A stretch of DNA of 64,000 nt. Origin: a virus. Where the stretch lies: positions 32,001-96,000 of the IMG/VR virus record IMGVR_UViG_3300050821_003907; one strand, 5' to 3'. The first letter of the stretch is position 1, and each line of letters begins with the position of its first letter. The position numbers and the translations under genes were made by a program. The notes under the pieces were generated by a model. The model ran no database searches. It was not told the origin of the DNA and saw only the letters and a list, made by a program, of their open reading frames with translations. Shown piece after piece: positions 1 to 64,000 of this stretch.

Positions 1-75
1 GTTCACTATTACCCGTCAGTGCCTATTGACCCGGAAAAGCGCATACCGGTAACACTCCCTCCGCCAGAACTTTAG
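1..75 (+). CDS. 3' end of upstream gene (partial; prohead protease/scaffold by position only)
   Basis: Frame open from base 1 to TAG at 73-75 (VHYYPSVPIDPEKRIPVTLPPPEL*), directly upstream of the capsid promoter. Confidence 0.3.
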   Translation, partial: VHYYPSVPIDPEKRIPVTLPPPEL

Positions 76-104
76 AAAAATCTGTGTAGTTTTTCATTTA
101 GGGG

Positions 105-132
105 TTGTCAATACCCAGTAGCTAGGTACTAT
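105..132 (+). promoter_or_regulatory. sigma70/HrdB-type promoter for capsid gene
   Basis: TTGTCA (105-110), 16-nt spacer, TACTAT (127-132). Confidence 0.5.
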
Positions 133-202
133 GGATAGTGAAATGCCGTGGCCGTAAAAGCCGGAGCCGGTGCCAGCAATTAAACCTAGAAAGGTTAAGC
201 TA

Positions 203-1480
203 GTGGCATCTGAAGTCGCAAAGAGGCTTCGTGACCGGCGCTTGAACGTCTGGAACGAGGCCAAGGGCATTGCAGAGAGCGCTGCTGATGAGAACCGCTC
301 CTTTACCCCGGATGAGCAGGGTAAGTGGGAGGCTCTTCAGGAAGAGCTTGGCAACATTGACACTCGCCTCAAGGCCGTTCTCGACACCGAGAAGCGCGCC
401 AAGGAAGCTGACGACGCTTACGACGAGCTGAGTGGCCGTAAGGCTGAGCGCAGCGTGCAGCAGGCGGGTGGTCCTCAGTACGTTGAGGAGCTGCGCCGTT
501 GGGCACGCGGCGAAGAGGGCAGCAAGTCTGTCTTCGAAGTTCGCCGTCAGGCACCGGGACCGGTTAACTACCGTGTTCTGACCACGGCAGGCGCTGGTTC
601 CGGAACTAACGCTTCCGGTATCATCCCGACTGACTTCTACGACCAGCTCATCGCGTACCTGATTGAAGTTTCCGGCATCATGCAGTGTGGGCCCACGGTC
701 CTTAACACTGGCGGTGGCGAGACTCTCCAGATTCCGAAGGCCCTGACTCACACCACGGCAACGTCCGCTGGCCAGAACGCAAGCCTTCCGACCGCTGACC
801 CGACCTTCACGCTCACCACCCTTGGTGCGCAGAAGTTCGGTGTCCTGATTCAGGTCGCTCGCGAACTGATTGACGACACTGCGGTTGACCTGCTCGGCTA
901 CCTCGCAATGAGTGCTGGCCGTGCGCTGGGTAACTCCTTCGGTACCTCCCTGGTTAACGGCACCAACGGCATCTCCGGTGGCCTTACGTCCCTCGCGGGC
1001 GCAACCCCGGCTGTCACTGGTGGCCTGACCTCTGCTATCTCCGGTAACGGCGTGGCAACCGGTGGCGCAACATACGCCAACCTGGTTGACATGGAGTACT
1101 CGGTTATCGCTCCCTACCGTCAGTCCCGTAGCTGCTACTGGCTCGCTGCTGACAAGACTGTTGGTTCCTTCCGCAAGCTGACCGACAACAACGGTCGCCC
1201 TGTCTGGGAGCCTTCCGCAGTCCTCGGTGCGCCGGACCTGCTTCTGGGCAAGCCGCTAGTTGCAGACCCGTACATGCCTGCAATCGGCACAAGCGCGCTG
1301 TCCATCGCGTTCGGTGACTTCGCTCAGTACTTCATCCGCCTTGTCGGTGGAGTTCGATTCGAGCGTAGCGACGACTTCGCATTCGGGTCTGACCTGGTGA
1401 CCTTCCGTGCACTACTCCGTGGTGACGGTACACTGGTAGACACCAACGCAATCAAGATGTTCAAGGGCGGCGCAAGCTAA
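203..1480 (+). CDS. Major capsid protein, HK97 fold
   Basis: N-terminal coiled-coil delta domain; motifs IIPTDF, KFGVLIQVARELIDD, DNNGRPVWEP, LLGKP, FGDF, RFERS; GTG start at 203 follows SD AGAAAGG. Confidence 0.93.
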   Translation: MASEVAKRLRDRRLNVWNEAKGIAESAADENRSFTPDEQGKWEALQEELGNIDTRLKAVLDTEKRAKEADDAYDELSGRKAERSVQQAGGPQYVEELRRWARGEEGSKSVFEVRRQAPGPVNYRVLTTAGAGSGTNASGIIPTDFYDQLIAYLIEVSGIMQCGPTVLNTGGGETLQIPKALTHTTATSAGQNASLPTADPTFTLTTLGAQKFGVLIQVARELIDDTAVDLLGYLAMSAGRALGNSFGTSLVNGTNGISGGLTSLAGATPAVTGGLTSAISGNGVATGGATYANLVDMEYSVIAPYRQSRSCYWLAADKTVGSFRKLTDNNGRPVWEPSAVLGAPDLLLGKPLVADPYMPAIGTSALSIAFGDFAQYFIRLVGGVRFERSDDFAFGSDLVTFRALLRGDGTLVDTNAIKMFKGGAS

Positions 1481-1495
1481 CCTGCTGGACCTTGA

Positions 1496-1535
1496 GAAAA
1501 AGGCCGGTAGCCGGTATCGGCTGCCGGTCTTTTTC
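1496..1535 (+). terminator. Rho-independent terminator (possibly bidirectional)
   Basis: GAAAAAGGCCGGTAGCCG-GTAT-CGGCTGCCGGTCTTTTTC. Confidence 0.88.
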
Positions 1536-1559
1536 ATTCGTCACGAACTAGGAGATAAA

Positions 1560-2054
1560 ATGAGCGACGAACGCTCGGTCTGGATTAAGCTCATCGGCCA
1601 GCGTACTGGCTCTCGTTATGATGGCCGCGACTGGCCTGCGCCGGGAGTTCCGTTTGAGGTCCCGGAATGGGAGGGTACTGCTCTCACTAAAATCAAGGAT
1701 GCTATCTACACTTCTGACGAAGAAGTGGCGGACATTTCTCAGCCGAAGGTTGATTCCGACGTAGTGCCGCTGGAAGAGCCAGTTGAGCGTGAGTATCACG
1801 GTGGCGAGCCTGTTTCTTCTCCGAAGGTAGATGAAGAGGTAGCTCCCGTTGAGGAAAACCTTGAAGTAGCTGAGGAGCCTACTGAGGAAGTTGCGGTTGA
1901 GGAAGACACAGCAGAAGAGGCTCCCAAGCCTCCGGCCCCTTACGCTTCCAAGGCCGACTGGGTGAATTACGCAGTAAATCAGGGACATAACGCAGACGAC
2001 GCGTCATCTTTGACGAAGTCAGACCTACAGAGCCGCTATGGTGGACGCCTTTAA
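1560..2054 (+). CDS. Acidic head-associated protein with C-terminal small helical (HeH/LEM-like) motif
   Basis: SD AGGAG; Glu/Pro-rich linker; C-terminal ASKADWVNYAVNQG...LTKSDL motif; directly after the capsid gene. Confidence 0.6.
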   Translation: MSDERSVWIKLIGQRTGSRYDGRDWPAPGVPFEVPEWEGTALTKIKDAIYTSDEEVADISQPKVDSDVVPLEEPVEREYHGGEPVSSPKVDEEVAPVEENLEVAEEPTEEVAVEEDTAEEAPKPPAPYASKADWVNYAVNQGHNADDASSLTKSDLQSRYGGRL

Positions 2055-2101
2055 TGGCTTACACTGAATAAGACGGCACCGTAACGAAAGGTGTAATAAA
2101 A

Positions 2102-2641
2102 ATGGCTGTTAACCCTAAGGAAGGTCAGGCCCTGGCTTCGACCACGGTGCCTGCCCGTGAGCAGATGGTTGGCCGTGCTGGTCGCGCTGGCGGCGAGGAC
2201 GTAACCAACGAGCCGGGTCAGTACCCGGCTGACCTATTCGGCGTGGCCCTGCCTCAGGGTACCGGTGCTCCCGGTACTGCTGGGTCTAGCCCGACCGATG
2301 TAGCAGCAGATGCCACCAACATGCCCGGTCAGCTTGACGAAGACTTCTCAGGTCTTGGTCCGAATGACACGGCTGAAACTGGCTCGCCTGGCACGCAGGG
2401 CGTAGTTAACGCTTCTGGTGGCGACACTGTTACCTACACTCCTCCCGGTTACCTTGATGGCGGACCTTTCCGTGAGGCAACTGCACAGGGTCACGTGGAT
2501 GGCATGGGCGACTGGTCCCAGGCCAATACTGACGGCTATGCGGGTGGACCCACCCTTCCCGGTCTTGAGGGCAACCGCCCGACGAGCACCGGTGCAGGCT
2601 CTGGCCGTACCCTGCGTGGCGGACGTGCGGTAAAGCCGTAA
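2102..2641 (+). CDS. Gly/Pro/Thr-rich hypothetical protein
   Basis: SD AAAGG; internal repeat D(V/A)TN(E/M)PGQ...G(A/S)PGT. Confidence 0.7.
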   Translation: MAVNPKEGQALASTTVPAREQMVGRAGRAGGEDVTNEPGQYPADLFGVALPQGTGAPGTAGSSPTDVAADATNMPGQLDEDFSGLGPNDTAETGSPGTQGVVNASGGDTVTYTPPGYLDGGPFREATAQGHVDGMGDWSQANTDGYAGGPTLPGLEGNRPTSTGAGSGRTLRGGRAVKP

Positions 2642-2651
2642 GGCTTAGCCG

Positions 2652-2861
2652 ATGAAGGATTTGTCAAGCGTGCCCTGGGCATCGATGCCGGTTTACGGTA
2701 GCCCGCGTGCCCAGAGCAGCTTGATGAAAGACGACATTCTCGGAGCAGGCACGCCGCCAGAAGACCCGAGCGAGGATGTTGTCCCTGACGGTACCGATGA
2801 TGATGCCGTTCCTGATGACACACCAGGAACTTCTGAACCGGAAAGTGACGAGCAGCCTTAA
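2652..2861 (+). CDS. Small acidic hypothetical protein
   Basis: 69-aa ORF that tiles with its neighbours. Confidence 0.55.
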   Translation: MKDLSSVPWASMPVYGSPRAQSSLMKDDILGAGTPPEDPSEDVVPDGTDDDAVPDDTPGTSEPESDEQP

Positions 2862-2876
2862 AGGAGGCGAACGCAA

Positions 2877-3158
2877 GTGGAAGACCTTAGCCACATGCCC
2901 CTGGCCAAGCACGCGCTTGTCGCTGGAAGCTCAATGGCAGCGGGTAACACCGTTAACACAACTGCGGAGAAGTACGCTATGACTTCACCCGGCAGTGCGC
3001 CTGTAGACCCTTTGCCTGCCAAGGAAGAGCTAGACGACCCGAATATCGAAGACAGTCCTATGGACAAGGACCCGCGCGCAACAGTGATGGAGCGTGCTGG
3101 ACGAGGCAGTGACTACTCCGCGCCTACACTGGAATGGAAGGAATGCGCCAATGGCTAG
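2877..3158 (+). CDS. Small acidic hypothetical protein
   Basis: Strong SD AAAGGAGG, GTG start. Confidence 0.65.
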   Translation: MEDLSHMPLAKHALVAGSSMAAGNTVNTTAEKYAMTSPGSAPVDPLPAKEELDDPNIEDSPMDKDPRATVMERAGRGSDYSAPTLEWKECANG

Positions 3159-3396
3159 CAACTGGGGTCCTACCGAGCACCCGGTAGAGCATGACCACGT
3201 AGAAGACGGCCCGGATGTTTACATGGGCACGCCGGACGACGAGCTTAACAAGTACAAGTACGACGAGACTGACGGTCGTGAGACTGGCGGTGCAGGCGTA
3301 TGGAAGAAGGTTGACCACTGCTCAGGTGAGGCTGGCGCTAATGGGACTGCAACTAGCGGATTCCCTGACGGCCCCGGTCCTTGGAAGCAGACCTAG
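3151..3396 (+). CDS. Small acidic hypothetical protein
   Basis: ATG at 3151 overlaps the previous stop; purine-rich SD. Confidence 0.6.
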   Translation: MASNWGPTEHPVEHDHVEDGPDVYMGTPDDELNKYKYDETDGRETGGAGVWKKVDHCSGEAGANGTATSGFPDGPGPWKQT

Positions 3397-3417
3397 GTCT
3401 AAAGAGCCTGATGCCCC

Positions 3418-3663
3418 GTGAGTATAGAAGCTACAGCGAGGGCACTAGCGCGCATAGAGGGCACGAGCTTTGCGCATCGTTGCCGTAATGGCAGTATGCG
3501 CAATGAAATAGTGACCTTCGCATCCAGTAACGTCGGGTGGGTTCTCCTGCCTCGCACCCAGTATTCAGTGCCGTCAATCGAATGCCCAGGCTGTCACAAC
3601 GTGGCGGTCTGGGTAGACGAAACTAGCGCATGGCGCGTACTGGCGGAGGGATTCCTCCAGTAA
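3418..3663 (+). CDS. Hypothetical protein with CxxC
   Basis: 81-aa ORF with CPGC; TAATG coupling to the next gene. Confidence 0.5.
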   Translation: MSIEATARALARIEGTSFAHRCRNGSMRNEIVTFASSNVGWVLLPRTQYSVPSIECPGCHNVAVWVDETSAWRVLAEGFLQ

Positions 3664-4118
3664 TGAGCCGCTTCCAGGACCACTTTCGGCCAACCATATT
3701 TGGCTTGGCTGACGGAATGATGTCCCTCCTGGGAGTAATACTTTACCTGCTAGGACATCAAGACCTCATATTCCTGACTGCTGTATCCGGAGCTATAACT
3801 TCAGCTCTGTCGATGGGCGGCAGTGAATTCTTGTCGGATAGTGATAATGGCCTTAGAGCCTCTGCAATCATGGGCGGTGCCACCGGCATCGGGGCAATAC
3901 TGCCCGCTCTCCCGTTCGCTTTCATGCACGGAACACCCGCGTTTGTGCTAATGATTGCCATTTCATTCGTAATTGCCGTAGGCGTAGGGTGCATACGAGC
4001 TAAGGCTAGGGGCAAGAAGATAACGGTATTTACTGTCGGCAGTACTGTATTGCTGTTTGCCATTATCATAGCTGTAGGAAGCTTGGTCACCGTGTTCCTT
4101 CCTGGAGGCGCTGGTTAA
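3663..4118 (+). CDS. VIT1/CCC1-family membrane protein (Fe/Mn transporter-like)
   Basis: IFGLADGMMS and SGAITSALSMGGSEFLS motifs; about 5 hydrophobic helices. Confidence 0.72.
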   Translation: MSRFQDHFRPTIFGLADGMMSLLGVILYLLGHQDLIFLTAVSGAITSALSMGGSEFLSDSDNGLRASAIMGGATGIGAILPALPFAFMHGTPAFVLMIAISFVIAVGVGCIRAKARGKKITVFTVGSTVLLFAIIIAVGSLVTVFLPGGAG

Positions 4119-4119
4119 A

Positions 4120-4317
4120 ATGTCCCCTTGGCGTGCAGGCTACGGGTCCGCATCTAAAGTTCATATCCGGATACGCAAGGAAAGCGCCTACTGGGTGTGG
4201 AGAGTGGTGGTTAACGCAAACGACCACTGCGGGGACATCGGAGCATCGGGTGAACGCCTTACGTGGGCTGAGGCTTTTTCAGCAGCAAGGGAAGAGTGCA
4301 TGTGGTGGGTGCGGTAG
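4120..4317 (+). CDS. Small hypothetical protein
   Basis: 65-aa ORF filling the gap. Confidence 0.4.
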   Translation: MSPWRAGYGSASKVHIRIRKESAYWVWRVVVNANDHCGDIGASGERLTWAEAFSAAREECMWWVR

Positions 4318-4329
4318 ACTGTCCGCATG
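4315..4329 (+). promoter_or_regulatory. Leaderless promoter heading the glycan cassette
   Basis: TAGACT-N6-ATG, no SD. Confidence 0.55.
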
Positions 4330-5382
4330 CGAATACTGGCCATTCATGACAGCTCAGGCTGTGCTTGGTATCGAATCATCCAGCCTCTGCTAGAATTTCG
4401 TAAGCACGGATATGACGTTACCTTCGTTACTGCTCACAACGAGTGCACGCCTTACGACGAGAAACAGGGTTTTGAGCTGACCCGGAACTTCTCAGGCTTT
4501 GACCTGGTAGTAGGGCAGCGAGTCAACAAGTACGACGGTCTTAGCGTGTGGCGCAGGGGACGCACCCCGTTCAGCCGCCTGGTTTACGAGAATGACGACG
4601 ACCTGTTCAACGTGACGCAGGAAAACTGGCAGGCGTTCCAGCACTACCAGCGCACAGACGTGCGTGAAGCTGTTATCGCGGCATGTGAGGTTTCAGACCT
4701 CGTCACAGTGTCTACCGACCGCCTTAAGGCGATTCACGATGAGTTCAACCCGAACACCATCGTGCTGCAAAATCTTATCCCGGCATATGTCCTCAATCAG
4801 GTGCGTACTGAACGCAAGCGTCCCAGGGTTGGCTGGGTAGGTGGTGCCTCGCACGGGCGCGACGTGCATCTTGCGACGCCTTCTGTGAGGCGATTCCTGA
4901 AGCGCTTTCCGGAGTGGGACCTTTACCTCGGTGGCGTGGACTTCCGGCCTAGCTTTAAGGTTGCACGGGACCGCGCGTTCCATGAGCCGTGGATTAAGGT
5001 AACCGACAAGCCCGGCGCGTATTACGAGAGCATCGACTTTGACATCGGCATCTGCCCGCTGATTGACACAGAATTCGCCAAGTCCAAGAGCTACATCAAG
5101 GCACTGGAGTACATGGCACGCGGCATTCCCGTGGTAGCCAGTGACTGCGCCCCCTATAACGAGATAGTGGTACATGGCGAGAATGGCTTCCTGGTAAGGC
5201 GTGACCATGAATGGCTGGAAACCCTTTCCACCTTGGCGGGCGATAGTGACTTGCGGCACAAGATGGGCGAGGCGGGCAAGGCTACTGCTGCTGAGCACAC
5301 TATCGATGAGCACTGGACTCGGTGGGAACAGGCATACAGTAAGCTGTATCCAGCCAACTGGACTTTCGGAAGAAATGTGTAA
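4327..5382 (+). CDS. Glycosyltransferase, GT-B fold (GT4-like)
   Basis: RVGWVGG, DIGICPL...KSYIKALEYMARGIPVVASD...HGENGFLV. Confidence 0.88.
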   Translation: MRILAIHDSSGCAWYRIIQPLLEFRKHGYDVTFVTAHNECTPYDEKQGFELTRNFSGFDLVVGQRVNKYDGLSVWRRGRTPFSRLVYENDDDLFNVTQENWQAFQHYQRTDVREAVIAACEVSDLVTVSTDRLKAIHDEFNPNTIVLQNLIPAYVLNQVRTERKRPRVGWVGGASHGRDVHLATPSVRRFLKRFPEWDLYLGGVDFRPSFKVARDRAFHEPWIKVTDKPGAYYESIDFDIGICPLIDTEFAKSKSYIKALEYMARGIPVVASDCAPYNEIVVHGENGFLVRRDHEWLETLSTLAGDSDLRHKMGEAGKATAAEHTIDEHWTRWEQAYSKLYPANWTFGRNV

Positions 5383-6115
5383 ACCTGTGAGTGAGAGTAC
5401 GTCACCCCTGTTCTCGTGCTTCCTGCTGTCCCACAATAAGGGACCATATGCCGTTCAAGCTATTCAGAGCGTGCTCAACCAGACGTTTCAGGACTGGGAG
5501 TGCTGGATTATCGAGAACAGCACGGACACTACGACGCGTCCTCTGCTCAAGCAGCGCATGCCTGAAATCCTTACGGACCCTCGTTTTCACTATGAGGAGC
5601 TGACAGTTCCCCAGAACATCCGGGAAACCAAGTACGTGCCTTCATGGCTCCTGAACGTCTACCACCCTGAGGCTAACGGCAAGTGGATTTTCTACCTCAG
5701 TGATGATGACCTGTTCATGGAAGACTGCTTTGAGGTTTGTGCAGAGCACATCCGTGCCGAAAGCAATCAGCACTGGGAAGTGGCCTGGTTTGGCCTCAAG
5801 GGAATTCGTGCCGTTGACCACCGAGTGGTAAAAGGCATGCCTATCTTCATGATTCCTGCTAATGGCCCGCGAGGTAAAGGCTGTGGTAACTGGAATATCG
5901 ACGGTTACATTGATGGTGGTCAGGTCATTTACCGTAAGGGATGCCTTGAGCAGCTTGAGAAGCCGAGGTTCCCGGAGACTTACGCAGGAGACCTCGCACG
6001 CCATTCTGACGGGCTGTTCCTTAATAAGCTTGCTGAGCACTACACGTTCCAGCCCATTTACCGCACACTGGCCATTCATCGCTTCACGCCTGTGTCCACT
6101 TGGAGTAAAGCGTAA
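5375..6115 (+). CDS. Glycosyltransferase, GT-A fold (GT2-like)
   Basis: SHNKGPY..QAIQSVLNQTFQDWECWIIENS and YLSDDD motifs; start overlaps the previous stop. Confidence 0.85.
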   Translation: MCKPVSESTSPLFSCFLLSHNKGPYAVQAIQSVLNQTFQDWECWIIENSTDTTTRPLLKQRMPEILTDPRFHYEELTVPQNIRETKYVPSWLLNVYHPEANGKWIFYLSDDDLFMEDCFEVCAEHIRAESNQHWEVAWFGLKGIRAVDHRVVKGMPIFMIPANGPRGKGCGNWNIDGYIDGGQVIYRKGCLEQLEKPRFPETYAGDLARHSDGLFLNKLAEHYTFQPIYRTLAIHRFTPVSTWSKA

Positions 6116-6582
6116 TGGAAGTACAGCTAGAGAAGTTGCATTACGCGTTGCTTGAAGCTGTTCGCGTGTGGCGCAATAGTAACGCTGAGTTCTTCGGAGA
6201 TACGCAGCCTATCTCTCGTAACATGCAGCAAGAGTGGTTTGACGATTACATCGTTAATCCCTCGGACCACATGTACGCTGTTGTCGTAGATGACATCCTT
6301 CCTGTGGGAACTATAGGCATTCGTTCAGACACGCGTGAAATACAGCGTGTGATGCTAGGGGATAAAGACTACGCTCGTACAGGCGTGATGTCGCAAGCAC
6401 TTAGCTTGCTCATGAAAGCTTACGGGCCTGGTGACTTCTTCTTGTACGTTAAGCAGGACAATGATAAGGCCATTGATTTCTACCGGAAGAATGGCTTTAA
6501 CCGCACGGTATCCGTAAGGCCGCGCCCAGGGATGATTTCCATGCACCGTTACGTGCCCTACACAGAAATGATTGCATCATGA
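6115..6582 (+). CDS. GNAT N-acetyltransferase (PseH-like)
   Basis: VRVWRN, VGTIG, YARTGVMSQA, VKQDNDKAIDFYRKNGF. Confidence 0.82.
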   Translation: MEVQLEKLHYALLEAVRVWRNSNAEFFGDTQPISRNMQQEWFDDYIVNPSDHMYAVVVDDILPVGTIGIRSDTREIQRVMLGDKDYARTGVMSQALSLLMKAYGPGDFFLYVKQDNDKAIDFYRKNGFNRTVSVRPRPGMISMHRYVPYTEMIAS

Positions 6583-7739
6583 TACCTTTGTTCCGGCCGT
6601 CAGTAACTGACCGGGAAATTGAAGCGGTAACTCGCGTTCTCAAGTCCGGATGGTGGGCCCTGGGTCCGGAGGTAGAAGCATTCGAGAATGACTTCGCGGA
6701 GTACTTGCGAGTTCAGGCGCACGCTGCTGGAACTAAGCATCAGTTTGCCGCCGCTCCTTACGCTGTCGGAGTTAACTCATGCACTTCCGCACTAGAACTG
6801 GCTGCCCGGTCTCTAGGTGTTGAGAAGGGAACGGTAGTAGTTCCTGCACTGACGTTCGTGTCCACCGGCCAGGCGATGCTGCATGCAGGCAACAACGTGG
6901 TTTTCGCTGACATTGACGAGACTACGATGTGCCTTGACTGGAACGACGCTCTTAACACGCTAGAACGCGCCACAGCACGGCGCAAGGACGCCCCCAAGGC
7001 GATTGTCCCCGTATGGTACGCAGGACGTGTATCGCTGCCTCCGGCCCTCCCAGGGGGCATTACGGTCATCGAGGACTGTGCGCATGCCGCAGGCTCTCGC
7101 CTGGCAGGCACTGTGGGTAATGCCGCTGCCTGGTCGTTCCAAGCTGTCAAGAACCTCGCAGTGGGAGATGGCGGCATGGTCACCACCACAGACCCGCTGG
7201 CTTACGCTAAGCTCAAGCCACTTCGTTGGTGCGGGATTGACCGCTCTACGTGGGAGCGAGACAACAAGAAGGGCTATAACTGGGATTACGACATCCCAGC
7301 TGACGGTGAGAAAGCCCATCTTAATGACATCGCAGCAGCACTGGGGCGCGTCCAGCTATCCCGGCTGAATGAGATGAATGACCAGCGCTTCCAGATTCTC
7401 AAGCAGTACAAGTCTGGCTTTGACGGCCTGAGCTGGCTTAAGATGCGAGAAGACTTCAGCCCGTATGAGTCCAATCACCTGATGACTGTTCGCATCAATG
7501 CCGCTAACCGTGACAGGTTCATTGACCACATGCTGGCGCATGGTATTTCTGCTGGCGTTCACTACAAGCCCATTACTTACTACAAGGGCGTTTTCCCGAA
7601 CGCACGTAACTTGCCTGTTACGGAAAAGGTATGGCGTGAGCTAGTCACCTTGCCGCTTTATCCTGACCTCGTGTGGGATGACGTAGATAAGGTTATCGGT
7701 GTAGTGCGAGCATTCAGCCCGGTACGCGAGGGGGTCTAA
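6579..7739 (+). CDS. DegT/DnrJ/EryC1/StrS PLP-dependent sugar aminotransferase
   Basis: VNSCTSALEL, VPALTFVST, IEDCAHA, SFQAVKNL (PLP lysine), GDGGM, VHYKP, LPLYP. Confidence 0.93.
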   Translation: MIPLFRPSVTDREIEAVTRVLKSGWWALGPEVEAFENDFAEYLRVQAHAAGTKHQFAAAPYAVGVNSCTSALELAARSLGVEKGTVVVPALTFVSTGQAMLHAGNNVVFADIDETTMCLDWNDALNTLERATARRKDAPKAIVPVWYAGRVSLPPALPGGITVIEDCAHAAGSRLAGTVGNAAAWSFQAVKNLAVGDGGMVTTTDPLAYAKLKPLRWCGIDRSTWERDNKKGYNWDYDIPADGEKAHLNDIAAALGRVQLSRLNEMNDQRFQILKQYKSGFDGLSWLKMREDFSPYESNHLMTVRINAANRDRFIDHMLAHGISAGVHYKPITYYKGVFPNARNLPVTEKVWRELVTLPLYPDLVWDDVDKVIGVVRAFSPVREGV

Positions 7740-8335
7740 TGTATACCGATAAGGACACGCTAAATTACGCTCCTTTGTACAAGGAGCTGTTCACGAAACT
7801 GCCTGAGTCACCTCGTATTCTTGAGGTAGGCGTGTACTGCGGTGACTCCCTTCGCATGTGGAAAGAATGGTTTCCGGAATCGGTTATCTGCGGAGTCGAG
7901 AAATACACAGAATTCAAGCAGCTCTGGCCACATGACATTCCGGTGGTAGTTACTGACCAGTGCGACCAGGCTCTGGCTGCTAGGGTGCTCTTTTACTCTA
8001 ATGACGGCTACGACATGGTGATTGATGACGCTTCTCACTTCGGGATGCTATCGGCTGAGACTTTCCGCCTTTTGTGGCCTGTTGTACGTCCCGGTGGATG
8101 GTACGTACTGGAAGACTGGACTGTAGGCTTGCCTGTTAGCCCTCATTACCCTAACTTCGGTGGAATCAGCATGCTGCAACTAGCTCAGGAGTTCATTACT
8201 AATCTACGGCCTTCTACTTCAATTCACGACATGGGTAAGCACGTTGAAGAGGCAGGAGATGTAGACAGCGTTGTAGAATTGCGTTACATCTACGGAATGG
8301 CGTGTATTAAGAAGCAGGGAATCCATGAATCGTAA
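7739..8335 (+). CDS. Class I SAM methyltransferase (sugar O-methyltransferase-like)
   Basis: ILEVGVYCGDSLRMWKEWFP, DMVIDDASH, RPGGWYVLED. Confidence 0.8.
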   Translation: MYTDKDTLNYAPLYKELFTKLPESPRILEVGVYCGDSLRMWKEWFPESVICGVEKYTEFKQLWPHDIPVVVTDQCDQALAARVLFYSNDGYDMVIDDASHFGMLSAETFRLLWPVVRPGGWYVLEDWTVGLPVSPHYPNFGGISMLQLAQEFITNLRPSTSIHDMGKHVEEAGDVDSVVELRYIYGMACIKKQGIHES

Positions 8336-8912
8336 TCATGAAGTATGGCACGATACTGTTATCAACGCTGAAGTAATAAGCCATCTTGAAGGTAATATCT
8401 ATGAGGCCATTCATCGTCAGCATTTGCGTAATTGGTGCCTGGAAGAGTTTGCCCCTTACAGTTCTGTGCTAGAAGTAGGTTGCGGTCCTGGCTTGGTGGC
8501 CGAAGAATTGATGCCTCATTTCCTGTACACAGGCGTGGATAATTCCAGGTTGATGCTAGATTATGCGCAAGAAAAGAATCCTGACTTCAATTTGGCTTTT
8601 GGTGACGCCTATGATTTGGTGTTTGCCGATAACTTTTTTGACCACGTAATATCTTTTGCGGTACTAGGTCATCTTCCCGCTGATAGCATAAATCAGCCCC
8701 TGGCGGAAATGTGCCGGGTAGCTCGCAATAGTGTGTTGTTCACAGCCTGGGACAGACCGCTGAATGACGGGCACCAAGACGTGGGAAATGCCATTCATAA
8801 CGCGTACTCCGAAGATTACCTCCGCGCACAGTGCCCTTCAGGCACGATACTTTCATTCGTAAAAGACTTCGGGGTCGATACTTTCGGCTACCGGATAGGA
8901 GTAAACTCTTAG
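8325..8912 (+). CDS. Class I SAM methyltransferase
   Basis: VLEVGCGPG, GVDNSRLML, GDAYDL.FADNFFD. Confidence 0.82.
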   Translation: MNRNHEVWHDTVINAEVISHLEGNIYEAIHRQHLRNWCLEEFAPYSSVLEVGCGPGLVAEELMPHFLYTGVDNSRLMLDYAQEKNPDFNLAFGDAYDLVFADNFFDHVISFAVLGHLPADSINQPLAEMCRVARNSVLFTAWDRPLNDGHQDVGNAIHNAYSEDYLRAQCPSGTILSFVKDFGVDTFGYRIGVNS

Positions 8913-8914
8913 CC

Positions 8915-9973
8915 ATGAGGTACCTAGTTACGGGTGCAGGCGGTTTTGCTGGTCACCATCTCCTGGAGCATGTGCTAGCTAGCACAGATGCCTACGTGAT
9001 AGCTACGGACAGTTTCCGGCACAAGGGCAAGATGAGTCGCATCACGCAAGTCCTTGACGCACGCCCGGAGTTCACTTCGCGTACTGAAATCATCACGCAT
9101 GACTTGAATAAGCCATTCAGTCGCAAGCACGAACTGTGCATGAAGGACAGCGTTGACTACATCATCGCGTACGCCTCAGAGAGCCACGTAGACAGGTCTA
9201 TCGATGACCCTGTGCCGTTCGTCCAGAACAACGTCAACGTAGCTCTACAGACCATGGAGCTAGCTCGTGCGATTAATCCTAAGGCTGTCGTTTGGGTTAG
9301 CACTGATGAAGTATACGGTCCCGTAACACGGCGTAGCGTGAAGGGGGTAGCCGAATGGGCACCCGCCATTCCGTCTAACCCCTACTCGGCCAGTAAGGCA
9401 GCGCAAGAAGCAATTTGCATCTCTTACTGGCGTACATACGGCGTTCCGCTAATTATTCTTAACTGCATGAACATGATTGGCGAACGCCAGGACGCCGAAA
9501 AGTTCGTGCCCTTCGTTGTGAAGAGCCTGATGGCAGGCGAGGAAGTGCCTATTCACACTACGAACGAGCCTGTAGCAGACCCTACAGGGTCCAGGCATTA
9601 CCTGCACGCCCGTAACCTGGCTCATGCCATTACGTTCCTGCTAGCGCGTGACAAGATAGGCATGTACCCTCACTGGGCGCAAGGTAGCCTCGGCCATGTT
9701 CGCACAGGAAGGCCAGACCGCTATAACGTAGCGACAGAAACGCGGCTTTCTAATTTCAAGATGGCTTCACTGATAGCAGATTATGCTGGGTATGAACTTA
9801 AGTACAGGCTTGTGGATGCCCACACGATTAGGCCAGGACATGACGCGCACTACGGACTGGACGCTTCAAAGCTCCAGAAGCTCGGCTGGGAACCGCCTGT
9901 GCCTTTTGAGGAGAGCCTGAAGCGCACTATTTCATGGACCGTAAATAATCCTGAATGGCTATTGCCTGATTAG
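8915..9973 (+). CDS. rmlB: dTDP/NDP-glucose 4,6-dehydratase
   Basis: GAGGFAG Rossmann motif, ASESHVDRSI, STDEVYG, PSNPYSASKA, RPGHD; start at ATG 8915 (TAAACT-N7-ATG). Confidence 0.88.
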   Translation: MRYLVTGAGGFAGHHLLEHVLASTDAYVIATDSFRHKGKMSRITQVLDARPEFTSRTEIITHDLNKPFSRKHELCMKDSVDYIIAYASESHVDRSIDDPVPFVQNNVNVALQTMELARAINPKAVVWVSTDEVYGPVTRRSVKGVAEWAPAIPSNPYSASKAAQEAICISYWRTYGVPLIILNCMNMIGERQDAEKFVPFVVKSLMAGEEVPIHTTNEPVADPTGSRHYLHARNLAHAITFLLARDKIGMYPHWAQGSLGHVRTGRPDRYNVATETRLSNFKMASLIADYAGYELKYRLVDAHTIRPGHDAHYGLDASKLQKLGWEPPVPFEESLKRTISWTVNNPEWLLPD

Positions 9974-9997
9974 GACTGTCCCGGTAGGCTCGCAAAC

Positions 9998-10153
9998 ATG
10001 TGTGAGAACCCAGATAACAAGAAGAACCCCTTGCGGGGAAAGCCTGAAGTGCGCGGTGGAGAGTCTGAAGAAGACTTCACCGGAGTTGAAGAGGCCCTAC
10101 AGGCTACGCTGCCTTACAGCGATTGCCCCGACGACGTGAATCCGGATGCCTAA
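9998..10153 (+). CDS. Small acidic protein (51 aa, not in ORF track)
   Basis: TAGGCT-N7-ATG; MCENPDNKK...NPDA*; TAATG coupling to the next gene. Confidence 0.5.
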   Translation: MCENPDNKKNPLRGKPEVRGGESEEDFTGVEEALQATLPYSDCPDDVNPDA

Positions 10154-10719
10154 TGCGACTCGTTAATGGTGACCTAGAACAGTCACGCCCGTGGCGCATC
10201 AGGCGTCTCATGCAGCAAGTAGAAGAGATGGAGCCTGAATGGCTGACTCACGGTAATCGTCACGATGACAAGTACCTGCCGTGGATGCCCTTCCAGCCGT
10301 CTAACTTCATCGCGATGGTAGCAGAATGCATCACCTATACCGAGGGTTTTACATTCCTTGACGTAGGTTGCGGCATTGGCACTAAGGTAGCCCTGGCTAG
10401 TGAAGTGTTTGGCCTGGAGGCGGACGGCATTGAAGTTGACGCAGAGATGGCAGTAGAAGCACGCAAGTGGAAAACAGGTGAAATACTTGTGCAAGACGCA
10501 CTAGAATTGCCTGGCTTGTACGAGAACTATGACATCATCTGGTTGTACCGGCCATTCCGCGACATTCCTTCAGAGCGTGCGCTTGAGGAAATGATTCACA
10601 AGAACATGAAGTCCGGTGCCATCCTGGCAGGCGGAGCTTGGGAGCTGCACCCGCCAGGAAACTGGCCTATCGTAATTGATGACTGGGAAATCCGTCGCGG
10701 AGCGTGGATTAAGCCGTAA
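10153..10719 (+). CDS. Class I SAM methyltransferase
   Basis: FLDVGCGIG, GIEVD, QDAL, DIIWLYRPF. Confidence 0.8.
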   Translation: MRLVNGDLEQSRPWRIRRLMQQVEEMEPEWLTHGNRHDDKYLPWMPFQPSNFIAMVAECITYTEGFTFLDVGCGIGTKVALASEVFGLEADGIEVDAEMAVEARKWKTGEILVQDALELPGLYENYDIIWLYRPFRDIPSERALEEMIHKNMKSGAILAGGAWELHPPGNWPIVIDDWEIRRGAWIKP

Positions 10720-10740
10720 CTCCTGTGCTACACTTACGAT

Positions 10741-11433
10741 ATGAGCAGACACCCCGAAGCCGTACCTGAGTTTATAGGTGAAATACAAATTCTAGCTGTA
10801 GAGCTAGTGTCGGGGCGGCGGCGTGCTGCGCAGCGTATGCTCACTTTGTGTACAGGATGCACTGCTGAACGGTGGACCACTAAACGGCAACTACTTAAAA
10901 GCCTTACTTGTCGTGTTTGCGCTAACGAAAGTAGAGCTCTCCATACCGCACGTCTATCTCCGGGTCAGCAAGTAGGATTTTACACCGTACTTTCCATAAA
11001 ACGACGTGCATATGCTGGGTTTATGTATGAGGTACAAGATAACAGGTGTGGACACGTGAATGAGGTGAACGACGCTGTACGTCATGAGTTCAAGGGTAAG
11101 AAATCTCTATGTGAGTGTCCCCTTCGTTATACGGAGAAATCCGGTTACATTAGATGGCAGTGGCGCATGCCTGACGGACGGCGCGTAATCCTACTTGAAC
11201 ATCGTATGGTCATGGCAGGAATGCTTAAACGAGAACTATATGCGCATGAAAACCCTCATCACAAAAATGGCGTTAAGGATGATAACTGTCCTGAAAACCT
11301 AGAACTGTGGAGCACTTTTCAACCTGCTGGACAACGTATAGAAGATAAAACCGCCTGGGCAATAAAATGGCTTGAGCAATATCTGTCTCCGGAAGAGAAA
11401 AACAGTATTGCTCAAGCCTGGATTAAGTCTTAG
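10741..11433 (+). CDS. HNH homing endonuclease-like protein
   Basis: EHRMVM...HHKNGVKDDNCPENLELW; CxxC motifs; own TG-C-TACACT-N6-ATG promoter; AT-richer than its flanks. Confidence 0.88.
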   Translation: MSRHPEAVPEFIGEIQILAVELVSGRRRAAQRMLTLCTGCTAERWTTKRQLLKSLTCRVCANESRALHTARLSPGQQVGFYTVLSIKRRAYAGFMYEVQDNRCGHVNEVNDAVRHEFKGKKSLCECPLRYTEKSGYIRWQWRMPDGRRVILLEHRMVMAGMLKRELYAHENPHHKNGVKDDNCPENLELWSTFQPAGQRIEDKTAWAIKWLEQYLSPEEKNSIAQAWIKS

Positions 11434-11887
11434 GTAAGGCGTGTGATATTAGCGGCCGAGATTGCTGGCCACGAGCTGCTAGTGGAATATAGCTTAGCTG
11501 TTAGCGGCGGTGATACTTCCGAATCGATGAGCACGACCTTGGTAGTACTCGTGCCGCCGCTATCAGTAGTGGTGAATACCACTGAACCCCACCAATAGCC
11601 ATCCGTGTGAAGGTAAGCATTTCCTACAGCGTGGAAGTTAAACGCGAGTCCGGAAGATGCCTGTGATATGTCGATAGAAGCACCTAGAACAGTCAGTGTC
11701 GCTGTAGTGGCTGTACCCCCACCTGCGTATGCGTAGTCACCAAAGATGCTAATGCTTACGTAGGGTACTGAAGACAGGTCTCCGGGTGTACTTGCCTGGG
11801 GTCGAATGAAATAAAGGTTACGGTTTCATCGGCTGTCGGGCTTGTAACGCCTATGCTCAGGCCGCCATACATTTGTCCTGTAGTCAT
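11430..11887 (-). pseudogene. Frameshifted gene for an S/T/G-rich beta-rich protein (not in ORF track)
   Basis: ATG 11887 frame stops at 11756; the -1 frame is open 11825-11430 (PQASTPGDLSSVPYVSISIFGDY...ITRLT*); TG-C-TAGCCT-N6-ATG promoter. Confidence 0.6.
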
Positions 11888-11909
11888 ACTTAAAGGCTAG
11901 CACAGCCCT

Positions 11910-11924
11910 TACTTAATTTAAGTA
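11910..11924. promoter_or_regulatory. Palindromic operator-like site between divergent leaderless promoters
   Basis: TACTTAA-T-TTAAGTA perfect inverted repeat. Confidence 0.45.
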
Positions 11925-11934
11925 CTCTAGGGGT

Positions 11935-12465
11935 ATGTGCGATAACTATAACTGCGCAGTAGAGCTTGCCCGACTTGCCGAGAAGATAGCTGCTGCTGAC
12001 AGATTTAATGCTCAAGCCCGTGCTGACATGATGCGATTGCTTGATGAACGTCAGGCGTCTAATCAAGAGGCTATGAGTACTGCCTTTGAGGCTGCCGAAA
12101 AAGCCGTCAGTGCTGCTCTTGAGGCGTCAAAACAAGCCACTACTAAGGCAGAAACAGCAGCGGAAAAGCGATTTGAGTCTGTTAACGAGTTCCGTGGCCA
12201 GCTTAGTGACCAAGCCCGAACTTTCTTGCCTCGTGGTGAGTACGATGAAGCACAAAAATATCTTGTGCAGAAGGTAGAAGAGACCTCTAAGCACGTAGCT
12301 GACCTCGAACTCCGGCTTAGCAGTCGCCTGGACGTAACTCAAGGTGGTAATGTCGCAAACGCTGTAACAGGCCGTACTAGGCGCGAGAATCTTCTGCTTA
12401 TAGCGACAATTATTTCCTTCCTGGTGGCTATAGCCAGTATTATCACAGGCGTGATTATCCACTAG
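11935..12465 (+). CDS. Coiled-coil protein with C-terminal transmembrane helix
   Basis: KAETAAEKRFESVNEFRGQLSDQ motif; C-terminal hydrophobic helix; TACTCT-N6-ATG. Confidence 0.7.
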   Translation: MCDNYNCAVELARLAEKIAAADRFNAQARADMMRLLDERQASNQEAMSTAFEAAEKAVSAALEASKQATTKAETAAEKRFESVNEFRGQLSDQARTFLPRGEYDEAQKYLVQKVEETSKHVADLELRLSSRLDVTQGGNVANAVTGRTRRENLLLIATIISFLVAIASIITGVIIH

Positions 12466-12490
12466 CTGATTAAGCGCTTACAATGAGTGC

Positions 12491-13027
12491 ATGACAGCAG
12501 TATTCCCGTCTCCAGGACTTATCGGGCTTACCTCCATATCAGGAGAGGTCGGCGCGGGTATCAGGCTGGGCCAGTTTCTTAACGGAGATGGCTTCAGCAC
12601 GTTCGAGCATGCTTTTGTCTGCCTTGGCGGTGGCCAGATTCTTGAGGCTGAACCGGGTGGTGCAAGGATAGTTCCCTTGCATTACGCGCCTAAGTCCATC
12701 TACTGGTGCAGCAATATATACAAGATGCTCGGAGATGACCCCTGGCACGCAGGCTGGATTACGCGCATTAATAGCCTGGGGAAGAGCTACAAAGGCGTTC
12801 CGTATTCTTTCCTGGATTACGATGCGCTGATAGCTCACCGCCTGCACCTGCCGATTCCTGGGCTAGAGCACTTCATTGCAGACACAGGTCACATGATTTG
12901 CTCGCAAATTGCTGACGATTTCTACCTGAAGCTAGGCGTTGAGATATTCACGGACAAGCGCTGGACGGGCTACGTTACTCCGGGGTCGCTGTGGAAGCGT
13001 GACCTTGAGCTGGCGAAGGTAGTGTAA
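12491..13027 (+). CDS. Permuted papain-like NlpC/P60 (YiiX/YaeF-like) hydrolase
   Basis: His motif FEHAFVCLGGGQILEA precedes GVPYSFLDY and the Cys motif MICSQ; TACAAT-N6-ATG. Confidence 0.7.
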   Translation: MTAVFPSPGLIGLTSISGEVGAGIRLGQFLNGDGFSTFEHAFVCLGGGQILEAEPGGARIVPLHYAPKSIYWCSNIYKMLGDDPWHAGWITRINSLGKSYKGVPYSFLDYDALIAHRLHLPIPGLEHFIADTGHMICSQIADDFYLKLGVEIFTDKRWTGYVTPGSLWKRDLELAKVV

Positions 13028-13029
13028 CC

Positions 13030-13221
13030 GTGAGTCCTTCAGAGCGAGTGCCCCTATCTCAGGAAGAGTTGCGCTCTTGGATGGACATCATTGAGCACGA
13101 AACTTTTCCTGACTTCAGGCGTCAGGTCTCAGATGCGCTAGGACGCACCGCCCATCCGCTAGGACTCTACGTTACAGACGCAATTTTGCGCCGATGTGCC
13201 ATGATGTGGCGAGTACACTGA
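13030..13221 (+). CDS. Small hypothetical protein
   Basis: 63-aa ORF, GTG start. Confidence 0.35.
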   Translation: MSPSERVPLSQEELRSWMDIIEHETFPDFRRQVSDALGRTAHPLGLYVTDAILRRCAMMWRVH

Positions 13222-13315
13222 TAAGCTGAAATCAATGAAGGCTCCTAGGCGAGGAGGTGGTAGCTGTGAAAAGTAATCACTGCGCCCTAGGAGGTGGTCT
13301 TTAAATCTCGCCACA
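13205..13315 (+). ncRNA. Candidate structured RNA
   Basis: TGTGGCGAG/CTCGCCACA, CTCCTAGG/CCTAGGAG and GGTGGT-A-GCT/AGT-A-ATCACT nested stems, followed by a terminator. Confidence 0.4.
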
Positions 13316-13357
13316 AGCCCTCCACTCAGGAGATTCCCTCTTGGGTCGAGGGCTTTT
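13315..13357 (+). terminator. Rho-independent terminator
   Basis: AAGCCCTC...ACTCAGGAG-ATTCC-CTCTTGGGT...GAGGGCTTTT. Confidence 0.7.
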
Positions 13358-13395
13358 GGTGTATTCTGAGTAGGGAAAAGCTACTAGGAGGCATC

Positions 13396-14400
13396 GTGAC
13401 AAGTGCAGTTTATTATGACCTGTCCGGGTCAGTGGTGCCTGTCACCATTACGTTTACTGACCCTAGTAACCACCCTGTAGACCCCGGTACCATCCAGTTT
13501 GTGACTACAGACCCTCAGGGCCTGCAAACAAACTACACGTACACAGGCGGCTCAGGGCGCAATGTAATCACCAAGCTCGCCATCGGCGAATACCAGTTCA
13601 ATTTGCAGGCATCTGTACTGTACTCACCTAACCCGGTACCTACGGGCCTGTGGTCAGCCATGTGGATTGGCGTCGGAAATACAGGTGGACCTGGCGGCAC
13701 GACGGTACAGGCAAATACTTTCCGCATCCTGCCTTACAGCAGTGAGCCAGGGACTTCTCAAGTTCAGTGGTACTGCGGCTTGGACGAGCTGAAGTCACGA
13801 CTTAGCATCACAGACACTGCAAGTGACTATGAGATGACTACGGCAATTCAAGCAGCGACGAACTGGATTACTGAGTACTGCGCTCAGCATTTTTTCCAGA
13901 TTACAGAAAGCCGCACGTTTGCGCCTAGTGATATCTGGCTGCTCGATATAGACCCTATAGTCAGCGTGAGTTCTCTTCTCCTGGACTATGACGGCGATGG
14001 TACATTTGAAACTTCCTGGACGCAGAACGTCAACTACCAGCTACGCCGTGGATTTGAGTTGTACAACTCTAACTATCTCGGCGTTCCGCGTCCGTACCGG
14101 CAGGTGCAAGTACTCCTGGGTAGCGAAGGTGCTCCCTCTGGCGGCCAGTTCTTCCCGTTCATCTGGCCCTTCACGCACCTGGACCGGATTAAGATAACCG
14201 GTGTGTGGGGCTGGCCTGTCATCCCTCCAGCAGTATCTCAGGCTTGCCTTATGCTGTCAGCTGAATACTTCAAGCTGAAGGACGCTACCTTTGGCGTGCT
14301 AGGCGTTTCTGACCTGGGAATAGCCAAGGTTGGGTCTAACTCGTGGATTGTAGAACTTTTGCGGCCTTATATCCGGAGTAATCGCAAGGTTGGGATGTAG
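13396..14400 (+). CDS. Head-tail adaptor (gp6-like) with N-terminal Ig-like extension
   Basis: YCGLDELKSRL..., AIQAATNWITEYC, WGWPVIPPAVSQACLML; GTG start after SD AGGAGG. Confidence 0.78.
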   Translation: MTSAVYYDLSGSVVPVTITFTDPSNHPVDPGTIQFVTTDPQGLQTNYTYTGGSGRNVITKLAIGEYQFNLQASVLYSPNPVPTGLWSAMWIGVGNTGGPGGTTVQANTFRILPYSSEPGTSQVQWYCGLDELKSRLSITDTASDYEMTTAIQAATNWITEYCAQHFFQITESRTFAPSDIWLLDIDPIVSVSSLLLDYDGDGTFETSWTQNVNYQLRRGFELYNSNYLGVPRPYRQVQVLLGSEGAPSGGQFFPFIWPFTHLDRIKITGVWGWPVIPPAVSQACLMLSAEYFKLKDATFGVLGVSDLGIAKVGSNSWIVELLRPYIRSNRKVGM

Positions 14401-14409
14401 GATTAGGCC

Positions 14410-14658
14410 ATGCATATCGTTCTTGAGATGTTTGGGCGGCGTTTTGAGATGGCTTCCGCATACCGAAAGGTAGAAGAAGCTGAGTTTGAGGAAGGTGGCG
14501 CAGAAGAGCATCTAGCTCACGACCCGCACTCAGTTCCTCACGCTAGCGCTGAACGAGCCTACCCTCCATTTGAGCACGCAGGAGTAAATGAGCTGCCAGC
14601 ACGCCTGCCGTTTGGCTTCGCTAGTCAGGTCATGGAGACCGTGGACCCAGAGGAGTAA
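14410..14658 (+). CDS. Small acidic hypothetical protein
   Basis: TAGGAT-N6-ATG; 82 aa. Confidence 0.55.
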   Translation: MHIVLEMFGRRFEMASAYRKVEEAEFEEGGAEEHLAHDPHSVPHASAERAYPPFEHAGVNELPARLPFGFASQVMETVDPEE

Positions 14659-14660
14659 CC

Positions 14661-15560
14661 TTGGCAGCTAAAGCCGGTGTTTCCAAGACCCCTTTCGTTG
14701 TACCCAAGAAAACTGCTGCACAGGCAGCGCCTAATGCACTACCGGCTTACACCACTGCGCAAATGAACGCTTACAACCGGGTGGTCAACCGCAAGTTCAT
14801 TCAGCAGCTAGGCCAGCAAGTGGGTAAGACAGCTCCATTCCCTCCGGGTTCAGCTCCTCAGCCAGCTTCTATACAAGGCAATGCCGGTACTCAGGTGGTA
14901 GGCGGTAAGCTGAGTGCTGTTCAGTTCGCGAGTGCGGCAAGGGCGGCAGCCCGTAAGGCCGCAGTCCGTTCCATGGCGATTAACGCCAGTGCAGCTCAGG
15001 CAAAGCGCGGGGGACTCTCAAAGAGCATGCAGAGTCAAACAGGCAGCGCGGCATTTTATGCCCGGACACAGGCCAGCGCAGCAGCGCAGGTAGCAGCCGG
15101 AGCTAATGCCGCCGCAACTATCCCCTCAAGTCCCAAGACTGCGGTAGGCGTAAAGAAGTCAGAAGGTCCGTGGATTACCGCAGGCAATGACGAAAAGTAT
15201 GATTGCTGCATAGCTGTGGCTATAGCTAATCATCTTTGGATTAGCACAGGATTGCGCCTGACAGACGAGCAAGTATGGATGCTTCACGCGGTGGGTGGTG
15301 GCGAAGATGTTGAGCAAACCCTGGAAGCCGCTTCGTCTGGGGAATTGTGGGACAATGTGCATCTTGAGGACTACGCAAAGCTAGAAACAGGCGAACCACT
15401 TGAAGGAGCATTGCTTATCTCGTTCCCTACGGATAATGGGGACCATGTAGCGCTACTGCTACCTGATGGTAAGATGGCTTCCTGGGGTGAGTCTTATCCC
15501 GTACCTGACCACGTAGAGGAAGCTTGGGCATTGAAATGGCAGATGACGACAACGAGCTAA
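14661..15560 (+). CDS. Ala/Lys/Gln-rich protein with possible C-terminal papain-like domain
   Basis: SD GAGGAG, TTG start; C-terminal YDCCIAVAIANH...DHVALL. Confidence 0.6.
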   Translation: MAAKAGVSKTPFVVPKKTAAQAAPNALPAYTTAQMNAYNRVVNRKFIQQLGQQVGKTAPFPPGSAPQPASIQGNAGTQVVGGKLSAVQFASAARAAARKAAVRSMAINASAAQAKRGGLSKSMQSQTGSAAFYARTQASAAAQVAAGANAAATIPSSPKTAVGVKKSEGPWITAGNDEKYDCCIAVAIANHLWISTGLRLTDEQVWMLHAVGGGEDVEQTLEAASSGELWDNVHLEDYAKLETGEPLEGALLISFPTDNGDHVALLLPDGKMASWGESYPVPDHVEEAWALKWQMTTTS

Positions 15561-15769
15561 GCCCTGAAGAAGTTAACCAGATTGCTGAGAACCTGATGGC
15601 CGGAATCATGGGCGAGATGGACCCTCAAGAGTCCACGTGCTTTGCCTTGGCGACGTTCTACAACAAGCTGCAAGATGCGGGCTTCCCGGAATACCGGGCT
15701 TATGACATGGTCAAGTCGTGGTTCCTGGCCATCATGGTGACGGGTAACGACGAGGCAGAGTATGAATAA
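15536..15769 (+). CDS. Small acidic hypothetical protein
   Basis: MADDDNELSPEE... tiles between its neighbours. Confidence 0.55.
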   Translation: MADDDNELSPEEVNQIAENLMAGIMGEMDPQESTCFALATFYNKLQDAGFPEYRAYDMVKSWFLAIMVTGNDEAEYE

Positions 15770-16328
15770 CAATGGCGGCAAGGGCATTCACACCGGACGG
15801 GGGCTGTGGAGAATGCACCCTCATGTGCGCACTGACAATCAGCTAACCTTCGGTGAGCGCGCTGCTGACATCATGCGTAACGCCTTCGGCTCCTGGATGT
15901 TCGTCGGCAGTTTCCTGGCGTTCATGGCAGTGTGGATGCTACTGAACACGGTAGTGCTTCACGGTGGATTTGACCGCTACCCCTACATCTTGCTGAACTT
16001 GTCACTATCCATGATGGCGGGCCTCCAGGGAGCACTAATTCTTATCGCCGCCAAGCGAGCTGACCGTGTAGCAGCAGAGCAGTCAATAGCGCACTATACG
16101 GAAACTTCCAAGATGGATAAGCTGCTTACCGAAAATAACGACATGACGGCGCAGATTAAAGAAGCCACAGCGCTTCTTGAAGACTTGCAAAGTGACGTTC
16201 ACGCTATCTTGCGCGCACTTAACCTTGAATCGGCAATACGAACTACCCCACCTGCACCTATGACAGCAATACTGGGAAAGGAAATAGAGCGTGGCAACGC
16301 TGACCCAAATCCGCCAAGCGCTAGCTAG
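15762..16328 (+). CDS. DUF1003-type membrane protein
   Basis: LTFGERAAD..FGSW, FDRYPYILLNLSLSMMAGLQG.LIL. Confidence 0.8.
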   Translation: MNNNGGKGIHTGRGLWRMHPHVRTDNQLTFGERAADIMRNAFGSWMFVGSFLAFMAVWMLLNTVVLHGGFDRYPYILLNLSLSMMAGLQGALILIAAKRADRVAAEQSIAHYTETSKMDKLLTENNDMTAQIKEATALLEDLQSDVHAILRALNLESAIRTTPPAPMTAILGKEIERGNADPNPPSAS

Positions 16329-16749
16329 CCAGATACAGACTTACTGCGTTAATCCGCAATTGCGAGCGCAAGCTGAACCGCTGGACCAAGGTGTAGGACC
16401 TGTAGCCCTAATCGTGCCCGGAAGCCCTTACATCAAGTACGGCGACACTTTCGCTGACTCCTTTAACGACCTTGGGCAGATGCAATTTGGCGTTTGCGTA
16501 AACCTTTGCGTGCTAATCCTGGTGTCAGACAGCTCAACAGCTGACCGCGAGCAGCAGCAACTGGACGCGTTCCTTGACCTTGGCACTGCGGCTGACCAGA
16601 TTTCCGTTCCCATGGCTATCCAGATGGACCCCACGCTAGGCGGCATCGTAATGAGCACGATACCAATTCAGGTCGGTCACTATGGTAGGGTTCCCTATGG
16701 TGGACTAGAGTACTTCGGTGCTCGCCTTGAAGTTCAGGTATTGGCGTAA
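16291..16749 (+). CDS. Tail terminator/neck protein (probable)
   Basis: MATLTQIRQALA..I; size and position upstream of the tail tube; SD AAGGA. Confidence 0.6.
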   Translation: MATLTQIRQALASQIQTYCVNPQLRAQAEPLDQGVGPVALIVPGSPYIKYGDTFADSFNDLGQMQFGVCVNLCVLILVSDSSTADREQQQLDAFLDLGTAADQISVPMAIQMDPTLGGIVMSTIPIQVGHYGRVPYGGLEYFGARLEVQVLA

Positions 16750-16765
16750 AGAAAGGTAGCGGATA

Positions 16766-17848
16766 GTGGCACCGCGTATTCTGCTGGTTCATCCTGGACC
16801 AGATTTTTCAGTAGCGGACGTGTTCAATGGCTGGAAGTACGGCCTGGAACGTCAAGGAGCAGTTGTAGCGACCTACAACACTAACGACCGCCTGTCGTTC
16901 TACTCTCAGGCTCAGCTACGTGACTGGGACCACAAGATTAAGTGCCAGGCTTGCGACCAGTACCGGTACAAGACAGCGCTAGACGGCGAGCAGGCAATGC
17001 TGCTCACAATGCAGGGCCTTTCCCACGCAGTATGGACTTTCATGCCTGACGTGATGGTGTTCATATCAGCTTTCTACACAACCGCAGGAATGTTTGAGCT
17101 GATGCGCTTGCGAGGGCGCAAGGTAGTTCTCATCCACACAGAATCGCCTTACCAGGATGGTGAGCAGTACCTTCGGGGCCAGTTCGCTGACCTTAACCTC
17201 ATCAACGACCCCATGAACCTGGACGAATGGGGGACGCTGGAAGCCCCGGCTCACTACATCCCTCACGCATACCACCCTCTTATGCACTACCCGCAGCCCG
17301 CAGGCGAGGTACATGAAGACCCATCCGATTTCGCTTTCGTGGGAACGGCGTTCCCGTCAAGGATTAAGTTCCTGGAGCGAATGGACTTCACAGACGTGGA
17401 AGTCGCGCTAGGCGGAAGCGCCTGGGACACACTGGAGCCTGAGTCACCCTTGAGGAAATACCTGAGCCACGACCCTTCGCACTGCGTTGAGAATGCGGAA
17501 ACAGCTCGTGTCTACCGGGGTTCCCGGGCAGGAATTAACCTTTACCGCCGTGAAGGTGAGCAGCACAACGATTATGAGGGCTGGGCAATGGGTCCCAGGG
17601 AAGTCGAGATGGCTGCCTGCGGACTTCCGTTCTTGCGTGACCCTCGGGCTGAGAGCGACAAGCTCTTCCCGTTCCTGCCTACCTTCACGACCCCTGAAGA
17701 CGCCACGGAAAAGCTTCGCTGGCTGCTGGCTGACGAAGACAGGCGAGTAGGACTCGGTAACCAGGCCCGTGAAGCTATCGCTGACCGCAATTTTGACGTC
17801 CACGGGCAGTGGCTCATGCAGGAGATGGATGACTTGGGTTTCTTTTAA
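16766..17848 (+). CDS. Glycosyltransferase, CgeB/GT1_2-like
   Basis: DFAFVGT.FPSRIKFLE, GINLYR, GPREVEMAACG.PFLRD, KLRWLL.DED.R. Confidence 0.8.
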   Translation: MAPRILLVHPGPDFSVADVFNGWKYGLERQGAVVATYNTNDRLSFYSQAQLRDWDHKIKCQACDQYRYKTALDGEQAMLLTMQGLSHAVWTFMPDVMVFISAFYTTAGMFELMRLRGRKVVLIHTESPYQDGEQYLRGQFADLNLINDPMNLDEWGTLEAPAHYIPHAYHPLMHYPQPAGEVHEDPSDFAFVGTAFPSRIKFLERMDFTDVEVALGGSAWDTLEPESPLRKYLSHDPSHCVENAETARVYRGSRAGINLYRREGEQHNDYEGWAMGPREVEMAACGLPFLRDPRAESDKLFPFLPTFTTPEDATEKLRWLLADEDRRVGLGNQAREAIADRNFDVHGQWLMQEMDDLGFF

Positions 17849-18009
17849 TGCACAAAGAATGGCTTGAGTGCGTGCATTGCGGCAGCTACTGGCGAGGAAT
17901 CCCCGACGAAGTGAACCTTTGCTCAAAGGCGTGCGCTGAAGCCTGCCTAGAAGACACGCTGAAGATTGCTCAAGATAAAGAAAGTCAAGCTAAGCCGGGT
18001 CGCTTGTAG
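17848..18009 (+). CDS. Small Zn-finger protein (53 aa, not in ORF track)
   Basis: TAATG coupling; CVHC...CSKAC. Confidence 0.5.
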   Translation: MHKEWLECVHCGSYWRGIPDEVNLCSKACAEACLEDTLKIAQDKESQAKPGRL

Positions 18010-18122
18010 AATTAGGGTAGCGCTACGAGAGTTTTTCCCTTACCCTTAAATCTGAGGGAGCCGTGTCCGCCGGATGCTCACGAGGCCCATCTGAACGTAC
18101 CTAGTTACGAGAGGGTGACCCC

Positions 18123-18557
18123 GTGTCGCGTATTCACGGCCGAAATGGGATTGTGTACCTCGGTGTAAACCCCGCCGACAGTGCATCCCCCATGGCATTT
18201 GTGTCCGACTGGACAATTAACTTCACTGTTGCCAAGGTCGATGTGACGGCACTTGGCGACTCCAACCTCATTTGGGTGTCTGGTCTTCCGGACGCTTCCG
18301 GTGACTTCAGCGGCTTCTACGACACCGCAACCGCGCAGACTTACATTGCTGCGAAGGACGGCCAGCCGCGTAACTTCTACCTGTACCCGAGCACCATCGG
18401 TGTTCAGGCCGCTAACCCCGGTCAGTACTTCTTCGGCACCATCCTGCCTGACTTCGCCGTAACTGGCGGCGTGGCAGCAGCTGTGACCATGAAGTCCACC
18501 TGGAATGCTGCATCTATCGTGCAGCGTTACCCTGTATCTGGAATATCGGGAACCTAA
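18123..18557 (+). CDS. Major tail (tube) protein
   Basis: RIHGRNG.VY, DWTIN, VDVTALGD, GLPDASG.FSGFYD, YFFG; followed by a strong terminator. Confidence 0.85.
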   Translation: MSRIHGRNGIVYLGVNPADSASPMAFVSDWTINFTVAKVDVTALGDSNLIWVSGLPDASGDFSGFYDTATAQTYIAAKDGQPRNFYLYPSTIGVQAANPGQYFFGTILPDFAVTGGVAAAVTMKSTWNAASIVQRYPVSGISGT

Positions 18558-18568
18558 TCCTGAGGCAA

Positions 18569-18609
18569 ACAGCCCCAGAGTCGCGCCACACGACTCTGGG
18601 GCTGTATTT
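18569..18609 (+). terminator. Rho-independent terminator
   Basis: ACAGCCCCAGAGTCG-CGCCACA-CGACTCTGGGGCTGT-ATTT, 15-bp perfect stem. Confidence 0.85.
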
Positions 18610-18716
18610 AGTCACCCCTGAATGACTTGCAGAATTATTCTCCGATTGTGACACGAACAGCTTACTACCGACTAAGCTGTGACACGTCCAGTACTTCATG
18701 ATTCGGAGAAATTAAA

Positions 18717-19202
18717 GTGGCTTCTACGGAAGAGAACGAGCTCACTCAGATTCAGCTTGCAACAGCCGAAAAGGCAGCGCGAGCTAAGGGCAAGCCTGCG
18801 GCATTTGCCCGTGACGGTTCCAAGTTCGTTGAGTTTGACGGAGTTGAGTACCGGCTTGCCGACGAGATTGGCATCATCCCCCTTATGCGCTGGGCAGCCG
18901 CTGCTGACCTTAGCACGGACGACTCCGGTGCGATGGGTGCCATGTGGGCCATCCTCCAGGACATGATTGACGCCCCTGAATTCCCGGCCTGGGTAAAGCA
19001 CGCAACCCGCCTTAAGTCGGATGCAGAAGAAGTCCTGGACTTCGTGAATGTCTGCATGGAGGCTATCACCGGAAACCCTACCGAGCGGCCAAGTTCTTCC
19101 TCGGATACCTCGCCGTCAACCTCAGGCGAATCGAAGGAGAACTCCTCCGCAAACACGGTAAAGGCATCTCCTCGTTCACGCCGCGCGAAGTCTGCAACAT
19201 AG
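18717..19202 (+). CDS. Tail assembly chaperone (short form)
   Basis: Between tail tube and tape measure; ITGNPT at the slippery site. Confidence 0.8.
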   Translation: MASTEENELTQIQLATAEKAARAKGKPAAFARDGSKFVEFDGVEYRLADEIGIIPLMRWAAAADLSTDDSGAMGAMWAILQDMIDAPEFPAWVKHATRLKSDAEEVLDFVNVCMEAITGNPTERPSSSSDTSPSTSGESKENSSANTVKASPRSRRAKSAT

Positions 19203-19474
19203 TATTCAGCATTATCCAGGACAACTTCCGTAACGAGTGCGGTCACCTTGTTGAAGGTGACGAGTACATGCTTATGCTTGAAAAGATAGGCATGGAGACC
19301 GACAAGGAAGAAGAAGCCAAGCTGGCACTGGAGCACTGGCAGAAGATTCAGGGTATTGACACGGAAAACGTGGAAATCAGCCCGCAAATGCAGGCTATGA
19401 TGAACAACGCGTGGATGTACTCTGATAGAGACGAAGAAATCCCCGGAAACTTCATGGGGTCTGGACGCGAGTAA
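18717..19474 (+). CDS. Tail assembly chaperone, -1 frameshift long form
   Basis: A AAC CCT heptamer at 19073-19079; the -1 frame (KPYRAAKFFLGYLAVNLRRIEGELLR...) runs without a stop into ORF 19268-19474. Confidence 0.72.
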
Positions 19475-19479
19475 GGAGA

Positions 19480-19845
19480 ATGTCAATGGCAGATTTCATG
19501 ACGCTAAAGCTGGATGATGTCGCCATTGACATTCTCCTTTCTGAAGCAGACGGGCCTGTAGGGCGTTACATGTACGACCTGAGCCAGAGGATGACAATCA
19601 TCGCCAAGGCTGCCGCGCCTGTGATGAAGGGCCGCAATTACTGGACATCCAGGTCCAATGCGATTCGGCCACCCGGCACCACACGTGCGTCAGTTCACTC
19701 AATCTGGGGATATGACGATGCAGGGCAGCCTTTCGCGGGAGTTAATGCCCTGGCTAATCCTTCCATATTCCTGGAAAGGCCAGCGGTTCAAATGCACAGG
19801 AGATACCCATTCCTGACCCTGGCATTGGACCCTGTGATACTGTAA
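19480..19845 (+). CDS. HK97 gp10-like neck/tail completion protein
   Basis: AKAAAPV...PGTTRASVH pattern; 121 aa. Confidence 0.5.
   Translation: MSMADFMTLKLDDVAIDILLSEADGPVGRYMYDLSQRMTIIAKAAAPVMKGRNYWTSRSNAIRPPGTTRASVHSIWGYDDAGQPFAGVNALANPSIFLERPAVQMHRRYPFLTLALDPVIL
19832..19843 (+). promoter_or_regulatory. Extended -10 promoter for tape measure gene
   Basis: CTGTG-A-TACTGT, same pattern as the sites at 10723 (+) and 11905 (-). Confidence 0.4.
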
Positions 19846-19877
19846 ATAGACGTTAAATTCCTGCCCGGAGGTGAATA

Positions 19878-22800
19878 GTGACCCGGATACTCGGTGAAGC
19901 CGGTGTTGCTGTTGTCCCGATTACAGACGCTTTCCGGTCTCAGCTTGACGCGAAGGTTCGCGCGCAGATGGCAGGATTGCGTCCTGAACTTAACATCGGT
20001 GCTAACACTAAGCAAGTAGACGCAGCCGTAGCCAAGATTATGGCTACCGTAAAGGCCGCGAATCCGGCAATGCGCCTCCAGTTTGTTACAACTGAAGCTG
20101 TGGCAGAACTGGCACGCTTTGAAGCTGCTGTAAGGGCGCTAGGCCGTCCTACGGTTAAGTTCAACATGGACATGTCACAGGCTGACCGTCAGGTCGCCGT
20201 GATGCAGGGTTACCTGGACAAGCTCAAGGAAGCCATCATGCGTGGCGCTGAGCTTAACATTGACGATGTCAATGCCCTCAAGAAGCTCGGGACTGTGGGC
20301 GCATTCGTTGCCCGTCTTGACAAGCAGCTCAAGAGCCTTAAGGCTGACGCTGACGTGGCTCCGCTGATGGCTGAACTAGCCAAGGCTCGCGGCATGTTTG
20401 AGGACCTTTCCAAGGATTTGCGTAACCTGCACATAGGTGCAGATGCCACGCAACTTCAGGCTCAGATTGCCAAGGGTATCGCTGAAGCTAACATCCTTAA
20501 GGATGACCTTAAGGACATGGCGATGGACGTGGACGACTCATCGATGATGCGTAAATTCGCGGCCTCCATGACTGAAGTCGGCACGTTGCAAAGGCAGCTT
20601 AAGAACATGCCGATGGACGGGGATGTCACTCCGTTCTTGCTTAAGCTAGCGGCAGCGCGCAAGGAAGCTGACGCTGTCATGGAAACCATGACTCGTCCTG
20701 TGGTCATGAAGCTTGACATGAACCCGCTGTTGCAGGGACTAACTCGCGAGGAAGCGCTTGTTAATGCCCTTCAGCAAAAGCTCAGGCTGCGTACAGACAT
20801 TAACGACCAGGACGTGGAAGACTTCCTGGTTAAGACAGTTTCCCAAACTGAGGCTATGCGTCAGCTATTGCTGAACCTGCGAGCTAATGTCAGCGACTCT
20901 GAAGCCAAGGTCGCCCTGGATGACCTGATGGCGCGTGTTCTCGCTATTCAGGAGCGCATGTCCAACCTGTCTCCGCACGCCAGCCTTAGTAATTTGCTGA
21001 ATGACTTCGCTACTCTTGAGAATGTCGTAGGCAAGGCATCCCATGAATTTGGCACCATGGATGAGGGCACTAAGAGCGTCTTCAGGGACATGACTGGCCT
21101 GTCAGGTGCAGTAGGCCGTTTTGGAGACCGCGTAGTAGGCGCTGGCCGAGACGGTACTAACAGCATTAACATGATGACGGGTGCCGTAGGTGGCTTCCTT
21201 AAGGGCATGGGCCACGTCACCTTGTTCGGCGGGATGTTCAATAACCTGAATAAGTACCTGCTTAGCTTTGTAAGTGGCTGGCATCTGCTAGCTGACGCTA
21301 TTTTTGAAGTGATAGCTGTATGGGTGCCAGCAACTATTGCATTCGCAGCATGGGGTGCGGCAGCCGCTCCTGACGTTAAGAACGTAGTTACTCAGTTCCA
21401 GAACATGGGAACGGCTGTCGCCGCAACAGGCCAGAAGCTAAATAACTTCCAAGGGGCAACCAAGCTGTTTGGTGACTCTATGCAGATGGCTGTCCGCCCT
21501 GCTGTGTGGAACCTTGTCGGTGACGCTATTCAAGTAGTGAATGCTCGTTCTGGTGCATTCGTTGGCTTCCTGAAGCAGATGAACCCGCTAGTAGAGAGCC
21601 TTGGCGCTCGCGCTACTGTTGCACTTAAGAACGGGTTCGGAAACTTCTTGTCCAATGGCGCGAAGATGTTCTACCAGCTGGGAACAGCCATCGGGAACTT
21701 CTTGGGAATCCTGGGTAACCTAGGCAAGGTAGTTCCTCACTACGCTGAAATTCTTCTCGGCTTGGGAACAGCGTTCCTTAAGGTTGTTGAAGACATTACG
21801 GCATCTCCGTTGTTCCAGTCAATTATTGGCTTCGGCCTGAAGATGCACGGTGCTGCGGTTTACATTGGCGTCTTCATCACACTGCTAGCTACCCTGGGCC
21901 GAAGCCTGCTGGGTGGTTTCTTGCAAGGATTTGCCTCAGCTCGCAATAAGATGCAGGACTTCGCGGATTCTGAACGTGCGGCAGCGGAAGCTACTAATAA
22001 CCTGGCAGAGGCTACTAACACGGCGGGCGCAAAGCTAAAGAATGGCGCAGAGGACGCTACCAACTTGTCCGCAAGCATGAGTAACCTAGGACAACACACT
22101 CAGGAAGGTGAAGCTGCCCTTAAGGATGCAGGAGCTGCATCGGAGGATACTCGTGGCAAGTTCCAGAAGCTAGGTTCAGGGCTAGGCGGCCTCGTTGGCA
22201 ACATAAGCAACCTGGGAACCAAGAGCGTAGGCACCTGGAATTCCATGGACAAGGGCGCGTCTACCTTGTCCAGGATGGGCGGCTTCGCCAAGAAAGCAGG
22301 AGTCGGCGCGCTCGGCATGATTTCGTCCTTTACAGGACTAGGCCCGGTTGGCTTGGCGATAGGTGGCGTGGCAGCGGCAATCGGCATCGGACTGTACTTC
22401 GCCTTGAAGAAGTCTACTGACGCTACTCAAAGTTTCGTTAACGCTCAACTTAGCATGGCGGATAACGCCACCATCGGAACTTTCACGCAAGACATGACGC
22501 GTGGAATCAGCCTAATGCAGTTGAAGCTTGTTGCCACCAGTAACCAGATGGTTACCATGGCGCGGTCTTCCAACGTAATGGGTACCGTAGGCAAGCAGGA
22601 CGTGGATGTCTGGTCCGGAGCTTGGGGCAACGCTAAGTGGAAGCTAATAGCAGCTCAGGCCATTCTTACTGAATTCGTCCAGAAGACGAAGGATAACCCC
22701 AATCCCTTTGCGGCATGGAAGACCAGTGCTCCTCAGGCTCAAGCTCAGGCGCTTCTCAGTTCTTACGGTGAGCTGTCAAACGGAATCGCTGCTGCAAAAG

Positions 22801-25800
22801 AGCAGATGAATCAGTTTAACACTCACGTGGGTCAAGCACAGATGGCCATTAAGGGCATGACCGGGGAAAACCTGAATAGTGCTCAGGTAATGGGTGTTGC
22901 CACTAACGCAGGTATCAGCCTGAACTCCATGATTCATGACCAGGGCGGTGCATGGCAGCAGGACCTAGTACAGATTCTCGGTACCGTTCAGGGCTTCCAG
23001 GCAATGGGACCGGCAATTGGCGGAGCCAACACTGCCCTTAATGCTCTTAACATCACGACTTCCTCAACGTACCAGGAAATCCAGAAGGTAACCCAGGCTT
23101 ACCAGCAGTTCATCCAGATTGTAACCGGTTCAGAATCCGCGTATGCCACCTTTGCACAAGGCATGAACTCCCTGGCTACGGCAGTCGGCGCACCTAGTGC
23201 GGCTGCGGGTGGCGGCGCGGGCGGTGCAGGCGGCGGGGCTGCTGGAGGCGGAACTCTTACCTTCGCTAACGGCAAGATTAACTCCAGCGCTCCCGTAACT
23301 GGCAGCAGTGGTGTTATCGGTGGTGTGTCCTCTGGAGGCGTAGCTGCGCTGTCTGCGTACATTCAGCAGATTCAGCAGGCAGAAACCCTTCTTAACTCGC
23401 TCCAGACCCAGGCAGCCGTTTCGGGCAACAGCCCGCTAGCTAACACGGCGACAACCAAGGCAGGAAAGGACCTGGTAGCCCTCCTAGGCTCCGTTCCGGG
23501 CGTAGCCAATAATCCGGCTGCTGTACCGTCTCTGTCCGCTCTCGCGCAGACTGCGGGCTTTACAGGCAACACTGCGAGCTACCAGGACATCGTCAAGTGG
23601 GCGGGCAGCGCAAGCAATGCGCAAAGTGACCTGACTAAGCAGACTAACGCTCTCACGGCAGCTACTTCAGACCTGAACCGTGACGCTGCCGCGCTGAACA
23701 GCACAATGACTACGCAGATGCAGCAGTCTATGGCTTCTGCAATCCTAGGTGCCGAGGGCGCAACCCAGAAGTTCCAGCAGGCTGCACGGGCCGTAATAGC
23801 GTGGCAGAATGCAGGGTCTAACCTTAGCGGTTCTAACTATACTAAGCTGCTGAACAGCCTGCGACCGATGGCAGAGACGCTGCTGCGCACTACGCACAGT
23901 AGTAGCCTGGCTAAGCAGCAGCTTGAAGGCTTCCTGGAGCAGATGGGCATTGCACCGGGAGTAGCCGCCAAGATGGCTAATGCATTGCTGCGCAGCAATG
24001 CTGCTGCTAGTGCTAACGCCGCTGCTAACCGCAGTGTTTCCCTGTCCCTGGCTCAGGTGGCTAAGGCAACGCAAGCTACTATAACTAACGTCACGACTTC
24101 TCGTGCTGCCTGGGTTCACTTCGGTGAGTCCCTGGGAATGAGCGCTCAACAAGCTAACAAGCTGTGGGGCAAGCTAAAGGAGAATGGCCTTCAGAACCTG
24201 CTTCACCAGACCGCTGGCACGGAAACGGCATTTCAGAAGCTGGCACGTCAGTTCGGTATTAGCAAGACTCAGGCTGACGCATTGTGGAACAAGTTCCACG
24301 ATGGTTCCATGGACATGCTGAAGAACAAGGCTAACAGCACCTTCAGTGCGTTCATGAAGCTGGCGCATCAGTTCGGTGTTACGGCTGAAAGTGCCTCCAT
24401 GCTGTGGCAGCGCGCTCACCAGCAGCAGTTCGACATGCTGTCTGGCAAGTCCCGCATAACTGTACAACAGCTTCAGGGACTGGCACACGAGTTTGGCCTT
24501 AGCGGAACTCAGGCACAGACGCTGTGGGCCGTAATGCACAAGCAGTACCTTGATGCACTGGCAGGCAAGGCAGGCATTACTCACAACCAGTTCTCACGCC
24601 TGGCAACTATGCTGGACCTGAACAAGACTGAGGCTAACGCCCTGTGGGCAATGATGCGCCGTCAGTACCTTGACACTCTGACCAGCAAGGCGAATGTCAG
24701 CTACAGTGCATTCCTGCGCCTGGCTAAGGGCTTCGGCATCACTAATACCGCCGCTGCGCAAATGTGGGCGCAGGCACGCCAGCAGCAGTTCGACATGCTG
24801 TCTAACAAGTCGCGGATAACTAATAGCCAGCTTCAGAAACTGGCGCACCAGTTTGGCGTTAGCACTACCTCCGCTAGCCAGCTGTGGTCGATGATGCGCC
24901 AGCAGTACCTGGACGCGCTGACGAGCAAGACAGGCGTAAGCAAGAGCGCATTCGATGCCTGGGCACGTTCCGCGCACATCAGCACTGGTGAAGCTAACAC
25001 CCTGTGGAACATGCTGCACCAGCAGTACTTTGATGAGCTTACTGCAAAGGCTTCACGTAACAGGAGCCAGTTTGACGCTCTTAGCGAAGCATGGCACGTT
25101 AGCGCGGTAAAGGCTGACGCCCTGTGGCGCGTTCTTCAGCAGCAGTACCTTGACCAGATTACGCACAAGGCTACGATGTCTCACCAGGCATTCGACACCT
25201 TGGCCAAGAAGCTGGGTTACAGCAGCACCGAAGCTGACGCCATGTGGAACTCCCTTAAGAGGATGTCCGGAAACTACGGCGTGCACGTTCACACCAACGT
25301 AGATGGTGGCGGTAAGGTTGGCGCTGAGGTTACCGTTAGCGCGGCTATCGCTAACACCATGAAGGCTGCGGGTAACCTGGGCAGCACTGTGCTTAAGTCC
25401 CTTGGACTGGCGCAAGGTGGCTTGGTACCTTCTCACTTTGCAGGCGGCGGCAGTGTCCCCGGCTGGGGAAACCACGACTCCGTGCCTGCAATGCTCATGC
25501 CTGGTGAGCTTGTCATCCCGAAGAACCACGCAGCCGAATTCGCCTCCCAGGCTAAGCGCAAGGGAATCCCCGGTTTTGCCGGGGGTGGTATCGTCGGCGC
25601 TACTACTAGCCCGCTGGCAGGCGTCGGTGGCCTGGTTAACACGCAGACTAGCGGTAACGTGGCAGAAATGCCCGCCGAAGGTAACCAGCTGGCTACTATT
25701 CCCGCTAAGCTCATAGGTGAAGTGGGCAAGCTGGGACCGATGGTTACCCAGGAGCTTGTTGCCAGCATTCAGGCAGTACAGTCTGCCATCATGAATTCAG

Positions 25801-28409
25801 GCAGCAACGCTGCTGTCCCTGGTGGAGTCGTAGCTGGCAATGCCATGGGCAACCTGATGGAAATCGGCAAGTACCTTATGTCACAGGGAGCTTCGGCTGC
25901 TGCGGCTGCTGGTATCGCATCTGTTGTTTACGGTGAGTCTGCGGGTAACCCGGAATCTGTAGGCTCTGGTGGTTACGGCCTTATCGGATGGACTGGAAAC
26001 AGCATCGGCCTTCCCGCTGGCTATCACGGCCCGACAGGCAATGCGTCTAAGGACCTTGCAATCCAGATGGCCGGACTTGTGGGTTACGGTAAGGCAAATG
26101 GCCCATGGGGCTCGCTTATCAAGATGACAGACCCGGTTGCCGCTGGCGACATGTGGTCTAGCGTGTTCGAGCGCCCCGCTGTTCACCTTTCTGACACACG
26201 GCCTAGCCTGGCTACCCAGCTTTACGCTTCCCTCAGGGGATTCAAGGGAATGGGGCCAGTTGCGCCTGGAGCTGCGGGCGTAGGAAGTACCCCGTCTTCT
26301 AGCGCTGGCCGCATCCTGTCCGATGCAGAACGCTACGTCGGCCACCCTTACCGCTTTGGCGGTTCTTCTAACCCGTCCACCGGATGGGACTGCTCCTCAT
26401 TCGCCTCATGGGTACTTGGTCACGACCTGGGCCTGGCACTCCCTGGCGGCTCGTGGGCATCTACCACCAACAGCGGTCAGTCACACGGTGATGTTGCCAG
26501 CATGTTCGCGAACCTGCCCGGCGCACATCCTGTAGGCAGCAACCCTGCCCAGATTATGCCGGGCGACGTTCTAGTGTGGCCTGACCACGTTGGATTTGGC
26601 GTTGGCCCTAATAAGATGTTCTCTGCCTACGGCACGAACTTCGGCACTATTTTCTCTAACGCGCAGGCTTCAGGCGGCCTTACCATCATGCGTTACGGTG
26701 CAGGAGCTCAGTTCGGTGGCGGCTCGGCAATGCCCGGACCCCAGCAGGACACGGGAGCTTTCACCTTTAACTTCGCTGAAGGCGGTACTGTCGGTAACCT
26801 TGGTGCCGGTGGCCTTAAGGGCGCTAAGGCCGCGCTGTCCAGGGGTGCAAAGCCCCTGACGCGTACCGGTCACCCAACGCACAAGCCCAAGCCTAAGCTT
26901 CCTACAGAGGCTCAGGATATCGCTGCCTACAACTCCCTGCTCAAGCAGGTAGTGCACTACTACGACCAGGCAATGGTGCTGGCAGATGCTTCTGAGAAGC
27001 AAGCTGTCACTAAGGCTCCTACGGCTGCGCAGAAGGCTGCGGACATTGCAGCGGCCAGTCACCTTACTTCTGAGGCTGACCAGCGGAGTGCTAAGACTGC
27101 AAAAGACCGTAGCCTGCTCAACAAGGCTAACAAGCTAAGCGCGCAGGCTCACGCATACTCTCACACTGAATCAGAGCGCAGGAACCTGCTGGCCCTGGCT
27201 AATAACGACGCGTTTGCCGCTAATCACGCAAGCATCAAGCCTGCCGCTAAGAAGGCCCTCATGCGTGAGGCAGCACTGCTCACCACTGAGGCTAACCGGC
27301 CTAAGTACGGTAAGGGACAGAAGGACAGGCTACTGCACGAGGCTGCTGTTGACCGCAGCAAGGTGTCCTACTCCCACACGGGAGCACAAAGGAAGACCCT
27401 GCTTGCAGAAGCTGCACGTGACCGGGCTGCGACGCACACCAAGAACGGAAGCCTAGCGCAGGCAGAGCACTACCTGGCACTGGCAGCGGCTGCTGACAAG
27501 AAAATGGCTGCGCTTGACCACAAGGACAATGGCCGTCTAAGCAAGCTAATTGCCCCGTCTAAGCTCAAGACCCTTGTGGCAGACGCACAGGAACTAGCGG
27601 ACCTCGGACTACTAGGCGACGACCCGTTGCTGCGCACCATGCGTTCTTACACAGGCGTGATTAGCAGTCCTAAGCTGAAGAACGCAATGAAGACTGCTAG
27701 TGGCTCTGTGCACTCAGACGTGGTTGCACGGGCGGCGGCAGCTAGCTCAGCCGCTTCTCCTATCAAGGGAGTTAACACGGGGCTAGGCCAGAACGTTACC
27801 CGCTGGGCACCGGACGTAAGCAAGGTACTCGCAATGGAGGGCCTGCCTCAGAGCCTGCTGAACCAGGTCCTGTACCAGATTAGCACTGAAAGCTCTGGTA
27901 ATCCGACTGCCATTAACCTCTGGGACAGCAATGCAAAGGCAGGACATCCTTCTCAGGGTCTTCTCCAGACAATCCCGTCTACATTCAAGGCGTTCCACTG
28001 GCCCGGAACTAGCAATAACATTGACGACCCGATGGCTAACATCGCGGCTGCGGTCAATTACGCTAAGCACACTTACGGCGACCGCTTGATGACTAACGGA
28101 ACAGGTCTTGGGTCAGGTCGTGGATACGCTCTGGGCGGTATTATTCCTGAGCCGGTATTCGGTGTAGGTGCTTCTGGTCGTCGTTATTCTTTCGGAGAGC
28201 GCGGGCCTGAGCGCATCCTGCCAGGCACTACGCCTAATGGCGGCGGCGCGGGCGGACCCGGAATGACAACGTACCAGGCGAACACAATGCTTCAGTTGCT
28301 AGGACAGCTAGTCACCATTAATCGTCAGCAGCCTCAACAACTGGCGCAAGCACAATCACGTGGTTCTGGACATTCTGCCATGTCAGGGTTTACGCAGCTC
28401 GGTCGTTAG
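19878..28409 (+). CDS. Tape measure protein with tail-lysozyme, NlpC/P60 and lytic transglycosylase domains
   Basis: 2843 aa, helical Ala-rich body; YGESAGNP..GYGLIGW; YVGHPYRFGG..DCSSF..DHVG; ISTESSGNP.AINLWDSNAKAGHPSQGLLQTIPSTF. Confidence 0.93.
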   Translation: MTRILGEAGVAVVPITDAFRSQLDAKVRAQMAGLRPELNIGANTKQVDAAVAKIMATVKAANPAMRLQFVTTEAVAELARFEAAVRALGRPTVKFNMDMSQADRQVAVMQGYLDKLKEAIMRGAELNIDDVNALKKLGTVGAFVARLDKQLKSLKADADVAPLMAELAKARGMFEDLSKDLRNLHIGADATQLQAQIAKGIAEANILKDDLKDMAMDVDDSSMMRKFAASMTEVGTLQRQLKNMPMDGDVTPFLLKLAAARKEADAVMETMTRPVVMKLDMNPLLQGLTREEALVNALQQKLRLRTDINDQDVEDFLVKTVSQTEAMRQLLLNLRANVSDSEAKVALDDLMARVLAIQERMSNLSPHASLSNLLNDFATLENVVGKASHEFGTMDEGTKSVFRDMTGLSGAVGRFGDRVVGAGRDGTNSINMMTGAVGGFLKGMGHVTLFGGMFNNLNKYLLSFVSGWHLLADAIFEVIAVWVPATIAFAAWGAAAAPDVKNVVTQFQNMGTAVAATGQKLNNFQGATKLFGDSMQMAVRPAVWNLVGDAIQVVNARSGAFVGFLKQMNPLVESLGARATVALKNGFGNFLSNGAKMFYQLGTAIGNFLGILGNLGKVVPHYAEILLGLGTAFLKVVEDITASPLFQSIIGFGLKMHGAAVYIGVFITLLATLGRSLLGGFLQGFASARNKMQDFADSERAAAEATNNLAEATNTAGAKLKNGAEDATNLSASMSNLGQHTQEGEAALKDAGAASEDTRGKFQKLGSGLGGLVGNISNLGTKSVGTWNSMDKGASTLSRMGGFAKKAGVGALGMISSFTGLGPVGLAIGGVAAAIGIGLYFALKKSTDATQSFVNAQLSMADNATIGTFTQDMTRGISLMQLKLVATSNQMVTMARSSNVMGTVGKQDVDVWSGAWGNAKWKLIAAQAILTEFVQKTKDNPNPFAAWKTSAPQAQAQALLSSYGELSNGIAAAKEQMNQFNTHVGQAQMAIKGMTGENLNSAQVMGVATNAGISLNSMIHDQGGAWQQDLVQILGTVQGFQAMGPAIGGANTALNALNITTSSTYQEIQKVTQAYQQFIQIVTGSESAYATFAQGMNSLATAVGAPSAAAGGGAGGAGGGAAGGGTLTFANGKINSSAPVTGSSGVIGGVSSGGVAALSAYIQQIQQAETLLNSLQTQAAVSGNSPLANTATTKAGKDLVALLGSVPGVANNPAAVPSLSALAQTAGFTGNTASYQDIVKWAGSASNAQSDLTKQTNALTAATSDLNRDAAALNSTMTTQMQQSMASAILGAEGATQKFQQAARAVIAWQNAGSNLSGSNYTKLLNSLRPMAETLLRTTHSSSLAKQQLEGFLEQMGIAPGVAAKMANALLRSNAAASANAAANRSVSLSLAQVAKATQATITNVTTSRAAWVHFGESLGMSAQQANKLWGKLKENGLQNLLHQTAGTETAFQKLARQFGISKTQADALWNKFHDGSMDMLKNKANSTFSAFMKLAHQFGVTAESASMLWQRAHQQQFDMLSGKSRITVQQLQGLAHEFGLSGTQAQTLWAVMHKQYLDALAGKAGITHNQFSRLATMLDLNKTEANALWAMMRRQYLDTLTSKANVSYSAFLRLAKGFGITNTAAAQMWAQARQQQFDMLSNKSRITNSQLQKLAHQFGVSTTSASQLWSMMRQQYLDALTSKTGVSKSAFDAWARSAHISTGEANTLWNMLHQQYFDELTAKASRNRSQFDALSEAWHVSAVKADALWRVLQQQYLDQITHKATMSHQAFDTLAKKLGYSSTEADAMWNSLKRMSGNYGVHVHTNVDGGGKVGAEVTVSAAIANTMKAAGNLGSTVLKSLGLAQGGLVPSHFAGGGSVPGWGNHDSVPAMLMPGELVIPKNHAAEFASQAKRKGIPGFAGGGIVGATTSPLAGVGGLVNTQTSGNVAEMPAEGNQLATIPAKLIGEVGKLGPMVTQELVASIQAVQSAIMNSGSNAAVPGGVVAGNAMGNLMEIGKYLMSQGASAAAAAGIASVVYGESAGNPESVGSGGYGLIGWTGNSIGLPAGYHGPTGNASKDLAIQMAGLVGYGKANGPWGSLIKMTDPVAAGDMWSSVFERPAVHLSDTRPSLATQLYASLRGFKGMGPVAPGAAGVGSTPSSSAGRILSDAERYVGHPYRFGGSSNPSTGWDCSSFASWVLGHDLGLALPGGSWASTTNSGQSHGDVASMFANLPGAHPVGSNPAQIMPGDVLVWPDHVGFGVGPNKMFSAYGTNFGTIFSNAQASGGLTIMRYGAGAQFGGGSAMPGPQQDTGAFTFNFAEGGTVGNLGAGGLKGAKAALSRGAKPLTRTGHPTHKPKPKLPTEAQDIAAYNSLLKQVVHYYDQAMVLADASEKQAVTKAPTAAQKAADIAAASHLTSEADQRSAKTAKDRSLLNKANKLSAQAHAYSHTESERRNLLALANNDAFAANHASIKPAAKKALMREAALLTTEANRPKYGKGQKDRLLHEAAVDRSKVSYSHTGAQRKTLLAEAARDRAATHTKNGSLAQAEHYLALAAAADKKMAALDHKDNGRLSKLIAPSKLKTLVADAQELADLGLLGDDPLLRTMRSYTGVISSPKLKNAMKTASGSVHSDVVARAAAASSAASPIKGVNTGLGQNVTRWAPDVSKVLAMEGLPQSLLNQVLYQISTESSGNPTAINLWDSNAKAGHPSQGLLQTIPSTFKAFHWPGTSNNIDDPMANIAAAVNYAKHTYGDRLMTNGTGLGSGRGYALGGIIPEPVFGVGASGRRYSFGERGPERILPGTTPNGGGAGGPGMTTYQANTMLQLLGQLVTINRQQPQQLAQAQSRGSGHSAMSGFTQLGR
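24100..25265 (+). repeat. About 10 tandem 40-aa repeats in the tape measure
   Basis: Unit such as SAFMKLAHQFGVTAESASMLWQRAHQQQFDMLSGKSRITV, with regularly spaced Trp. Confidence 0.8.
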
Positions 28410-28445
28410 ACTAGACTGTGCCATAGGAATTGAGAAGGGACTTTC

Positions 28446-31400
28446 ATGCCTGTATACACCGGTAGCACCAAGTACCCCTATGCGATGACCGTTAATGCGC
28501 AAGCGGGTGCCGCTACCGTCGTATCCGAGAACGTTCAGCCTATTTATGTTGACAGTTTCACCACGTACCAGTTCACGGTAATCTGCAAGACAAGTGCTAC
28601 CTGGTCTTCCGGTGTCACCATTACCGTGAACTACTTCAATTCCTCGAATGTGTCTGTAGGAACTGTTACTGCCACGCAGACTTCCATGGTAGCCAACAAC
28701 CTGTACACCATTTCCACGACAGCCGGGACTGCTCCTGCCGCTACGTCTTATGCCACGCTTACCATTCAGTTCAACGGTTCCCCGGCCCTGACTAACACCC
28801 TGTCCATCGTGCAAGCAGGGCTTTACAATACTAACAACCCCAATCTTGACTATGAGATTAACCAGAATGCCGCGTTTGCAAACGGCACGCAACCTTGGAG
28901 CCAGTCTAACAACAGCGCCCTTATAGGGTGGGACTGGACCCCGCTAGCCGTGGGTGACGGTAACTACGACAGCTTGCTCATCAGCGGTGTTGTTGAGCTT
29001 ATCGGAGGACCCGCAGGAGTTCCTTCTGACATTCCTGAACTTATAGACAGCAACGGCGTAGGGGCTACTTTCCGGCTTCTTGCGCCTCCCTCTACTAACT
29101 CAGTAGCTTTTGGCTTTCAGAACTCTTACGACCTAGGTGCTCCCCAGCCTACTTCAGATGTAGTTGAGTCACTGCTGCTGGACGGTGAGCGTCCCTTTGG
29201 CTACAGGGCTTCTAACCGGACTATCACGCTACCTATCCTTATTGAGGGCACTTCACAGGCAATCGTGCAAGCCGCACGAGAGTACATGATGTACCTAATT
29301 GACCAGCAGTTGTGGAAGCTTACCTGGACTCCCGCAAGCAATGGCCTGCCCCTTGTATTTGACTGCTTCAGGGCGCAGCCAACAGTTCTTTCTTACGGTT
29401 TTGACTACAACCGTGACCCCACGGCTGGAAGCGGCGGTACCGCCTACACCTCCATGACATTGACTTTCCAGGCGATGCCTTACGGTCATAGTGGAATAGA
29501 TGGCACCAAGGACCTGGCGTTTTCCAGCTTCCTCATTAACGGTCAGGCATCAGCCGGTGCGGTCACCATGGATGGCTACATTGGTGCGGGCGGTAACGCT
29601 AACTGGCAATGGGACACTCGCTGGTCAACCCTTAACTACCAGTTTCACGACTTTGAGACCAGCACTAGCGGCACCACGATTTCCACAGGAAACCTGGCAC
29701 CTACCAGCACAGACCCGTACGTCACTGCAAACGCAAGTCCCCACACAGCAGGCACCGGAACGGCAGTTTACTCAAATGCGCATGCTGCGCATGGCTCCTT
29801 GTCTTCTCTTTATAATTCAGGTGCCTCTGCTGGAACTGCCTACGTCGAAATAACTACGACACTTTCAGCGCAAACAGCTTATGCGCGAGCTTCTTATTAC
29901 CTCCCGGCACTCCCGGCTGCGGCAACGCAAGTTAGCCTGATGCAGGTCAATAATGCCGCTAACACGCAAGCTGTTGGAAAAGTATTTCTTAATCCTAGCG
30001 GTACGCTTAACTTTGTTACAGGCGCAGGTAACCAATACGCTATGGCGGTTGCCCTTCCCACAAGTCAGTGGGTGCGCATTGAGCTTAGCGTCAGTCCTAA
30101 CATCGTTAATAGCGCAGCAAACGCTAGTGCGACTGTAACGTGGTACCTAGGGGATAGCACTACACCCCAGGAATCAAAGACTTTTACCGGAATGTCGATA
30201 GGAACCGGTCCCGCTTCAGCCCCCGCTAACTTCTACTTCGGACTACTGTCAGCAACAGGCAATAACAACTACCAGGCTTACGTTGACGATATTGCCTGCG
30301 GGCCTACTCAGATAGGTCCTTACCGTACGCCTTCGGCAACAAATGTCAGCTTGCCTGGCGGTGTAGGTAGTGCTGTTCACTACATGCCTCCGCGCCCTGT
30401 AAAGCAGCCGTACCCTGCCGCTGTATTCGCGCGCTCTAGCTTGGGCTTCAATCTTGTAGGACTTAACTCCTTGCAGTGGTGGTTCGGGCAAGCCTACGAT
30501 TACGATTACGCTTACGACCCCACCTTCAGGTCAACTATCGTGTTCCGCTGGACGCTGACGGACAACGCTAATAATACGCTTAAGTTCAGTAAGACCTTCA
30601 ATGAAGTTAAGTGGAGCAAGAATGCGTCCGCCCCAACCTGGAGCAGGCTTACCGTTCCTATTCCGCAGGGCAATAACGTATTCAATTACGCCAACGTAGC
30701 CAGCTATTCCCTGGCCTTCACCAATCACAGTAGTGGCGGCACTTCTGGTTTCGTGAAAATGCATGCGTGGCTAAGCGGCTTGCAAGCTCTTCCGACCACC
30801 ATCAACAATAACCCTGGAACGCCTCGCGCGAACCTCTTCAACATATTTGGCGCTCCGGGTTCCGCACGTTCACCTATTTCCGTGCAGGCCCAGCTGCCTT
30901 CTCAGACAGGCAACGTAGTTCAGGAGTTTACGCAAGTCGGTTCCTGGACTGTGCCTCAAGGCGTTTACAGTGTTCAGGCTGAATGCTGGGGTGCTGGCGG
31001 GGCAGGCTCATCGTACAACACAGGCACTAACTACGCAGGCGGTGGCGGCGGCGGTGGCGAGTATGCCATGGAACCCGCGCTTACCGTAGTTCCCGGTACT
31101 AAGATTCCGTATTTCGTAGGAGCAGGCGGAGTCAGTGGTGAGCTGACTAATACCGTTCAATCGTGGAACTCATCAGGAATTGGCCACTGGCTGTGCCCGG
31201 CAAATGTAAGTTCCATACAGATTGAAGTGTGGGGCGGCGGTGCTGCTGGTTCCGCAGGCGGTGGCGGCGGCGGTGGCGGTGAATACGCCAAGGAAGCAAC
31301 GCTAGCGGTAACTCCCGGAAAGACTTACCAGTTTCAGGTAGGCCGGGCAGGTGTCCCTAACACGGGAACTAACACTGCCGCAACAGTAGCCCGAGACGGA

Positions 31401-34319
31401 ATCGCCTCATGGTTTATCGGTGACGCTGTAACGGTGCGTGCTAGTGGCGGAAGCTCTCCCGCTACAGGAGGTGCTAGTGGCGGCAGGGGCGGTCACGGCT
31501 CTGCTAACTCCACGCACTACAGTGGCGGCACGGGAGGCGCTTCTCCGGGGTCTGCGGGCGGCGGCGGTGCGGCTGGCGCTGGAAGCTCTAACAACGGTGC
31601 TAATGGCGCTGCGGGCGTGCGAGGAACTAACACCGGTCAAGGTGCTCACCTTACAGGCGGTGTTGGGGCTACAGGCACCAACGGTGGCGGTAATGGCGGG
31701 GCAGGTTCGAGTGTCCCTGGCTTCCCCGGAACAGGCATAACTCCAGGTGGTGGCGGGGGCGGTGGCTACAGCTCCAACGGAAAGAATTACAAGGGCGGCA
31801 CCGGAAGCACCGGTGAAGTAAAGATTACCTACCAGGTAAACCTGGGTTCACCTATTAATGGTGGCAGCACCGCTTTCGGTGCTTCGGGCCTTACCAGCGC
31901 TACAGTAACCGCTCACGGTGGCACATCAGTAGCCAATAACACCGCATCAGGCTCGGCTGGAGGAACTGGTTCTTCTAACTCTACACACTACAACGGCGGG
32001 CAGGGATATCCGTACTCTAACGGCACCGGCAACAACGGATTCGCTAGTCAGGGTAACTCTTCTTCTGCACAACTCGCTGCAACCTTTAACTACAGCACGG
32101 GTACGGGAACCACTACGGCTACTGCAAGCTCAACAAACGGTGTTGGCGTAGTCATAGTCCTGGCGGCAGCGGCAGTAAGTGACCTTACCGTGTCAGACAA
32201 CGCAGGAAATATATACCCGGCTGTGTCTAACGTAGCTATCGGCACAGGGCAGATGTACGCTTTCGCTACACCCCTGGCTGGCCAGGTAGTGAACGGAAGC
32301 ACGGTCCTCACCATCTCATCAGCAACTGCACAGCAATATGCGGCTAGCTGGTGGTACATGAATAATGCCATTGAAGTGAATGCAGCAAATATCGTCACTA
32401 ATACGGGGACTGGAACTGCCGCTAGCCTGACGTTGGGCAACACTGACGCCACTACTACAGAATACAACTGGGCATTCTGGGGCAACAGTTCTACTGTTGC
32501 CAGCACGGGTAATTCTGGTTCTGGGTCTGACGAAACTGAACTTTACACTAACCTAGGCTGGTCTATTTCGGGCGGTGCTCTTTATGGCGCTATCACGTCC
32601 ACACTTACGCCGCCTAACACTAGCGGTCGCGGAAGCACAGGAATGTCCTGGGCATCTAGCACTACCTGGGGCGGTATTTCTCTGCCTCTCGTCCTTGCTA
32701 ACCAGGGCGCTGCCACCGTATCACTGCCGACTAGCACAACTGCTAATACCTTTACTGGAACTTCCGGCACCATAACACCTAGGTTTACCTTCACCACCTT
32801 TAACACGGGCGTTATAGTATTGTTCGTAGTGCGCCCTGGTACTAGTACTGTAACGGCTGCTGATGTGGGAGGTAACACCTACACAGCTCAGGTAACCGCA
32901 AGTAATGGCGCTACAACTGCTTACATGACGGTACTGACGGCTCCTGTAACTCACAATCCAGGCACTATAACTGTCTCTGATACAGTAAGCCAGGCGCATA
33001 TCTTGCGAGCTTTCTACATCCCTAACTGCACAGCTTGCGATACTTCAGGTACAGCCTCGACTAACGGAACTACTAGCGTGACGCTAGCGTCCGGCTCGCC
33101 CACGAAGGCCGGAGACTTCACCTTGTATACGGGCTTTACCGCAGGCGGTAATGCCGTAACCACGTCTGCTACTGGTGGCGCTAATGCATTCATCAACAAT
33201 ACCGGTGGCGCAGGCAACCTGAACATGCAGATACTAGGTCTTTACAACATCGGCACGGCAGCTGCTGCTACGCTAACCGCAAGCACGACAGCTAGTGCCG
33301 CAATCGGGGCGGCAGCTATTTCCTTGTCGATGCCCTGGTGGGGCGGTGGCGGCGGTGCATCAGCGAATGCATCAGGACACGGCTTCCCCGGTTTTGACAC
33401 CGGAGGTGCAGGTTATGGTGGTGGCGGTCAAGGCGCTACAGGTGCGCAGGCAACATCTTCGGGTATTCAGGGAGGTGCGCCTGGCGGTGGCGGCGCTGGT
33501 GCAATAAGCAATGCAGGAGGCATCCAGCTTGGCGGCTCAGGCGGCAACGGTCGTATCAGGCTTACGTATACCCCGCCGTTGCAGGCATTTGACAATCTCA
33601 TTTTGCACATGCCGGGTTACAATTCGCCGGATACCTATAACCCGGTTAGCCCTGTTCCTGTGACAGACCCGCCAGACGGCCGGGAATACACGATGTCCTC
33701 TGTGATTCCGTGGCGTAATGCTGAATTCAATGGCACGTACGCGGTGTTCCTGGCTAACTACAACTGGTCCACTTCTGTGGGAACTAATGTAACACGGCGA
33801 ATTACGGTAACAGTAACGCAATACGAATTCCTTAACGGTCCTGGTTACAGCATGCAGGTTACCCGGCTGGTAACGCCTTCTACAGACATCGTGAATGGCA
33901 TAATTTCACTAGGCAATCTTCCGCTGCCCATTAAGCAGTACGACCCTAGTAACCAGGAACCGTATTACACTTACGGTGTAATCAGCAGTGAAAGCGGTGA
34001 CCGGTTCATGGACATCCTTTTCCTTGACACTACCGGCCAGACTGTGCTTATCAATGTCAACAATGCCAGCCCTGGCTACGGTAAATACGCTAATTACTAC
34101 ATTGATGAGCCTGATTTTGACACCGACATCAGTCCTGTGCTTGGCTCACCGCAAGGACCTGAGCGTTCCGTAAGCGTACTGGATTCAGCTGTGCTTTCAG
34201 GAGGACCATTCTTCCTGACACCGGGAGATAACTTCATCCTGGCGTACTCTACATACGGCGCACCTAATCTCGGTGTTCGATATAATCCAAGATGGTACAC
34301 TGACCGGGTGAAGTACTAA
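28446..34319 (+). CDS. Giant distal-tail (Dit-like) protein with inserted carbohydrate-binding-like and glycine-rich domains
   Basis: First gene after the tape measure; Dit-like halves (NRTITLPILI...LTFQAMPYG; FFLTPGDN...YNPRWY) flank Gly-rich and beta-sandwich inserts. Confidence 0.72.
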   Translation: MPVYTGSTKYPYAMTVNAQAGAATVVSENVQPIYVDSFTTYQFTVICKTSATWSSGVTITVNYFNSSNVSVGTVTATQTSMVANNLYTISTTAGTAPAATSYATLTIQFNGSPALTNTLSIVQAGLYNTNNPNLDYEINQNAAFANGTQPWSQSNNSALIGWDWTPLAVGDGNYDSLLISGVVELIGGPAGVPSDIPELIDSNGVGATFRLLAPPSTNSVAFGFQNSYDLGAPQPTSDVVESLLLDGERPFGYRASNRTITLPILIEGTSQAIVQAAREYMMYLIDQQLWKLTWTPASNGLPLVFDCFRAQPTVLSYGFDYNRDPTAGSGGTAYTSMTLTFQAMPYGHSGIDGTKDLAFSSFLINGQASAGAVTMDGYIGAGGNANWQWDTRWSTLNYQFHDFETSTSGTTISTGNLAPTSTDPYVTANASPHTAGTGTAVYSNAHAAHGSLSSLYNSGASAGTAYVEITTTLSAQTAYARASYYLPALPAAATQVSLMQVNNAANTQAVGKVFLNPSGTLNFVTGAGNQYAMAVALPTSQWVRIELSVSPNIVNSAANASATVTWYLGDSTTPQESKTFTGMSIGTGPASAPANFYFGLLSATGNNNYQAYVDDIACGPTQIGPYRTPSATNVSLPGGVGSAVHYMPPRPVKQPYPAAVFARSSLGFNLVGLNSLQWWFGQAYDYDYAYDPTFRSTIVFRWTLTDNANNTLKFSKTFNEVKWSKNASAPTWSRLTVPIPQGNNVFNYANVASYSLAFTNHSSGGTSGFVKMHAWLSGLQALPTTINNNPGTPRANLFNIFGAPGSARSPISVQAQLPSQTGNVVQEFTQVGSWTVPQGVYSVQAECWGAGGAGSSYNTGTNYAGGGGGGGEYAMEPALTVVPGTKIPYFVGAGGVSGELTNTVQSWNSSGIGHWLCPANVSSIQIEVWGGGAAGSAGGGGGGGGEYAKEATLAVTPGKTYQFQVGRAGVPNTGTNTAATVARDGIASWFIGDAVTVRASGGSSPATGGASGGRGGHGSANSTHYSGGTGGASPGSAGGGGAAGAGSSNNGANGAAGVRGTNTGQGAHLTGGVGATGTNGGGNGGAGSSVPGFPGTGITPGGGGGGGYSSNGKNYKGGTGSTGEVKITYQVNLGSPINGGSTAFGASGLTSATVTAHGGTSVANNTASGSAGGTGSSNSTHYNGGQGYPYSNGTGNNGFASQGNSSSAQLAATFNYSTGTGTTTATASSTNGVGVVIVLAAAAVSDLTVSDNAGNIYPAVSNVAIGTGQMYAFATPLAGQVVNGSTVLTISSATAQQYAASWWYMNNAIEVNAANIVTNTGTGTAASLTLGNTDATTTEYNWAFWGNSSTVASTGNSGSGSDETELYTNLGWSISGGALYGAITSTLTPPNTSGRGSTGMSWASSTTWGGISLPLVLANQGAATVSLPTSTTANTFTGTSGTITPRFTFTTFNTGVIVLFVVRPGTSTVTAADVGGNTYTAQVTASNGATTAYMTVLTAPVTHNPGTITVSDTVSQAHILRAFYIPNCTACDTSGTASTNGTTSVTLASGSPTKAGDFTLYTGFTAGGNAVTTSATGGANAFINNTGGAGNLNMQILGLYNIGTAAAATLTASTTASAAIGAAAISLSMPWWGGGGGASANASGHGFPGFDTGGAGYGGGGQGATGAQATSSGIQGGAPGGGGAGAISNAGGIQLGGSGGNGRIRLTYTPPLQAFDNLILHMPGYNSPDTYNPVSPVPVTDPPDGREYTMSSVIPWRNAEFNGTYAVFLANYNWSTSVGTNVTRRITVTVTQYEFLNGPGYSMQVTRLVTPSTDIVNGIISLGNLPLPIKQYDPSNQEPYYTYGVISSESGDRFMDILFLDTTGQTVLINVNNASPGYGKYANYYIDEPDFDTDISPVLGSPQGPERSVSVLDSAVLSGGPFFLTPGDNFILAYSTYGAPNLGVRYNPRWYTDRVKY

Positions 34320-37186
34320 TGCCCCCCACACCTAAGGTAACTCCGACTAATGTATCGTCAGTAGCTCAGTCTGCGAATAACCGCATTAACGCGCTGCTGC
34401 CGAATATTGCGTCTACTGCGAGTCCTATCACCGTATGGACTACGAACGTCATTTACGAAATGATAGCGCTCGCAACGCCGCCTACTAATACGTACAGCCC
34501 GGCCTACTACCCGTCCAGCGGCACATGGACGTGCCCTTCAGGCGTGTCCAGCGTTCAGGTTGAATGCTGGGGCGGCGGTGGCGGTGGCGGTGGCGGTAAC
34601 ACTACTAGCGGCGGCGGAGGCGGCGGCGGCGGCGAGTATGCTGCTGAGCAAAACTACCCGGTAGTACCCGGCGAGCAGTACGCATATACCTGCGGTGATG
34701 GCGGAACTAATGGCCTTACTGGCGTCCCTGGCACTACGGGTCAGAACACCGTATTTGACTTGCAAGGTGTAGGAAAAACCGGAGGCATTATCGCCCATGG
34801 TGGTCAGGGTGGTGACATCACTAGTACAGGTAAAGGCGGTGCTGGAGGCACAGGCAGTGCTAACACCACTGTGTACGCTGGTGGACCTGGCGGAACTAAC
34901 GCCAATGGCGTAGGAGATGACAGCCCGTATTCATCTCCCCTTGCTAACGGTACGCAGTTCTGGTACATAATGGACGACGACCCTGCTTACTACTCCACTA
35001 TTCAAGACAACACCGAAATTACCTCCGCACAGCAAATTAACACGATAGGAACTGCTAACTCCACTATTCTCGGTAATAGCATTCCCAACGGCGGTACTGT
35101 TAACGCCCCTGCACAAGCGCCTACTAGTTCTATTATCGGGCAACTGTACCAGGCTAATGTGGGGTGGAGCTGGACAGCTCCCAGTAGCACGGAAATGCCT
35201 TATTACCGGATAAATAATTATGGCCTGTCCACGACATCCATGACATTCTCGTGCTGGATTTATGCTGATGCAGGCGGCAATTTCACCGGTTCTAACGTTT
35301 CAGCTGGCACTATCGTATCCACGTATGACTACGCTATAACTACTAAATCGCCAGGATACGCTCTATTTATTGATACCAATAATAGGGTGAACTTCAAGAT
35401 TTCGCGCCATAACGGCAGTTCCTACACTACTCAGCTACTAACTCTCAGCACGCCTGTTGATACAACTGACTGGAATTACATCGTAGTTTCCTATAACGGA
35501 AGTACGATGTACATTTACGTATATAATTCCAGTAACCCAGGAGGATTGTCTACTTCTGGCGCTGGCCCGTCTGGTACTGGCAACCAAGTACAGGTTAATA
35601 ACAACAGCACTTACTTCGGCATTAATCCTTCTATTAACGGTCCTGACAACGGCTTCAGCGGTTACATGTCCAACCTGTGGATGGCCACAGGTGCCCTCAC
35701 TACTTCTACGTGGCCTAACGGCGTATACAACCCCTCCACAACTCCTAACACAGGTTGCGGCGGCGGTGCATCGGGCGGCGGCGGTGGCGTAGGAGGCACA
35801 GGAAGCCCAGGGAGTGTAGGAGGCGCAGGCGGCGCTGGTGGCACAGTCCCGGCTGTTCCGGCAGGCAGCAATCTTACGATTGGATACACAGGAACGACAG
35901 GAGGAGCATCTGGACTTAGCGGTATCAATCCTGCGTCTAACTCCTACGGTGGAGGCGGAGGAGGAGCTGGTAATTTCAGTCCGCTACCTACCCTGAAAAC
36001 CATGAAACTTGTGGCGGCACAAAGCGCTTCTTATGCAGGCCCGGATGCTGTAAGCAACCCTTCAGGTCAGTACACTATCAGTCTTGCTCCTCTGGTAACT
36101 AACTCATCAGAAAAACTCAGCACTAGCGCGGCCAACCTGTCTCCTGATTGCTACCAGGGAGGCCAAGCCCAAGTAGACAGCAATTACCAGGGCACGATGT
36201 CATCTGCTGTACTGCTGCCAAATGCAGCGACAACTGCCGCTAACTTCACGGGTGCGATTGCTACTATTAGCAAGCTCACCATGAGCGCTGAAATCTTGAG
36301 TCCTAATGCGGCATCGTTGCTGCTGGGCTACACGAGTGACACGACACTGCCTTCGACCTTTACGGCGAGTTCTGTAACTACTGTAACAGAATTGCCTATC
36401 CCAGCAGGCTCGCAAAATACTGTCGTAAGCTGGGACCTCACTAATAACAGTAACCTCGTCAGTGCTATAGAGGGCGGAACAGCTTGCACCCTGATATTTG
36501 GCCCTGGTAATACTCCAGGAGCCGCCTCCTATAGTAATACTGCTACAGCATCACAGTTTAGCGCGGCCTTTATCGGTGCTGGCGGAGCTGCATCCGGGTA
36601 CTTGCAAGACCTTACTATTACTGTGCAGTACAGTTCAAGTAACTGGGCAAATGGGGGTTATGGGTCTCCAGGCGCGGTAAGAATTGCTTACATAAACCCC
36701 AATGGTGTGCCTATAGCTTCTATCCAGCCGGTGGCTACAACTGACAGTCAAAACGACCAGTACGCCGCAGGATTCACAGGGCCAATTACGGCTTGGCAGC
36801 CGGGGAGCAGCCCTAAGGTCCCGGAAACTCCGCACGCTCTTAGTTCTTACCTTAACTCGTGGACAAGAAACTCCACTAGCCAGGACTTGCAGTACCAGAT
36901 GATGGGTGACGGGACTGTCCTCATTACCGGACGCCTGAATGTGCCCGCTAGTCCTGCTGCGGTCAGTACCATAACTAGTTCAATACCATCGGCATACTGG
37001 CCTTTGAATCGTATTGAAACAGGCCCGGCTACAGCGGCTAATTCAGTAAGTCCCTTCGCTTGCACGGCTTGCTCAGTGCAAATAGACACTTCAGGTAACT
37101 TCTCGGCGGTAGGACTTACCTCTTCACAGTCCGGGTACACTTTGAACGTGAACTTCCGGTATCCACTTAATAACCTAGCCGTTTAA
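34319..37186 (+). CDS. Tail fibre/receptor-binding protein with Gly-rich and LamG-like domains
   Basis: WTCPSGVSSVQVECWGGGG; TFSCWI..WNYIVVSYNGSTMYIY..FSGYMSNL. Confidence 0.72.
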   Translation: MPPTPKVTPTNVSSVAQSANNRINALLPNIASTASPITVWTTNVIYEMIALATPPTNTYSPAYYPSSGTWTCPSGVSSVQVECWGGGGGGGGGNTTSGGGGGGGGEYAAEQNYPVVPGEQYAYTCGDGGTNGLTGVPGTTGQNTVFDLQGVGKTGGIIAHGGQGGDITSTGKGGAGGTGSANTTVYAGGPGGTNANGVGDDSPYSSPLANGTQFWYIMDDDPAYYSTIQDNTEITSAQQINTIGTANSTILGNSIPNGGTVNAPAQAPTSSIIGQLYQANVGWSWTAPSSTEMPYYRINNYGLSTTSMTFSCWIYADAGGNFTGSNVSAGTIVSTYDYAITTKSPGYALFIDTNNRVNFKISRHNGSSYTTQLLTLSTPVDTTDWNYIVVSYNGSTMYIYVYNSSNPGGLSTSGAGPSGTGNQVQVNNNSTYFGINPSINGPDNGFSGYMSNLWMATGALTTSTWPNGVYNPSTTPNTGCGGGASGGGGGVGGTGSPGSVGGAGGAGGTVPAVPAGSNLTIGYTGTTGGASGLSGINPASNSYGGGGGGAGNFSPLPTLKTMKLVAAQSASYAGPDAVSNPSGQYTISLAPLVTNSSEKLSTSAANLSPDCYQGGQAQVDSNYQGTMSSAVLLPNAATTAANFTGAIATISKLTMSAEILSPNAASLLLGYTSDTTLPSTFTASSVTTVTELPIPAGSQNTVVSWDLTNNSNLVSAIEGGTACTLIFGPGNTPGAASYSNTATASQFSAAFIGAGGAASGYLQDLTITVQYSSSNWANGGYGSPGAVRIAYINPNGVPIASIQPVATTDSQNDQYAAGFTGPITAWQPGSSPKVPETPHALSSYLNSWTRNSTSQDLQYQMMGDGTVLITGRLNVPASPAAVSTITSSIPSAYWPLNRIETGPATAANSVSPFACTACSVQIDTSGNFSAVGLTSSQSGYTLNVNFRYPLNNLAV

Positions 37187-37203
37187 GGAAGGGAAGAATT
37201 AAC

Positions 37204-37497
37204 GTGAGCGCAGGTATTCAGCCGAATCTGGCGACCATTAATCAGCAAGCCGGAAGCCTCATGGTGAACCTGCTCAACAGCATTGAGCAAGCACAGGTCT
37301 TCTACCAGTACCTTAACGGTCTTGGCAGTAGCGGGCTAATAGCGCTTGGCATGGCAAGTGCTGACGCAACAGCACTTCTGTCGGCGTACAGTAACGCTAA
37401 CGCCCTTGCCAATGTTTTTTACGGACAGGCGTACACAGGACCGGCATTGCCGTATAACTTCTACAACCAGATTGTGCCGCTAACAGGCGGTCAATAA
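37204..37497 (+). CDS. Small tail-associated protein
   Basis: 97 aa, GTG start, between tail genes. Confidence 0.6.
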   Translation: MSAGIQPNLATINQQAGSLMVNLLNSIEQAQVFYQYLNGLGSSGLIALGMASADATALLSAYSNANALANVFYGQAYTGPALPYNFYNQIVPLTGGQ

Positions 37498-37520
37498 TAA
37501 CTAGGCAAGGAGCTTAACGG

Positions 37521-39266
37521 ATGGCACTTGAGAAGAGGGACGGTTCACAGATAGTGACGTTCCTGCCTCCGCGTCCTGCTAAGTCCTTCAGCATTACTTC
37601 AAGCGGCTCAACATCAGATTCCGAGCAATTTGGCGGCAGTAACACAGATGGCAGGCGTTACGGCTGGATTAGGATTAACTCACTGCAATGGGAAACTAAT
37701 AACGACACGCAAGCTGACCTGTACAACGGCACTTCCGCTAACACGCACTCTCCCCTGGAGAACGGTGAGCAATTCCAGCTGTGGACAACTAATATCGTCG
37801 GCCTTAGCTATCCTCCCAACGCCACACTTTACGACTCAACAGGTGCGGCAGACTTGTATGAAATCTTTAACTTGCAGAATGCCCTGCCGAATGTATCTGG
37901 GGCACAAGCTCCCGTTAAGCTAAAGGACCCGCAAGTCTGCATCGTGCAAGGCATAAAGCAGGTAGCTCACGGAAGCTGGGATATCTACTTTTCTCCCGAC
38001 ATCACCGATACTATCGACACCACCGCAGACGGAATCATAACAATTCCTGTTCCGCGCGATGCTCGGTGGCTGAATGCTTACGGGCACGTAGACCAGGTTA
38101 ACTACACCTTCACTATCCCTGGCGGACCCAGTGCTTTTCAGTGCCTGTTCGTTGTGCCTCCGGACTTCAGGACTACTGCCATGGACCCCGGCCGAATCCT
38201 TCAGGTATTCCGAGGCGGTCAGTGCATCTGGGAAGGCTACACTACAGAACCCACGCCTAGTTCTACAGGGTGGCAGATAAACGCCACGGGCGCAGGTGCG
38301 TACGGCACGAACTTCACGTGCTTCTACGATGTGTGGAATATCGCTCGTCCTCTTCAACTCGCGCTGGACAGGGGACTTCGCTGGCTATTCCCGCCTGTCA
38401 TCCCTGCCACAACCAAGAACAATCCGGAGCAAGCTTACATTGGGCCGTCCCAGACTTCGGGTTCCATGACAATCACAGACTTCCTTAACCTGGTTTGCAC
38501 AACAGGACGCCTTTACTGGACATTGATTCCGCCTGTCAGCGCAGGCATTCCGGCGTGCCCTTGGCGACTAGAGTTCCTGGAATTCCCCACTGACCAAAGT
38601 GGCAACCCGCTGGCTACGGTAACATCCGACCACGCTAATTACCTTAGCCGTGAATGGCGAAGGGTTGACCAGCCGCTAGGCTCAGACCTTAACTCTACGC
38701 GTCGTCCGCCTGACTTGTACCTGGTAAGCACATCACCTGTAGCACGTAACATGAATGCTACATACAACACGCTAATCATAAACTACATGACGAAAGCTGA
38801 CCAGCTGTCTAACTCCGAGAACTCAACCGGTACCGCTGCTACTTACAACACTGCCGTAGTTGACATTCCCGAATCTGTGGCTCGTTACGGGCGTCTCGAA
38901 TACTTCCTCGACCTAACCAATGGTGGCGCGCTAAGCCACACTCAGGCAGTCAGTGTAGGGCGTAACATCCTGAACAAGTACATCCGAGTGAACTTCACGA
39001 CACCATTCTCCGTACAGCCAGGACAGCTCCTGAACAGCGGAGGACAGCCTGTAGACCTCGCATGTGACTGGTCAGGCAGGACAGTGTCCGTAATGGCGCA
39101 CGGAATTCCCATGGGTGGTGAAAGTCAGTTCGGTCCCTTGACGTTCTTCTCCGGGACATACCAGTATGACGACAACAGCCAGACGGCTACTATCACGCCT
39201 TATCAGAACGCAGGAACAGATATATCGACTGTCGTCGCCATGCTCTACCCTGGCCAGTACGCCTAG
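37521..39266 (+). CDS. Minor tail protein (baseplate hub/Tal-like)
   Basis: SD AAGGAG; VNYTFTIPGGPSAFQC..., SVARYGRLEY pattern; position. Confidence 0.6.
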   Translation: MALEKRDGSQIVTFLPPRPAKSFSITSSGSTSDSEQFGGSNTDGRRYGWIRINSLQWETNNDTQADLYNGTSANTHSPLENGEQFQLWTTNIVGLSYPPNATLYDSTGAADLYEIFNLQNALPNVSGAQAPVKLKDPQVCIVQGIKQVAHGSWDIYFSPDITDTIDTTADGIITIPVPRDARWLNAYGHVDQVNYTFTIPGGPSAFQCLFVVPPDFRTTAMDPGRILQVFRGGQCIWEGYTTEPTPSSTGWQINATGAGAYGTNFTCFYDVWNIARPLQLALDRGLRWLFPPVIPATTKNNPEQAYIGPSQTSGSMTITDFLNLVCTTGRLYWTLIPPVSAGIPACPWRLEFLEFPTDQSGNPLATVTSDHANYLSREWRRVDQPLGSDLNSTRRPPDLYLVSTSPVARNMNATYNTLIINYMTKADQLSNSENSTGTAATYNTAVVDIPESVARYGRLEYFLDLTNGGALSHTQAVSVGRNILNKYIRVNFTTPFSVQPGQLLNSGGQPVDLACDWSGRTVSVMAHGIPMGGESQFGPLTFFSGTYQYDDNSQTATITPYQNAGTDISTVVAMLYPGQYA

Positions 39267-39565
39267 AGGAACGCCAGGTTGTTGATGATAGTTTGCAGGG
39301 CCTGAATTTCCTGCTGAGCCTGGGCCGCGCTGGCGTCCCCGCCCACCATGATTACCTGCCAGAACGTGCTGCCGCTGATGTACAGGTAAAGAACAGATGC
39401 GAACAGGTCAATTCCCGGCTTGTAGCCGTGGACATCAGAACCATACTGTACGCCCGCCCAGCCATGCTGCTGCATTGACTGTGCGATAGCACCGTAAACA
39501 TCTCCGATGTCTTCAGCCGCAGGCGACAGTTCGTACTCGTGCGCAGCCCAGTAAAGTTCAGCCAT
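39263..39565 (-). CDS. Opposite-strand hypothetical protein (moron-like)
   Basis: SD AAGGAG before ATG 39565; stop overlaps the stop of the convergent tail gene. Confidence 0.65.
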   Translation of the reverse strand: MAELYWAAHEYELSPAAEDIGDVYGAIAQSMQQHGWAGVQYGSDVHGYKPGIDLFASVLYLYISGSTFWQVIMVGGDASAAQAQQEIQALQTIINNLAFL

Positions 39566-39661
39566 GTGTCTCGCTCCTTGCTTAAGGTTTTTGAGCACTC
39601 TGCTATTTCAAGACTATCCGATACCATTAAGGGAGACATAAGGCAAAGGGCGGTATTAGAG

Positions 39662-40243
39662 ATGGCGTTGTCAGAGATACTTCCCGTGCTCATAAGCGCC
39701 CTGAGCATGATGTTCACGGGACTTCTATGGTTGCACGGCAGAAGTGAACGGTCAGACAAGAACACCACGGCGCATATTGAGCACGTGTTCACAGAGCACA
39801 CGCAACCTGTTATAGACCGCATAACTACCCTGGAAGCACGTACCTCGCCTGAATCCCGCGACCATGAGCGTGAAGCGATTAAGAACATAATCTCAGATAA
39901 GCTGGAACCCATACAGAAGACGCTAAGCCAGCTTGAAATAAAAATTGACGTATTCTGGACTAATTTTTCCCGGGACGCTGCAATGATTCTTCATCAGCCC
40001 GACCCTGACAGGCACCACATTGACGTGCTACTGGAATCCTACATTGATGGCACGATTACGGATGACGAGAAAAAAGAACTCAAGAAGTTCTTGTACATTA
40101 TCCGTAACTGGGAGCCTGGACAGGATGTTGGATTCCCTGTGCATCCAGGCGAGCAAGTAGCGGCAGCGGTCCTGTTGCGCACCATGGATTACGTAATTGA
40201 CGCTACCCGTAAGCTGCGGACTATTCCGGAAGTCAAGGAATAA
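39662..40243 (+). CDS. Membrane-anchored protein (lysis-associated?)
   Basis: N-terminal hydrophobic helix then coiled coil; start moved to ATG 39662. Confidence 0.6.
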   Translation: MALSEILPVLISALSMMFTGLLWLHGRSERSDKNTTAHIEHVFTEHTQPVIDRITTLEARTSPESRDHEREAIKNIISDKLEPIQKTLSQLEIKIDVFWTNFSRDAAMILHQPDPDRHHIDVLLESYIDGTITDDEKKELKKFLYIIRNWEPGQDVGFPVHPGEQVAAAVLLRTMDYVIDATRKLRTIPEVKE

Positions 40244-40288
40244 CAGTAAAGTTAGTTATGTAGACTTCCTTGCTGAATTGAGTTAACG

Positions 40289-40714
40289 ATGCCTGAGAAC
40301 CAGCCCCCACTTGAATCTCAGCCGAGCGTGCCTGAGAGTAACTTCATGCTTGCTGCCGAAAGGCAAGTTGACATACTTGTGGCAGCGGCTACTAGAGTGC
40401 CCAAACTACAGATTCGCGTCCTTGGTGCGGTGTGTGCTGCACTGCTAGTCATCTCTGGGGTACTCGGATACCTTGTAAGTCAGCAGTACAGCACAACGCA
40501 GGAACTGCGCAGGGATGCTGTGGTTAACTGCCAGTCAGGAAACGAGTTCAAAGCCGACCAGACTAGAATCTGGAATGAATTGATTAGTATCACCCCCGCG
40601 CCGAAGGATGCTAAGGGTCGAGCGTTCATAAGTAACTTCCGAGCTTTCGTTGAGCACGTAAATGCTCCTAAGAACTGTGCTCAGGCTTACAACGTGAAGG
40701 CAAGTGGGAAGTAA
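40289..40714 (+). CDS. Single-pass membrane protein (lysis-associated?)
   Basis: Central TM helix; C-terminal domain bracketed by two Cys. Confidence 0.62.
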   Translation: MPENQPPLESQPSVPESNFMLAAERQVDILVAAATRVPKLQIRVLGAVCAALLVISGVLGYLVSQQYSTTQELRRDAVVNCQSGNEFKADQTRIWNELISITPAPKDAKGRAFISNFRAFVEHVNAPKNCAQAYNVKASGK

Positions 40715-41689
40715 TTACAGCTCATCGATAATCTGGTGTACGAGTTCCCCCATGCGCCTGACTTCTCGTACAGCCGTCCAGCCGGAATTAGTCTCCCAGA
40801 AACTGTCACCCAAGTCCCAGCGCAACGTAGCCAACTTGACCATCGCTTGCTGTAGCCACACTTTACCCATGGCAGCTACGTCTGAGTACCTGCCTGATGC
40901 ATAGGCGTAGTTCTTGTCGTAGCCGAAGTACGTGCGCATCGTACTCATGGAGGAGAATACCTTGACTGAAGGATAAAGCTGCTCTAGGTTTCCCTCAATT
41001 TCAGCAACCGCACAATCAATTAGGTCTTCAGGGATTTTAGCCTCTTCTTCCAGGCTTCGTCCTGTAATCTGAGCATGCGTATTAGCCGCACCTTCAGTCC
41101 GGAAATTAGGCTTACGCCATGAGCCCGTTATCTTATCGCTGTAACGCTTCCCGAAGTAACCATAATTCCGCTTGCGCTCTGCCTCCATGATGTCACGGAG
41201 ATGGTCCTTGTCTACCGCGAGGCCCTTAAGGCGCACTTTACCGCAGCGAAAGCCCTTCTCGCCAATCAGTACAGTGCCAAAACCTTCTACCACGCCTTGA
41301 ATGGTAATGGCCGTACTGTCGGCAATTACGCTAGCGTCAGCGGGCTTCCAGAAAGCCCAGAAACCACAACCGCAAGTAGGCTCAGGAGCGCTATGCTCAG
41401 GTAGCTTCCCGTACAGTCGCGCCCTGCGGCACTCACCTTCGTAGACGTCCTGGCCTGCATCCCAGCGGGTCCCGTAAGCGCCTATGAGCGCATCTTGCTT
41501 CGTCGGGTACATCTTCCACCAGCGGTAGCCTGTAACGCTGCCTATGGCCAGCTCTGGCTCTCCCGTGAAGCCCTTCATGGCTGAGCTGTTGTCCAGGTCT
41601 GCTGCCTGCCACTTACCGTAATCAGCATCGCGCACTTCATCGATGCTAGCGTTAAGCAGAAAGGTAATCTCGTCCAGCTCGTTACTCAT
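40715..41689 (-). CDS. Conserved phage hypothetical protein
   Basis: GYRWW...CGCGFWAF...G.VLIGEKGFR. Confidence 0.7.
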   Translation of the reverse strand: MSNELDEITFLLNASIDEVRDADYGKWQAADLDNSSAMKGFTGEPELAIGSVTGYRWWKMYPTKQDALIGAYGTRWDAGQDVYEGECRRARLYGKLPEHSAPEPTCGCGFWAFWKPADASVIADSTAITIQGVVEGFGTVLIGEKGFRCGKVRLKGLAVDKDHLRDIMEAERKRNYGYFGKRYSDKITGSWRKPNFRTEGAANTHAQITGRSLEEEAKIPEDLIDCAVAEIEGNLEQLYPSVKVFSSMSTMRTYFGYDKNYAYASGRYSDVAAMGKVWLQQAMVKLATLRWDLGDSFWETNSGWTAVREVRRMGELVHQIIDEL

Positions 41690-41840
41690 ACTCAGCCTCA
41701 TCTATGGCCATGCACAAGTGCTCTAGGGTATCCATGTCCTTGTTCGAGACGTAAGAGTAACCGCAAAGCGGGGACTCCAGAGTCTCCATCTCTTCCCACA
41801 CAAAGCGGTAAAGGTTCTCCAGGGCTTGCGACCTACTCAT
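41682..41840 (-). CDS. Small hypothetical protein (52 aa, not in ORF track)
   Basis: MSRSQALENLYRFVWEE...EYE*; overlaps both neighbours. Confidence 0.5.
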   Translation of the reverse strand: MSRSQALENLYRFVWEEMETLESPLCGYSYVSNKDMDTLEHLCMAIDEAEYE

Positions 41841-42144
41841 CCTCATCCCACAGCTCCTCAAGGTCTGGCATGTTAAGCTTCCGGCGTTCTGCCAGCATCT
41901 TAATGGCTAGTTTAGCTGCTTTGTTCGTCAGCAAGTCTTCAGGCCCTACGCCTAGTGCTATGAACAATCGCCTGAAGTAGGCTCCGGAGGGCCTGCGAAT
42001 GCCTCGTTCGTAAGAACTGATGCTCTCAACGGAAATGCCCGTGCGATGAGCCAGCTCAGTCTGAGTCATGCCTGCTACCTCGCGGCACACCTTAAGCTTC
42101 TCAGGGTCAATCCTGACGCCGCCCGTGAACGGCTTAGCTGGCAT
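41833..42144 (-). CDS. XRE-family helix-turn-helix regulator
   Basis: LKVCREVAGMTQTELAHRTGISVESISSYERGIRRP. Confidence 0.9.
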   Translation of the reverse strand: MPAKPFTGGVRIDPEKLKVCREVAGMTQTELAHRTGISVESISSYERGIRRPSGAYFRRLFIALGVGPEDLLTNKAAKLAIKMLAERRKLNMPDLEELWDEDE

Positions 42145-42550
42145 GTTCCTCGCCTTTCTTTACTCCTGGCAGCCTGGTGAAAGAAGCCCCACGGCGAATG
42201 CTGTTCTTGACGAATCCCGGTTGCAGCAACCCGCAACGTTCCATGCACTTAAGAAGTTTCTTGTAGTCGTTCCACTCCAACTGCTGATTGAGGTAGAGAT
42301 GGTAATGGCCTGGCGTGGAAGACTCTACAAGAGCAGCCCTGTAGTCTATGTCCAGGACTGGCATGTGCTGGTTGTCTACGCCAAGTACCTTACTGGACAC
42401 CAATGTGGCCTCAGCTTCAGTGCAAACCTGGCGGTCGCCTAGCGCATTGTCAGGGTCAAGCTTCTGCGAGTCCCCCTGCAACGGTTTAAGTGCCCGGAAG
42501 GGCGTACGGCCCTTCATGAAGTACGGCCAAGAACTCAAGATTCCCCCCAC
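42134..42550 (-). CDS. Conserved phage hypothetical protein (start uncertain)
   Basis: HMPVLDID...STPGHYHLYL. Confidence 0.6.
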   Translation of the reverse strand: MGGILSSWPYFMKGRTPFRALKPLQGDSQKLDPDNALGDRQVCTEAEATLVSSKVLGVDNQHMPVLDIDYRAALVESSTPGHYHLYLNQQLEWNDYKKLLKCMERCGLLQPGFVKNSIRRGASFTRLPGVKKGEEHAS

Positions 42551-42783
42551 GTAAGGTCACCGCTGAAGCAAATTAGGCACTGTGCCCCACCCTGTTCCAA
42601 AATTTCCAGGCATTTCTGACACAAGAACAGGGCACCTGCTTCACCGCAAGAGCACTTAATGTGCAAGCGTACTACAGATGGCTCGCCACAAGGCTTGCCC
42701 TGAGCTACGGCATAAAATTCGCATGGAGGAGCGCTGTCCAGGTCTATTCCTGTAAGCTCTTCAATTTCTATAGTAGTGCTCAC
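42535..42783 (-). CDS. Cys-rich Zn-finger protein
   Basis: C...C, CSC, CQKC, CLIC. Confidence 0.6.
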   Translation of the reverse strand: MSTTIEIEELTGIDLDSAPPCEFYAVAQGKPCGEPSVVRLHIKCSCGEAGALFLCQKCLEILEQGGAQCLICFSGDLTWGES

Positions 42784-43103
42784 GCGTCGTCCACATCTGG
42801 TTGTGCCTTAGGATTAGCGAAGGTTACGTTATTGGCTATCATGTAATCGTACACGCAGTCCTCGCTGCAAAAATGCTGCGTCCCCTGCTCTTCCCATTCG
42901 ATGCAAGGATGTTCGGTAACAGGGCATTGAATATCGCATTGATGGCAAGTGAATACTTCACCTACCTTGCGCATCCACTCACTGCCGCACTCAGGCGTGC
43001 ACACGAACTGTATGCGTTCTCCCGCCATCTTTATCGGATGATAGCCATCTTCAAGAGACTTGGCGCAATTAGCGCACGACAGGTAACCCTCATACGCTTC
43101 CAC
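42780..43103 (-). CDS. Double Zn-finger (TRASH-like) protein
   Basis: CANC...CTPEC and CHQC...CSEDC. Confidence 0.65.
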   Translation of the reverse strand: MEAYEGYLSCANCAKSLEDGYHPIKMAGERIQFVCTPECGSEWMRKVGEVFTCHQCDIQCPVTEHPCIEWEEQGTQHFCSEDCVYDYMIANNVTFANPKAQPDVDDA

Positions 43104-43783
43104 TAGCCCTCCTCAGGTCGCTTGTCTCCCGGCCACACAGGCTTTACCGTGTCCGTGTCCAGCGTGTAGTCAGGACCGTACTCGTCCTCCACCAATGGTA
43201 GCTTAGGCCCCGTGCCTACCTGACCACCAAGGATAATGCCCTCAGGAAGCTCGTCAAGGCTCGTAGGCGCGTCTACAGGGTCGATGGATAGGTAGGAGTA
43301 GTCCTCATCGTCATCGTTCTCTGGGGGCCTTCCTGGCCCTCCCCAGCCGCTGTAGTCTTCTGGCTTCTCCCTGTACGCACCTTCGTTACGGAAGCCTACA
43401 TCTACACCAGGGTCAGGGTCTACGGTGTAGGGATTAGCCCGGACAGGAGCCTTAGGCTCTTCGAACTCTTCGTCTTCTGCGGAGAACTGCAATTCCTGGC
43501 GCTTGAGCTGGCGCATGATGTCCGCAGGAGACAGGGTTCTCGCGCCATTACCAGATGGACGGCTTGCCTGAGTACTGGGTGCGAGTGCCGCAGGCGCATC
43601 AGCCCCCCAATTCGGAGTCAGCTTGCAGGCATTGGTGGCTTCTCCCAGGCTCACGGCATGCTGCCATGTATCGCCAGGCCCAGGCACGGCTGCACGCAGC
43701 AAGTGAATCTCAGCGAGGCTGGCAGCCTCAGCTTCCGACTCTGCCGTTATTCCCGTGCCGCAGGTGCACGCTGCTATCCACAC
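43103..43783 (-). CDS. Hypothetical protein with acidic Pro-rich tail
   Basis: SD AGGAG, GTG start; N-terminal CTC...H...H. Confidence 0.65.
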   Translation of the reverse strand: MWIAACTCGTGITAESEAEAASLAEIHLLRAAVPGPGDTWQHAVSLGEATNACKLTPNWGADAPAALAPSTQASRPSGNGARTLSPADIMRQLKRQELQFSAEDEEFEEPKAPVRANPYTVDPDPGVDVGFRNEGAYREKPEDYSGWGGPGRPPENDDDEDYSYLSIDPVDAPTSLDELPEGIILGGQVGTGPKLPLVEDEYGPDYTLDTDTVKPVWPGDKRPEEG

Positions 43784-43798
43784 TTTCCGTTCAACTCC

Positions 43799-44080
43799 TT
43801 ATGCTCGATTCGTATTCCCGTCACCACGGGCATTCAGCTTGCCAGGAGACGGGAAGTTAAGGCCAATTATCGAATCTTCATGGTCACCTTCGTGACCACT
43901 TTCAAGGCAGCACCTTACGCGGCGCATCACGCCTTTAAGGTCATCCTTCCACGATTCAGTAGCGCACGAAGCATAAGGAGGTGGATACCGCTTGATAATA
44001 GTTACGCCAGTCCTGCACTTCAAGCACAGGATTTGGGCCTTTTTCTTGGAAGTTACGAAACCTTCCTTATTTGCCTGCAC
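43799..44080 (-). CDS. Small Cys-containing protein
   Basis: CLKC, C...H..H. Confidence 0.5.
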   Translation of the reverse strand: MQANKEGFVTSKKKAQILCLKCRTGVTIIKRYPPPYASCATESWKDDLKGVMRRVRCCLESGHEGDHEDSIIGLNFPSPGKLNARGDGNTNRA

Positions 44081-44150
44081 TCCGGGAAGAATTGCGAGGC
44101 ACCCGCAGGATAGCCTGAAGGTGAAAGCTGAAGGGGTTGCCCTAGCGATT

Positions 44151-44963
44151 TTAGCTCACCCCGTTAAGACGTTCAGGGGCGTACAGGCGCAACAATTCTT
44201 CAGCCCACTGCAATTTATCTGCCACACGCTGACCTGGCGGTTGACGGATGCTCCACAATTCTAGGTTTTCAGGGCGATTGTCATCACGTACACCATTAAT
44301 GTGATGGGGTGATTCGTGAGGCAACAGCTCACGCCCTAGAACGCGCATCAGTACTAGGCGATGTTCTCCTACCTTAACTAGGTCACCTTTAGGACCTCGC
44401 CATTGCCAGGTAATGTACCCATCCGATTCCTTAAGCCTAACAGGACAAGGACAGAGTGAAAGTAGTCCCTGGAACGGTCGTTTAGGGACACTAGTAATTT
44501 TCCGTTCACATCCACACCTAGTGTCCTGCACTAGGTATTCGTGCCCACCCTTAAAGTGCCTAAGGTATTTGATTACCCTGAAGTGGCCTACTAGCGTGCC
44601 CTCCTGCCACCGTGGCGGATTAGCAACACGCTTGCGGACGGGACTACATGCAATACAGCACTTGCTTTTTGCTAGTTTAACGGAAGATAGCAAGCGTGTA
44701 TTTTCGTTCCCGCAATCAGGGCACTCTAGGATTACCTTCAAACCTCCGGGACCATCGGGCAACAGCGCTGCTATTACTCGTTGACCATTCAGATACTCAG
44801 GCACGGGACCTAGCGTCAAGTGCAGTCCCAGCTTAGTTGTCCGATGGTACACCGAATTCGTTGTACGTCCTAGTTTTTGCGCCACTTCGGGCACCGTAAG
44901 CCCCGCACTCACCAGCGAATGCAGATGAGCTTCTTCATCAGGGGTCCAGAGCTTGTACGTCAT
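44151..44963 (-). CDS. HNH homing endonuclease-like protein with N-terminal HTH
   Basis: WTPDEEAHL...TVPEVAQKLGRT; EHRLVL...HHINGVRDDNRPENLELW. Confidence 0.88.
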   Translation of the reverse strand: MTYKLWTPDEEAHLHSLVSAGLTVPEVAQKLGRTTNSVYHRTTKLGLHLTLGPVPEYLNGQRVIAALLPDGPGGLKVILECPDCGNENTRLLSSVKLAKSKCCIACSPVRKRVANPPRWQEGTLVGHFRVIKYLRHFKGGHEYLVQDTRCGCERKITSVPKRPFQGLLSLCPCPVRLKESDGYITWQWRGPKGDLVKVGEHRLVLMRVLGRELLPHESPHHINGVRDDNRPENLELWSIRQPPGQRVADKLQWAEELLRLYAPERLNGVS

Positions 44964-44975
44964 AGTGTCATTAGT

Positions 44976-45764
44976 CTACACCTTACGATGAGCCGGAATC
45001 CACTCGCCATTTTCCTCACGGGTAAAGTCTTGCATTAGCTTAGGGACTTCTGTCTTCATGGTTTTCGCGATGGCATCGAATACCAGGCGAATTTCCTCTT
45101 CAGCTCCTGCCGCTGTGCGAACCTCAATAACGTGCCTGAGCGTACGGATGTTGGCTGTCCAGAGAAGAGAAGTGGCTACACCATCAGGCGCAAAACGCCG
45201 CATGAACGAGGTCTTAGCCTTCTTCTCGTGGAATGGAACCCCATCATCGTCCAGCTTGAAGTGCTCGGCCATCCACTTCTGGTGCTTTTCCAGCATGTGC
45301 AGGACCTGAAGAGATTCCTCGTACAGCTCAGGGTCGTCCTTAGCCCATTGCGGCAGCCAGAACGGGATGTCTGTTAGGCGAACGAATCGCATTGACTCCT
45401 GGCTGATAGCGCAGCCAGCGCGATGCCGGACAAGCTCGTGAGTGAAAACACGGCTTACGTTGTGCAAGGCGAATGAGAAATTAGCGTGCTCAACCACGCT
45501 GCCGTGACCGCTCTTGAGGATGTTCTTGAAGTACTCAGCCTTGTCGGTGCGTACCTTGGTGACGTTAGGGTTAAGTCCTGGCTCGAAGGAACGGTAGCAA
45601 AGACGACCACCGAACTCCACCAAGTCCTCAGCATCTGAACCGAACTCATAAAGAGTATCCATCCAGTTTTCGCCACCTACAAGTTCTAGGTAGCGAGCAA
45701 CCTCATCGTAGTCCACCTCAGGCTGGGCAATAAGGAAGACTTCAGGCTCTACGAAACGCGGCAT
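44976..45764 (-). CDS. thyX: Flavin-dependent thymidylate synthase
   Basis: GHGSVVEH, ELVRHRAGCAISQESMRFV (RHRxxxxSxxSxR), AEEEIR; start at ATG 45764 after SD TAGGAG. Confidence 0.95.
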   Translation of the reverse strand: MPRFVEPEVFLIAQPEVDYDEVARYLELVGGENWMDTLYEFGSDAEDLVEFGGRLCYRSFEPGLNPNVTKVRTDKAEYFKNILKSGHGSVVEHANFSFALHNVSRVFTHELVRHRAGCAISQESMRFVRLTDIPFWLPQWAKDDPELYEESLQVLHMLEKHQKWMAEHFKLDDDGVPFHEKKAKTSFMRRFAPDGVATSLLWTANIRTLRHVIEVRTAAGAEEEIRLVFDAIAKTMKTEVPKLMQDFTREENGEWIPAHRKV

Positions 45765-45772
45765 TCTTACTC

Positions 45773-46228
45773 CTAGTAGAGTGGGTCCTTGCAACCGCCG
45801 TCGCGAACGGCGGTGAACAGCATGTGCCCGAGGGCGTCCCTGGCGTCCTTAAACTTAGGACCGAGCGGGAATTGCACAGCCTTAAGCCGGTTGGTAGTAA
45901 GCCAGGGCTTCATCATAGCGGCAGGTCGCGCATGCCATGTGCACCCTGGAGTGTGTGCGAAGTAAGCCTCAACCATGTTGAGCACGAACCTGGCTACTTC
46001 TGCATCCTTGCCTTTACCACCCGCGCCACGACCTGCTACGAACTTCTCGCCTTGAATGAACCATTCATCCTTAGGGAACAAGCGCATAAGACTGCGTACC
46101 TGAAACTCGACAGTAGAGGCGTGACATTGTACGATTCCGTCTATCGCGGGCTTGTCATTATCACCCTTGTGACCCCAGACTAGGCCAGTGGATGGCCCTA
46201 CATCGATACCAAGATATCTAGTTGTCAC
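45773..46228 (-). CDS. RuvC-like Holliday junction resolvase
   Basis: YLGIDVGPSTG, GEKF, DARDALGH. Confidence 0.75.
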   Translation of the reverse strand: MTTRYLGIDVGPSTGLVWGHKGDNDKPAIDGIVQCHASTVEFQVRSLMRLFPKDEWFIQGEKFVAGRGAGGKGKDAEVARFVLNMVEAYFAHTPGCTWHARPAAMMKPWLTTNRLKAVQFPLGPKFKDARDALGHMLFTAVRDGGCKDPLY

Positions 46229-46788
46229 AAAAATACTCCTTGTACAGGCAAAATACTACGTATAAATGGTAGTGCATTATCTCGAAAGTACTCATGACCG
46301 CGAATAGGTTGAAATCCGCAATTCCGCAAAAGTATTTTCATGGTGTCTTCTAGTTGGCGTGCACGCGAAAAGTTCTTGTGAATATATACAATTTCGGTAA
46401 AACCGTCACGCTTATGCGTATTTAGCCTATCGGAACCGTTCCCGCTAGTTATACCGAATTTGACTATCTGAGTGTACGGATTACGCACGACGTAAAAAAC
46501 GTCTGAAGGGGTCCGTATACATTGACTACACAGTCCTTGTCGTCTTTGCAGTACAGAGGGCCGTGGAGAACAAAGGTGCTTATTTGCGCACATAACATCG
46601 TGTGGACTAAGTGCCCCCTTCCATTCCTGATATGCACACGTACCTTGCTGTTCTTTAACTGTTAGGCGAAAAGCCGCTTCAGCTGCAAGGGACGACAATT
46701 TCCTACCCGCAGGAGGAGTTCCTGCAAAAGCTACCCTAATAAGGTCAGGATTCTTAATCACACGCTCAGGTGTCACACAGGACCTCAC
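46225..46788 (-). CDS. GIY-YIG-superfamily (T5orf172-like) endonuclease
   Basis: VFYVVRN...IVKFGITS...RLNTH...ARQLED; AT-rich insert. Confidence 0.65.
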   Translation of the reverse strand: MRSCVTPERVIKNPDLIRVAFAGTPPAGRKLSSLAAEAAFRLTVKEQQGTCAYQEWKGALSPHDVMCANKHLCSPRPSVLQRRQGLCSQCIRTPSDVFYVVRNPYTQIVKFGITSGNGSDRLNTHKRDGFTEIVYIHKNFSRARQLEDTMKILLRNCGFQPIRGHEYFRDNALPFIRSILPVQGVFL

Positions 46789-46805
46789 ACAGTACTAGTT
46801 CGGAC

Positions 46806-48731
46806 CTAATTGACATGTAGCGGCTCCCCACCAAGCAATTCGCGCACAATGCGTGGGTCCTGAATTAGTTCGCTAAGGTTCTGTGCCTTTTCCTTCAAGG
46901 CCATTCGCACCTTGGACTCGATAGTATTTCGGGCCACCACGTCGATGATGTTCACAGGTTCTAGCTGGCCTCTTCTATGTAGTCGGTCCTCAGACTGTGC
47001 GGCCTGCCAGTAAGCCCATGGGCGCTCCAGGAACACCGCAGTATGTGATTTAGTTAGGGTAATACCCACGCCGCCAGCCTGAGTAGTCACGCACATCAGG
47101 TCAAACTGACCGTCTTGGAAGCCCTGACGAGCAGCCGTGCGCTGCTTCTGGGTCTGTCCACCTACGATGTATGCCACACGATAACCCTCGCGCTCAGCGC
47201 GCTTACCAGCTAGTTCCATGAGCTGACGATGAGGACTGAACGTGACAATGGGACTGCCCTGACTGTCGTCCAGGATTTCCATCAGCACGTCTACCTTCCA
47301 AGATGGTTCCTTCATGTCAACGTGGACCTTGGGAATCATCAAACCGAAGGTTTCGCTCTTAGGGCGGTCGTCTAGCTCTTCAGTAATCGTAACGTCGCAT
47401 GCGGCACTTGCTAGCTGAGACAACCGCTGCATCTGCGCTAGCGTAGACATCACTGGCAACGGCTCATCAGAGTCCGGCAAATGCGCAATCATGTCCTTGG
47501 CCATCTCATCGTAAGCAGCACGCCATGCTGGCGGAATGTCCACTACTCGCGTTGAATACGCCTTGGGCGGAAGGTCTGTAAGAACATCAGTTTTGGACAC
47601 GCGCCGCATCGTGCCCTGCATCAGCGTATAGAACTCTTCCTTAGTATGAGGACTAAGTCCGCTGACGATATCCTGGTAATCAGTTGCCACGAAATCCGCG
47701 TAGCGTTCCTTGTAACGGTCCTGGTTCGGGAACGAGCGAGTGTCGATGATTGTCAACCCACGCCAAAAACCCCTGATGTCCCGCGTAATAGGAGTTCCTG
47801 ACATCAAGATAGCGTTGTCCACTACCTTAGCGATACGACCTGCCGCTACTGATTGCTTGGTAGTGGTGTTGCACAGCGAGTGTGCCTCATCGATGACTAT
47901 GCTCTTAGGTGTCAAGTGCATCAGAAGAGGTGGAAGCTGCTTACTGTTCTTGTCTTCCTCTTCAGGAAGATACGCTTTACCGCAGTGCTTACACCTGTCA
48001 GGGAAACCCGCAACGAACTTAAGGTCACGGTTCTTAGTCCAGCGCACTGACTTAGGAGGGTCACACTCACACCACGCTAGGTGCGGGATGTTCATGTCAG
48101 CCCGGAACACGTCATAAGACATGACGTAGATGTTGTAGCGACTGCTAAGCTTTCGCCTGTTACCCCCGCGATACGCGGCCTTTGACCAGCTAGGGAAGCA
48201 TTCTTCTAGCTCTTCCAGCCACGGGTCTACCACAGAAGCAGGGCACACCACGATAGCAGGAAACGGGTCAATACCTTGTTCGCGCATCTCCGCTAGCGTA
48301 AGGAGAGCAGTGCACGTTTTCCCAGTACCCATATCGTCAGCAAAAAAGAACCGACGATTCATAGCACCTACGAAAGCACCTGCCTCCTGGTGCGGCATAG
48401 GTATACGTTCACCTTCGAACGAAGCCTTAAGCGCACCTTCAGTAGTCCCGCGACGAACTACCTCATCAAATATCCACTGGGTAAGTGCCTGGTCAGGCTG
48501 CCACACGTGTCCACGTGCAGGCAGTGCGTTAGCTAGTTGGCTTACAACTGCCCATGTACAAGGAAGAGTAAGCTCTCCGCTGTCATCGCGCGTCTTTTGA
48601 GGGAGCGCAGTAAGCTGCTTGAACGCAGTTACTATCTCCCCCATCTGCCAGTCTAGGCCCTCAACGCTAAGCCTGATGTCATCCCCGTCAAGTCGTCCAT
48701 GGACGACTCCGGGAGCATAACGCGCGTCCAC
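46806..48731 (-). CDS. SNF2-family helicase
   Basis: DDMGTGKT, VCPASV, IDEAH, SGTP, GVGITLT, QSEDRLHRRGQ; GTG start after SD AAGGA. Confidence 0.92.
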   Translation of the reverse strand: MDARYAPGVVHGRLDGDDIRLSVEGLDWQMGEIVTAFKQLTALPQKTRDDSGELTLPCTWAVVSQLANALPARGHVWQPDQALTQWIFDEVVRRGTTEGALKASFEGERIPMPHQEAGAFVGAMNRRFFFADDMGTGKTCTALLTLAEMREQGIDPFPAIVVCPASVVDPWLEELEECFPSWSKAAYRGGNRRKLSSRYNIYVMSYDVFRADMNIPHLAWCECDPPKSVRWTKNRDLKFVAGFPDRCKHCGKAYLPEEEDKNSKQLPPLLMHLTPKSIVIDEAHSLCNTTTKQSVAAGRIAKVVDNAILMSGTPITRDIRGFWRGLTIIDTRSFPNQDRYKERYADFVATDYQDIVSGLSPHTKEEFYTLMQGTMRRVSKTDVLTDLPPKAYSTRVVDIPPAWRAAYDEMAKDMIAHLPDSDEPLPVMSTLAQMQRLSQLASAACDVTITEELDDRPKSETFGLMIPKVHVDMKEPSWKVDVLMEILDDSQGSPIVTFSPHRQLMELAGKRAEREGYRVAYIVGGQTQKQRTAARQGFQDGQFDLMCVTTQAGGVGITLTKSHTAVFLERPWAYWQAAQSEDRLHRRGQLEPVNIIDVVARNTIESKVRMALKEKAQNLSELIQDPRIVRELLGGEPLHVN

Positions 48732-48739
48732 TGCGTTCC

Positions 48740-48898
48740 TTAATCGTCCGCGAAGGTGATGGAAACGTCTTCTACGCAAGCGTTCACGGACAAGTCCCGG
48801 AGCCTGTGATTAATTTCGTCTTCGATTTCCAGTGCAGAAGCACCGTAAGAAGTAACGTCTACCGTAAGCGAGTAGATACCTGTTGAACCTTCAGGCAT
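48740..48898 (-). CDS. Small hypothetical protein (52 aa, not in ORF track)
   Basis: MPEGSTGIYSLTVDV...FADD*. Confidence 0.5.
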   Translation of the reverse strand: MPEGSTGIYSLTVDVTSYGASALEIEDEINHRLRDLSVNACVEDVSITFADD

Positions 48899-48906
48899 GT
48901 CCGTTC

Positions 48907-49080
48907 TCATTGGATGTTACGTCCCCACGTGTAAGCCCAGAAGCAGATGATTGCGTAAGGAATTCCTAGCAGTAGCCACCACCAGTCTTCAGTCCAGCCT
49001 GCGATGCCCGCCCCCAGAATCAGGAGGGCCACCGTGGACCAGACTATCAGGTGAGCTATAACGCCGTCAGATACTTTCAT
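48907..49080 (-). CDS. Small two-helix membrane protein
   Basis: SD AGGGG; hydrophobic, Trp-rich. Confidence 0.55.
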   Translation of the reverse strand: MKVSDGVIAHLIVWSTVALLILGAGIAGWTEDWWWLLLGIPYAIICFWAYTWGRNIQ

Positions 49081-49168
49081 ATTCCCCCTAAGGGGTGAGG
49101 GACACGGTATTAAGCCACTGTCTTTTACATCCGGTCCTGGCACGCCCGGAATCCCTCACCGTTACTTG

Positions 49169-50023
49169 TTACTGACCGCCGTTGAGCTTGGCCAGCATGA
49201 GCTGCTGGGCCTCAGTCAGGTTACTGTCCGGACCCGGCGCAAACGGAGCGCTAGCAACAGGTACAGGCGGGGCAGGTGCAAAAGTCTGCGGAGCCACCGG
49301 AGCAGAAGGAACAGGAGCCGGAGCAGCCGCCACAGGCGGAGCCGTAGGGAGCGGAGCAGCCTGCGGGGCTGCTACCGGAACCTCGACCTGAACCTGAGCG
49401 GGAGTGCCACCCTGCGGCGGGTACAGCGTCACCTGGTAAAGCTTAGTGGCACTGAATCCCGGACGGTTGCTGGCCTTTTCGCCAGCACTCATCATGATGA
49501 TGCGCGTTCCGCCAGTGAGGTCCCGGATTCCGGCAGCCGCCATGGCACGAGCGAACTCGTCCTTAAGCGCTCCCTTAACCCAGATGGTGCCCGCACCATC
49601 GGTGAAGATGGAGCCGTGCGTGCCATCGGAAGAACCCGTAATGGTGACGGGAACGATGAGTACGAACTTCGGGCGACCGTCCTTGTACGCCTGCGGGATG
49701 CCGTTGATGTCCGTCTGCTGACGGGTGTCACTGTGGAGAAGGTCACGGGAAACGACCATGTCAAGCCATGAACCCTGAACCTTCCCGTTGAAGTACTTGG
49801 TGACACCGGCTCCGCCGCCGGTTACGCTAGGCTGGTCCCAGAAGTCTTCCAGGGTGCCGCGAGCGAGAACAGGCTCGGGAGCTGCTGCCTGCTGTACAGG
49901 CTGTGCGAACTGGGGCTGAGGCGCGTACTGAGGCTGAAACTGCGGCTGCTGGAATTGGGCCTGGGGAGCGGCAGGGGCCTGGGGTGCGTAGTACTGGGGC
50001 TGCTGGTACTGGGGCTGGTTCAT
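49169..50023 (-). CDS. ssDNA-binding protein-like
   Basis: Core RQQTDINGIPQAYKDGRPKF.LIV resembles actinophage SSBs; Q/P/A-rich termini. Confidence 0.55.
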   Translation of the reverse strand: MNQPQYQQPQYYAPQAPAAPQAQFQQPQFQPQYAPQPQFAQPVQQAAAPEPVLARGTLEDFWDQPSVTGGGAGVTKYFNGKVQGSWLDMVVSRDLLHSDTRQQTDINGIPQAYKDGRPKFVLIVPVTITGSSDGTHGSIFTDGAGTIWVKGALKDEFARAMAAAGIRDLTGGTRIIMMSAGEKASNRPGFSATKLYQVTLYPPQGGTPAQVQVEVPVAAPQAAPLPTAPPVAAAPAPVPSAPVAPQTFAPAPPVPVASAPFAPGPDSNLTEAQQLMLAKLNGGQ

Positions 50024-50051
50024 TAGATGAACTAATCCTTGTCTTTAGAGT

Positions 50052-50128
50052 GAACTGCGTATGGCGGTCTTACTGCCTCATGCCTTACTGCGTCGGCTTA
50101 ACTGCCTTACTGCGACCTGGCTGACTGG
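50052..50128 (-). repeat. GCAGTAAG direct repeats upstream of the SSB-like gene
   Basis: + strand CTTACTGC at 50069, 50084, 50106, CTTAACTGC at 50097, two degenerate copies. Confidence 0.7.
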
Positions 50129-50237
50129 CTTTTGTACGCGCCTCTTAAGTTGTCCTCAAGGGGTCTCCCTCTTGGGTACTCCATAACTCTACCACGAGGT
50201 TCGGAGTGCTTGTCTCACGTTGTCGAGGTAAAGTACG

Positions 50238-50402
50238 TCACTCGTTGTCAGGATGACGCTTCCTCAGCAGGTAACCGTACTCCCACGAGTTGATGCAGTC
50301 CTGGCAGTCCACGCCGTCAACGACCTGAACCGCGTTCTCCAGGGTGACATCGCGCCCGCAGGCGCTGAAGTCGTTCTTTCGAGTGCGCGCTAGATGCATC
50401 AT
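50238..50402 (-). CDS. Small Zn-finger-like protein (54 aa, not in ORF track)
   Basis: H...C...CQDC. Confidence 0.5.
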   Translation of the reverse strand: MMHLARTRKNDFSACGRDVTLENAVQVVDGVDCQDCINSWEYGYLLRKRHPDNE

Positions 50403-50404
50403 GG

Positions 50405-51058
50405 CTAGTAACCCTTGGCCGCTAGGTACTGCGAGAACTGCACCCAGTTCGAGGCAATCATCTGCTGGGCCGTGGCAAGCGGGACCGCGCCGTCACAGAC
50501 AGCCCTATGTGCCCTGTTCTCTACCGCGTCCTTGTCGTTGTTGACACCGCCATGCTTGTCCGCAGCACCTTTAGGCTCTGGCCACAGGTTCTGCTCTACA
50601 GACGCGCCGCCTAGCTCAAGGGAAACCAGGTGGTCCAGCTCTGTGGTGCTGCCGCTGCCGTCGTAACCGTATGCAGGATAGGCAATGTCATACTTGAACT
50701 TATTAGTAAGCGATGCGGGCGGTCGTACTGATGCACTGTAACCGGGCACGCAAATGGTTTGCTGGATGTTAGCCTGCGTCACATCACTGGCCACTGCGCC
50801 AGGAGTGCACTGACTGTCCGGCAGCGGCTCACCTTGGAACATGCCAAAGTGACAACTACCAGGAGTTACCGGAGTCAGGACGAGAGAGTCCCCGTTACCT
50901 TGCACCGTAACTAGACCTGAAGTAGCTGGAGATGGTGTAGTGGCTGAAGGCACTGGGAGATAAGGCTTAGGGGAATAGTGTTGTGGTGTGTAACCGCAAG
51001 CGCTGAGTGCTATTACGCCTGACGTTAGCAGTATTCCGCCTGCTATCTTTACCTTCAT
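50405..51058 (-). CDS. Lipoprotein with HNH-like domain
   Basis: Signal peptide with LSAC lipobox, P/S/T linker, ELDHLVSLELGG...NLWPE. Confidence 0.72.
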   Translation of the reverse strand: MKVKIAGGILLTSGVIALSACGYTPQHYSPKPYLPVPSATTPSPATSGLVTVQGNGDSLVLTPVTPGSCHFGMFQGEPLPDSQCTPGAVASDVTQANIQQTICVPGYSASVRPPASLTNKFKYDIAYPAYGYDGSGSTTELDHLVSLELGGASVEQNLWPEPKGAADKHGGVNNDKDAVENRAHRAVCDGAVPLATAQQMIASNWVQFSQYLAAKGY

Positions 51059-51903
51059 CCCTTGACCGCCGTTCCGGGGCACCCTACTACTGTCGGGTCA
51101 GAAGCAGCCTGCGGGCGGAACAACGGGCAGTAGAAGCAGTCTTCGTACGAAGGAGTCATGGGCACGTCCCAAATAGACATGCGACCCTCGTTTACCTCTA
51201 CGGCTACAGCTTCGCGAACTTCAGTCTTGGCCAGCACGTCCTTGATTAGCTCGAAATCCTCAGCGGTTATGATGTGCTCCCACACATAGCCTTCTTCAAG
51301 GGAAGACTTGGTGCGCGGCCATGACACGAGGACTACACGGTCAACTCGCTGGCCAAGGTACATGTAACCGATTGCGTACAAGAGCATCTGAATGTAATAA
51401 TGCTGAGGAGGACCGTGTCGTCGCAGCTTGTCACGCGGACCTTCACCCTGGCACTTGTGGTCTACAAGCGAGAACGTGTCGCTGTCGTACAAGTCAGCGG
51501 TACCGGGATGCGATTGCAGCGCGCTAGGGTCAGGGCAGACCCTAGTCTCTGTCTTCCAGCGCTCCCTGTATGCACGCTCAACCAGGTGCTCCTTGTTGTC
51601 CCAGTCAAAAGCCTGCTCAAGGAACGCATGGATGGCAGTGCCGACCATGGAAGCCCACGGGTCAGAGACGTGATTGTCTGAGTGCACCTTGTGACCGGAC
51701 ATCTTGGCGACAAGAAGCCGGTCACACTCATGCCCTAGCTCACTAGGCCCCAAGTGACGCTGAACGTTTCGCGGAAGCCGGTTGGCGTAGTTAACAGCGA
51801 CGCCCTTAAGCTCACGCCAGTATGCTTGCGCCCACATTGAGTTGCCGTTGAGAACGGCTGGCGTAGCGTCTGCGAAAAAAGACGACGGATTCGTGGTCGG
51901 CAT
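51055..51903 (-). CDS. Cas4/AddB-like PD-(D/E)XK exonuclease
   Basis: PSELGHEC, GTAIH, GTADL..VDHK, QMLLY, CFYC..C; TACACT-N7-ATG promoter. Confidence 0.85.
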   Translation of the reverse strand: MPTTNPSSFFADATPAVLNGNSMWAQAYWRELKGVAVNYANRLPRNVQRHLGPSELGHECDRLLVAKMSGHKVHSDNHVSDPWASMVGTAIHAFLEQAFDWDNKEHLVERAYRERWKTETRVCPDPSALQSHPGTADLYDSDTFSLVDHKCQGEGPRDKLRRHGPPQHYYIQMLLYAIGYMYLGQRVDRVVLVSWPRTKSSLEEGYVWEHIITAEDFELIKDVLAKTEVREAVAVEVNEGRMSIWDVPMTPSYEDCFYCPLFRPQAASDPTVVGCPGTAVKG

Positions 51904-51918
51904 GAATGTAAGTGTAAC

Positions 51919-52290
51919 TTACGATTTCGGGTGCTTGCTGACAGGAGACAATGACCACTGACCGTTGCCGGTGCGCTTGTACTCTTCGTACAGGTCAGGG
52001 TGGTCTTCTGCGAAAGACTTCTGCTGGAAGCGGCGAGGATTACTGAAAGTAAGAGCGTAAGCTCCCCACGCACCGTTCGGGTGCGCCGGAATGTCGAACG
52101 CCTTGCCTGGCTGCTGCGGCCAGTTAGCCAGCTCTGCCGTGATGGCGTTCTTGGTTTCGTCTGCGGCAATGTCTGCCGCTGCGGCTTCAGCTTTCTGTGC
52201 GTGGTAGATGGTGAGCAGTGTCGCCAGTCGGCTGTTGCCATCAGGTTCTACTGACACGCGCTCAGGGCGCTCAGGCTGAGGTGTAGTCAT
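51919..52290 (-). CDS. Hypothetical protein
   Basis: 123 aa; FAEDHPDLYEEY. Confidence 0.65.
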   Translation of the reverse strand: MTTPQPERPERVSVEPDGNSRLATLLTIYHAQKAEAAAADIAADETKNAITAELANWPQQPGKAFDIPAHPNGAWGAYALTFSNPRRFQQKSFAEDHPDLYEEYKRTGNGQWSLSPVSKHPKS

Positions 52291-52464
52291 TTACTGCCCG
52301 TCCATGATGTCTCGTTGTGCCCTGTACAACTTCGCGTCCAGCTCACTGTTCTCAGCCCCGAAGGATATAGGGCCGAAACCATCATAAGCCTGCACGTTAA
52401 TGCGCTGACGCAACAGCAGTAGTTCCGCTGAAGTAAGAGGGACGTCGATAGTAGGTTCTGTCAC
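52291..52464 (-). CDS. Small hypothetical protein (57 aa, not in ORF track)
   Basis: GTG overlaps the upstream TGA; SD GGAGG. Confidence 0.5.
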   Translation of the reverse strand: MTEPTIDVPLTSAELLLLRQRINVQAYDGFGPISFGAENSELDAKLYRAQRDIMDGQ

Positions 52465-52820
52465 CTTTCCTCCACGTAGATATCGAAGGTGTTTCCTGAC
52501 CTAGGACGAATGCTGACGAATGAGCTAAGCGCCATTACGTTCAGGTACTTACTGCCATCACGATGCTCGTGAACACGCAGGTTAAGCGCATTCTCGTGCG
52601 TATCGTCACCGAGCTTGAACTTGATGATAGGACTCTTGCCTAGCGGACGCGTAGGGTACGTGCTGTAGTGCTCCACAAAAGTATCTGAGTCATCAGGTCC
52701 TTGCGACAACGTGTCTATATGAGCGTTGAGATTGCTGATGTACATCTGCTGAGTGCGGATGTAACGTTGCGCCCACTTAGGGAGCTTATCTATCTGCTCA
52801 TCTGTAGGTTCCGTGTTCAT
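52461..52820 (-). CDS. Hypothetical protein
   Basis: KLPKWAQRYI motif; SD GAGG. Confidence 0.65.
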   Translation of the reverse strand: MNTEPTDEQIDKLPKWAQRYIRTQQMYISNLNAHIDTLSQGPDDSDTFVEHYSTYPTRPLGKSPIIKFKLGDDTHENALNLRVHEHRDGSKYLNVMALSSFVSIRPRSGNTFDIYVEER

Positions 52821-53020
52821 GCGTTCCTCGGCTTAGAAGGGATGTGCAAAGGTGCCCAGTGAGTGACGCTAGGAAGTACCCTCTCGGTGTTCCAGTGAAC
52901 CCAGTGCTCCCCGTCGTTCATCGCGAGCACCACACGGTCGTAGGTGTAATCCCACACCCAGCACAGCCTCCGCACCGGAGGCGTAACCCCGTCCTTGGCG
53001 TCTCGCCACTCAGTCGTCAT
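52817..53020 (-). CDS. DUF551-like small protein
   Basis: W...PP...VTHWAPL. Confidence 0.55.
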   Translation of the reverse strand: MTTEWRDAKDGVTPPVRRLCWVWDYTYDRVVLAMNDGEHWVHWNTERVLPSVTHWAPLHIPSKPRNA

Positions 53021-53149
53021 CACGCGCTTGTCAACGTTGTCGTCAACGAGAGTATTCCCGGAACTAGACGTGGCCAAATCCCGGTTACAGCCAGCAGAGT
53101 GCTCGCCTTGAGGAGTACCCTGGAGTCTTCCCTACAGGACGGAGCAACG

Positions 53150-55483
53150 ATGCAGTTTGCCCTCACGCCTCGTGAGACAGTGCAGGACCTAGCATGGGAG
53201 ATGGCAGGCAAAGGCTGGCAGCCGGTGTTCTGCCTGGCCAGGCAGAGCGGTTCCTTCACCCCGCAGCACGGTTCCACTGGCGGCTCAGCGCTTTACGGGT
53301 GGAACGGCGAGCAGCCTGACGGCGCTCACCGGCTGGCATTCCGACCCCCGCGTAATGTCGTCGTCTTCGACGTAGACCATTACGACGGAAAGCGCGGTGC
53401 TGACACCATTGACGCGGCAGAAGCCCGTCTTGGCCCGCTGCCCCTCACCTGGAAGGTTTCATCTCGCGGAGATGAGAACCCGTCAGGGCGGTACCTGTTC
53501 CGCAAGCCTGTAGACCTTGACTTCACGGACAGCGCCCTGGCCGCATTCGGCACTGATGGCGTGACCAACGTGGAAATCGTGCGCACCGCGCACCGCTTCT
53601 CCTGGGCACCGGGTGACATCAACCACAAGAATGGCCAGGTGGTAATGTGCTTCGACCCTGACGGGGAGCCTGGCAAGCTGCCGAACGTAGATGACCTGCC
53701 TGAGCTTCCGGAAGCCTGGGTGGCCTACCTGCGTAATCCTCCTGTTCCGCAAACTGCCACGGCCTACAATGCTCCTTGCGACGGGCCAGAATGGTGGCTC
53801 GCGCAGGCTGACGATTCCCTGGGAACGCGCCAGGAACTGGCCGGTTTCGGCATGAAGATAATGAACAGCCGCCAGCCTGTGGAAACAGCCATGGAGCAGA
53901 TGCTCCGGTGCTCACTAGACCTGGACCCCGCGCGTCCCTGGCGCGAGTCGGACCTGTGGCCGCTGCTGGACAGCAACACCCAGCGCAAGGTAGCGGAGAA
54001 CCTGGCCCGCCAGGACTTCGAGTATGAGTTCGTCAAGGAGCAGTCACACGCTACTGACGAGCAACTGACCAAGGAAGCAGAGCGTACGCAAGAAGAGTAT
54101 GAGCGCAAGAATGCATTCGATGCGGCTGCCAAGCAGCGTCTTAGCGCCGTGACTAACTTCGTGATAGAGCAGAGGCCCGGCATTCCCATCTGCTTTGACC
54201 CGGATGACCCGGATTACCAGCCTGAGCCTCAGGTAACCACCTCTAACTTCCACGAAATGATTCGCGGCCTTCCTGTGTACAAGCAGGAAGTAGGCCGGAT
54301 GCTGGCGCGCAAGATTGCGGAGAAGGACGTGCGCGACCTTCTCAAGAAAGAGTTCAAGGGGTTTCAGGACATCACTCAGCAGCAGGAAATCCCTGAGCCG
54401 GAACTACTGCAAGTAGTAGGCAAGGACCAGAAGTCCTCAGCTGTTATTCCCCGCAAGACCGTGAGCGTGCTGTCGGGCCACCGTGCATCAGGCAAGACGT
54501 GGGTCGCGGCTGCTTTTGCCGCCCAGGAAATGCGGGCAGACCGGCACGTAATCTGGGTGGACTTCGAGCGCCAGCCTGCACTGCTACGGGAAAAGCTGAA
54601 GATTTGCGGCATCGTCTCAGATGAGGTTGTGCGCAATCAGCTTCACTACACCGATGAACTGCCCCCGGACCTTGCGTTCGAGGCTGCTCAGTACCCTGAC
54701 TGCCTTATCGTCATCGACGCGTGGCGTGGCTTGCAGCAAGATGTTGCCCCTGCTACTTCAGCTAACGACGGCGACGCCGTAGAGCAGGTGTACGCGGACG
54801 TGCTCAATCCTGCTGTAGGAGTAGGCGCGACCATCGTCATCCTTGACCACCTTGCCAAGACAGGCATAGGAGGCACGTTCGGTTCTGAGCGTAAGGAATC
54901 TGCTGCCGACTACGTGTTCAAGGTAGAGCAGGCACAGGCATTCTCCCGTAAGTCCGAGGGCTACTCTGCCATGACGGTCACCAAGGACCGTTACGGGCAC
55001 CACACCGTGGACACTCCTGTTGCTTACCTGTGGGTGCCTGCCGGTGAGAGCGGCCCTTCCATCAAGGACTACCCGAAGATGCCTGAGCTGCGTAACTGGT
55101 CTCCTGAGGCTGATGACCTGCCAACGCCTGAAGAGGTGCTGAGCGGCGAGGAGCGCCCCGCTAAGGCTGACAAGCCCAAGGCAGCTCGCCCCAAGCACGA
55201 AGAGGTTGAGCGCAAGCGCAGGCTCGTCCTGGGCATTGTCGGAAGGATGCCCTTGCAGTTCGGCGTGCGACCGCTGGCACACGAAGCCATGGGGCAGTTC
55301 CCAGAAATTTTCGACAACCTGGACAACACCATCGCTTTCGTCAGGCGCATGGAGCACCCCGACAATCTCATCATCAGGGACGGCGGCGGCAAGTTCGAGC
55401 TCCGTCAGCCACCGGCGACTAGTGGTGCCCCTGCTCCCGAGATGGACCTGTCGCTGCCAGAGGACTTCGATGAGGATGAGTAG
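53150..55483 (+). CDS. Bifunctional primase-polymerase fused to RecA-like (AAA_25-type) helicase
   Basis: VVFDVDH (DxD), TWKVSSRG..GRYLF; Walker A GHRASGKT, Walker B LIVID, ILDH; SD GGAG. Confidence 0.85.
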   Translation: MQFALTPRETVQDLAWEMAGKGWQPVFCLARQSGSFTPQHGSTGGSALYGWNGEQPDGAHRLAFRPPRNVVVFDVDHYDGKRGADTIDAAEARLGPLPLTWKVSSRGDENPSGRYLFRKPVDLDFTDSALAAFGTDGVTNVEIVRTAHRFSWAPGDINHKNGQVVMCFDPDGEPGKLPNVDDLPELPEAWVAYLRNPPVPQTATAYNAPCDGPEWWLAQADDSLGTRQELAGFGMKIMNSRQPVETAMEQMLRCSLDLDPARPWRESDLWPLLDSNTQRKVAENLARQDFEYEFVKEQSHATDEQLTKEAERTQEEYERKNAFDAAAKQRLSAVTNFVIEQRPGIPICFDPDDPDYQPEPQVTTSNFHEMIRGLPVYKQEVGRMLARKIAEKDVRDLLKKEFKGFQDITQQQEIPEPELLQVVGKDQKSSAVIPRKTVSVLSGHRASGKTWVAAAFAAQEMRADRHVIWVDFERQPALLREKLKICGIVSDEVVRNQLHYTDELPPDLAFEAAQYPDCLIVIDAWRGLQQDVAPATSANDGDAVEQVYADVLNPAVGVGATIVILDHLAKTGIGGTFGSERKESAADYVFKVEQAQAFSRKSEGYSAMTVTKDRYGHHTVDTPVAYLWVPAGESGPSIKDYPKMPELRNWSPEADDLPTPEEVLSGEERPAKADKPKAARPKHEEVERKRRLVLGIVGRMPLQFGVRPLAHEAMGQFPEIFDNLDNTIAFVRRMEHPDNLIIRDGGGKFELRQPPATSGAPAPEMDLSLPEDFDEDE

Positions 55484-55484
55484 G

Positions 55485-55643
55485 GGTGTGCTAAACGGTG
55501 TGCTGAAGGTGTGCTATGGCACACTTCAGGGTCAAGTGCTAGGTGTGCTGGAGTGTGTGCCATCCCACCCTTGTCTTTAGACAAGTGGTGGCACACCTTC
55601 AGCACAGCACACCTGGAACAGCACAAAAAGAAAAAAGCACACC
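55485..55643. repeat. Iteron array/large palindrome, candidate replication origin
   Basis: GGTGTGCT at 55485, 55497, 55508, 55542; inverted copies at 55590 (1 mismatch), 55606, 55636; central CTTGTC-TTTA-GACAAG hairpin; A-tract. Confidence 0.75.
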
Positions 55644-55689
55644 TGACAACGAAAGTCGAAGCAGTGAAGACTGGAGGTAGGCTGAATCA

Positions 55690-57858
55690 GTGGCAAGCCG
55701 ACTGAGTGAAGACGAGAAGCTGGAACGCGCCCGCATTAAGGCCGACAAGGCCGCCGCGAAGCTGGCGGAGCGTGAAGCCGCTGCGGCTGTCCGCAAGGCA
55801 GAGATGGAACTCCGCAAGCAGGAGCGTGACGCTGAGCGTGAACGCCTTAAGGCCGAAAAGGCTGAGGCCAAGGCTCGTGAGAAGCTAGAGCTGGCTATTG
55901 CCAAGCTGGAAGAGGCTGAAGGCCCGAAGTACCAGCTACCGGCCATAGTTAACCGCAAGGGCGTTGTGGTGTCTACTGACACCGCGACTGCCTGGAGGGT
56001 CCTTCAGGACTACATGAGCGCCTTGTGCCTGGATGTCGAGACTTCTGGTTACCCACCGGGTCACGAGCACTACGCGCTCCGCACGGTCCAGCTAGGCGGT
56101 GAGCACTACGCTGTAGTACTGGACGCCGATGATGAAGAGCAGATGGTCCTGGCTTCCCTGGCGCTCAAGATGGCCGACAAGCTTCACGCGCACAGTGCCG
56201 TGGCTGACCTGGTGCCTTGCGTTATCGCTGGCCTTATCGGCTGGGACGAGGCTTGGGCCAAGATGCACGATTCCGTGCTCTACGCCAAGCTGACTGACCC
56301 TAAGCAGTCTGGGTCTGATGCCGAGGGCCTTAAGGAGCTGGCCTCAGCCCTGCTGTCGCATTACGCGACAGCGCCGCTGGCTGAAAAAGCCAAGAACGCG
56401 CTGTTCAAGGTAATGGGCTGCCTGGTCAGCACTGAAATCACCACCCCAGTTGAGCGTAATGGCTGGTACATGGTGAACAAGAATTGCGAGACCATGATTG
56501 TCTACGCAGGTTCTGACGTACTGGACCTCGGTGCGGTACTGCGCATGCTGCCTTCGCTGCCGGTGGACAACAGCGTGCTCGACCGTGAACGAGAGTTCGA
56601 GGCTATCTGCTCGCGCGTCGCGTGGACGGGCTTCAAGCTGGACACCAGTCATGTCAAGGAAATGATTGCCAAGTACGAGAAGGAGCGCGAGGAACTTCTC
56701 GCCATCGTTCAGTACTTGTCAAGTGGTCTTATCGAGAATCCGTCCTCACCAGATACAGGCGAGAAGTTGTTGCAGCTTTTCCCTGAGCTTGACGGCAAGC
56801 TGGAACTAAGCGAGAAGACCGGCAAGCCATCCGCAGCTAAAGCATCTCTTGAGCGTCCAGCCAAGGAAGGCAACGTCCTGTGCAAGGCAATCCTTGCTTA
56901 CAGGCACTCTGTGACCACCTTGGGCCTTCTTCTGAGGCCACTGGAGAACCTGTGTGATTATGGTGACGGTCGCATGCGGCCTACTGTGTACACCATCAAC
57001 GCAGACACCGGTCGCACATCTTGCGTGCGTCCTAACGGCCAGCAGTTTTCTCGCCAGGGAGGCATCAGGCAATGCGTTCGCGCTGACGAGGGTTTCCTGG
57101 GCATCGCGGCTGACTTCCAGGGATGTGAAATCCGCGTTGCGGCAGCGCTGTCAGGTGACAAGGAAGTTCTTGAAGCCGAGATTTCGCCTAAATGCTATCT
57201 GTGCGACGGTAATCCTTGCACCTGCGGTAAGCACCACACCGGACTCCACTGGCTGGCAGCTCACATCGCGTGGGGCGAAGGAGCCACCAAAGAGAACCGG
57301 TACGTTGCCAAGCGTATCATCTTCTCCAAGCTGTTCGGCGGTTCTCCAGCAGCAGGTGCTCGCCAGACTGGCGTGACCATGGAAGAGTCTCAGGCAGTGC
57401 ACGATGCGTTCTCCGAGATTGCTCCGGTGTACACAGAGTGGGACAAGTGGCTGCGTAAGTGCTTCTATGAGGGCAAGATGGTATGGCGGGACTATGAGAC
57501 CGGGCAGAACTACGGCAGTGACCTGCCTGGTAGTCGTCGTGGTATCTACCGCACGTACTCAGGCCGCAACATCTACATCAACAGCGGTCACGCTTTCGGC
57601 AATTACGCTATCCAGGGCACTGCCCGTGAACTTCTGGTAGACGGAGTCCTGCGCTGGAATCAGACTCGCTGGGCGCAGTATCCTATCCTTCCGGTGCATG
57701 ATGAAGTGCTTTCCTGGGTTCCTGCTGATGAGGCTCACGAGGCTGTTCAGGTACTTAAGCAGTGCATGGAGACTTCCGTGCTCAGCACGCCTGATTTCCC
57801 TGTCACAGTTGGTGCTGACCCTGACGAGCCGTTTGCTTACTGGCCGGACTCTAGCTGA
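55690..57858 (+). CDS. polA: DNA polymerase, family A, with 3'-5' exonuclease
   Basis: ExoI LDVETSG, ExoIII YAGSD, TGRTS, motif A ADFQGCEIR, motif B RYVAKRIIF, NYAIQGTA, motif C VHDE; TAGGCT-N6-GTG. Confidence 0.92.
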   Translation: MASRLSEDEKLERARIKADKAAAKLAEREAAAAVRKAEMELRKQERDAERERLKAEKAEAKAREKLELAIAKLEEAEGPKYQLPAIVNRKGVVVSTDTATAWRVLQDYMSALCLDVETSGYPPGHEHYALRTVQLGGEHYAVVLDADDEEQMVLASLALKMADKLHAHSAVADLVPCVIAGLIGWDEAWAKMHDSVLYAKLTDPKQSGSDAEGLKELASALLSHYATAPLAEKAKNALFKVMGCLVSTEITTPVERNGWYMVNKNCETMIVYAGSDVLDLGAVLRMLPSLPVDNSVLDREREFEAICSRVAWTGFKLDTSHVKEMIAKYEKEREELLAIVQYLSSGLIENPSSPDTGEKLLQLFPELDGKLELSEKTGKPSAAKASLERPAKEGNVLCKAILAYRHSVTTLGLLLRPLENLCDYGDGRMRPTVYTINADTGRTSCVRPNGQQFSRQGGIRQCVRADEGFLGIAADFQGCEIRVAAALSGDKEVLEAEISPKCYLCDGNPCTCGKHHTGLHWLAAHIAWGEGATKENRYVAKRIIFSKLFGGSPAAGARQTGVTMEESQAVHDAFSEIAPVYTEWDKWLRKCFYEGKMVWRDYETGQNYGSDLPGSRRGIYRTYSGRNIYINSGHAFGNYAIQGTARELLVDGVLRWNQTRWAQYPILPVHDEVLSWVPADEAHEAVQVLKQCMETSVLSTPDFPVTVGADPDEPFAYWPDSS

Positions 57859-58019
57859 TGGCGGGAATTCCGAAAACTACCCGTAACAAGAAGCCGGAGC
57901 CGTGCAAGAATTGCGGTGAGGATGTGTGGAATCCCTATACAGGCTCTTGTGATGAGTGCCATGCGAAGGTTTATGCGGAGTTTGTGAAAGCGATGGGCTG
58001 GGAGGACGATTCCAGCTGA
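57858..58019 (+). CDS. Small Zn-finger protein (53 aa, not in ORF track)
   Basis: TGATG coupling; CKNC...CDEC. Confidence 0.5.
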   Translation: MAGIPKTTRNKKPEPCKNCGEDVWNPYTGSCDECHAKVYAEFVKAMGWEDDSS

Positions 58020-58095
58020 CGATACCGGAATTTGAATGCCTTAAGGTACTGTGATATAGAGGGCGTTTTCCGGCTAATCGTGAGGAGTGGTCAGC

Positions 58096-59835
58096 ATGTG
58101 GTTCAAGGGGTATAACGCTGACCGATTCGAATTCCTGTACTCCCAGTACCTTCCTGCTACCAGTGTTGCTGCCGCAACTTGGGGACTCTACGCTAGTGTT
58201 AGTGGCGGCGAGAATTACTGGTACCTTCAGGGTTACTCAACTGCTGCTGCCTTGGCTGCTGACGTTAATGCCTTTGTGGCCGCTGCTGGCGGAACCCCGT
58301 GGATGGTAATAGGCGACCTGACCACAATTTCTACCACGACAGTGCTCGTGGCCATTAACTTCGAAGTGGCTAAGGGATTCACCGACACTGGCACGGGCAT
58401 TGCTGTTCGCGGTTCCTGGTGCACACTCGGGTACACGCCTTACGCGAACTACGCTGCCGCTCGCACCGCTATTCTCGGCATTACCTCAACGGCTAACGAG
58501 CCTGTTCACAACGTGAGGAACCACGGTGCCGTAGGTGACGGTGTAACCGACGACCATCTGGCTTTCCAGTCGGCCGTTAATGCGGCTAGCACCGCAGGCG
58601 GCGGTGTCGTTTACATCCCTGAAGGTTCTTATTACATCGGAAGCCGCGTTACCCCTCAGAGCACAACAATCATTCAGGGTGCGGGCATGAACACCACCAC
58701 GCTTATCAGCGGAGTAGCGTTTGACTACGTGTTCTACACAAGCAATAGTGGTAGCGGCATTCAGGATTTCACGCTACGTGACCTGACGGTTAACGTGAAT
58801 AACGTTTCGCATGGTGCTGGCATCCGTTTTGAATACGCCACCCGGATTCTCGTAGAGCGTGTTCACATCCAGAACGTGTCCAATGGCTGGGGTGCGGTAA
58901 TTGGCGCTCCGGGAGCCACGAGTACTTACATCAATACAGACATTAAGTTCCGTGATTGCTTCTTCGATACGCAGAACAGCACGCTTGAGATGCTGCTTAT
59001 CATGAACACTCAGCACGCAGAGGTAATTAACTGCAAGTTCTACAATCAGACAGCTTCCAGCGGTCCCGGCCTAGGCATTTATCAGGTTTGCGATGATATC
59101 CAGGTAAGCCACTGCATCTTTAGTGCTATTTCGGGTCCGGCTATTTACTATTCCCTGTCCTGCAATAATATCACCATCGATAACTGCGCTTTTTACGGAG
59201 TAAATGGTGGCACGGGCGTTCAGGGCACTAATCTTTCTGACAATGGGGCGTTCGGGTACGGTTACGTATACGGCCTTTCAGTGACTAATTGCTATTTTAC
59301 GGGGCTTGCCGTAGGACTTCAGCTAGGAGCCACTAAGGGTGCCTTGGTTGACACCTGTAATTTTGACTCGAATTACAACATCGCTATTTTCCTGAATGCA
59401 GGAAACCAGGGCGTTTCGGCCCTGGCTAAGTACTGGACGATAGCGAATTGCCGGTTCCGGAATAACAACCAGCAGGGCACTAATGGCACTATCCACCCCG
59501 CTATCTTCTTTTCCACAATTGCCGGAAGCATGTACGGCAAGTTGACGAATTGCTCTTTCTGGGATGACGGTGCAGGCGGCGTTAATACCCAGTTCTGTCC
59601 TATATCCTTTTACGGGCCAGGAACATGGGATTACATAAAGGTAACTGACTGCTATATTGAGCAGCATTCTACTACTAACGTGAACCAGCAGCTGTTCCTG
59701 GTGAACAGTGCACTCCTCGGCTCAAACGTGGCAATCCTGAACTCCACGTACTCCACAGGGACGGTCACGATACCTGTTAATGCACCGAACCAGCTCAAGG
59801 GTTTCTCTGTAGCCATGGGCATCGCTCTAGGGTAA
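58096..59835 (+). CDS. Right-handed beta-helix (pectate-lyase-like) protein
   Basis: NVRNHGAVGDGVTDDHLAFQSAVNAA...VYIPEGSY; Asn/Cys-ladder repeats; SD GAGGAG. Confidence 0.85.
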   Translation: MWFKGYNADRFEFLYSQYLPATSVAAATWGLYASVSGGENYWYLQGYSTAAALAADVNAFVAAAGGTPWMVIGDLTTISTTTVLVAINFEVAKGFTDTGTGIAVRGSWCTLGYTPYANYAAARTAILGITSTANEPVHNVRNHGAVGDGVTDDHLAFQSAVNAASTAGGGVVYIPEGSYYIGSRVTPQSTTIIQGAGMNTTTLISGVAFDYVFYTSNSGSGIQDFTLRDLTVNVNNVSHGAGIRFEYATRILVERVHIQNVSNGWGAVIGAPGATSTYINTDIKFRDCFFDTQNSTLEMLLIMNTQHAEVINCKFYNQTASSGPGLGIYQVCDDIQVSHCIFSAISGPAIYYSLSCNNITIDNCAFYGVNGGTGVQGTNLSDNGAFGYGYVYGLSVTNCYFTGLAVGLQLGATKGALVDTCNFDSNYNIAIFLNAGNQGVSALAKYWTIANCRFRNNNQQGTNGTIHPAIFFSTIAGSMYGKLTNCSFWDDGAGGVNTQFCPISFYGPGTWDYIKVTDCYIEQHSTTNVNQQLFLVNSALLGSNVAILNSTYSTGTVTIPVNAPNQLKGFSVAMGIALG

Positions 59836-59906
59836 GAAGCGCGAATACGGTACGCTGGATATGACCGCCATCCCTTACATGAGCGTGCTAGGAGGCAGTA
59901 GCTCCC

Positions 59907-62162
59907 ATGGCCCCTTCCTATATCACGCTAACTGTTGACGTTTACAACGGGGCAGGAGCGCAGCCTTCTCGGGGTTATGCGTATTTCGCGCCCAACGTTA
60001 CCCTGACGAACTCCACAGACCACATGGTGGTCACGCAAGGTGCCATAGCAGCGCCCTTCACTAACGGTGTAGCTCCCACAGTAAGCCTGCTGCCCACTGA
60101 CAACGCTAATTTCACGCCTAATGGCTGGGCCTGGACGGTCATATTCAGCCAGAATCCTCCTGTAGACGGTGCGCCAGCTAACTTCAGTTTTGACTTGCCT
60201 GCCGGACCCGCCAATTTTACGGCAACTAATGCTTCTCCTTGTGTTTTCACCTGGACGCCTACTACTACGCTTACAACGCTGCCCGCAGGCACCGGGATTA
60301 AGCTGAGCGGCGGAAGTGTTCCCGCAGGATTCACGGCAGGCACTACGTATTACGTGATTAACTCGTCTGGCTCTACTTTCAACCTGGCGGCTACCGTAGG
60401 CGGTAGTGCCATTAACTCCACGGGCAGCGGTTCAGGCACGCTAAGCGTAGTGAGCATGTTCTTGTCGGCGCTGACACCGCTGTCTCCTACCATTCCCACT
60501 ATCGCGCCTTTCGCGCCGGGACTTTCAGCCAACGTGGTAGTAACCGCTTCAGGCGCGGTGGCGACTAACGTGGTGACTGAGGTAGACGCTAGCACGGGCA
60601 ATAAGGCGATGACGCTGCCAGCTCCAGTCAATGGCGCAATGGTAGTAGTGGAGAAGTGGGACACTACAGGTAATACTGTCACCATTTCCGGCAGCATAAG
60701 AGATTCGGCTGCTTCTGTAACGCTTCAAGCTCAGTACCAGTCGTACATGTTCCTGTGCTGGGCCACTACCTGGTGGCCTGTCGCTTACACGACGCCTACA
60801 GCTACGCTGGACCTCAGATATCCCGTGTGGTACAGCGTTAAGTGGTACGGGGCTAAGGGTGATGGCGTAACTGATGACCATACGGCTTTCCAGAATGCCG
60901 TCAACGCGGCTAATACCGCAGGTGGCGGCATCGTCTACGTTCCCGCATCTTCTTACTATATAGGCAGTCGTGTTACGCTGAAGACAGGCGTGACTATCGT
61001 GGGCGACGGTATTGACTCTACTGTCCTGATAAGCGGCGTGGCCTTTGACTATGTGTTCTACAGCAGCGATAGCGTAAATGGTCTTCAGGACAGCGTTGTC
61101 CAGGACATGACGATTAACGTCAACAACGTATCGCACGGAGCCGGTTATCGTATTGAGTATGCTACGAGGGTAAGCGTACTGAGGGTACGGTTCCTTAATG
61201 TGTCCAACGGATGGGGCGCGGTAGTAGGCATCGGCGTCGGCAGTACCAGTACTTACGTTAACACGCAAATAAAATTCCAGGACTGCTACTTTGACACCCA
61301 GAATAGCACGCTTGAAATGCTGCTGATAATGAACACTCAGCACATGGAGGTCATTAATTGTGACTTCTATAATAACACTGCTTCTAGCGGACCTGCTCTA
61401 GGTATTTATCAGGTGTGTGATGATATTCGCGTGTCTAATTCCACCTTCCGGTCTATCACGGGCCCGGCTCTTTATTACTCATTGTCCTGCAATAATATTA
61501 CCGTAGATGATTGCGCGTTTTACGGGGCTAGCGGTGGCACGGGCATTCAGGGCACTAACCTTTCCGACAACGGCGCTTTCGGGTATGGCTGGGTGTTTGG
61601 ACTGACAGTAAGTAACTGCTATTTCACCGGCCTTGCAATCGCTGTGGAGCTAGGGGCCACTAAGGGCGCTGTAGTTGATAACTGTAATTTCGAGAGTAAT
61701 TATAATATCCCTATTCTTATTCACCAGGGTAACCAGGGTGTTTCTAATACGACGGAGTACTGGATTATCACCAATAGCCGATTCCGTAATAACAACACGC
61801 AGAATACGCTTGCCTCTCTCCATCCCTGCATCTTGTTTCAGGGTGTCGGTGGCAGCATGTTCGGCCGGATTGAAAAGTGCAACATCTGGGACGACAGTGC
61901 GGGCGGTGCTCACACTCAGATTTATCCCATCTGCTTCGTCGGTGCATTTACCTGGGACTACATTAAGATATCCAATTGCTACTTTCAGCAGTACGCCACA
62001 ACTAATGCCGCCCAGCAACTGTTTCTTTTCAGCAGTGCAGTTAACGGGTCTCACGTTATAACCGAAAGTTCCACGTTTGCCACCGGTTCCGTCACGCTTC
62101 CGGTTAACACCGCACCTCAACTCAAGGGTTTTTCCGTCGCCATGGGCATCGCGCTAGGATAG
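59907..62162 (+). CDS. Beta-helix protein paralog with extra N-terminal domains
   Basis: SVKWYGAKGDGVTDDHTAFQNA; C-terminal ~440 aa closely similar to 58096-59835. Confidence 0.85.
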   Translation: MAPSYITLTVDVYNGAGAQPSRGYAYFAPNVTLTNSTDHMVVTQGAIAAPFTNGVAPTVSLLPTDNANFTPNGWAWTVIFSQNPPVDGAPANFSFDLPAGPANFTATNASPCVFTWTPTTTLTTLPAGTGIKLSGGSVPAGFTAGTTYYVINSSGSTFNLAATVGGSAINSTGSGSGTLSVVSMFLSALTPLSPTIPTIAPFAPGLSANVVVTASGAVATNVVTEVDASTGNKAMTLPAPVNGAMVVVEKWDTTGNTVTISGSIRDSAASVTLQAQYQSYMFLCWATTWWPVAYTTPTATLDLRYPVWYSVKWYGAKGDGVTDDHTAFQNAVNAANTAGGGIVYVPASSYYIGSRVTLKTGVTIVGDGIDSTVLISGVAFDYVFYSSDSVNGLQDSVVQDMTINVNNVSHGAGYRIEYATRVSVLRVRFLNVSNGWGAVVGIGVGSTSTYVNTQIKFQDCYFDTQNSTLEMLLIMNTQHMEVINCDFYNNTASSGPALGIYQVCDDIRVSNSTFRSITGPALYYSLSCNNITVDDCAFYGASGGTGIQGTNLSDNGAFGYGWVFGLTVSNCYFTGLAIAVELGATKGAVVDNCNFESNYNIPILIHQGNQGVSNTTEYWIITNSRFRNNNTQNTLASLHPCILFQGVGGSMFGRIEKCNIWDDSAGGAHTQIYPICFVGAFTWDYIKISNCYFQQYATTNAAQQLFLFSSAVNGSHVITESSTFATGSVTLPVNTAPQLKGFSVAMGIALG

Positions 62163-62172
62163 GATTAATGAC

Positions 62173-63435
62173 ATGAAGCAAGTCGTACTTAACTACTCGT
62201 TTTCCGTCTCTGGCCTGACGGTAACCCTTAGCGACTTCACGGCTGCCAGCCCGGTGGACCTGAAGCGGCTGTACCTGATAGTGGACGTTACCACTAACCA
62301 GATACTCTATAACTTCGCTGACAGCTCAGTCGCCACCGCTACCATCAGCAGCAATAACGTAATCACGTTGTCCGCGCTTCCCACGGGTCCAGCCAATGGC
62401 GACTCGCTCCAGATTATCTACGACTTGCTGCCTACCGACCCGGTAGCCTACGAAGTACCCCTGGCGTTTCCCGGTTCAATTATCGAAACGCTGTCAGGCT
62501 GGACTTCAGCCACAACGATTAACACCACGCAGAACATTTACCTAGGACCGGCAGCATCGGCTCCTGCTATCATCGTGTCGCTAGACCAGACCAGCACTAT
62601 TTCTGGCGGTGCCATCTCATTCCAGGCGACATATGATGGAACGAACTGGTCAACAGTTCCGTCTAGTTCAGTAGTTGACCCCACTTCAGCTAACTACGCT
62701 ACCATTGCACTGCCTTACACACTGGTGGCGAGTACCAACAAGGTGTTCATGCTGCTGAACAGGGGCTGGCAGGGACTGCGGATAATCCTTTCCACGGCTA
62801 TTACGGGTACGGCTACCGTAACTCCGTACGTTACTATCCTGGGCGATTCTCCGGTTAACCAGGTAGTTGGCACGCCGACTGGCACCACGCCACCTCCTAA
62901 TGCAGTTCCCATTGGCATTAACGGTGCAGGTAACTCCTTGATTACCCCGCTAAGCGCGTACCACGTTGGGCCCTCAGGCGCGGGTGATTATTACCTGGCC
63001 GTAATGAACTACGCGTACAACGGCCAGACGGGAGGAGGGGATGCCACGCGCACTAACATGGATAACATCATCTGTGTTGCCGCTGCTGCTTACACGTCTA
63101 CCCAGACTCAGGCTGACCAGACCAACCCGACAGCCAAGGGCATAATGATAGTGGTTAACGTCACTTCGGCAGGCACGGGTTCTATTACCCCTGAGATTGA
63201 CGTGAAGGACCCTGTGTCCAGCGCGTACGTTTCCATTATGACTGCATCTGCGGCTATCGTGGCTAACGGCACTTACACTTACCTGGTTTACCCCGGCGCA
63301 GCGTCTACCGCAGGAACCAACAACGGGCTTACCCAGACTTCCCAGAACGTGCTCACCCGTACATGGCGCGTCAAGGTAACTGCCAACAACGCCAACTCAG
63401 TAACCTACAGTGTCGGAGCCATGCTAATCAACTAG
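62173..63435 (+). CDS. Hypothetical virion-associated protein
   Basis: N-terminal YSF...LKRLYLIVDVTTNQILYNFAD motif; S/T-rich beta domains. Confidence 0.65.
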   Translation: MKQVVLNYSFSVSGLTVTLSDFTAASPVDLKRLYLIVDVTTNQILYNFADSSVATATISSNNVITLSALPTGPANGDSLQIIYDLLPTDPVAYEVPLAFPGSIIETLSGWTSATTINTTQNIYLGPAASAPAIIVSLDQTSTISGGAISFQATYDGTNWSTVPSSSVVDPTSANYATIALPYTLVASTNKVFMLLNRGWQGLRIILSTAITGTATVTPYVTILGDSPVNQVVGTPTGTTPPPNAVPIGINGAGNSLITPLSAYHVGPSGAGDYYLAVMNYAYNGQTGGGDATRTNMDNIICVAAAAYTSTQTQADQTNPTAKGIMIVVNVTSAGTGSITPEIDVKDPVSSAYVSIMTASAAIVANGTYTYLVYPGAASTAGTNNGLTQTSQNVLTRTWRVKVTANNANSVTYSVGAMLIN

Positions 63436-63450
63436 CAGGACAGGACGGCG

Positions 63451-64000
63451 ATGGCAGTTAACTACGTCACGATTACCTGTGACCTGTACAACGGTAGTGG
63501 CCAGCCTGATGCTTCAGGAGGTTTTCTGTACTTCTCGCCGTCCAGCACGGAAGTCGATTCCATTGATGGCGTAACTTTGTCTAGCCCTGTCGGCGTTGAG
63601 TTTCAGGGTCAGGTTCCGCAGATTTCCCTGGCAGCTACGGACAACGCCAACTTCGCTCCTTCAGGCTGGAGCTGGAAGGGCGCTTTCGGGCTTAACCCTG
63701 AAATCACAGACCCTCCGGCAGCGTTCACTTTCTTCCTTCCGGCTGGCCCAGCAGCGTTCACAGCCACGCATGCTTCTCCCGCCGTGTTCACGTGGACACC
63801 TACCACAGCACTGACAGCCATAGCAAACGGCACGTCTGTGCAGCTCAGCGGTGGCTCCCTGCCGGGAGGCTTCAGCGCGGCTACCACCTACTACGTGGTC
63901 AGCTCTTCGGGCAGCACGTTCAGCCTCGCAGCCACGCTAGGCGGCGCTGGCATCAACTCTACAGGGACAGGCTCAGGCAACGTGGCAGTCACAGGCGTGT
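63451..64000 (+). CDS. Partial ORF homologous to the N-terminus of 59907-62162 (not in ORF track)
   Basis: MAVNYVTITCDLYNGSG...TDNANFAPSGW...PAGPAAFTATHASPAVFTW; open to the window end. Confidence 0.75.
   Translation, partial: MAVNYVTITCDLYNGSGQPDASGGFLYFSPSSTEVDSIDGVTLSSPVGVEFQGQVPQISLAATDNANFAPSGWSWKGAFGLNPEITDPPAAFTFFLPAGPAAFTATHASPAVFTWTPTTALTAIANGTSVQLSGGSLPGGFSAATTYYVVSSSGSTFSLAATLGGAGINSTGTGSGNVAVTGV

Follow-up and report, generated by a model that had tools for sequence, protein, structure and literature searches.

Genomic setting of the sugar cassette

The DNA analyzed here was a window of 64,000 nt (positions 32,001 to 96,000 of IMGVR_UViG_3300050821_003907) from the 181-kb record of an uncultured soil phage. 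Coordinates refer to this window unless stated otherwise, and every feature listed with window coordinates lies on the plus strand. The host clade is probably actinobacterial, because the relatives of the terminase are almost all actinophages.

A sugar cassette at 4327-10719 encodes, in the same orientation, a GT4 and a GT2 glycosyltransferase, a GNAT acetyltransferase, a DegT aminotransferase, three SAM methyltransferases and an RmlB-type 4,6-dehydratase. This enzyme set had been named in an earlier sequence-only reading, and profile searches against Pfam and NCBIfam confirmed every domain in its place. The flanks were also as proposed, with an HK97-type major capsid gene (170..1480; PF05065, 184.6 bits) on one side and a head-tail adaptor gene (13294..14400; phrog_442, 7.3e-19), the downstream border of the slot, on the other. 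The described tight coupling was evident at the cassette junctions, which overlap by 1-11 nt or are separated by gaps of at most 24 nt. Gene order in the head-tail block is protease, GT2, capsid, slot, adaptor, terminator, glycosyltransferase and tube.

The major capsid protein ends in a short Gly/Ala/Ser tail. Right behind its gene lies a terminator-like hairpin (1510..1528), a possible attenuator for which the evidence is weak because the overall terminator count is not above chance. It is followed by a gene for a Gly/Pro/Thr-rich low-complexity protein (2102..2641), which had no match in Pfam or PHROG and is kept in nearly all relatives (tblastn, 36-95%). Immediately 5' of the GT4 gene is a small polytopic membrane protein with TM-like segments (VIT-like; 3630..4118; PF01988, 38 bits), homologues of which (51-52%) also precede GT4 in the relatives L057 and L064. 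The operon further encodes a DUF1003 membrane protein and one TM-anchored protein.

Sugar-tailoring enzymes and predicted pathway

The RmlB-type NDP-hexose 4,6-dehydratase (8915..9973; TIGR01181, 204.8 bits, below the cut-off of 365; PDB 6bi4, 154 bits) has its true start at ATG 8915 and contains the motifs GAGGFAG, STDEVYG (catalytic TDE) and YSASK (catalytic YxxxK). The best-matching solved structures are without exception those of dTDP-glucose 4,6-dehydratases. It is the only SDR enzyme found when the genome was searched, and no 3,4-ketoisomerase was found. The DegT/DnrJ/EryC1 PLP sugar aminotransferase (6579..7739; PF01041, 267.7 bits) carries an SFQAVK lysine motif and an EDCAHA motif; it probably acts at C4, and its best PDB relatives, TlmJ and ArnB, are both 4-aminotransferases. 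The GNAT acetyltransferase (6115..6582; PF00583, 31.6 bits) is the proposed N-acetylase of the 4-amino sugar. It gave a weak PseH-type match (26.9 bits, below the NCBIfam cut-off) and accompanies the DegT lineage in every related locus having that lineage, but it could acetylate some other substrate.

Among the three methyltransferases, MT1 (7739..8335; phrog_21658) is sugar O-methyltransferase-like, its best PDB matches being to 3ssm ('Methyltransferase'; 2.1e-12) and to the demethylmacrocin O-methyltransferase 8ia9 (2e-9). MT2 (8325..8912; PF13649, 61.7 bits) and MT3 (10153..10719; PF13649, 30.6 bits) are class I SAM methyltransferases. Coupled to MT3 is a small acidic ORF (9998..10153) that is 83% conserved in a sister phage and had no family match in Pfam. 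The catalytic motifs of the cassette are intact.

Together, motifs and solved relatives support the logic of dehydratase, then DegT, then GNAT. Host-made NDP-glucose (dTDP-Glc or UDP-Glc) would be converted by the RmlB-type enzyme to an NDP-4-keto-6-deoxyhexose, which DegT would aminate at C4; N-acetylation by GNAT would then yield an NDP-4-acetamido-4,6-dideoxyhexose. These steps are predicted from enzyme families and motifs, which fix neither dTDP versus UDP nor the stereochemistry. The scores of all three enzymes fall below the NCBIfam equivalog cut-offs, so the original label of viosamine/Fuc4NAc type describes only a class of product. A sugar nucleotidyltransferase (PF00483) was absent from the whole 181-kb record, in line with the earlier statement on this point, and also from 29 related records; NDP-sugar activation therefore depends on the host. 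Host supply of the activated precursor is thus supported, and dTDP-glucose is one candidate for it.

Glycosyltransferases within and around the cassette

The GT4-type glycosyltransferase (GT-B; 4327..5382; PF13692, Glyco_trans_1_4, 44.3 bits; phrog_7162, 5e-48) has a homologue in all six complete slots and is 32% identical to gp5 of Streptomyces phage Zuko. The true start of the following GT2 (GT-A, DDD motif; 5375..6115; PF00535, 39.9 bits) is ATG 5375, which overlaps the GT4 stop.

The coordinates given in the sequence-only reading were confirmed, but the extent was too narrow, as transferase genes lie beyond both ends. A second GT2 of 213 aa (PF00535, 47.5 bits; DDD motif), encoded between the genes for the prohead protease and the capsid, reaches into the window only with its 3' end (1..75); its start, at genome position 31434, lies 566 nt ahead of it. 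On the tail side, a GT-B glycosyltransferase (16766..17848; PF13524, 54.8 bits) is encoded between the tail terminator (16291..16749; phrog_17840, 8.5e-14) and the major tail (tube) protein (18123..18557; phrog_10528, 1e-4; 47-97% conserved in relatives), a position that is fixed in 11 of 11 relatives examined. The AF2 model of this enzyme (pLDDT 86.9) had GT-B enzymes as its structure matches. None of these transferases or of the cassette enzymes has a TM segment, and all appear soluble; a separate 824-aa membrane GT2 is encoded at ~130 kb of the genome.

Conservation and variation of the slot

The same arrangement was found in the independent assemblies L002/L017 and L003, and all shared cassette genes are under strong purifying selection relative to the sister phage (dN/dS 0.03-0.08, dS ~1). 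The agreement of the assemblies and this selection show that the cassette is genuine and did not arise through misassembly.

Among uncultured relatives with capsids 52-98% identical, the slot between capsid and adaptor is family-wide a sugar-gene island of 12-43 kb, and of 111 ORFs in these slots, those that could be identified belong predominantly to sugar families. GT4, one methyltransferase (MT3, with a homologue in 6/6 complete slots) and the tail-side transferase form the family core. Accessory genes, gained or lost between relatives, include those for the dehydratase, DegT and GNAT, among others. Gene insertions and deletions within the cassette are the sole differences between sister phages: MT2 is a clean insertion, with window positions 8320-8914 having no counterpart in L002, and an HNH endonuclease gene (10741..11433; phrog_20891, 3.6e-21) stands where the sister phage carries four additional sugar genes. 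Such swapping of tailoring genes between close relatives would yield different glycans. The relative G007 has DegT and GNAT and no dehydratase at all; the pathway, which had been called self-contained, is therefore not so across the family.

Proposed glycosylation of the phage particle and alternatives

In our judgment the best reading, held with moderate confidence, is that the phage encodes a cytoplasmic glycosylation system acting on its own particle. The soluble transferases, namely GT4, the two GT2s and the tube-adjacent GT-B, would build a short glycan, which MT1 may methylate together with MT2 and MT3. The acceptors would be virion proteins, and gene position and family-wide synteny make the subunits of the capsid and of the tail tube the leading candidates. 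A virion target had already been suggested from the cassette itself; one additional transferase gene next to the capsid gene and another next to the tail-tube gene, together with the family-wide synteny, make it more likely, and it is still inferred. Capsid tails of the G-[GA]-[AS]-[ST] type occur in most relatives, and the tube C-terminus is Gly-Thr or Gly-Ser in nine of 11 full-length copies, including that of this phage. These Ser/Thr-ending tails do not discriminate, because they are present whatever the gene content of the relative. The [ST]-G-S sequon is not enriched in this phage.

The VIT-like, DUF1003 and TM-anchored membrane proteins share the operon, an observation that counts against a virion target. 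They would fit modification of a glycopolymer of the host envelope, such as a cell-wall polysaccharide, a teichoic-type polymer or a glycolipid, carried out on the inner side of the membrane with lipid-linked intermediates of the host; this could block superinfection or keep progeny from adsorbing to debris. Loci for surface polysaccharides typically combine GT2 and GT4 families with NDP-sugar tailoring enzymes, and both the pairing of the polytopic membrane protein with GT4 and the distant membrane GT2 agree with such a role. However, searches whose controls matched returned no lipid-carrier machinery in the genome (Bac_transf, Glycos_transf_4 or Wzx flippase; no initiating phosphoglycosyl transferase or WecA/MraY-type enzyme), and the cassette enzymes are all soluble. 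The genes also sit in the late virion block, and the invariant transferase between terminator and tube is hard to explain by an envelope target, which we consider rather unlikely.

In a further, improbable alternative, the transferases would glycosylate non-structural phage proteins, host proteins or a small molecule; chemical anti-phage defence suggests, as an example, that an anti-phage antibiotic of an actinomycete host might be inactivated in this way. Solved relatives from secondary-metabolite and macrolide deoxysugar pathways (TlmJ and the demethylmacrocin O-methyltransferase), a weak match to a dTDP-aminosugar N,N-dimethyltransferase, and macrolide and natural-product transferases among the GT-B matches are consistent with this. 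Such similarities are family-level only and expected of enzymes with an actinobacterial origin, and the placement beside the capsid and tube genes, kept across relatives, points to the particle. Base hypermodification of phage DNA against restriction is very improbable: phage DNA-glycosylating clusters can adjoin structural genes and the genome has a gene for a C5 cytosine DNA methyltransferase, but that gene lies ~80 kb off beside a MazG-like gene with no adjoining oxygenase or transferase, no 5hmC-type modification cluster lies beside the cassette, no thymidylate-synthase-type hydroxymethylase was found in the genome, and by type the three methyltransferases of the cassette are class I enzymes for small molecules rather than DNA methylases.

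Comparison with known systems

Particle glycosylation as proposed here has its nearest precedent in mycobacteriophages, the capsid and tube subunits of which were reported to be glycosylated at their C-termini (Freeman et al. 2023, as cited in later papers). [quoted passage not shown] Our phage probably shares with them an actinobacterial host clade. One upstream GT2-like gene of our phage matches Corndog gp37 (2e-10), and the cassette enzymes showed no significant similarity to gp35-38. Relative to those cassettes, the system described here adds an NDP-sugar tailoring route of dehydratase, aminotransferase and acetyltransferase, three methyltransferases and a transferase fixed within the tail module; glycans are reported on their virions, whereas glycosylation of this phage is predicted from its genes.

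The closest cultured homologues are in Streptomyces phages Zuko and KimJongPhill (genes 4-5) and Arthrobacter phages Atuin, Mimi and Racecar, with RmlB-like proteins 42-46% and GT4 proteins 26-32% identical to ours. The two genes are neighbours in Zuko and lie right before those for the terminase and head. The dehydratase homologue in this group is annotated as 'UDP-glucose dehydrogenase' or 'nucleotide-sugar epimerase', and no glycosylation data for these five phages were found in the literature. Unlike our phage, they lack DegT and GNAT, and this aminotransferase was not found in any cultured actinophage. The cultured Flavobacterium phage vB_FspM_immuto has a single block encoding several transferases, a methyltransferase, an NDP-sugar epimerase and two DegT-type aminotransferases; its DegT is only 25% identical to ours. 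The neighbours of this block are not virion genes but a nuclease gene and one annotated as DnaK suppressor protein. The suggestion that this cassette goes beyond phages with transferases alone therefore holds in part, given the transferase-associated O-methyltransferase of Corndog and the aminotransferases with transferases outside virion genes in immuto.

The tube-adjacent enzyme also recalls Bacillus subtilis, in which the putative spore-crust transferase CgeB appears to glycosylate the hexameric, self-assembling surface protein CgeA, priming O-glycosylation before other enzymes extend the glycan. CgeB is presumably a member of PF13524, the family of this GT-B enzyme. In bacteria, RmlB, a DegT-type aminotransferase and an N-acetyltransferase act in succession to give 4-acetamido-4,6-dideoxyhexoses, and Mimivirus has a viosamine route with those enzyme classes. 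The three classes and their logical order are the same in our phage, which differs in its scores below equivalog cut-offs, lack of a nucleotidyltransferase, bacterial host and tailed-phage particle. Like giant viruses, this phage appears to bring its own rare-sugar enzymes.

Organization of the cassette within the virion gene block

The source IMG/VR virus record is 181,160 bp long and is estimated to be 98% complete. Pfam and NCBIfam searches confirmed every domain that the sequence-only reading had named in the cassette, and the tight coupling it had described was also borne out: the ORFs overlap at their starts and stops by 1–11 nt or are otherwise separated by gaps of at most 24 nt. In window coordinates, the cassette runs from a GT4 glycosyltransferase (4327–5382) through a GT2 glycosyltransferase (5375–6115; ATG at 5375, preceded by a GGAAGAA stretch), a GNAT protein (6115–6582), a DegT aminotransferase (6579–7739), the methyltransferases MT1 (7739–8335) and MT2 (8325–8912), an RmlB-like dehydratase (8915–9973; ATG at 8915, preceded by AGGAG), and a 51-codon ORF (9998–10153) to a third methyltransferase, MT3 (10153–10719). 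This arrangement recurs in independent assemblies (loci L002/L017 and L003). Promoter and terminator scans returned no more hits than chance.

The cassette is flanked upstream by an HK97-type capsid gene (170–1480) and downstream by a head-tail adaptor gene (13294–14400). The genes 5′ of the window encode, in order, the terminase, the portal, and the S78 prohead protease; a small ORF and a second GT2 of 213 aa follow, the latter ending at window position 75, directly 5′ of the capsid gene. On the tail side, a 360-aa glycosyltransferase with a PF13524 domain (16766–17848) lies between the tail terminator (16291–16749) and the major tail protein (18123–18557). The tape measure protein (19878–28409), with tail-lysozyme and SLT transglycosylase domains, has 2843 residues, which implies a very long tail.

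Three membrane proteins are encoded within the virion gene block (3630–4118, 11935–12465, and 15762–16328), an unusual placement; one is polytopic and VIT-like, one is a coiled-coil protein anchored at its C terminus, and one is a DUF1003 protein. The proteins encoded at 12491–13027 and 14661–15560 carry Cys/His patterns suggestive of papain-like or NlpC-type hydrolases, and one of the two hits a PHROG that carries an enoyl-CoA hydratase-like annotation.

Predicted activities of the sugar-pathway enzymes

The dehydratase is the sole SDR of the genome, and its best solved relatives are all dTDP-glucose 4,6-dehydratases. Its GAGGFAG NAD site, STDEVYG, and YSASK motifs align with those of the dTDP-glucose 4,6-dehydratase 6bi4, and it carries the N-terminal GxxGxxG, catalytic Thr-Asp-Glu, and YxxxK of RmlB-type extended SDRs. 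It scores below the NCBIfam equivalog cut-off of TIGR01181 (204.8 vs. 365.1 bits) and belongs to a divergent phage lineage, with 42–46% identity to Arthrobacter and Streptomyces phage genes.

The aminotransferase matched PF01041 with 267.7 bits (cut-off, 19.8) and contains the SFQAVK motif with the PLP lysine and the EDCAHA motif, which place it in the DegT family. Among solved structures, TlmJ and ArnB match it best, at approximately 150 bits, and the seventh-ranked, 2oga (labelled 'Transaminase'), scored approximately 107 bits; its scores fall below the NCBIfam equivalog cut-offs for PseC, ArnB, and WecE. An FdtA-type 3,4-ketoisomerase was sought in the genome and was absent. Because of the TlmJ and ArnB relatives and the absence of such an isomerase, C4 amination of a 4-keto-6-deoxy intermediate would be the simplest route for DegT.

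The GNAT protein scored above the PF00583 cut-off (31.6 bits), matched PseH (TIGR03585) weakly at 26.9 bits against a cut-off of 93.1, and had weak matches in the PDB; in related loci, it was found only alongside this DegT lineage, which lends support to a role as a sugar N-acetyltransferase. Among solved structures, MT1 is most similar to 3ssm (labelled 'Methyltransferase'), which we take to be MycE, and to the demethylmacrocin O-methyltransferase 8ia9; both enzymes methylate deoxysugars after these have been attached. MT2 and MT3 are generic class I methyltransferases. No TM-like segment was detected in any cassette enzyme.

The earlier statement that no sugar nucleotidyltransferase is present held for the genome and for 29 related records, in all of which PF00483 was absent, while the controls were positive in 14 of 14 genomes. 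The phage therefore relies on its host for activation of the sugar.

Glycosyltransferases

GT4 matched PF13692 (44.3 bits) and PF00534 (40.0 bits), and only the second Glu of its E-x7-E motif region is kept. The two GT2 proteins scored above the PF00535 cut-off (39.9 and 47.5 bits), and each has the DDD motif of the family. The AlphaFold model of the tail-side glycosyltransferase (pLDDT, 86.9; pTM, 0.83) is that of a GT-B transferase; MshA, BshA, and PimA match it best in the PDB, and the protein O-glycosyltransferases GtfC, Gtf3, and SdgB also appear among the matches. No homologue of this enzyme was found in cultured phages by tblastn at E ≤ 1e-4.

Farther upstream in the genome, at 14026–15722 (L082:26–1722), polysaccharide pyruvyl-transferase-like and GT2-like genes adjoin a gene for a 737-aa glycine-rich protein (L082:2307–4520; whole region, genome 14026–18520). 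This group may be a second glycosylation module.

A variable slot in related phages

Capsid relatives with 52–98% identity, on 57 IMG/VR loci, served as the comparison set. In the tblastn matrix, many of them had a GT4 homologue a few kb 3′ of the capsid gene, and the presence of DegT, the dehydratase, GNAT, GT2, and the methyltransferases varied; HMM searches found GT2 genes less than approximately 10 kb from the capsid gene in relatives not picked up by tblastn. A PF13524 match was present in all related records that were at least 49% complete, and the tail-side glycosyltransferase lay between the terminator and tube genes in 11 of the 11 relatives examined.

The slot between the capsid and adaptor genes is 12–43 kb long. 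All six complete slots contained GT4 and MT3, and three contained an RmlB-like gene. A set of 111 dereplicated slot ORFs was overwhelmingly sugar-related wherever a family could be assigned: GT2 (6), GT4-type (4), GT17 (3), Methyltransf_24 (5), and Epimerase (4), with the C-methyltransferase domains PF08484 and PF08421 in three and with RGP, radical SAM, DegT, and GNAT also present. Several families unusual for phages were seen at L044:15317–16387 and in slots L097–L104, including a Reversibly Glycosylated Polypeptide (PF03214) homologue, GT17, PF08484/PF08421, radical SAM, and dCMP deaminase. One relative (IMG/VR 3300046517_002960) has a slot of approximately 43 kb, at approximately 132–175 kb of its contig; it is labelled 'provirus' by IMG/VR, possibly owing to its cellular-looking cargo.

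DegT and GNAT occurred together in two of the complete relative genomes, the sister phage G001 and G007 (the 115-kb, 98% complete record of locus L064). G007 has DegT, GNAT, MT1, GT2, GT4, and MT3, and no SDR dehydratase or epimerase was found anywhere in its record; its aminotransferase must therefore use a host keto-sugar. This gene content hints at dTDP-4-keto-6-deoxyglucose as a possible hub intermediate. In metagenomes, the DegT lineage comprised more than 100 clusters with 49–60% identity, many of them on long contigs.

Signs of recombination around the cassette

The sister phage shares 84% nucleotide identity and is collinear with window 1–16793 except for two indels, both within the cassette. 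MT2 (8320–8914) is a clean insertion relative to the sister, which is without it. An HNH endonuclease block (10721–11921) stands exactly where the sister (L002 13530–16283) has four further sugar genes, which encode an SDR epimerase/reductase, a GT2, a protein of unknown function, and a Methyltransf_24 enzyme. The dN/dS values against the sister were 0.03–0.08 for GT4, GT2, GNAT, DegT, the dehydratase, and MT3. The dS values were approximately 1.0–1.2 in the cassette genes and the adaptor gene, compared with 0.21–0.28 in the capsid gene and the ORFs o2102 and o11935. This discordance is consistent with exchange of the cassette via recombination, and the comparison of window 170–13027 with L002 suggests mosaic recombination around it.

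A metallo-beta-lactamase and Rieske protein, a NamH-like oxygenase (genome 114168–115556; L086:4168–5556), was found in this phage and its sister only. It was absent from the DegT-positive G007, and its tie to the amino-sugar pathway therefore stays a lead only.

Host predicted from relatives

A capsid-profile scan of 185,579 reference genomes gave a single match with 57% identity on a 2973-bp Gemmataceae MAG contig (L085; DATFWZ010000608.1), which is probably a mis-binned phage fragment. Since the scan gave only this match, the host is predicted to be actinobacterial only from relatives of the terminase, GT4, and dehydratase. The cassette had no megablast match among cultured phages. Among cultured phages, the nearest sequence relatives are gp4 and gp5 of Streptomyces phage Zuko and genes of the Arthrobacter phages. 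DegT matched only 19 phage records, none of them an actinophage.

Candidate acceptors of the sugar

Glycosylation of the phage's own virion is the explanation that we favor, at slightly better than an even chance. The position of the genes, the soluble enzymes, the missing lipid-carrier genes, and the Corndog precedent all point to virion proteins as the acceptor, as do the fixed transferases, which adjoin the capsid and tube genes across the family. The sequence-only reading stood in its gene set and coordinates, and its interpretation was partly supported. Homology of the cassette enzymes to Corndog gp35–38, the set compared, was rejected, as their best BLASTP E value was approximately 0.35. 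The upstream GT2-like gene (genome 14895–15722) alone matched Corndog gp37 (BLASTP, 2e-10). No enrichment of the [ST]-G-S sequon was found in any virion protein of this phage. The Ser/Thr C-terminal tails of the capsid and tube proteins were dropped as evidence, as they occur family-wide and are independent of gene content.

The sugar could instead be placed on the host envelope, which would fit the membrane proteins in the operon and a separate membrane GT2 elsewhere in the genome. However, no initiating phosphoglycosyl transferase, WecA-type enzyme, or flippase (PF02397, PF00953, and PF01943) was found in this 98% complete genome, in searches whose controls were positive, and we consider this destination unlikely. 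A Wzx/Wzy-type lipid-linked polysaccharide locus was ruled out as a class, since the initiating transferase and the flippase are both missing. Transfer to another protein or to a small molecule appears improbable, as the siting of the fixed transferases beside capsid and tube genes points to the particle.

Modification of the phage DNA is very improbable: the genome has no thymidylate-synthase-type hydroxymethylase (PF00303), and its single C5 cytosine DNA methyltransferase (genome 121822–122856, minus strand; L106:5792–6862) lies approximately 80 kb away beside a MazG-like pyrophosphohydrolase, without an adjacent oxygenase or glycosyltransferase. In the DNA-glycan clusters described in the literature, C5-MT, 5mYOX, and GT genes lying side by side are the defining feature. 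A DNA-hypermodification cluster of that type was accordingly rejected. A TET/JBP search of the genome carries no weight, as its control was silent.

A possible serotype island and comparison with known systems

We tentatively propose, as a possibility somewhat short of even, that a family of large soil phages keeps a hypervariable 'glycan serotype' island in its virion module, much like the O-antigen locus of bacteria. Its constant part would be two priming transferases, one for the head slot and one adjoining the tube gene, to which interchangeable genes for sugar tailoring would be added. The tailoring would draw on amino, N-acetyl, O-methyl, and C-methyl sugar enzymes and on the RGP and GT17 families, with N-glycolyl perhaps added via the NamH-like oxygenase, so that close relatives might differ in the rare sugars borne by their capsids and tails. 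Such differences would point to the phage surface being under strong diversifying pressure in soil. If virion glycosylation holds, the coat glycan would evolve fast and recombine among members of an abundant, uncultured family of soil phages. It would matter for how phage surfaces are recognized, for stability and adsorption, and for escape from antibodies in phage therapy. The cassette would also yield a compact, soluble set of sugar-tailoring and protein-glycosylating enzymes.

At least in the portion of the published work available, virion glycosylation in phages is demonstrated only for a few mycobacteriophages, apparently with transferases and a methyltransferase acting on host sugars. 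This Corndog/Che8-type glycosylation is the closest functional analogue, and the transferase and methyltransferase genes of the present phage are likewise embedded among virion genes. A comparable enzyme set is encoded by Flavobacterium phage immuto, outside its virion genes. Zuko and the Arthrobacter phage relatives lack DegT, unlike this phage; Zuko and Atuin carry the dehydratase/GT4 pair and therefore offer a direct experimental entry. Giant viruses make their own rare sugars for their coats; if the favored explanation is true, tailed phages can do likewise with rare amino-deoxysugars.
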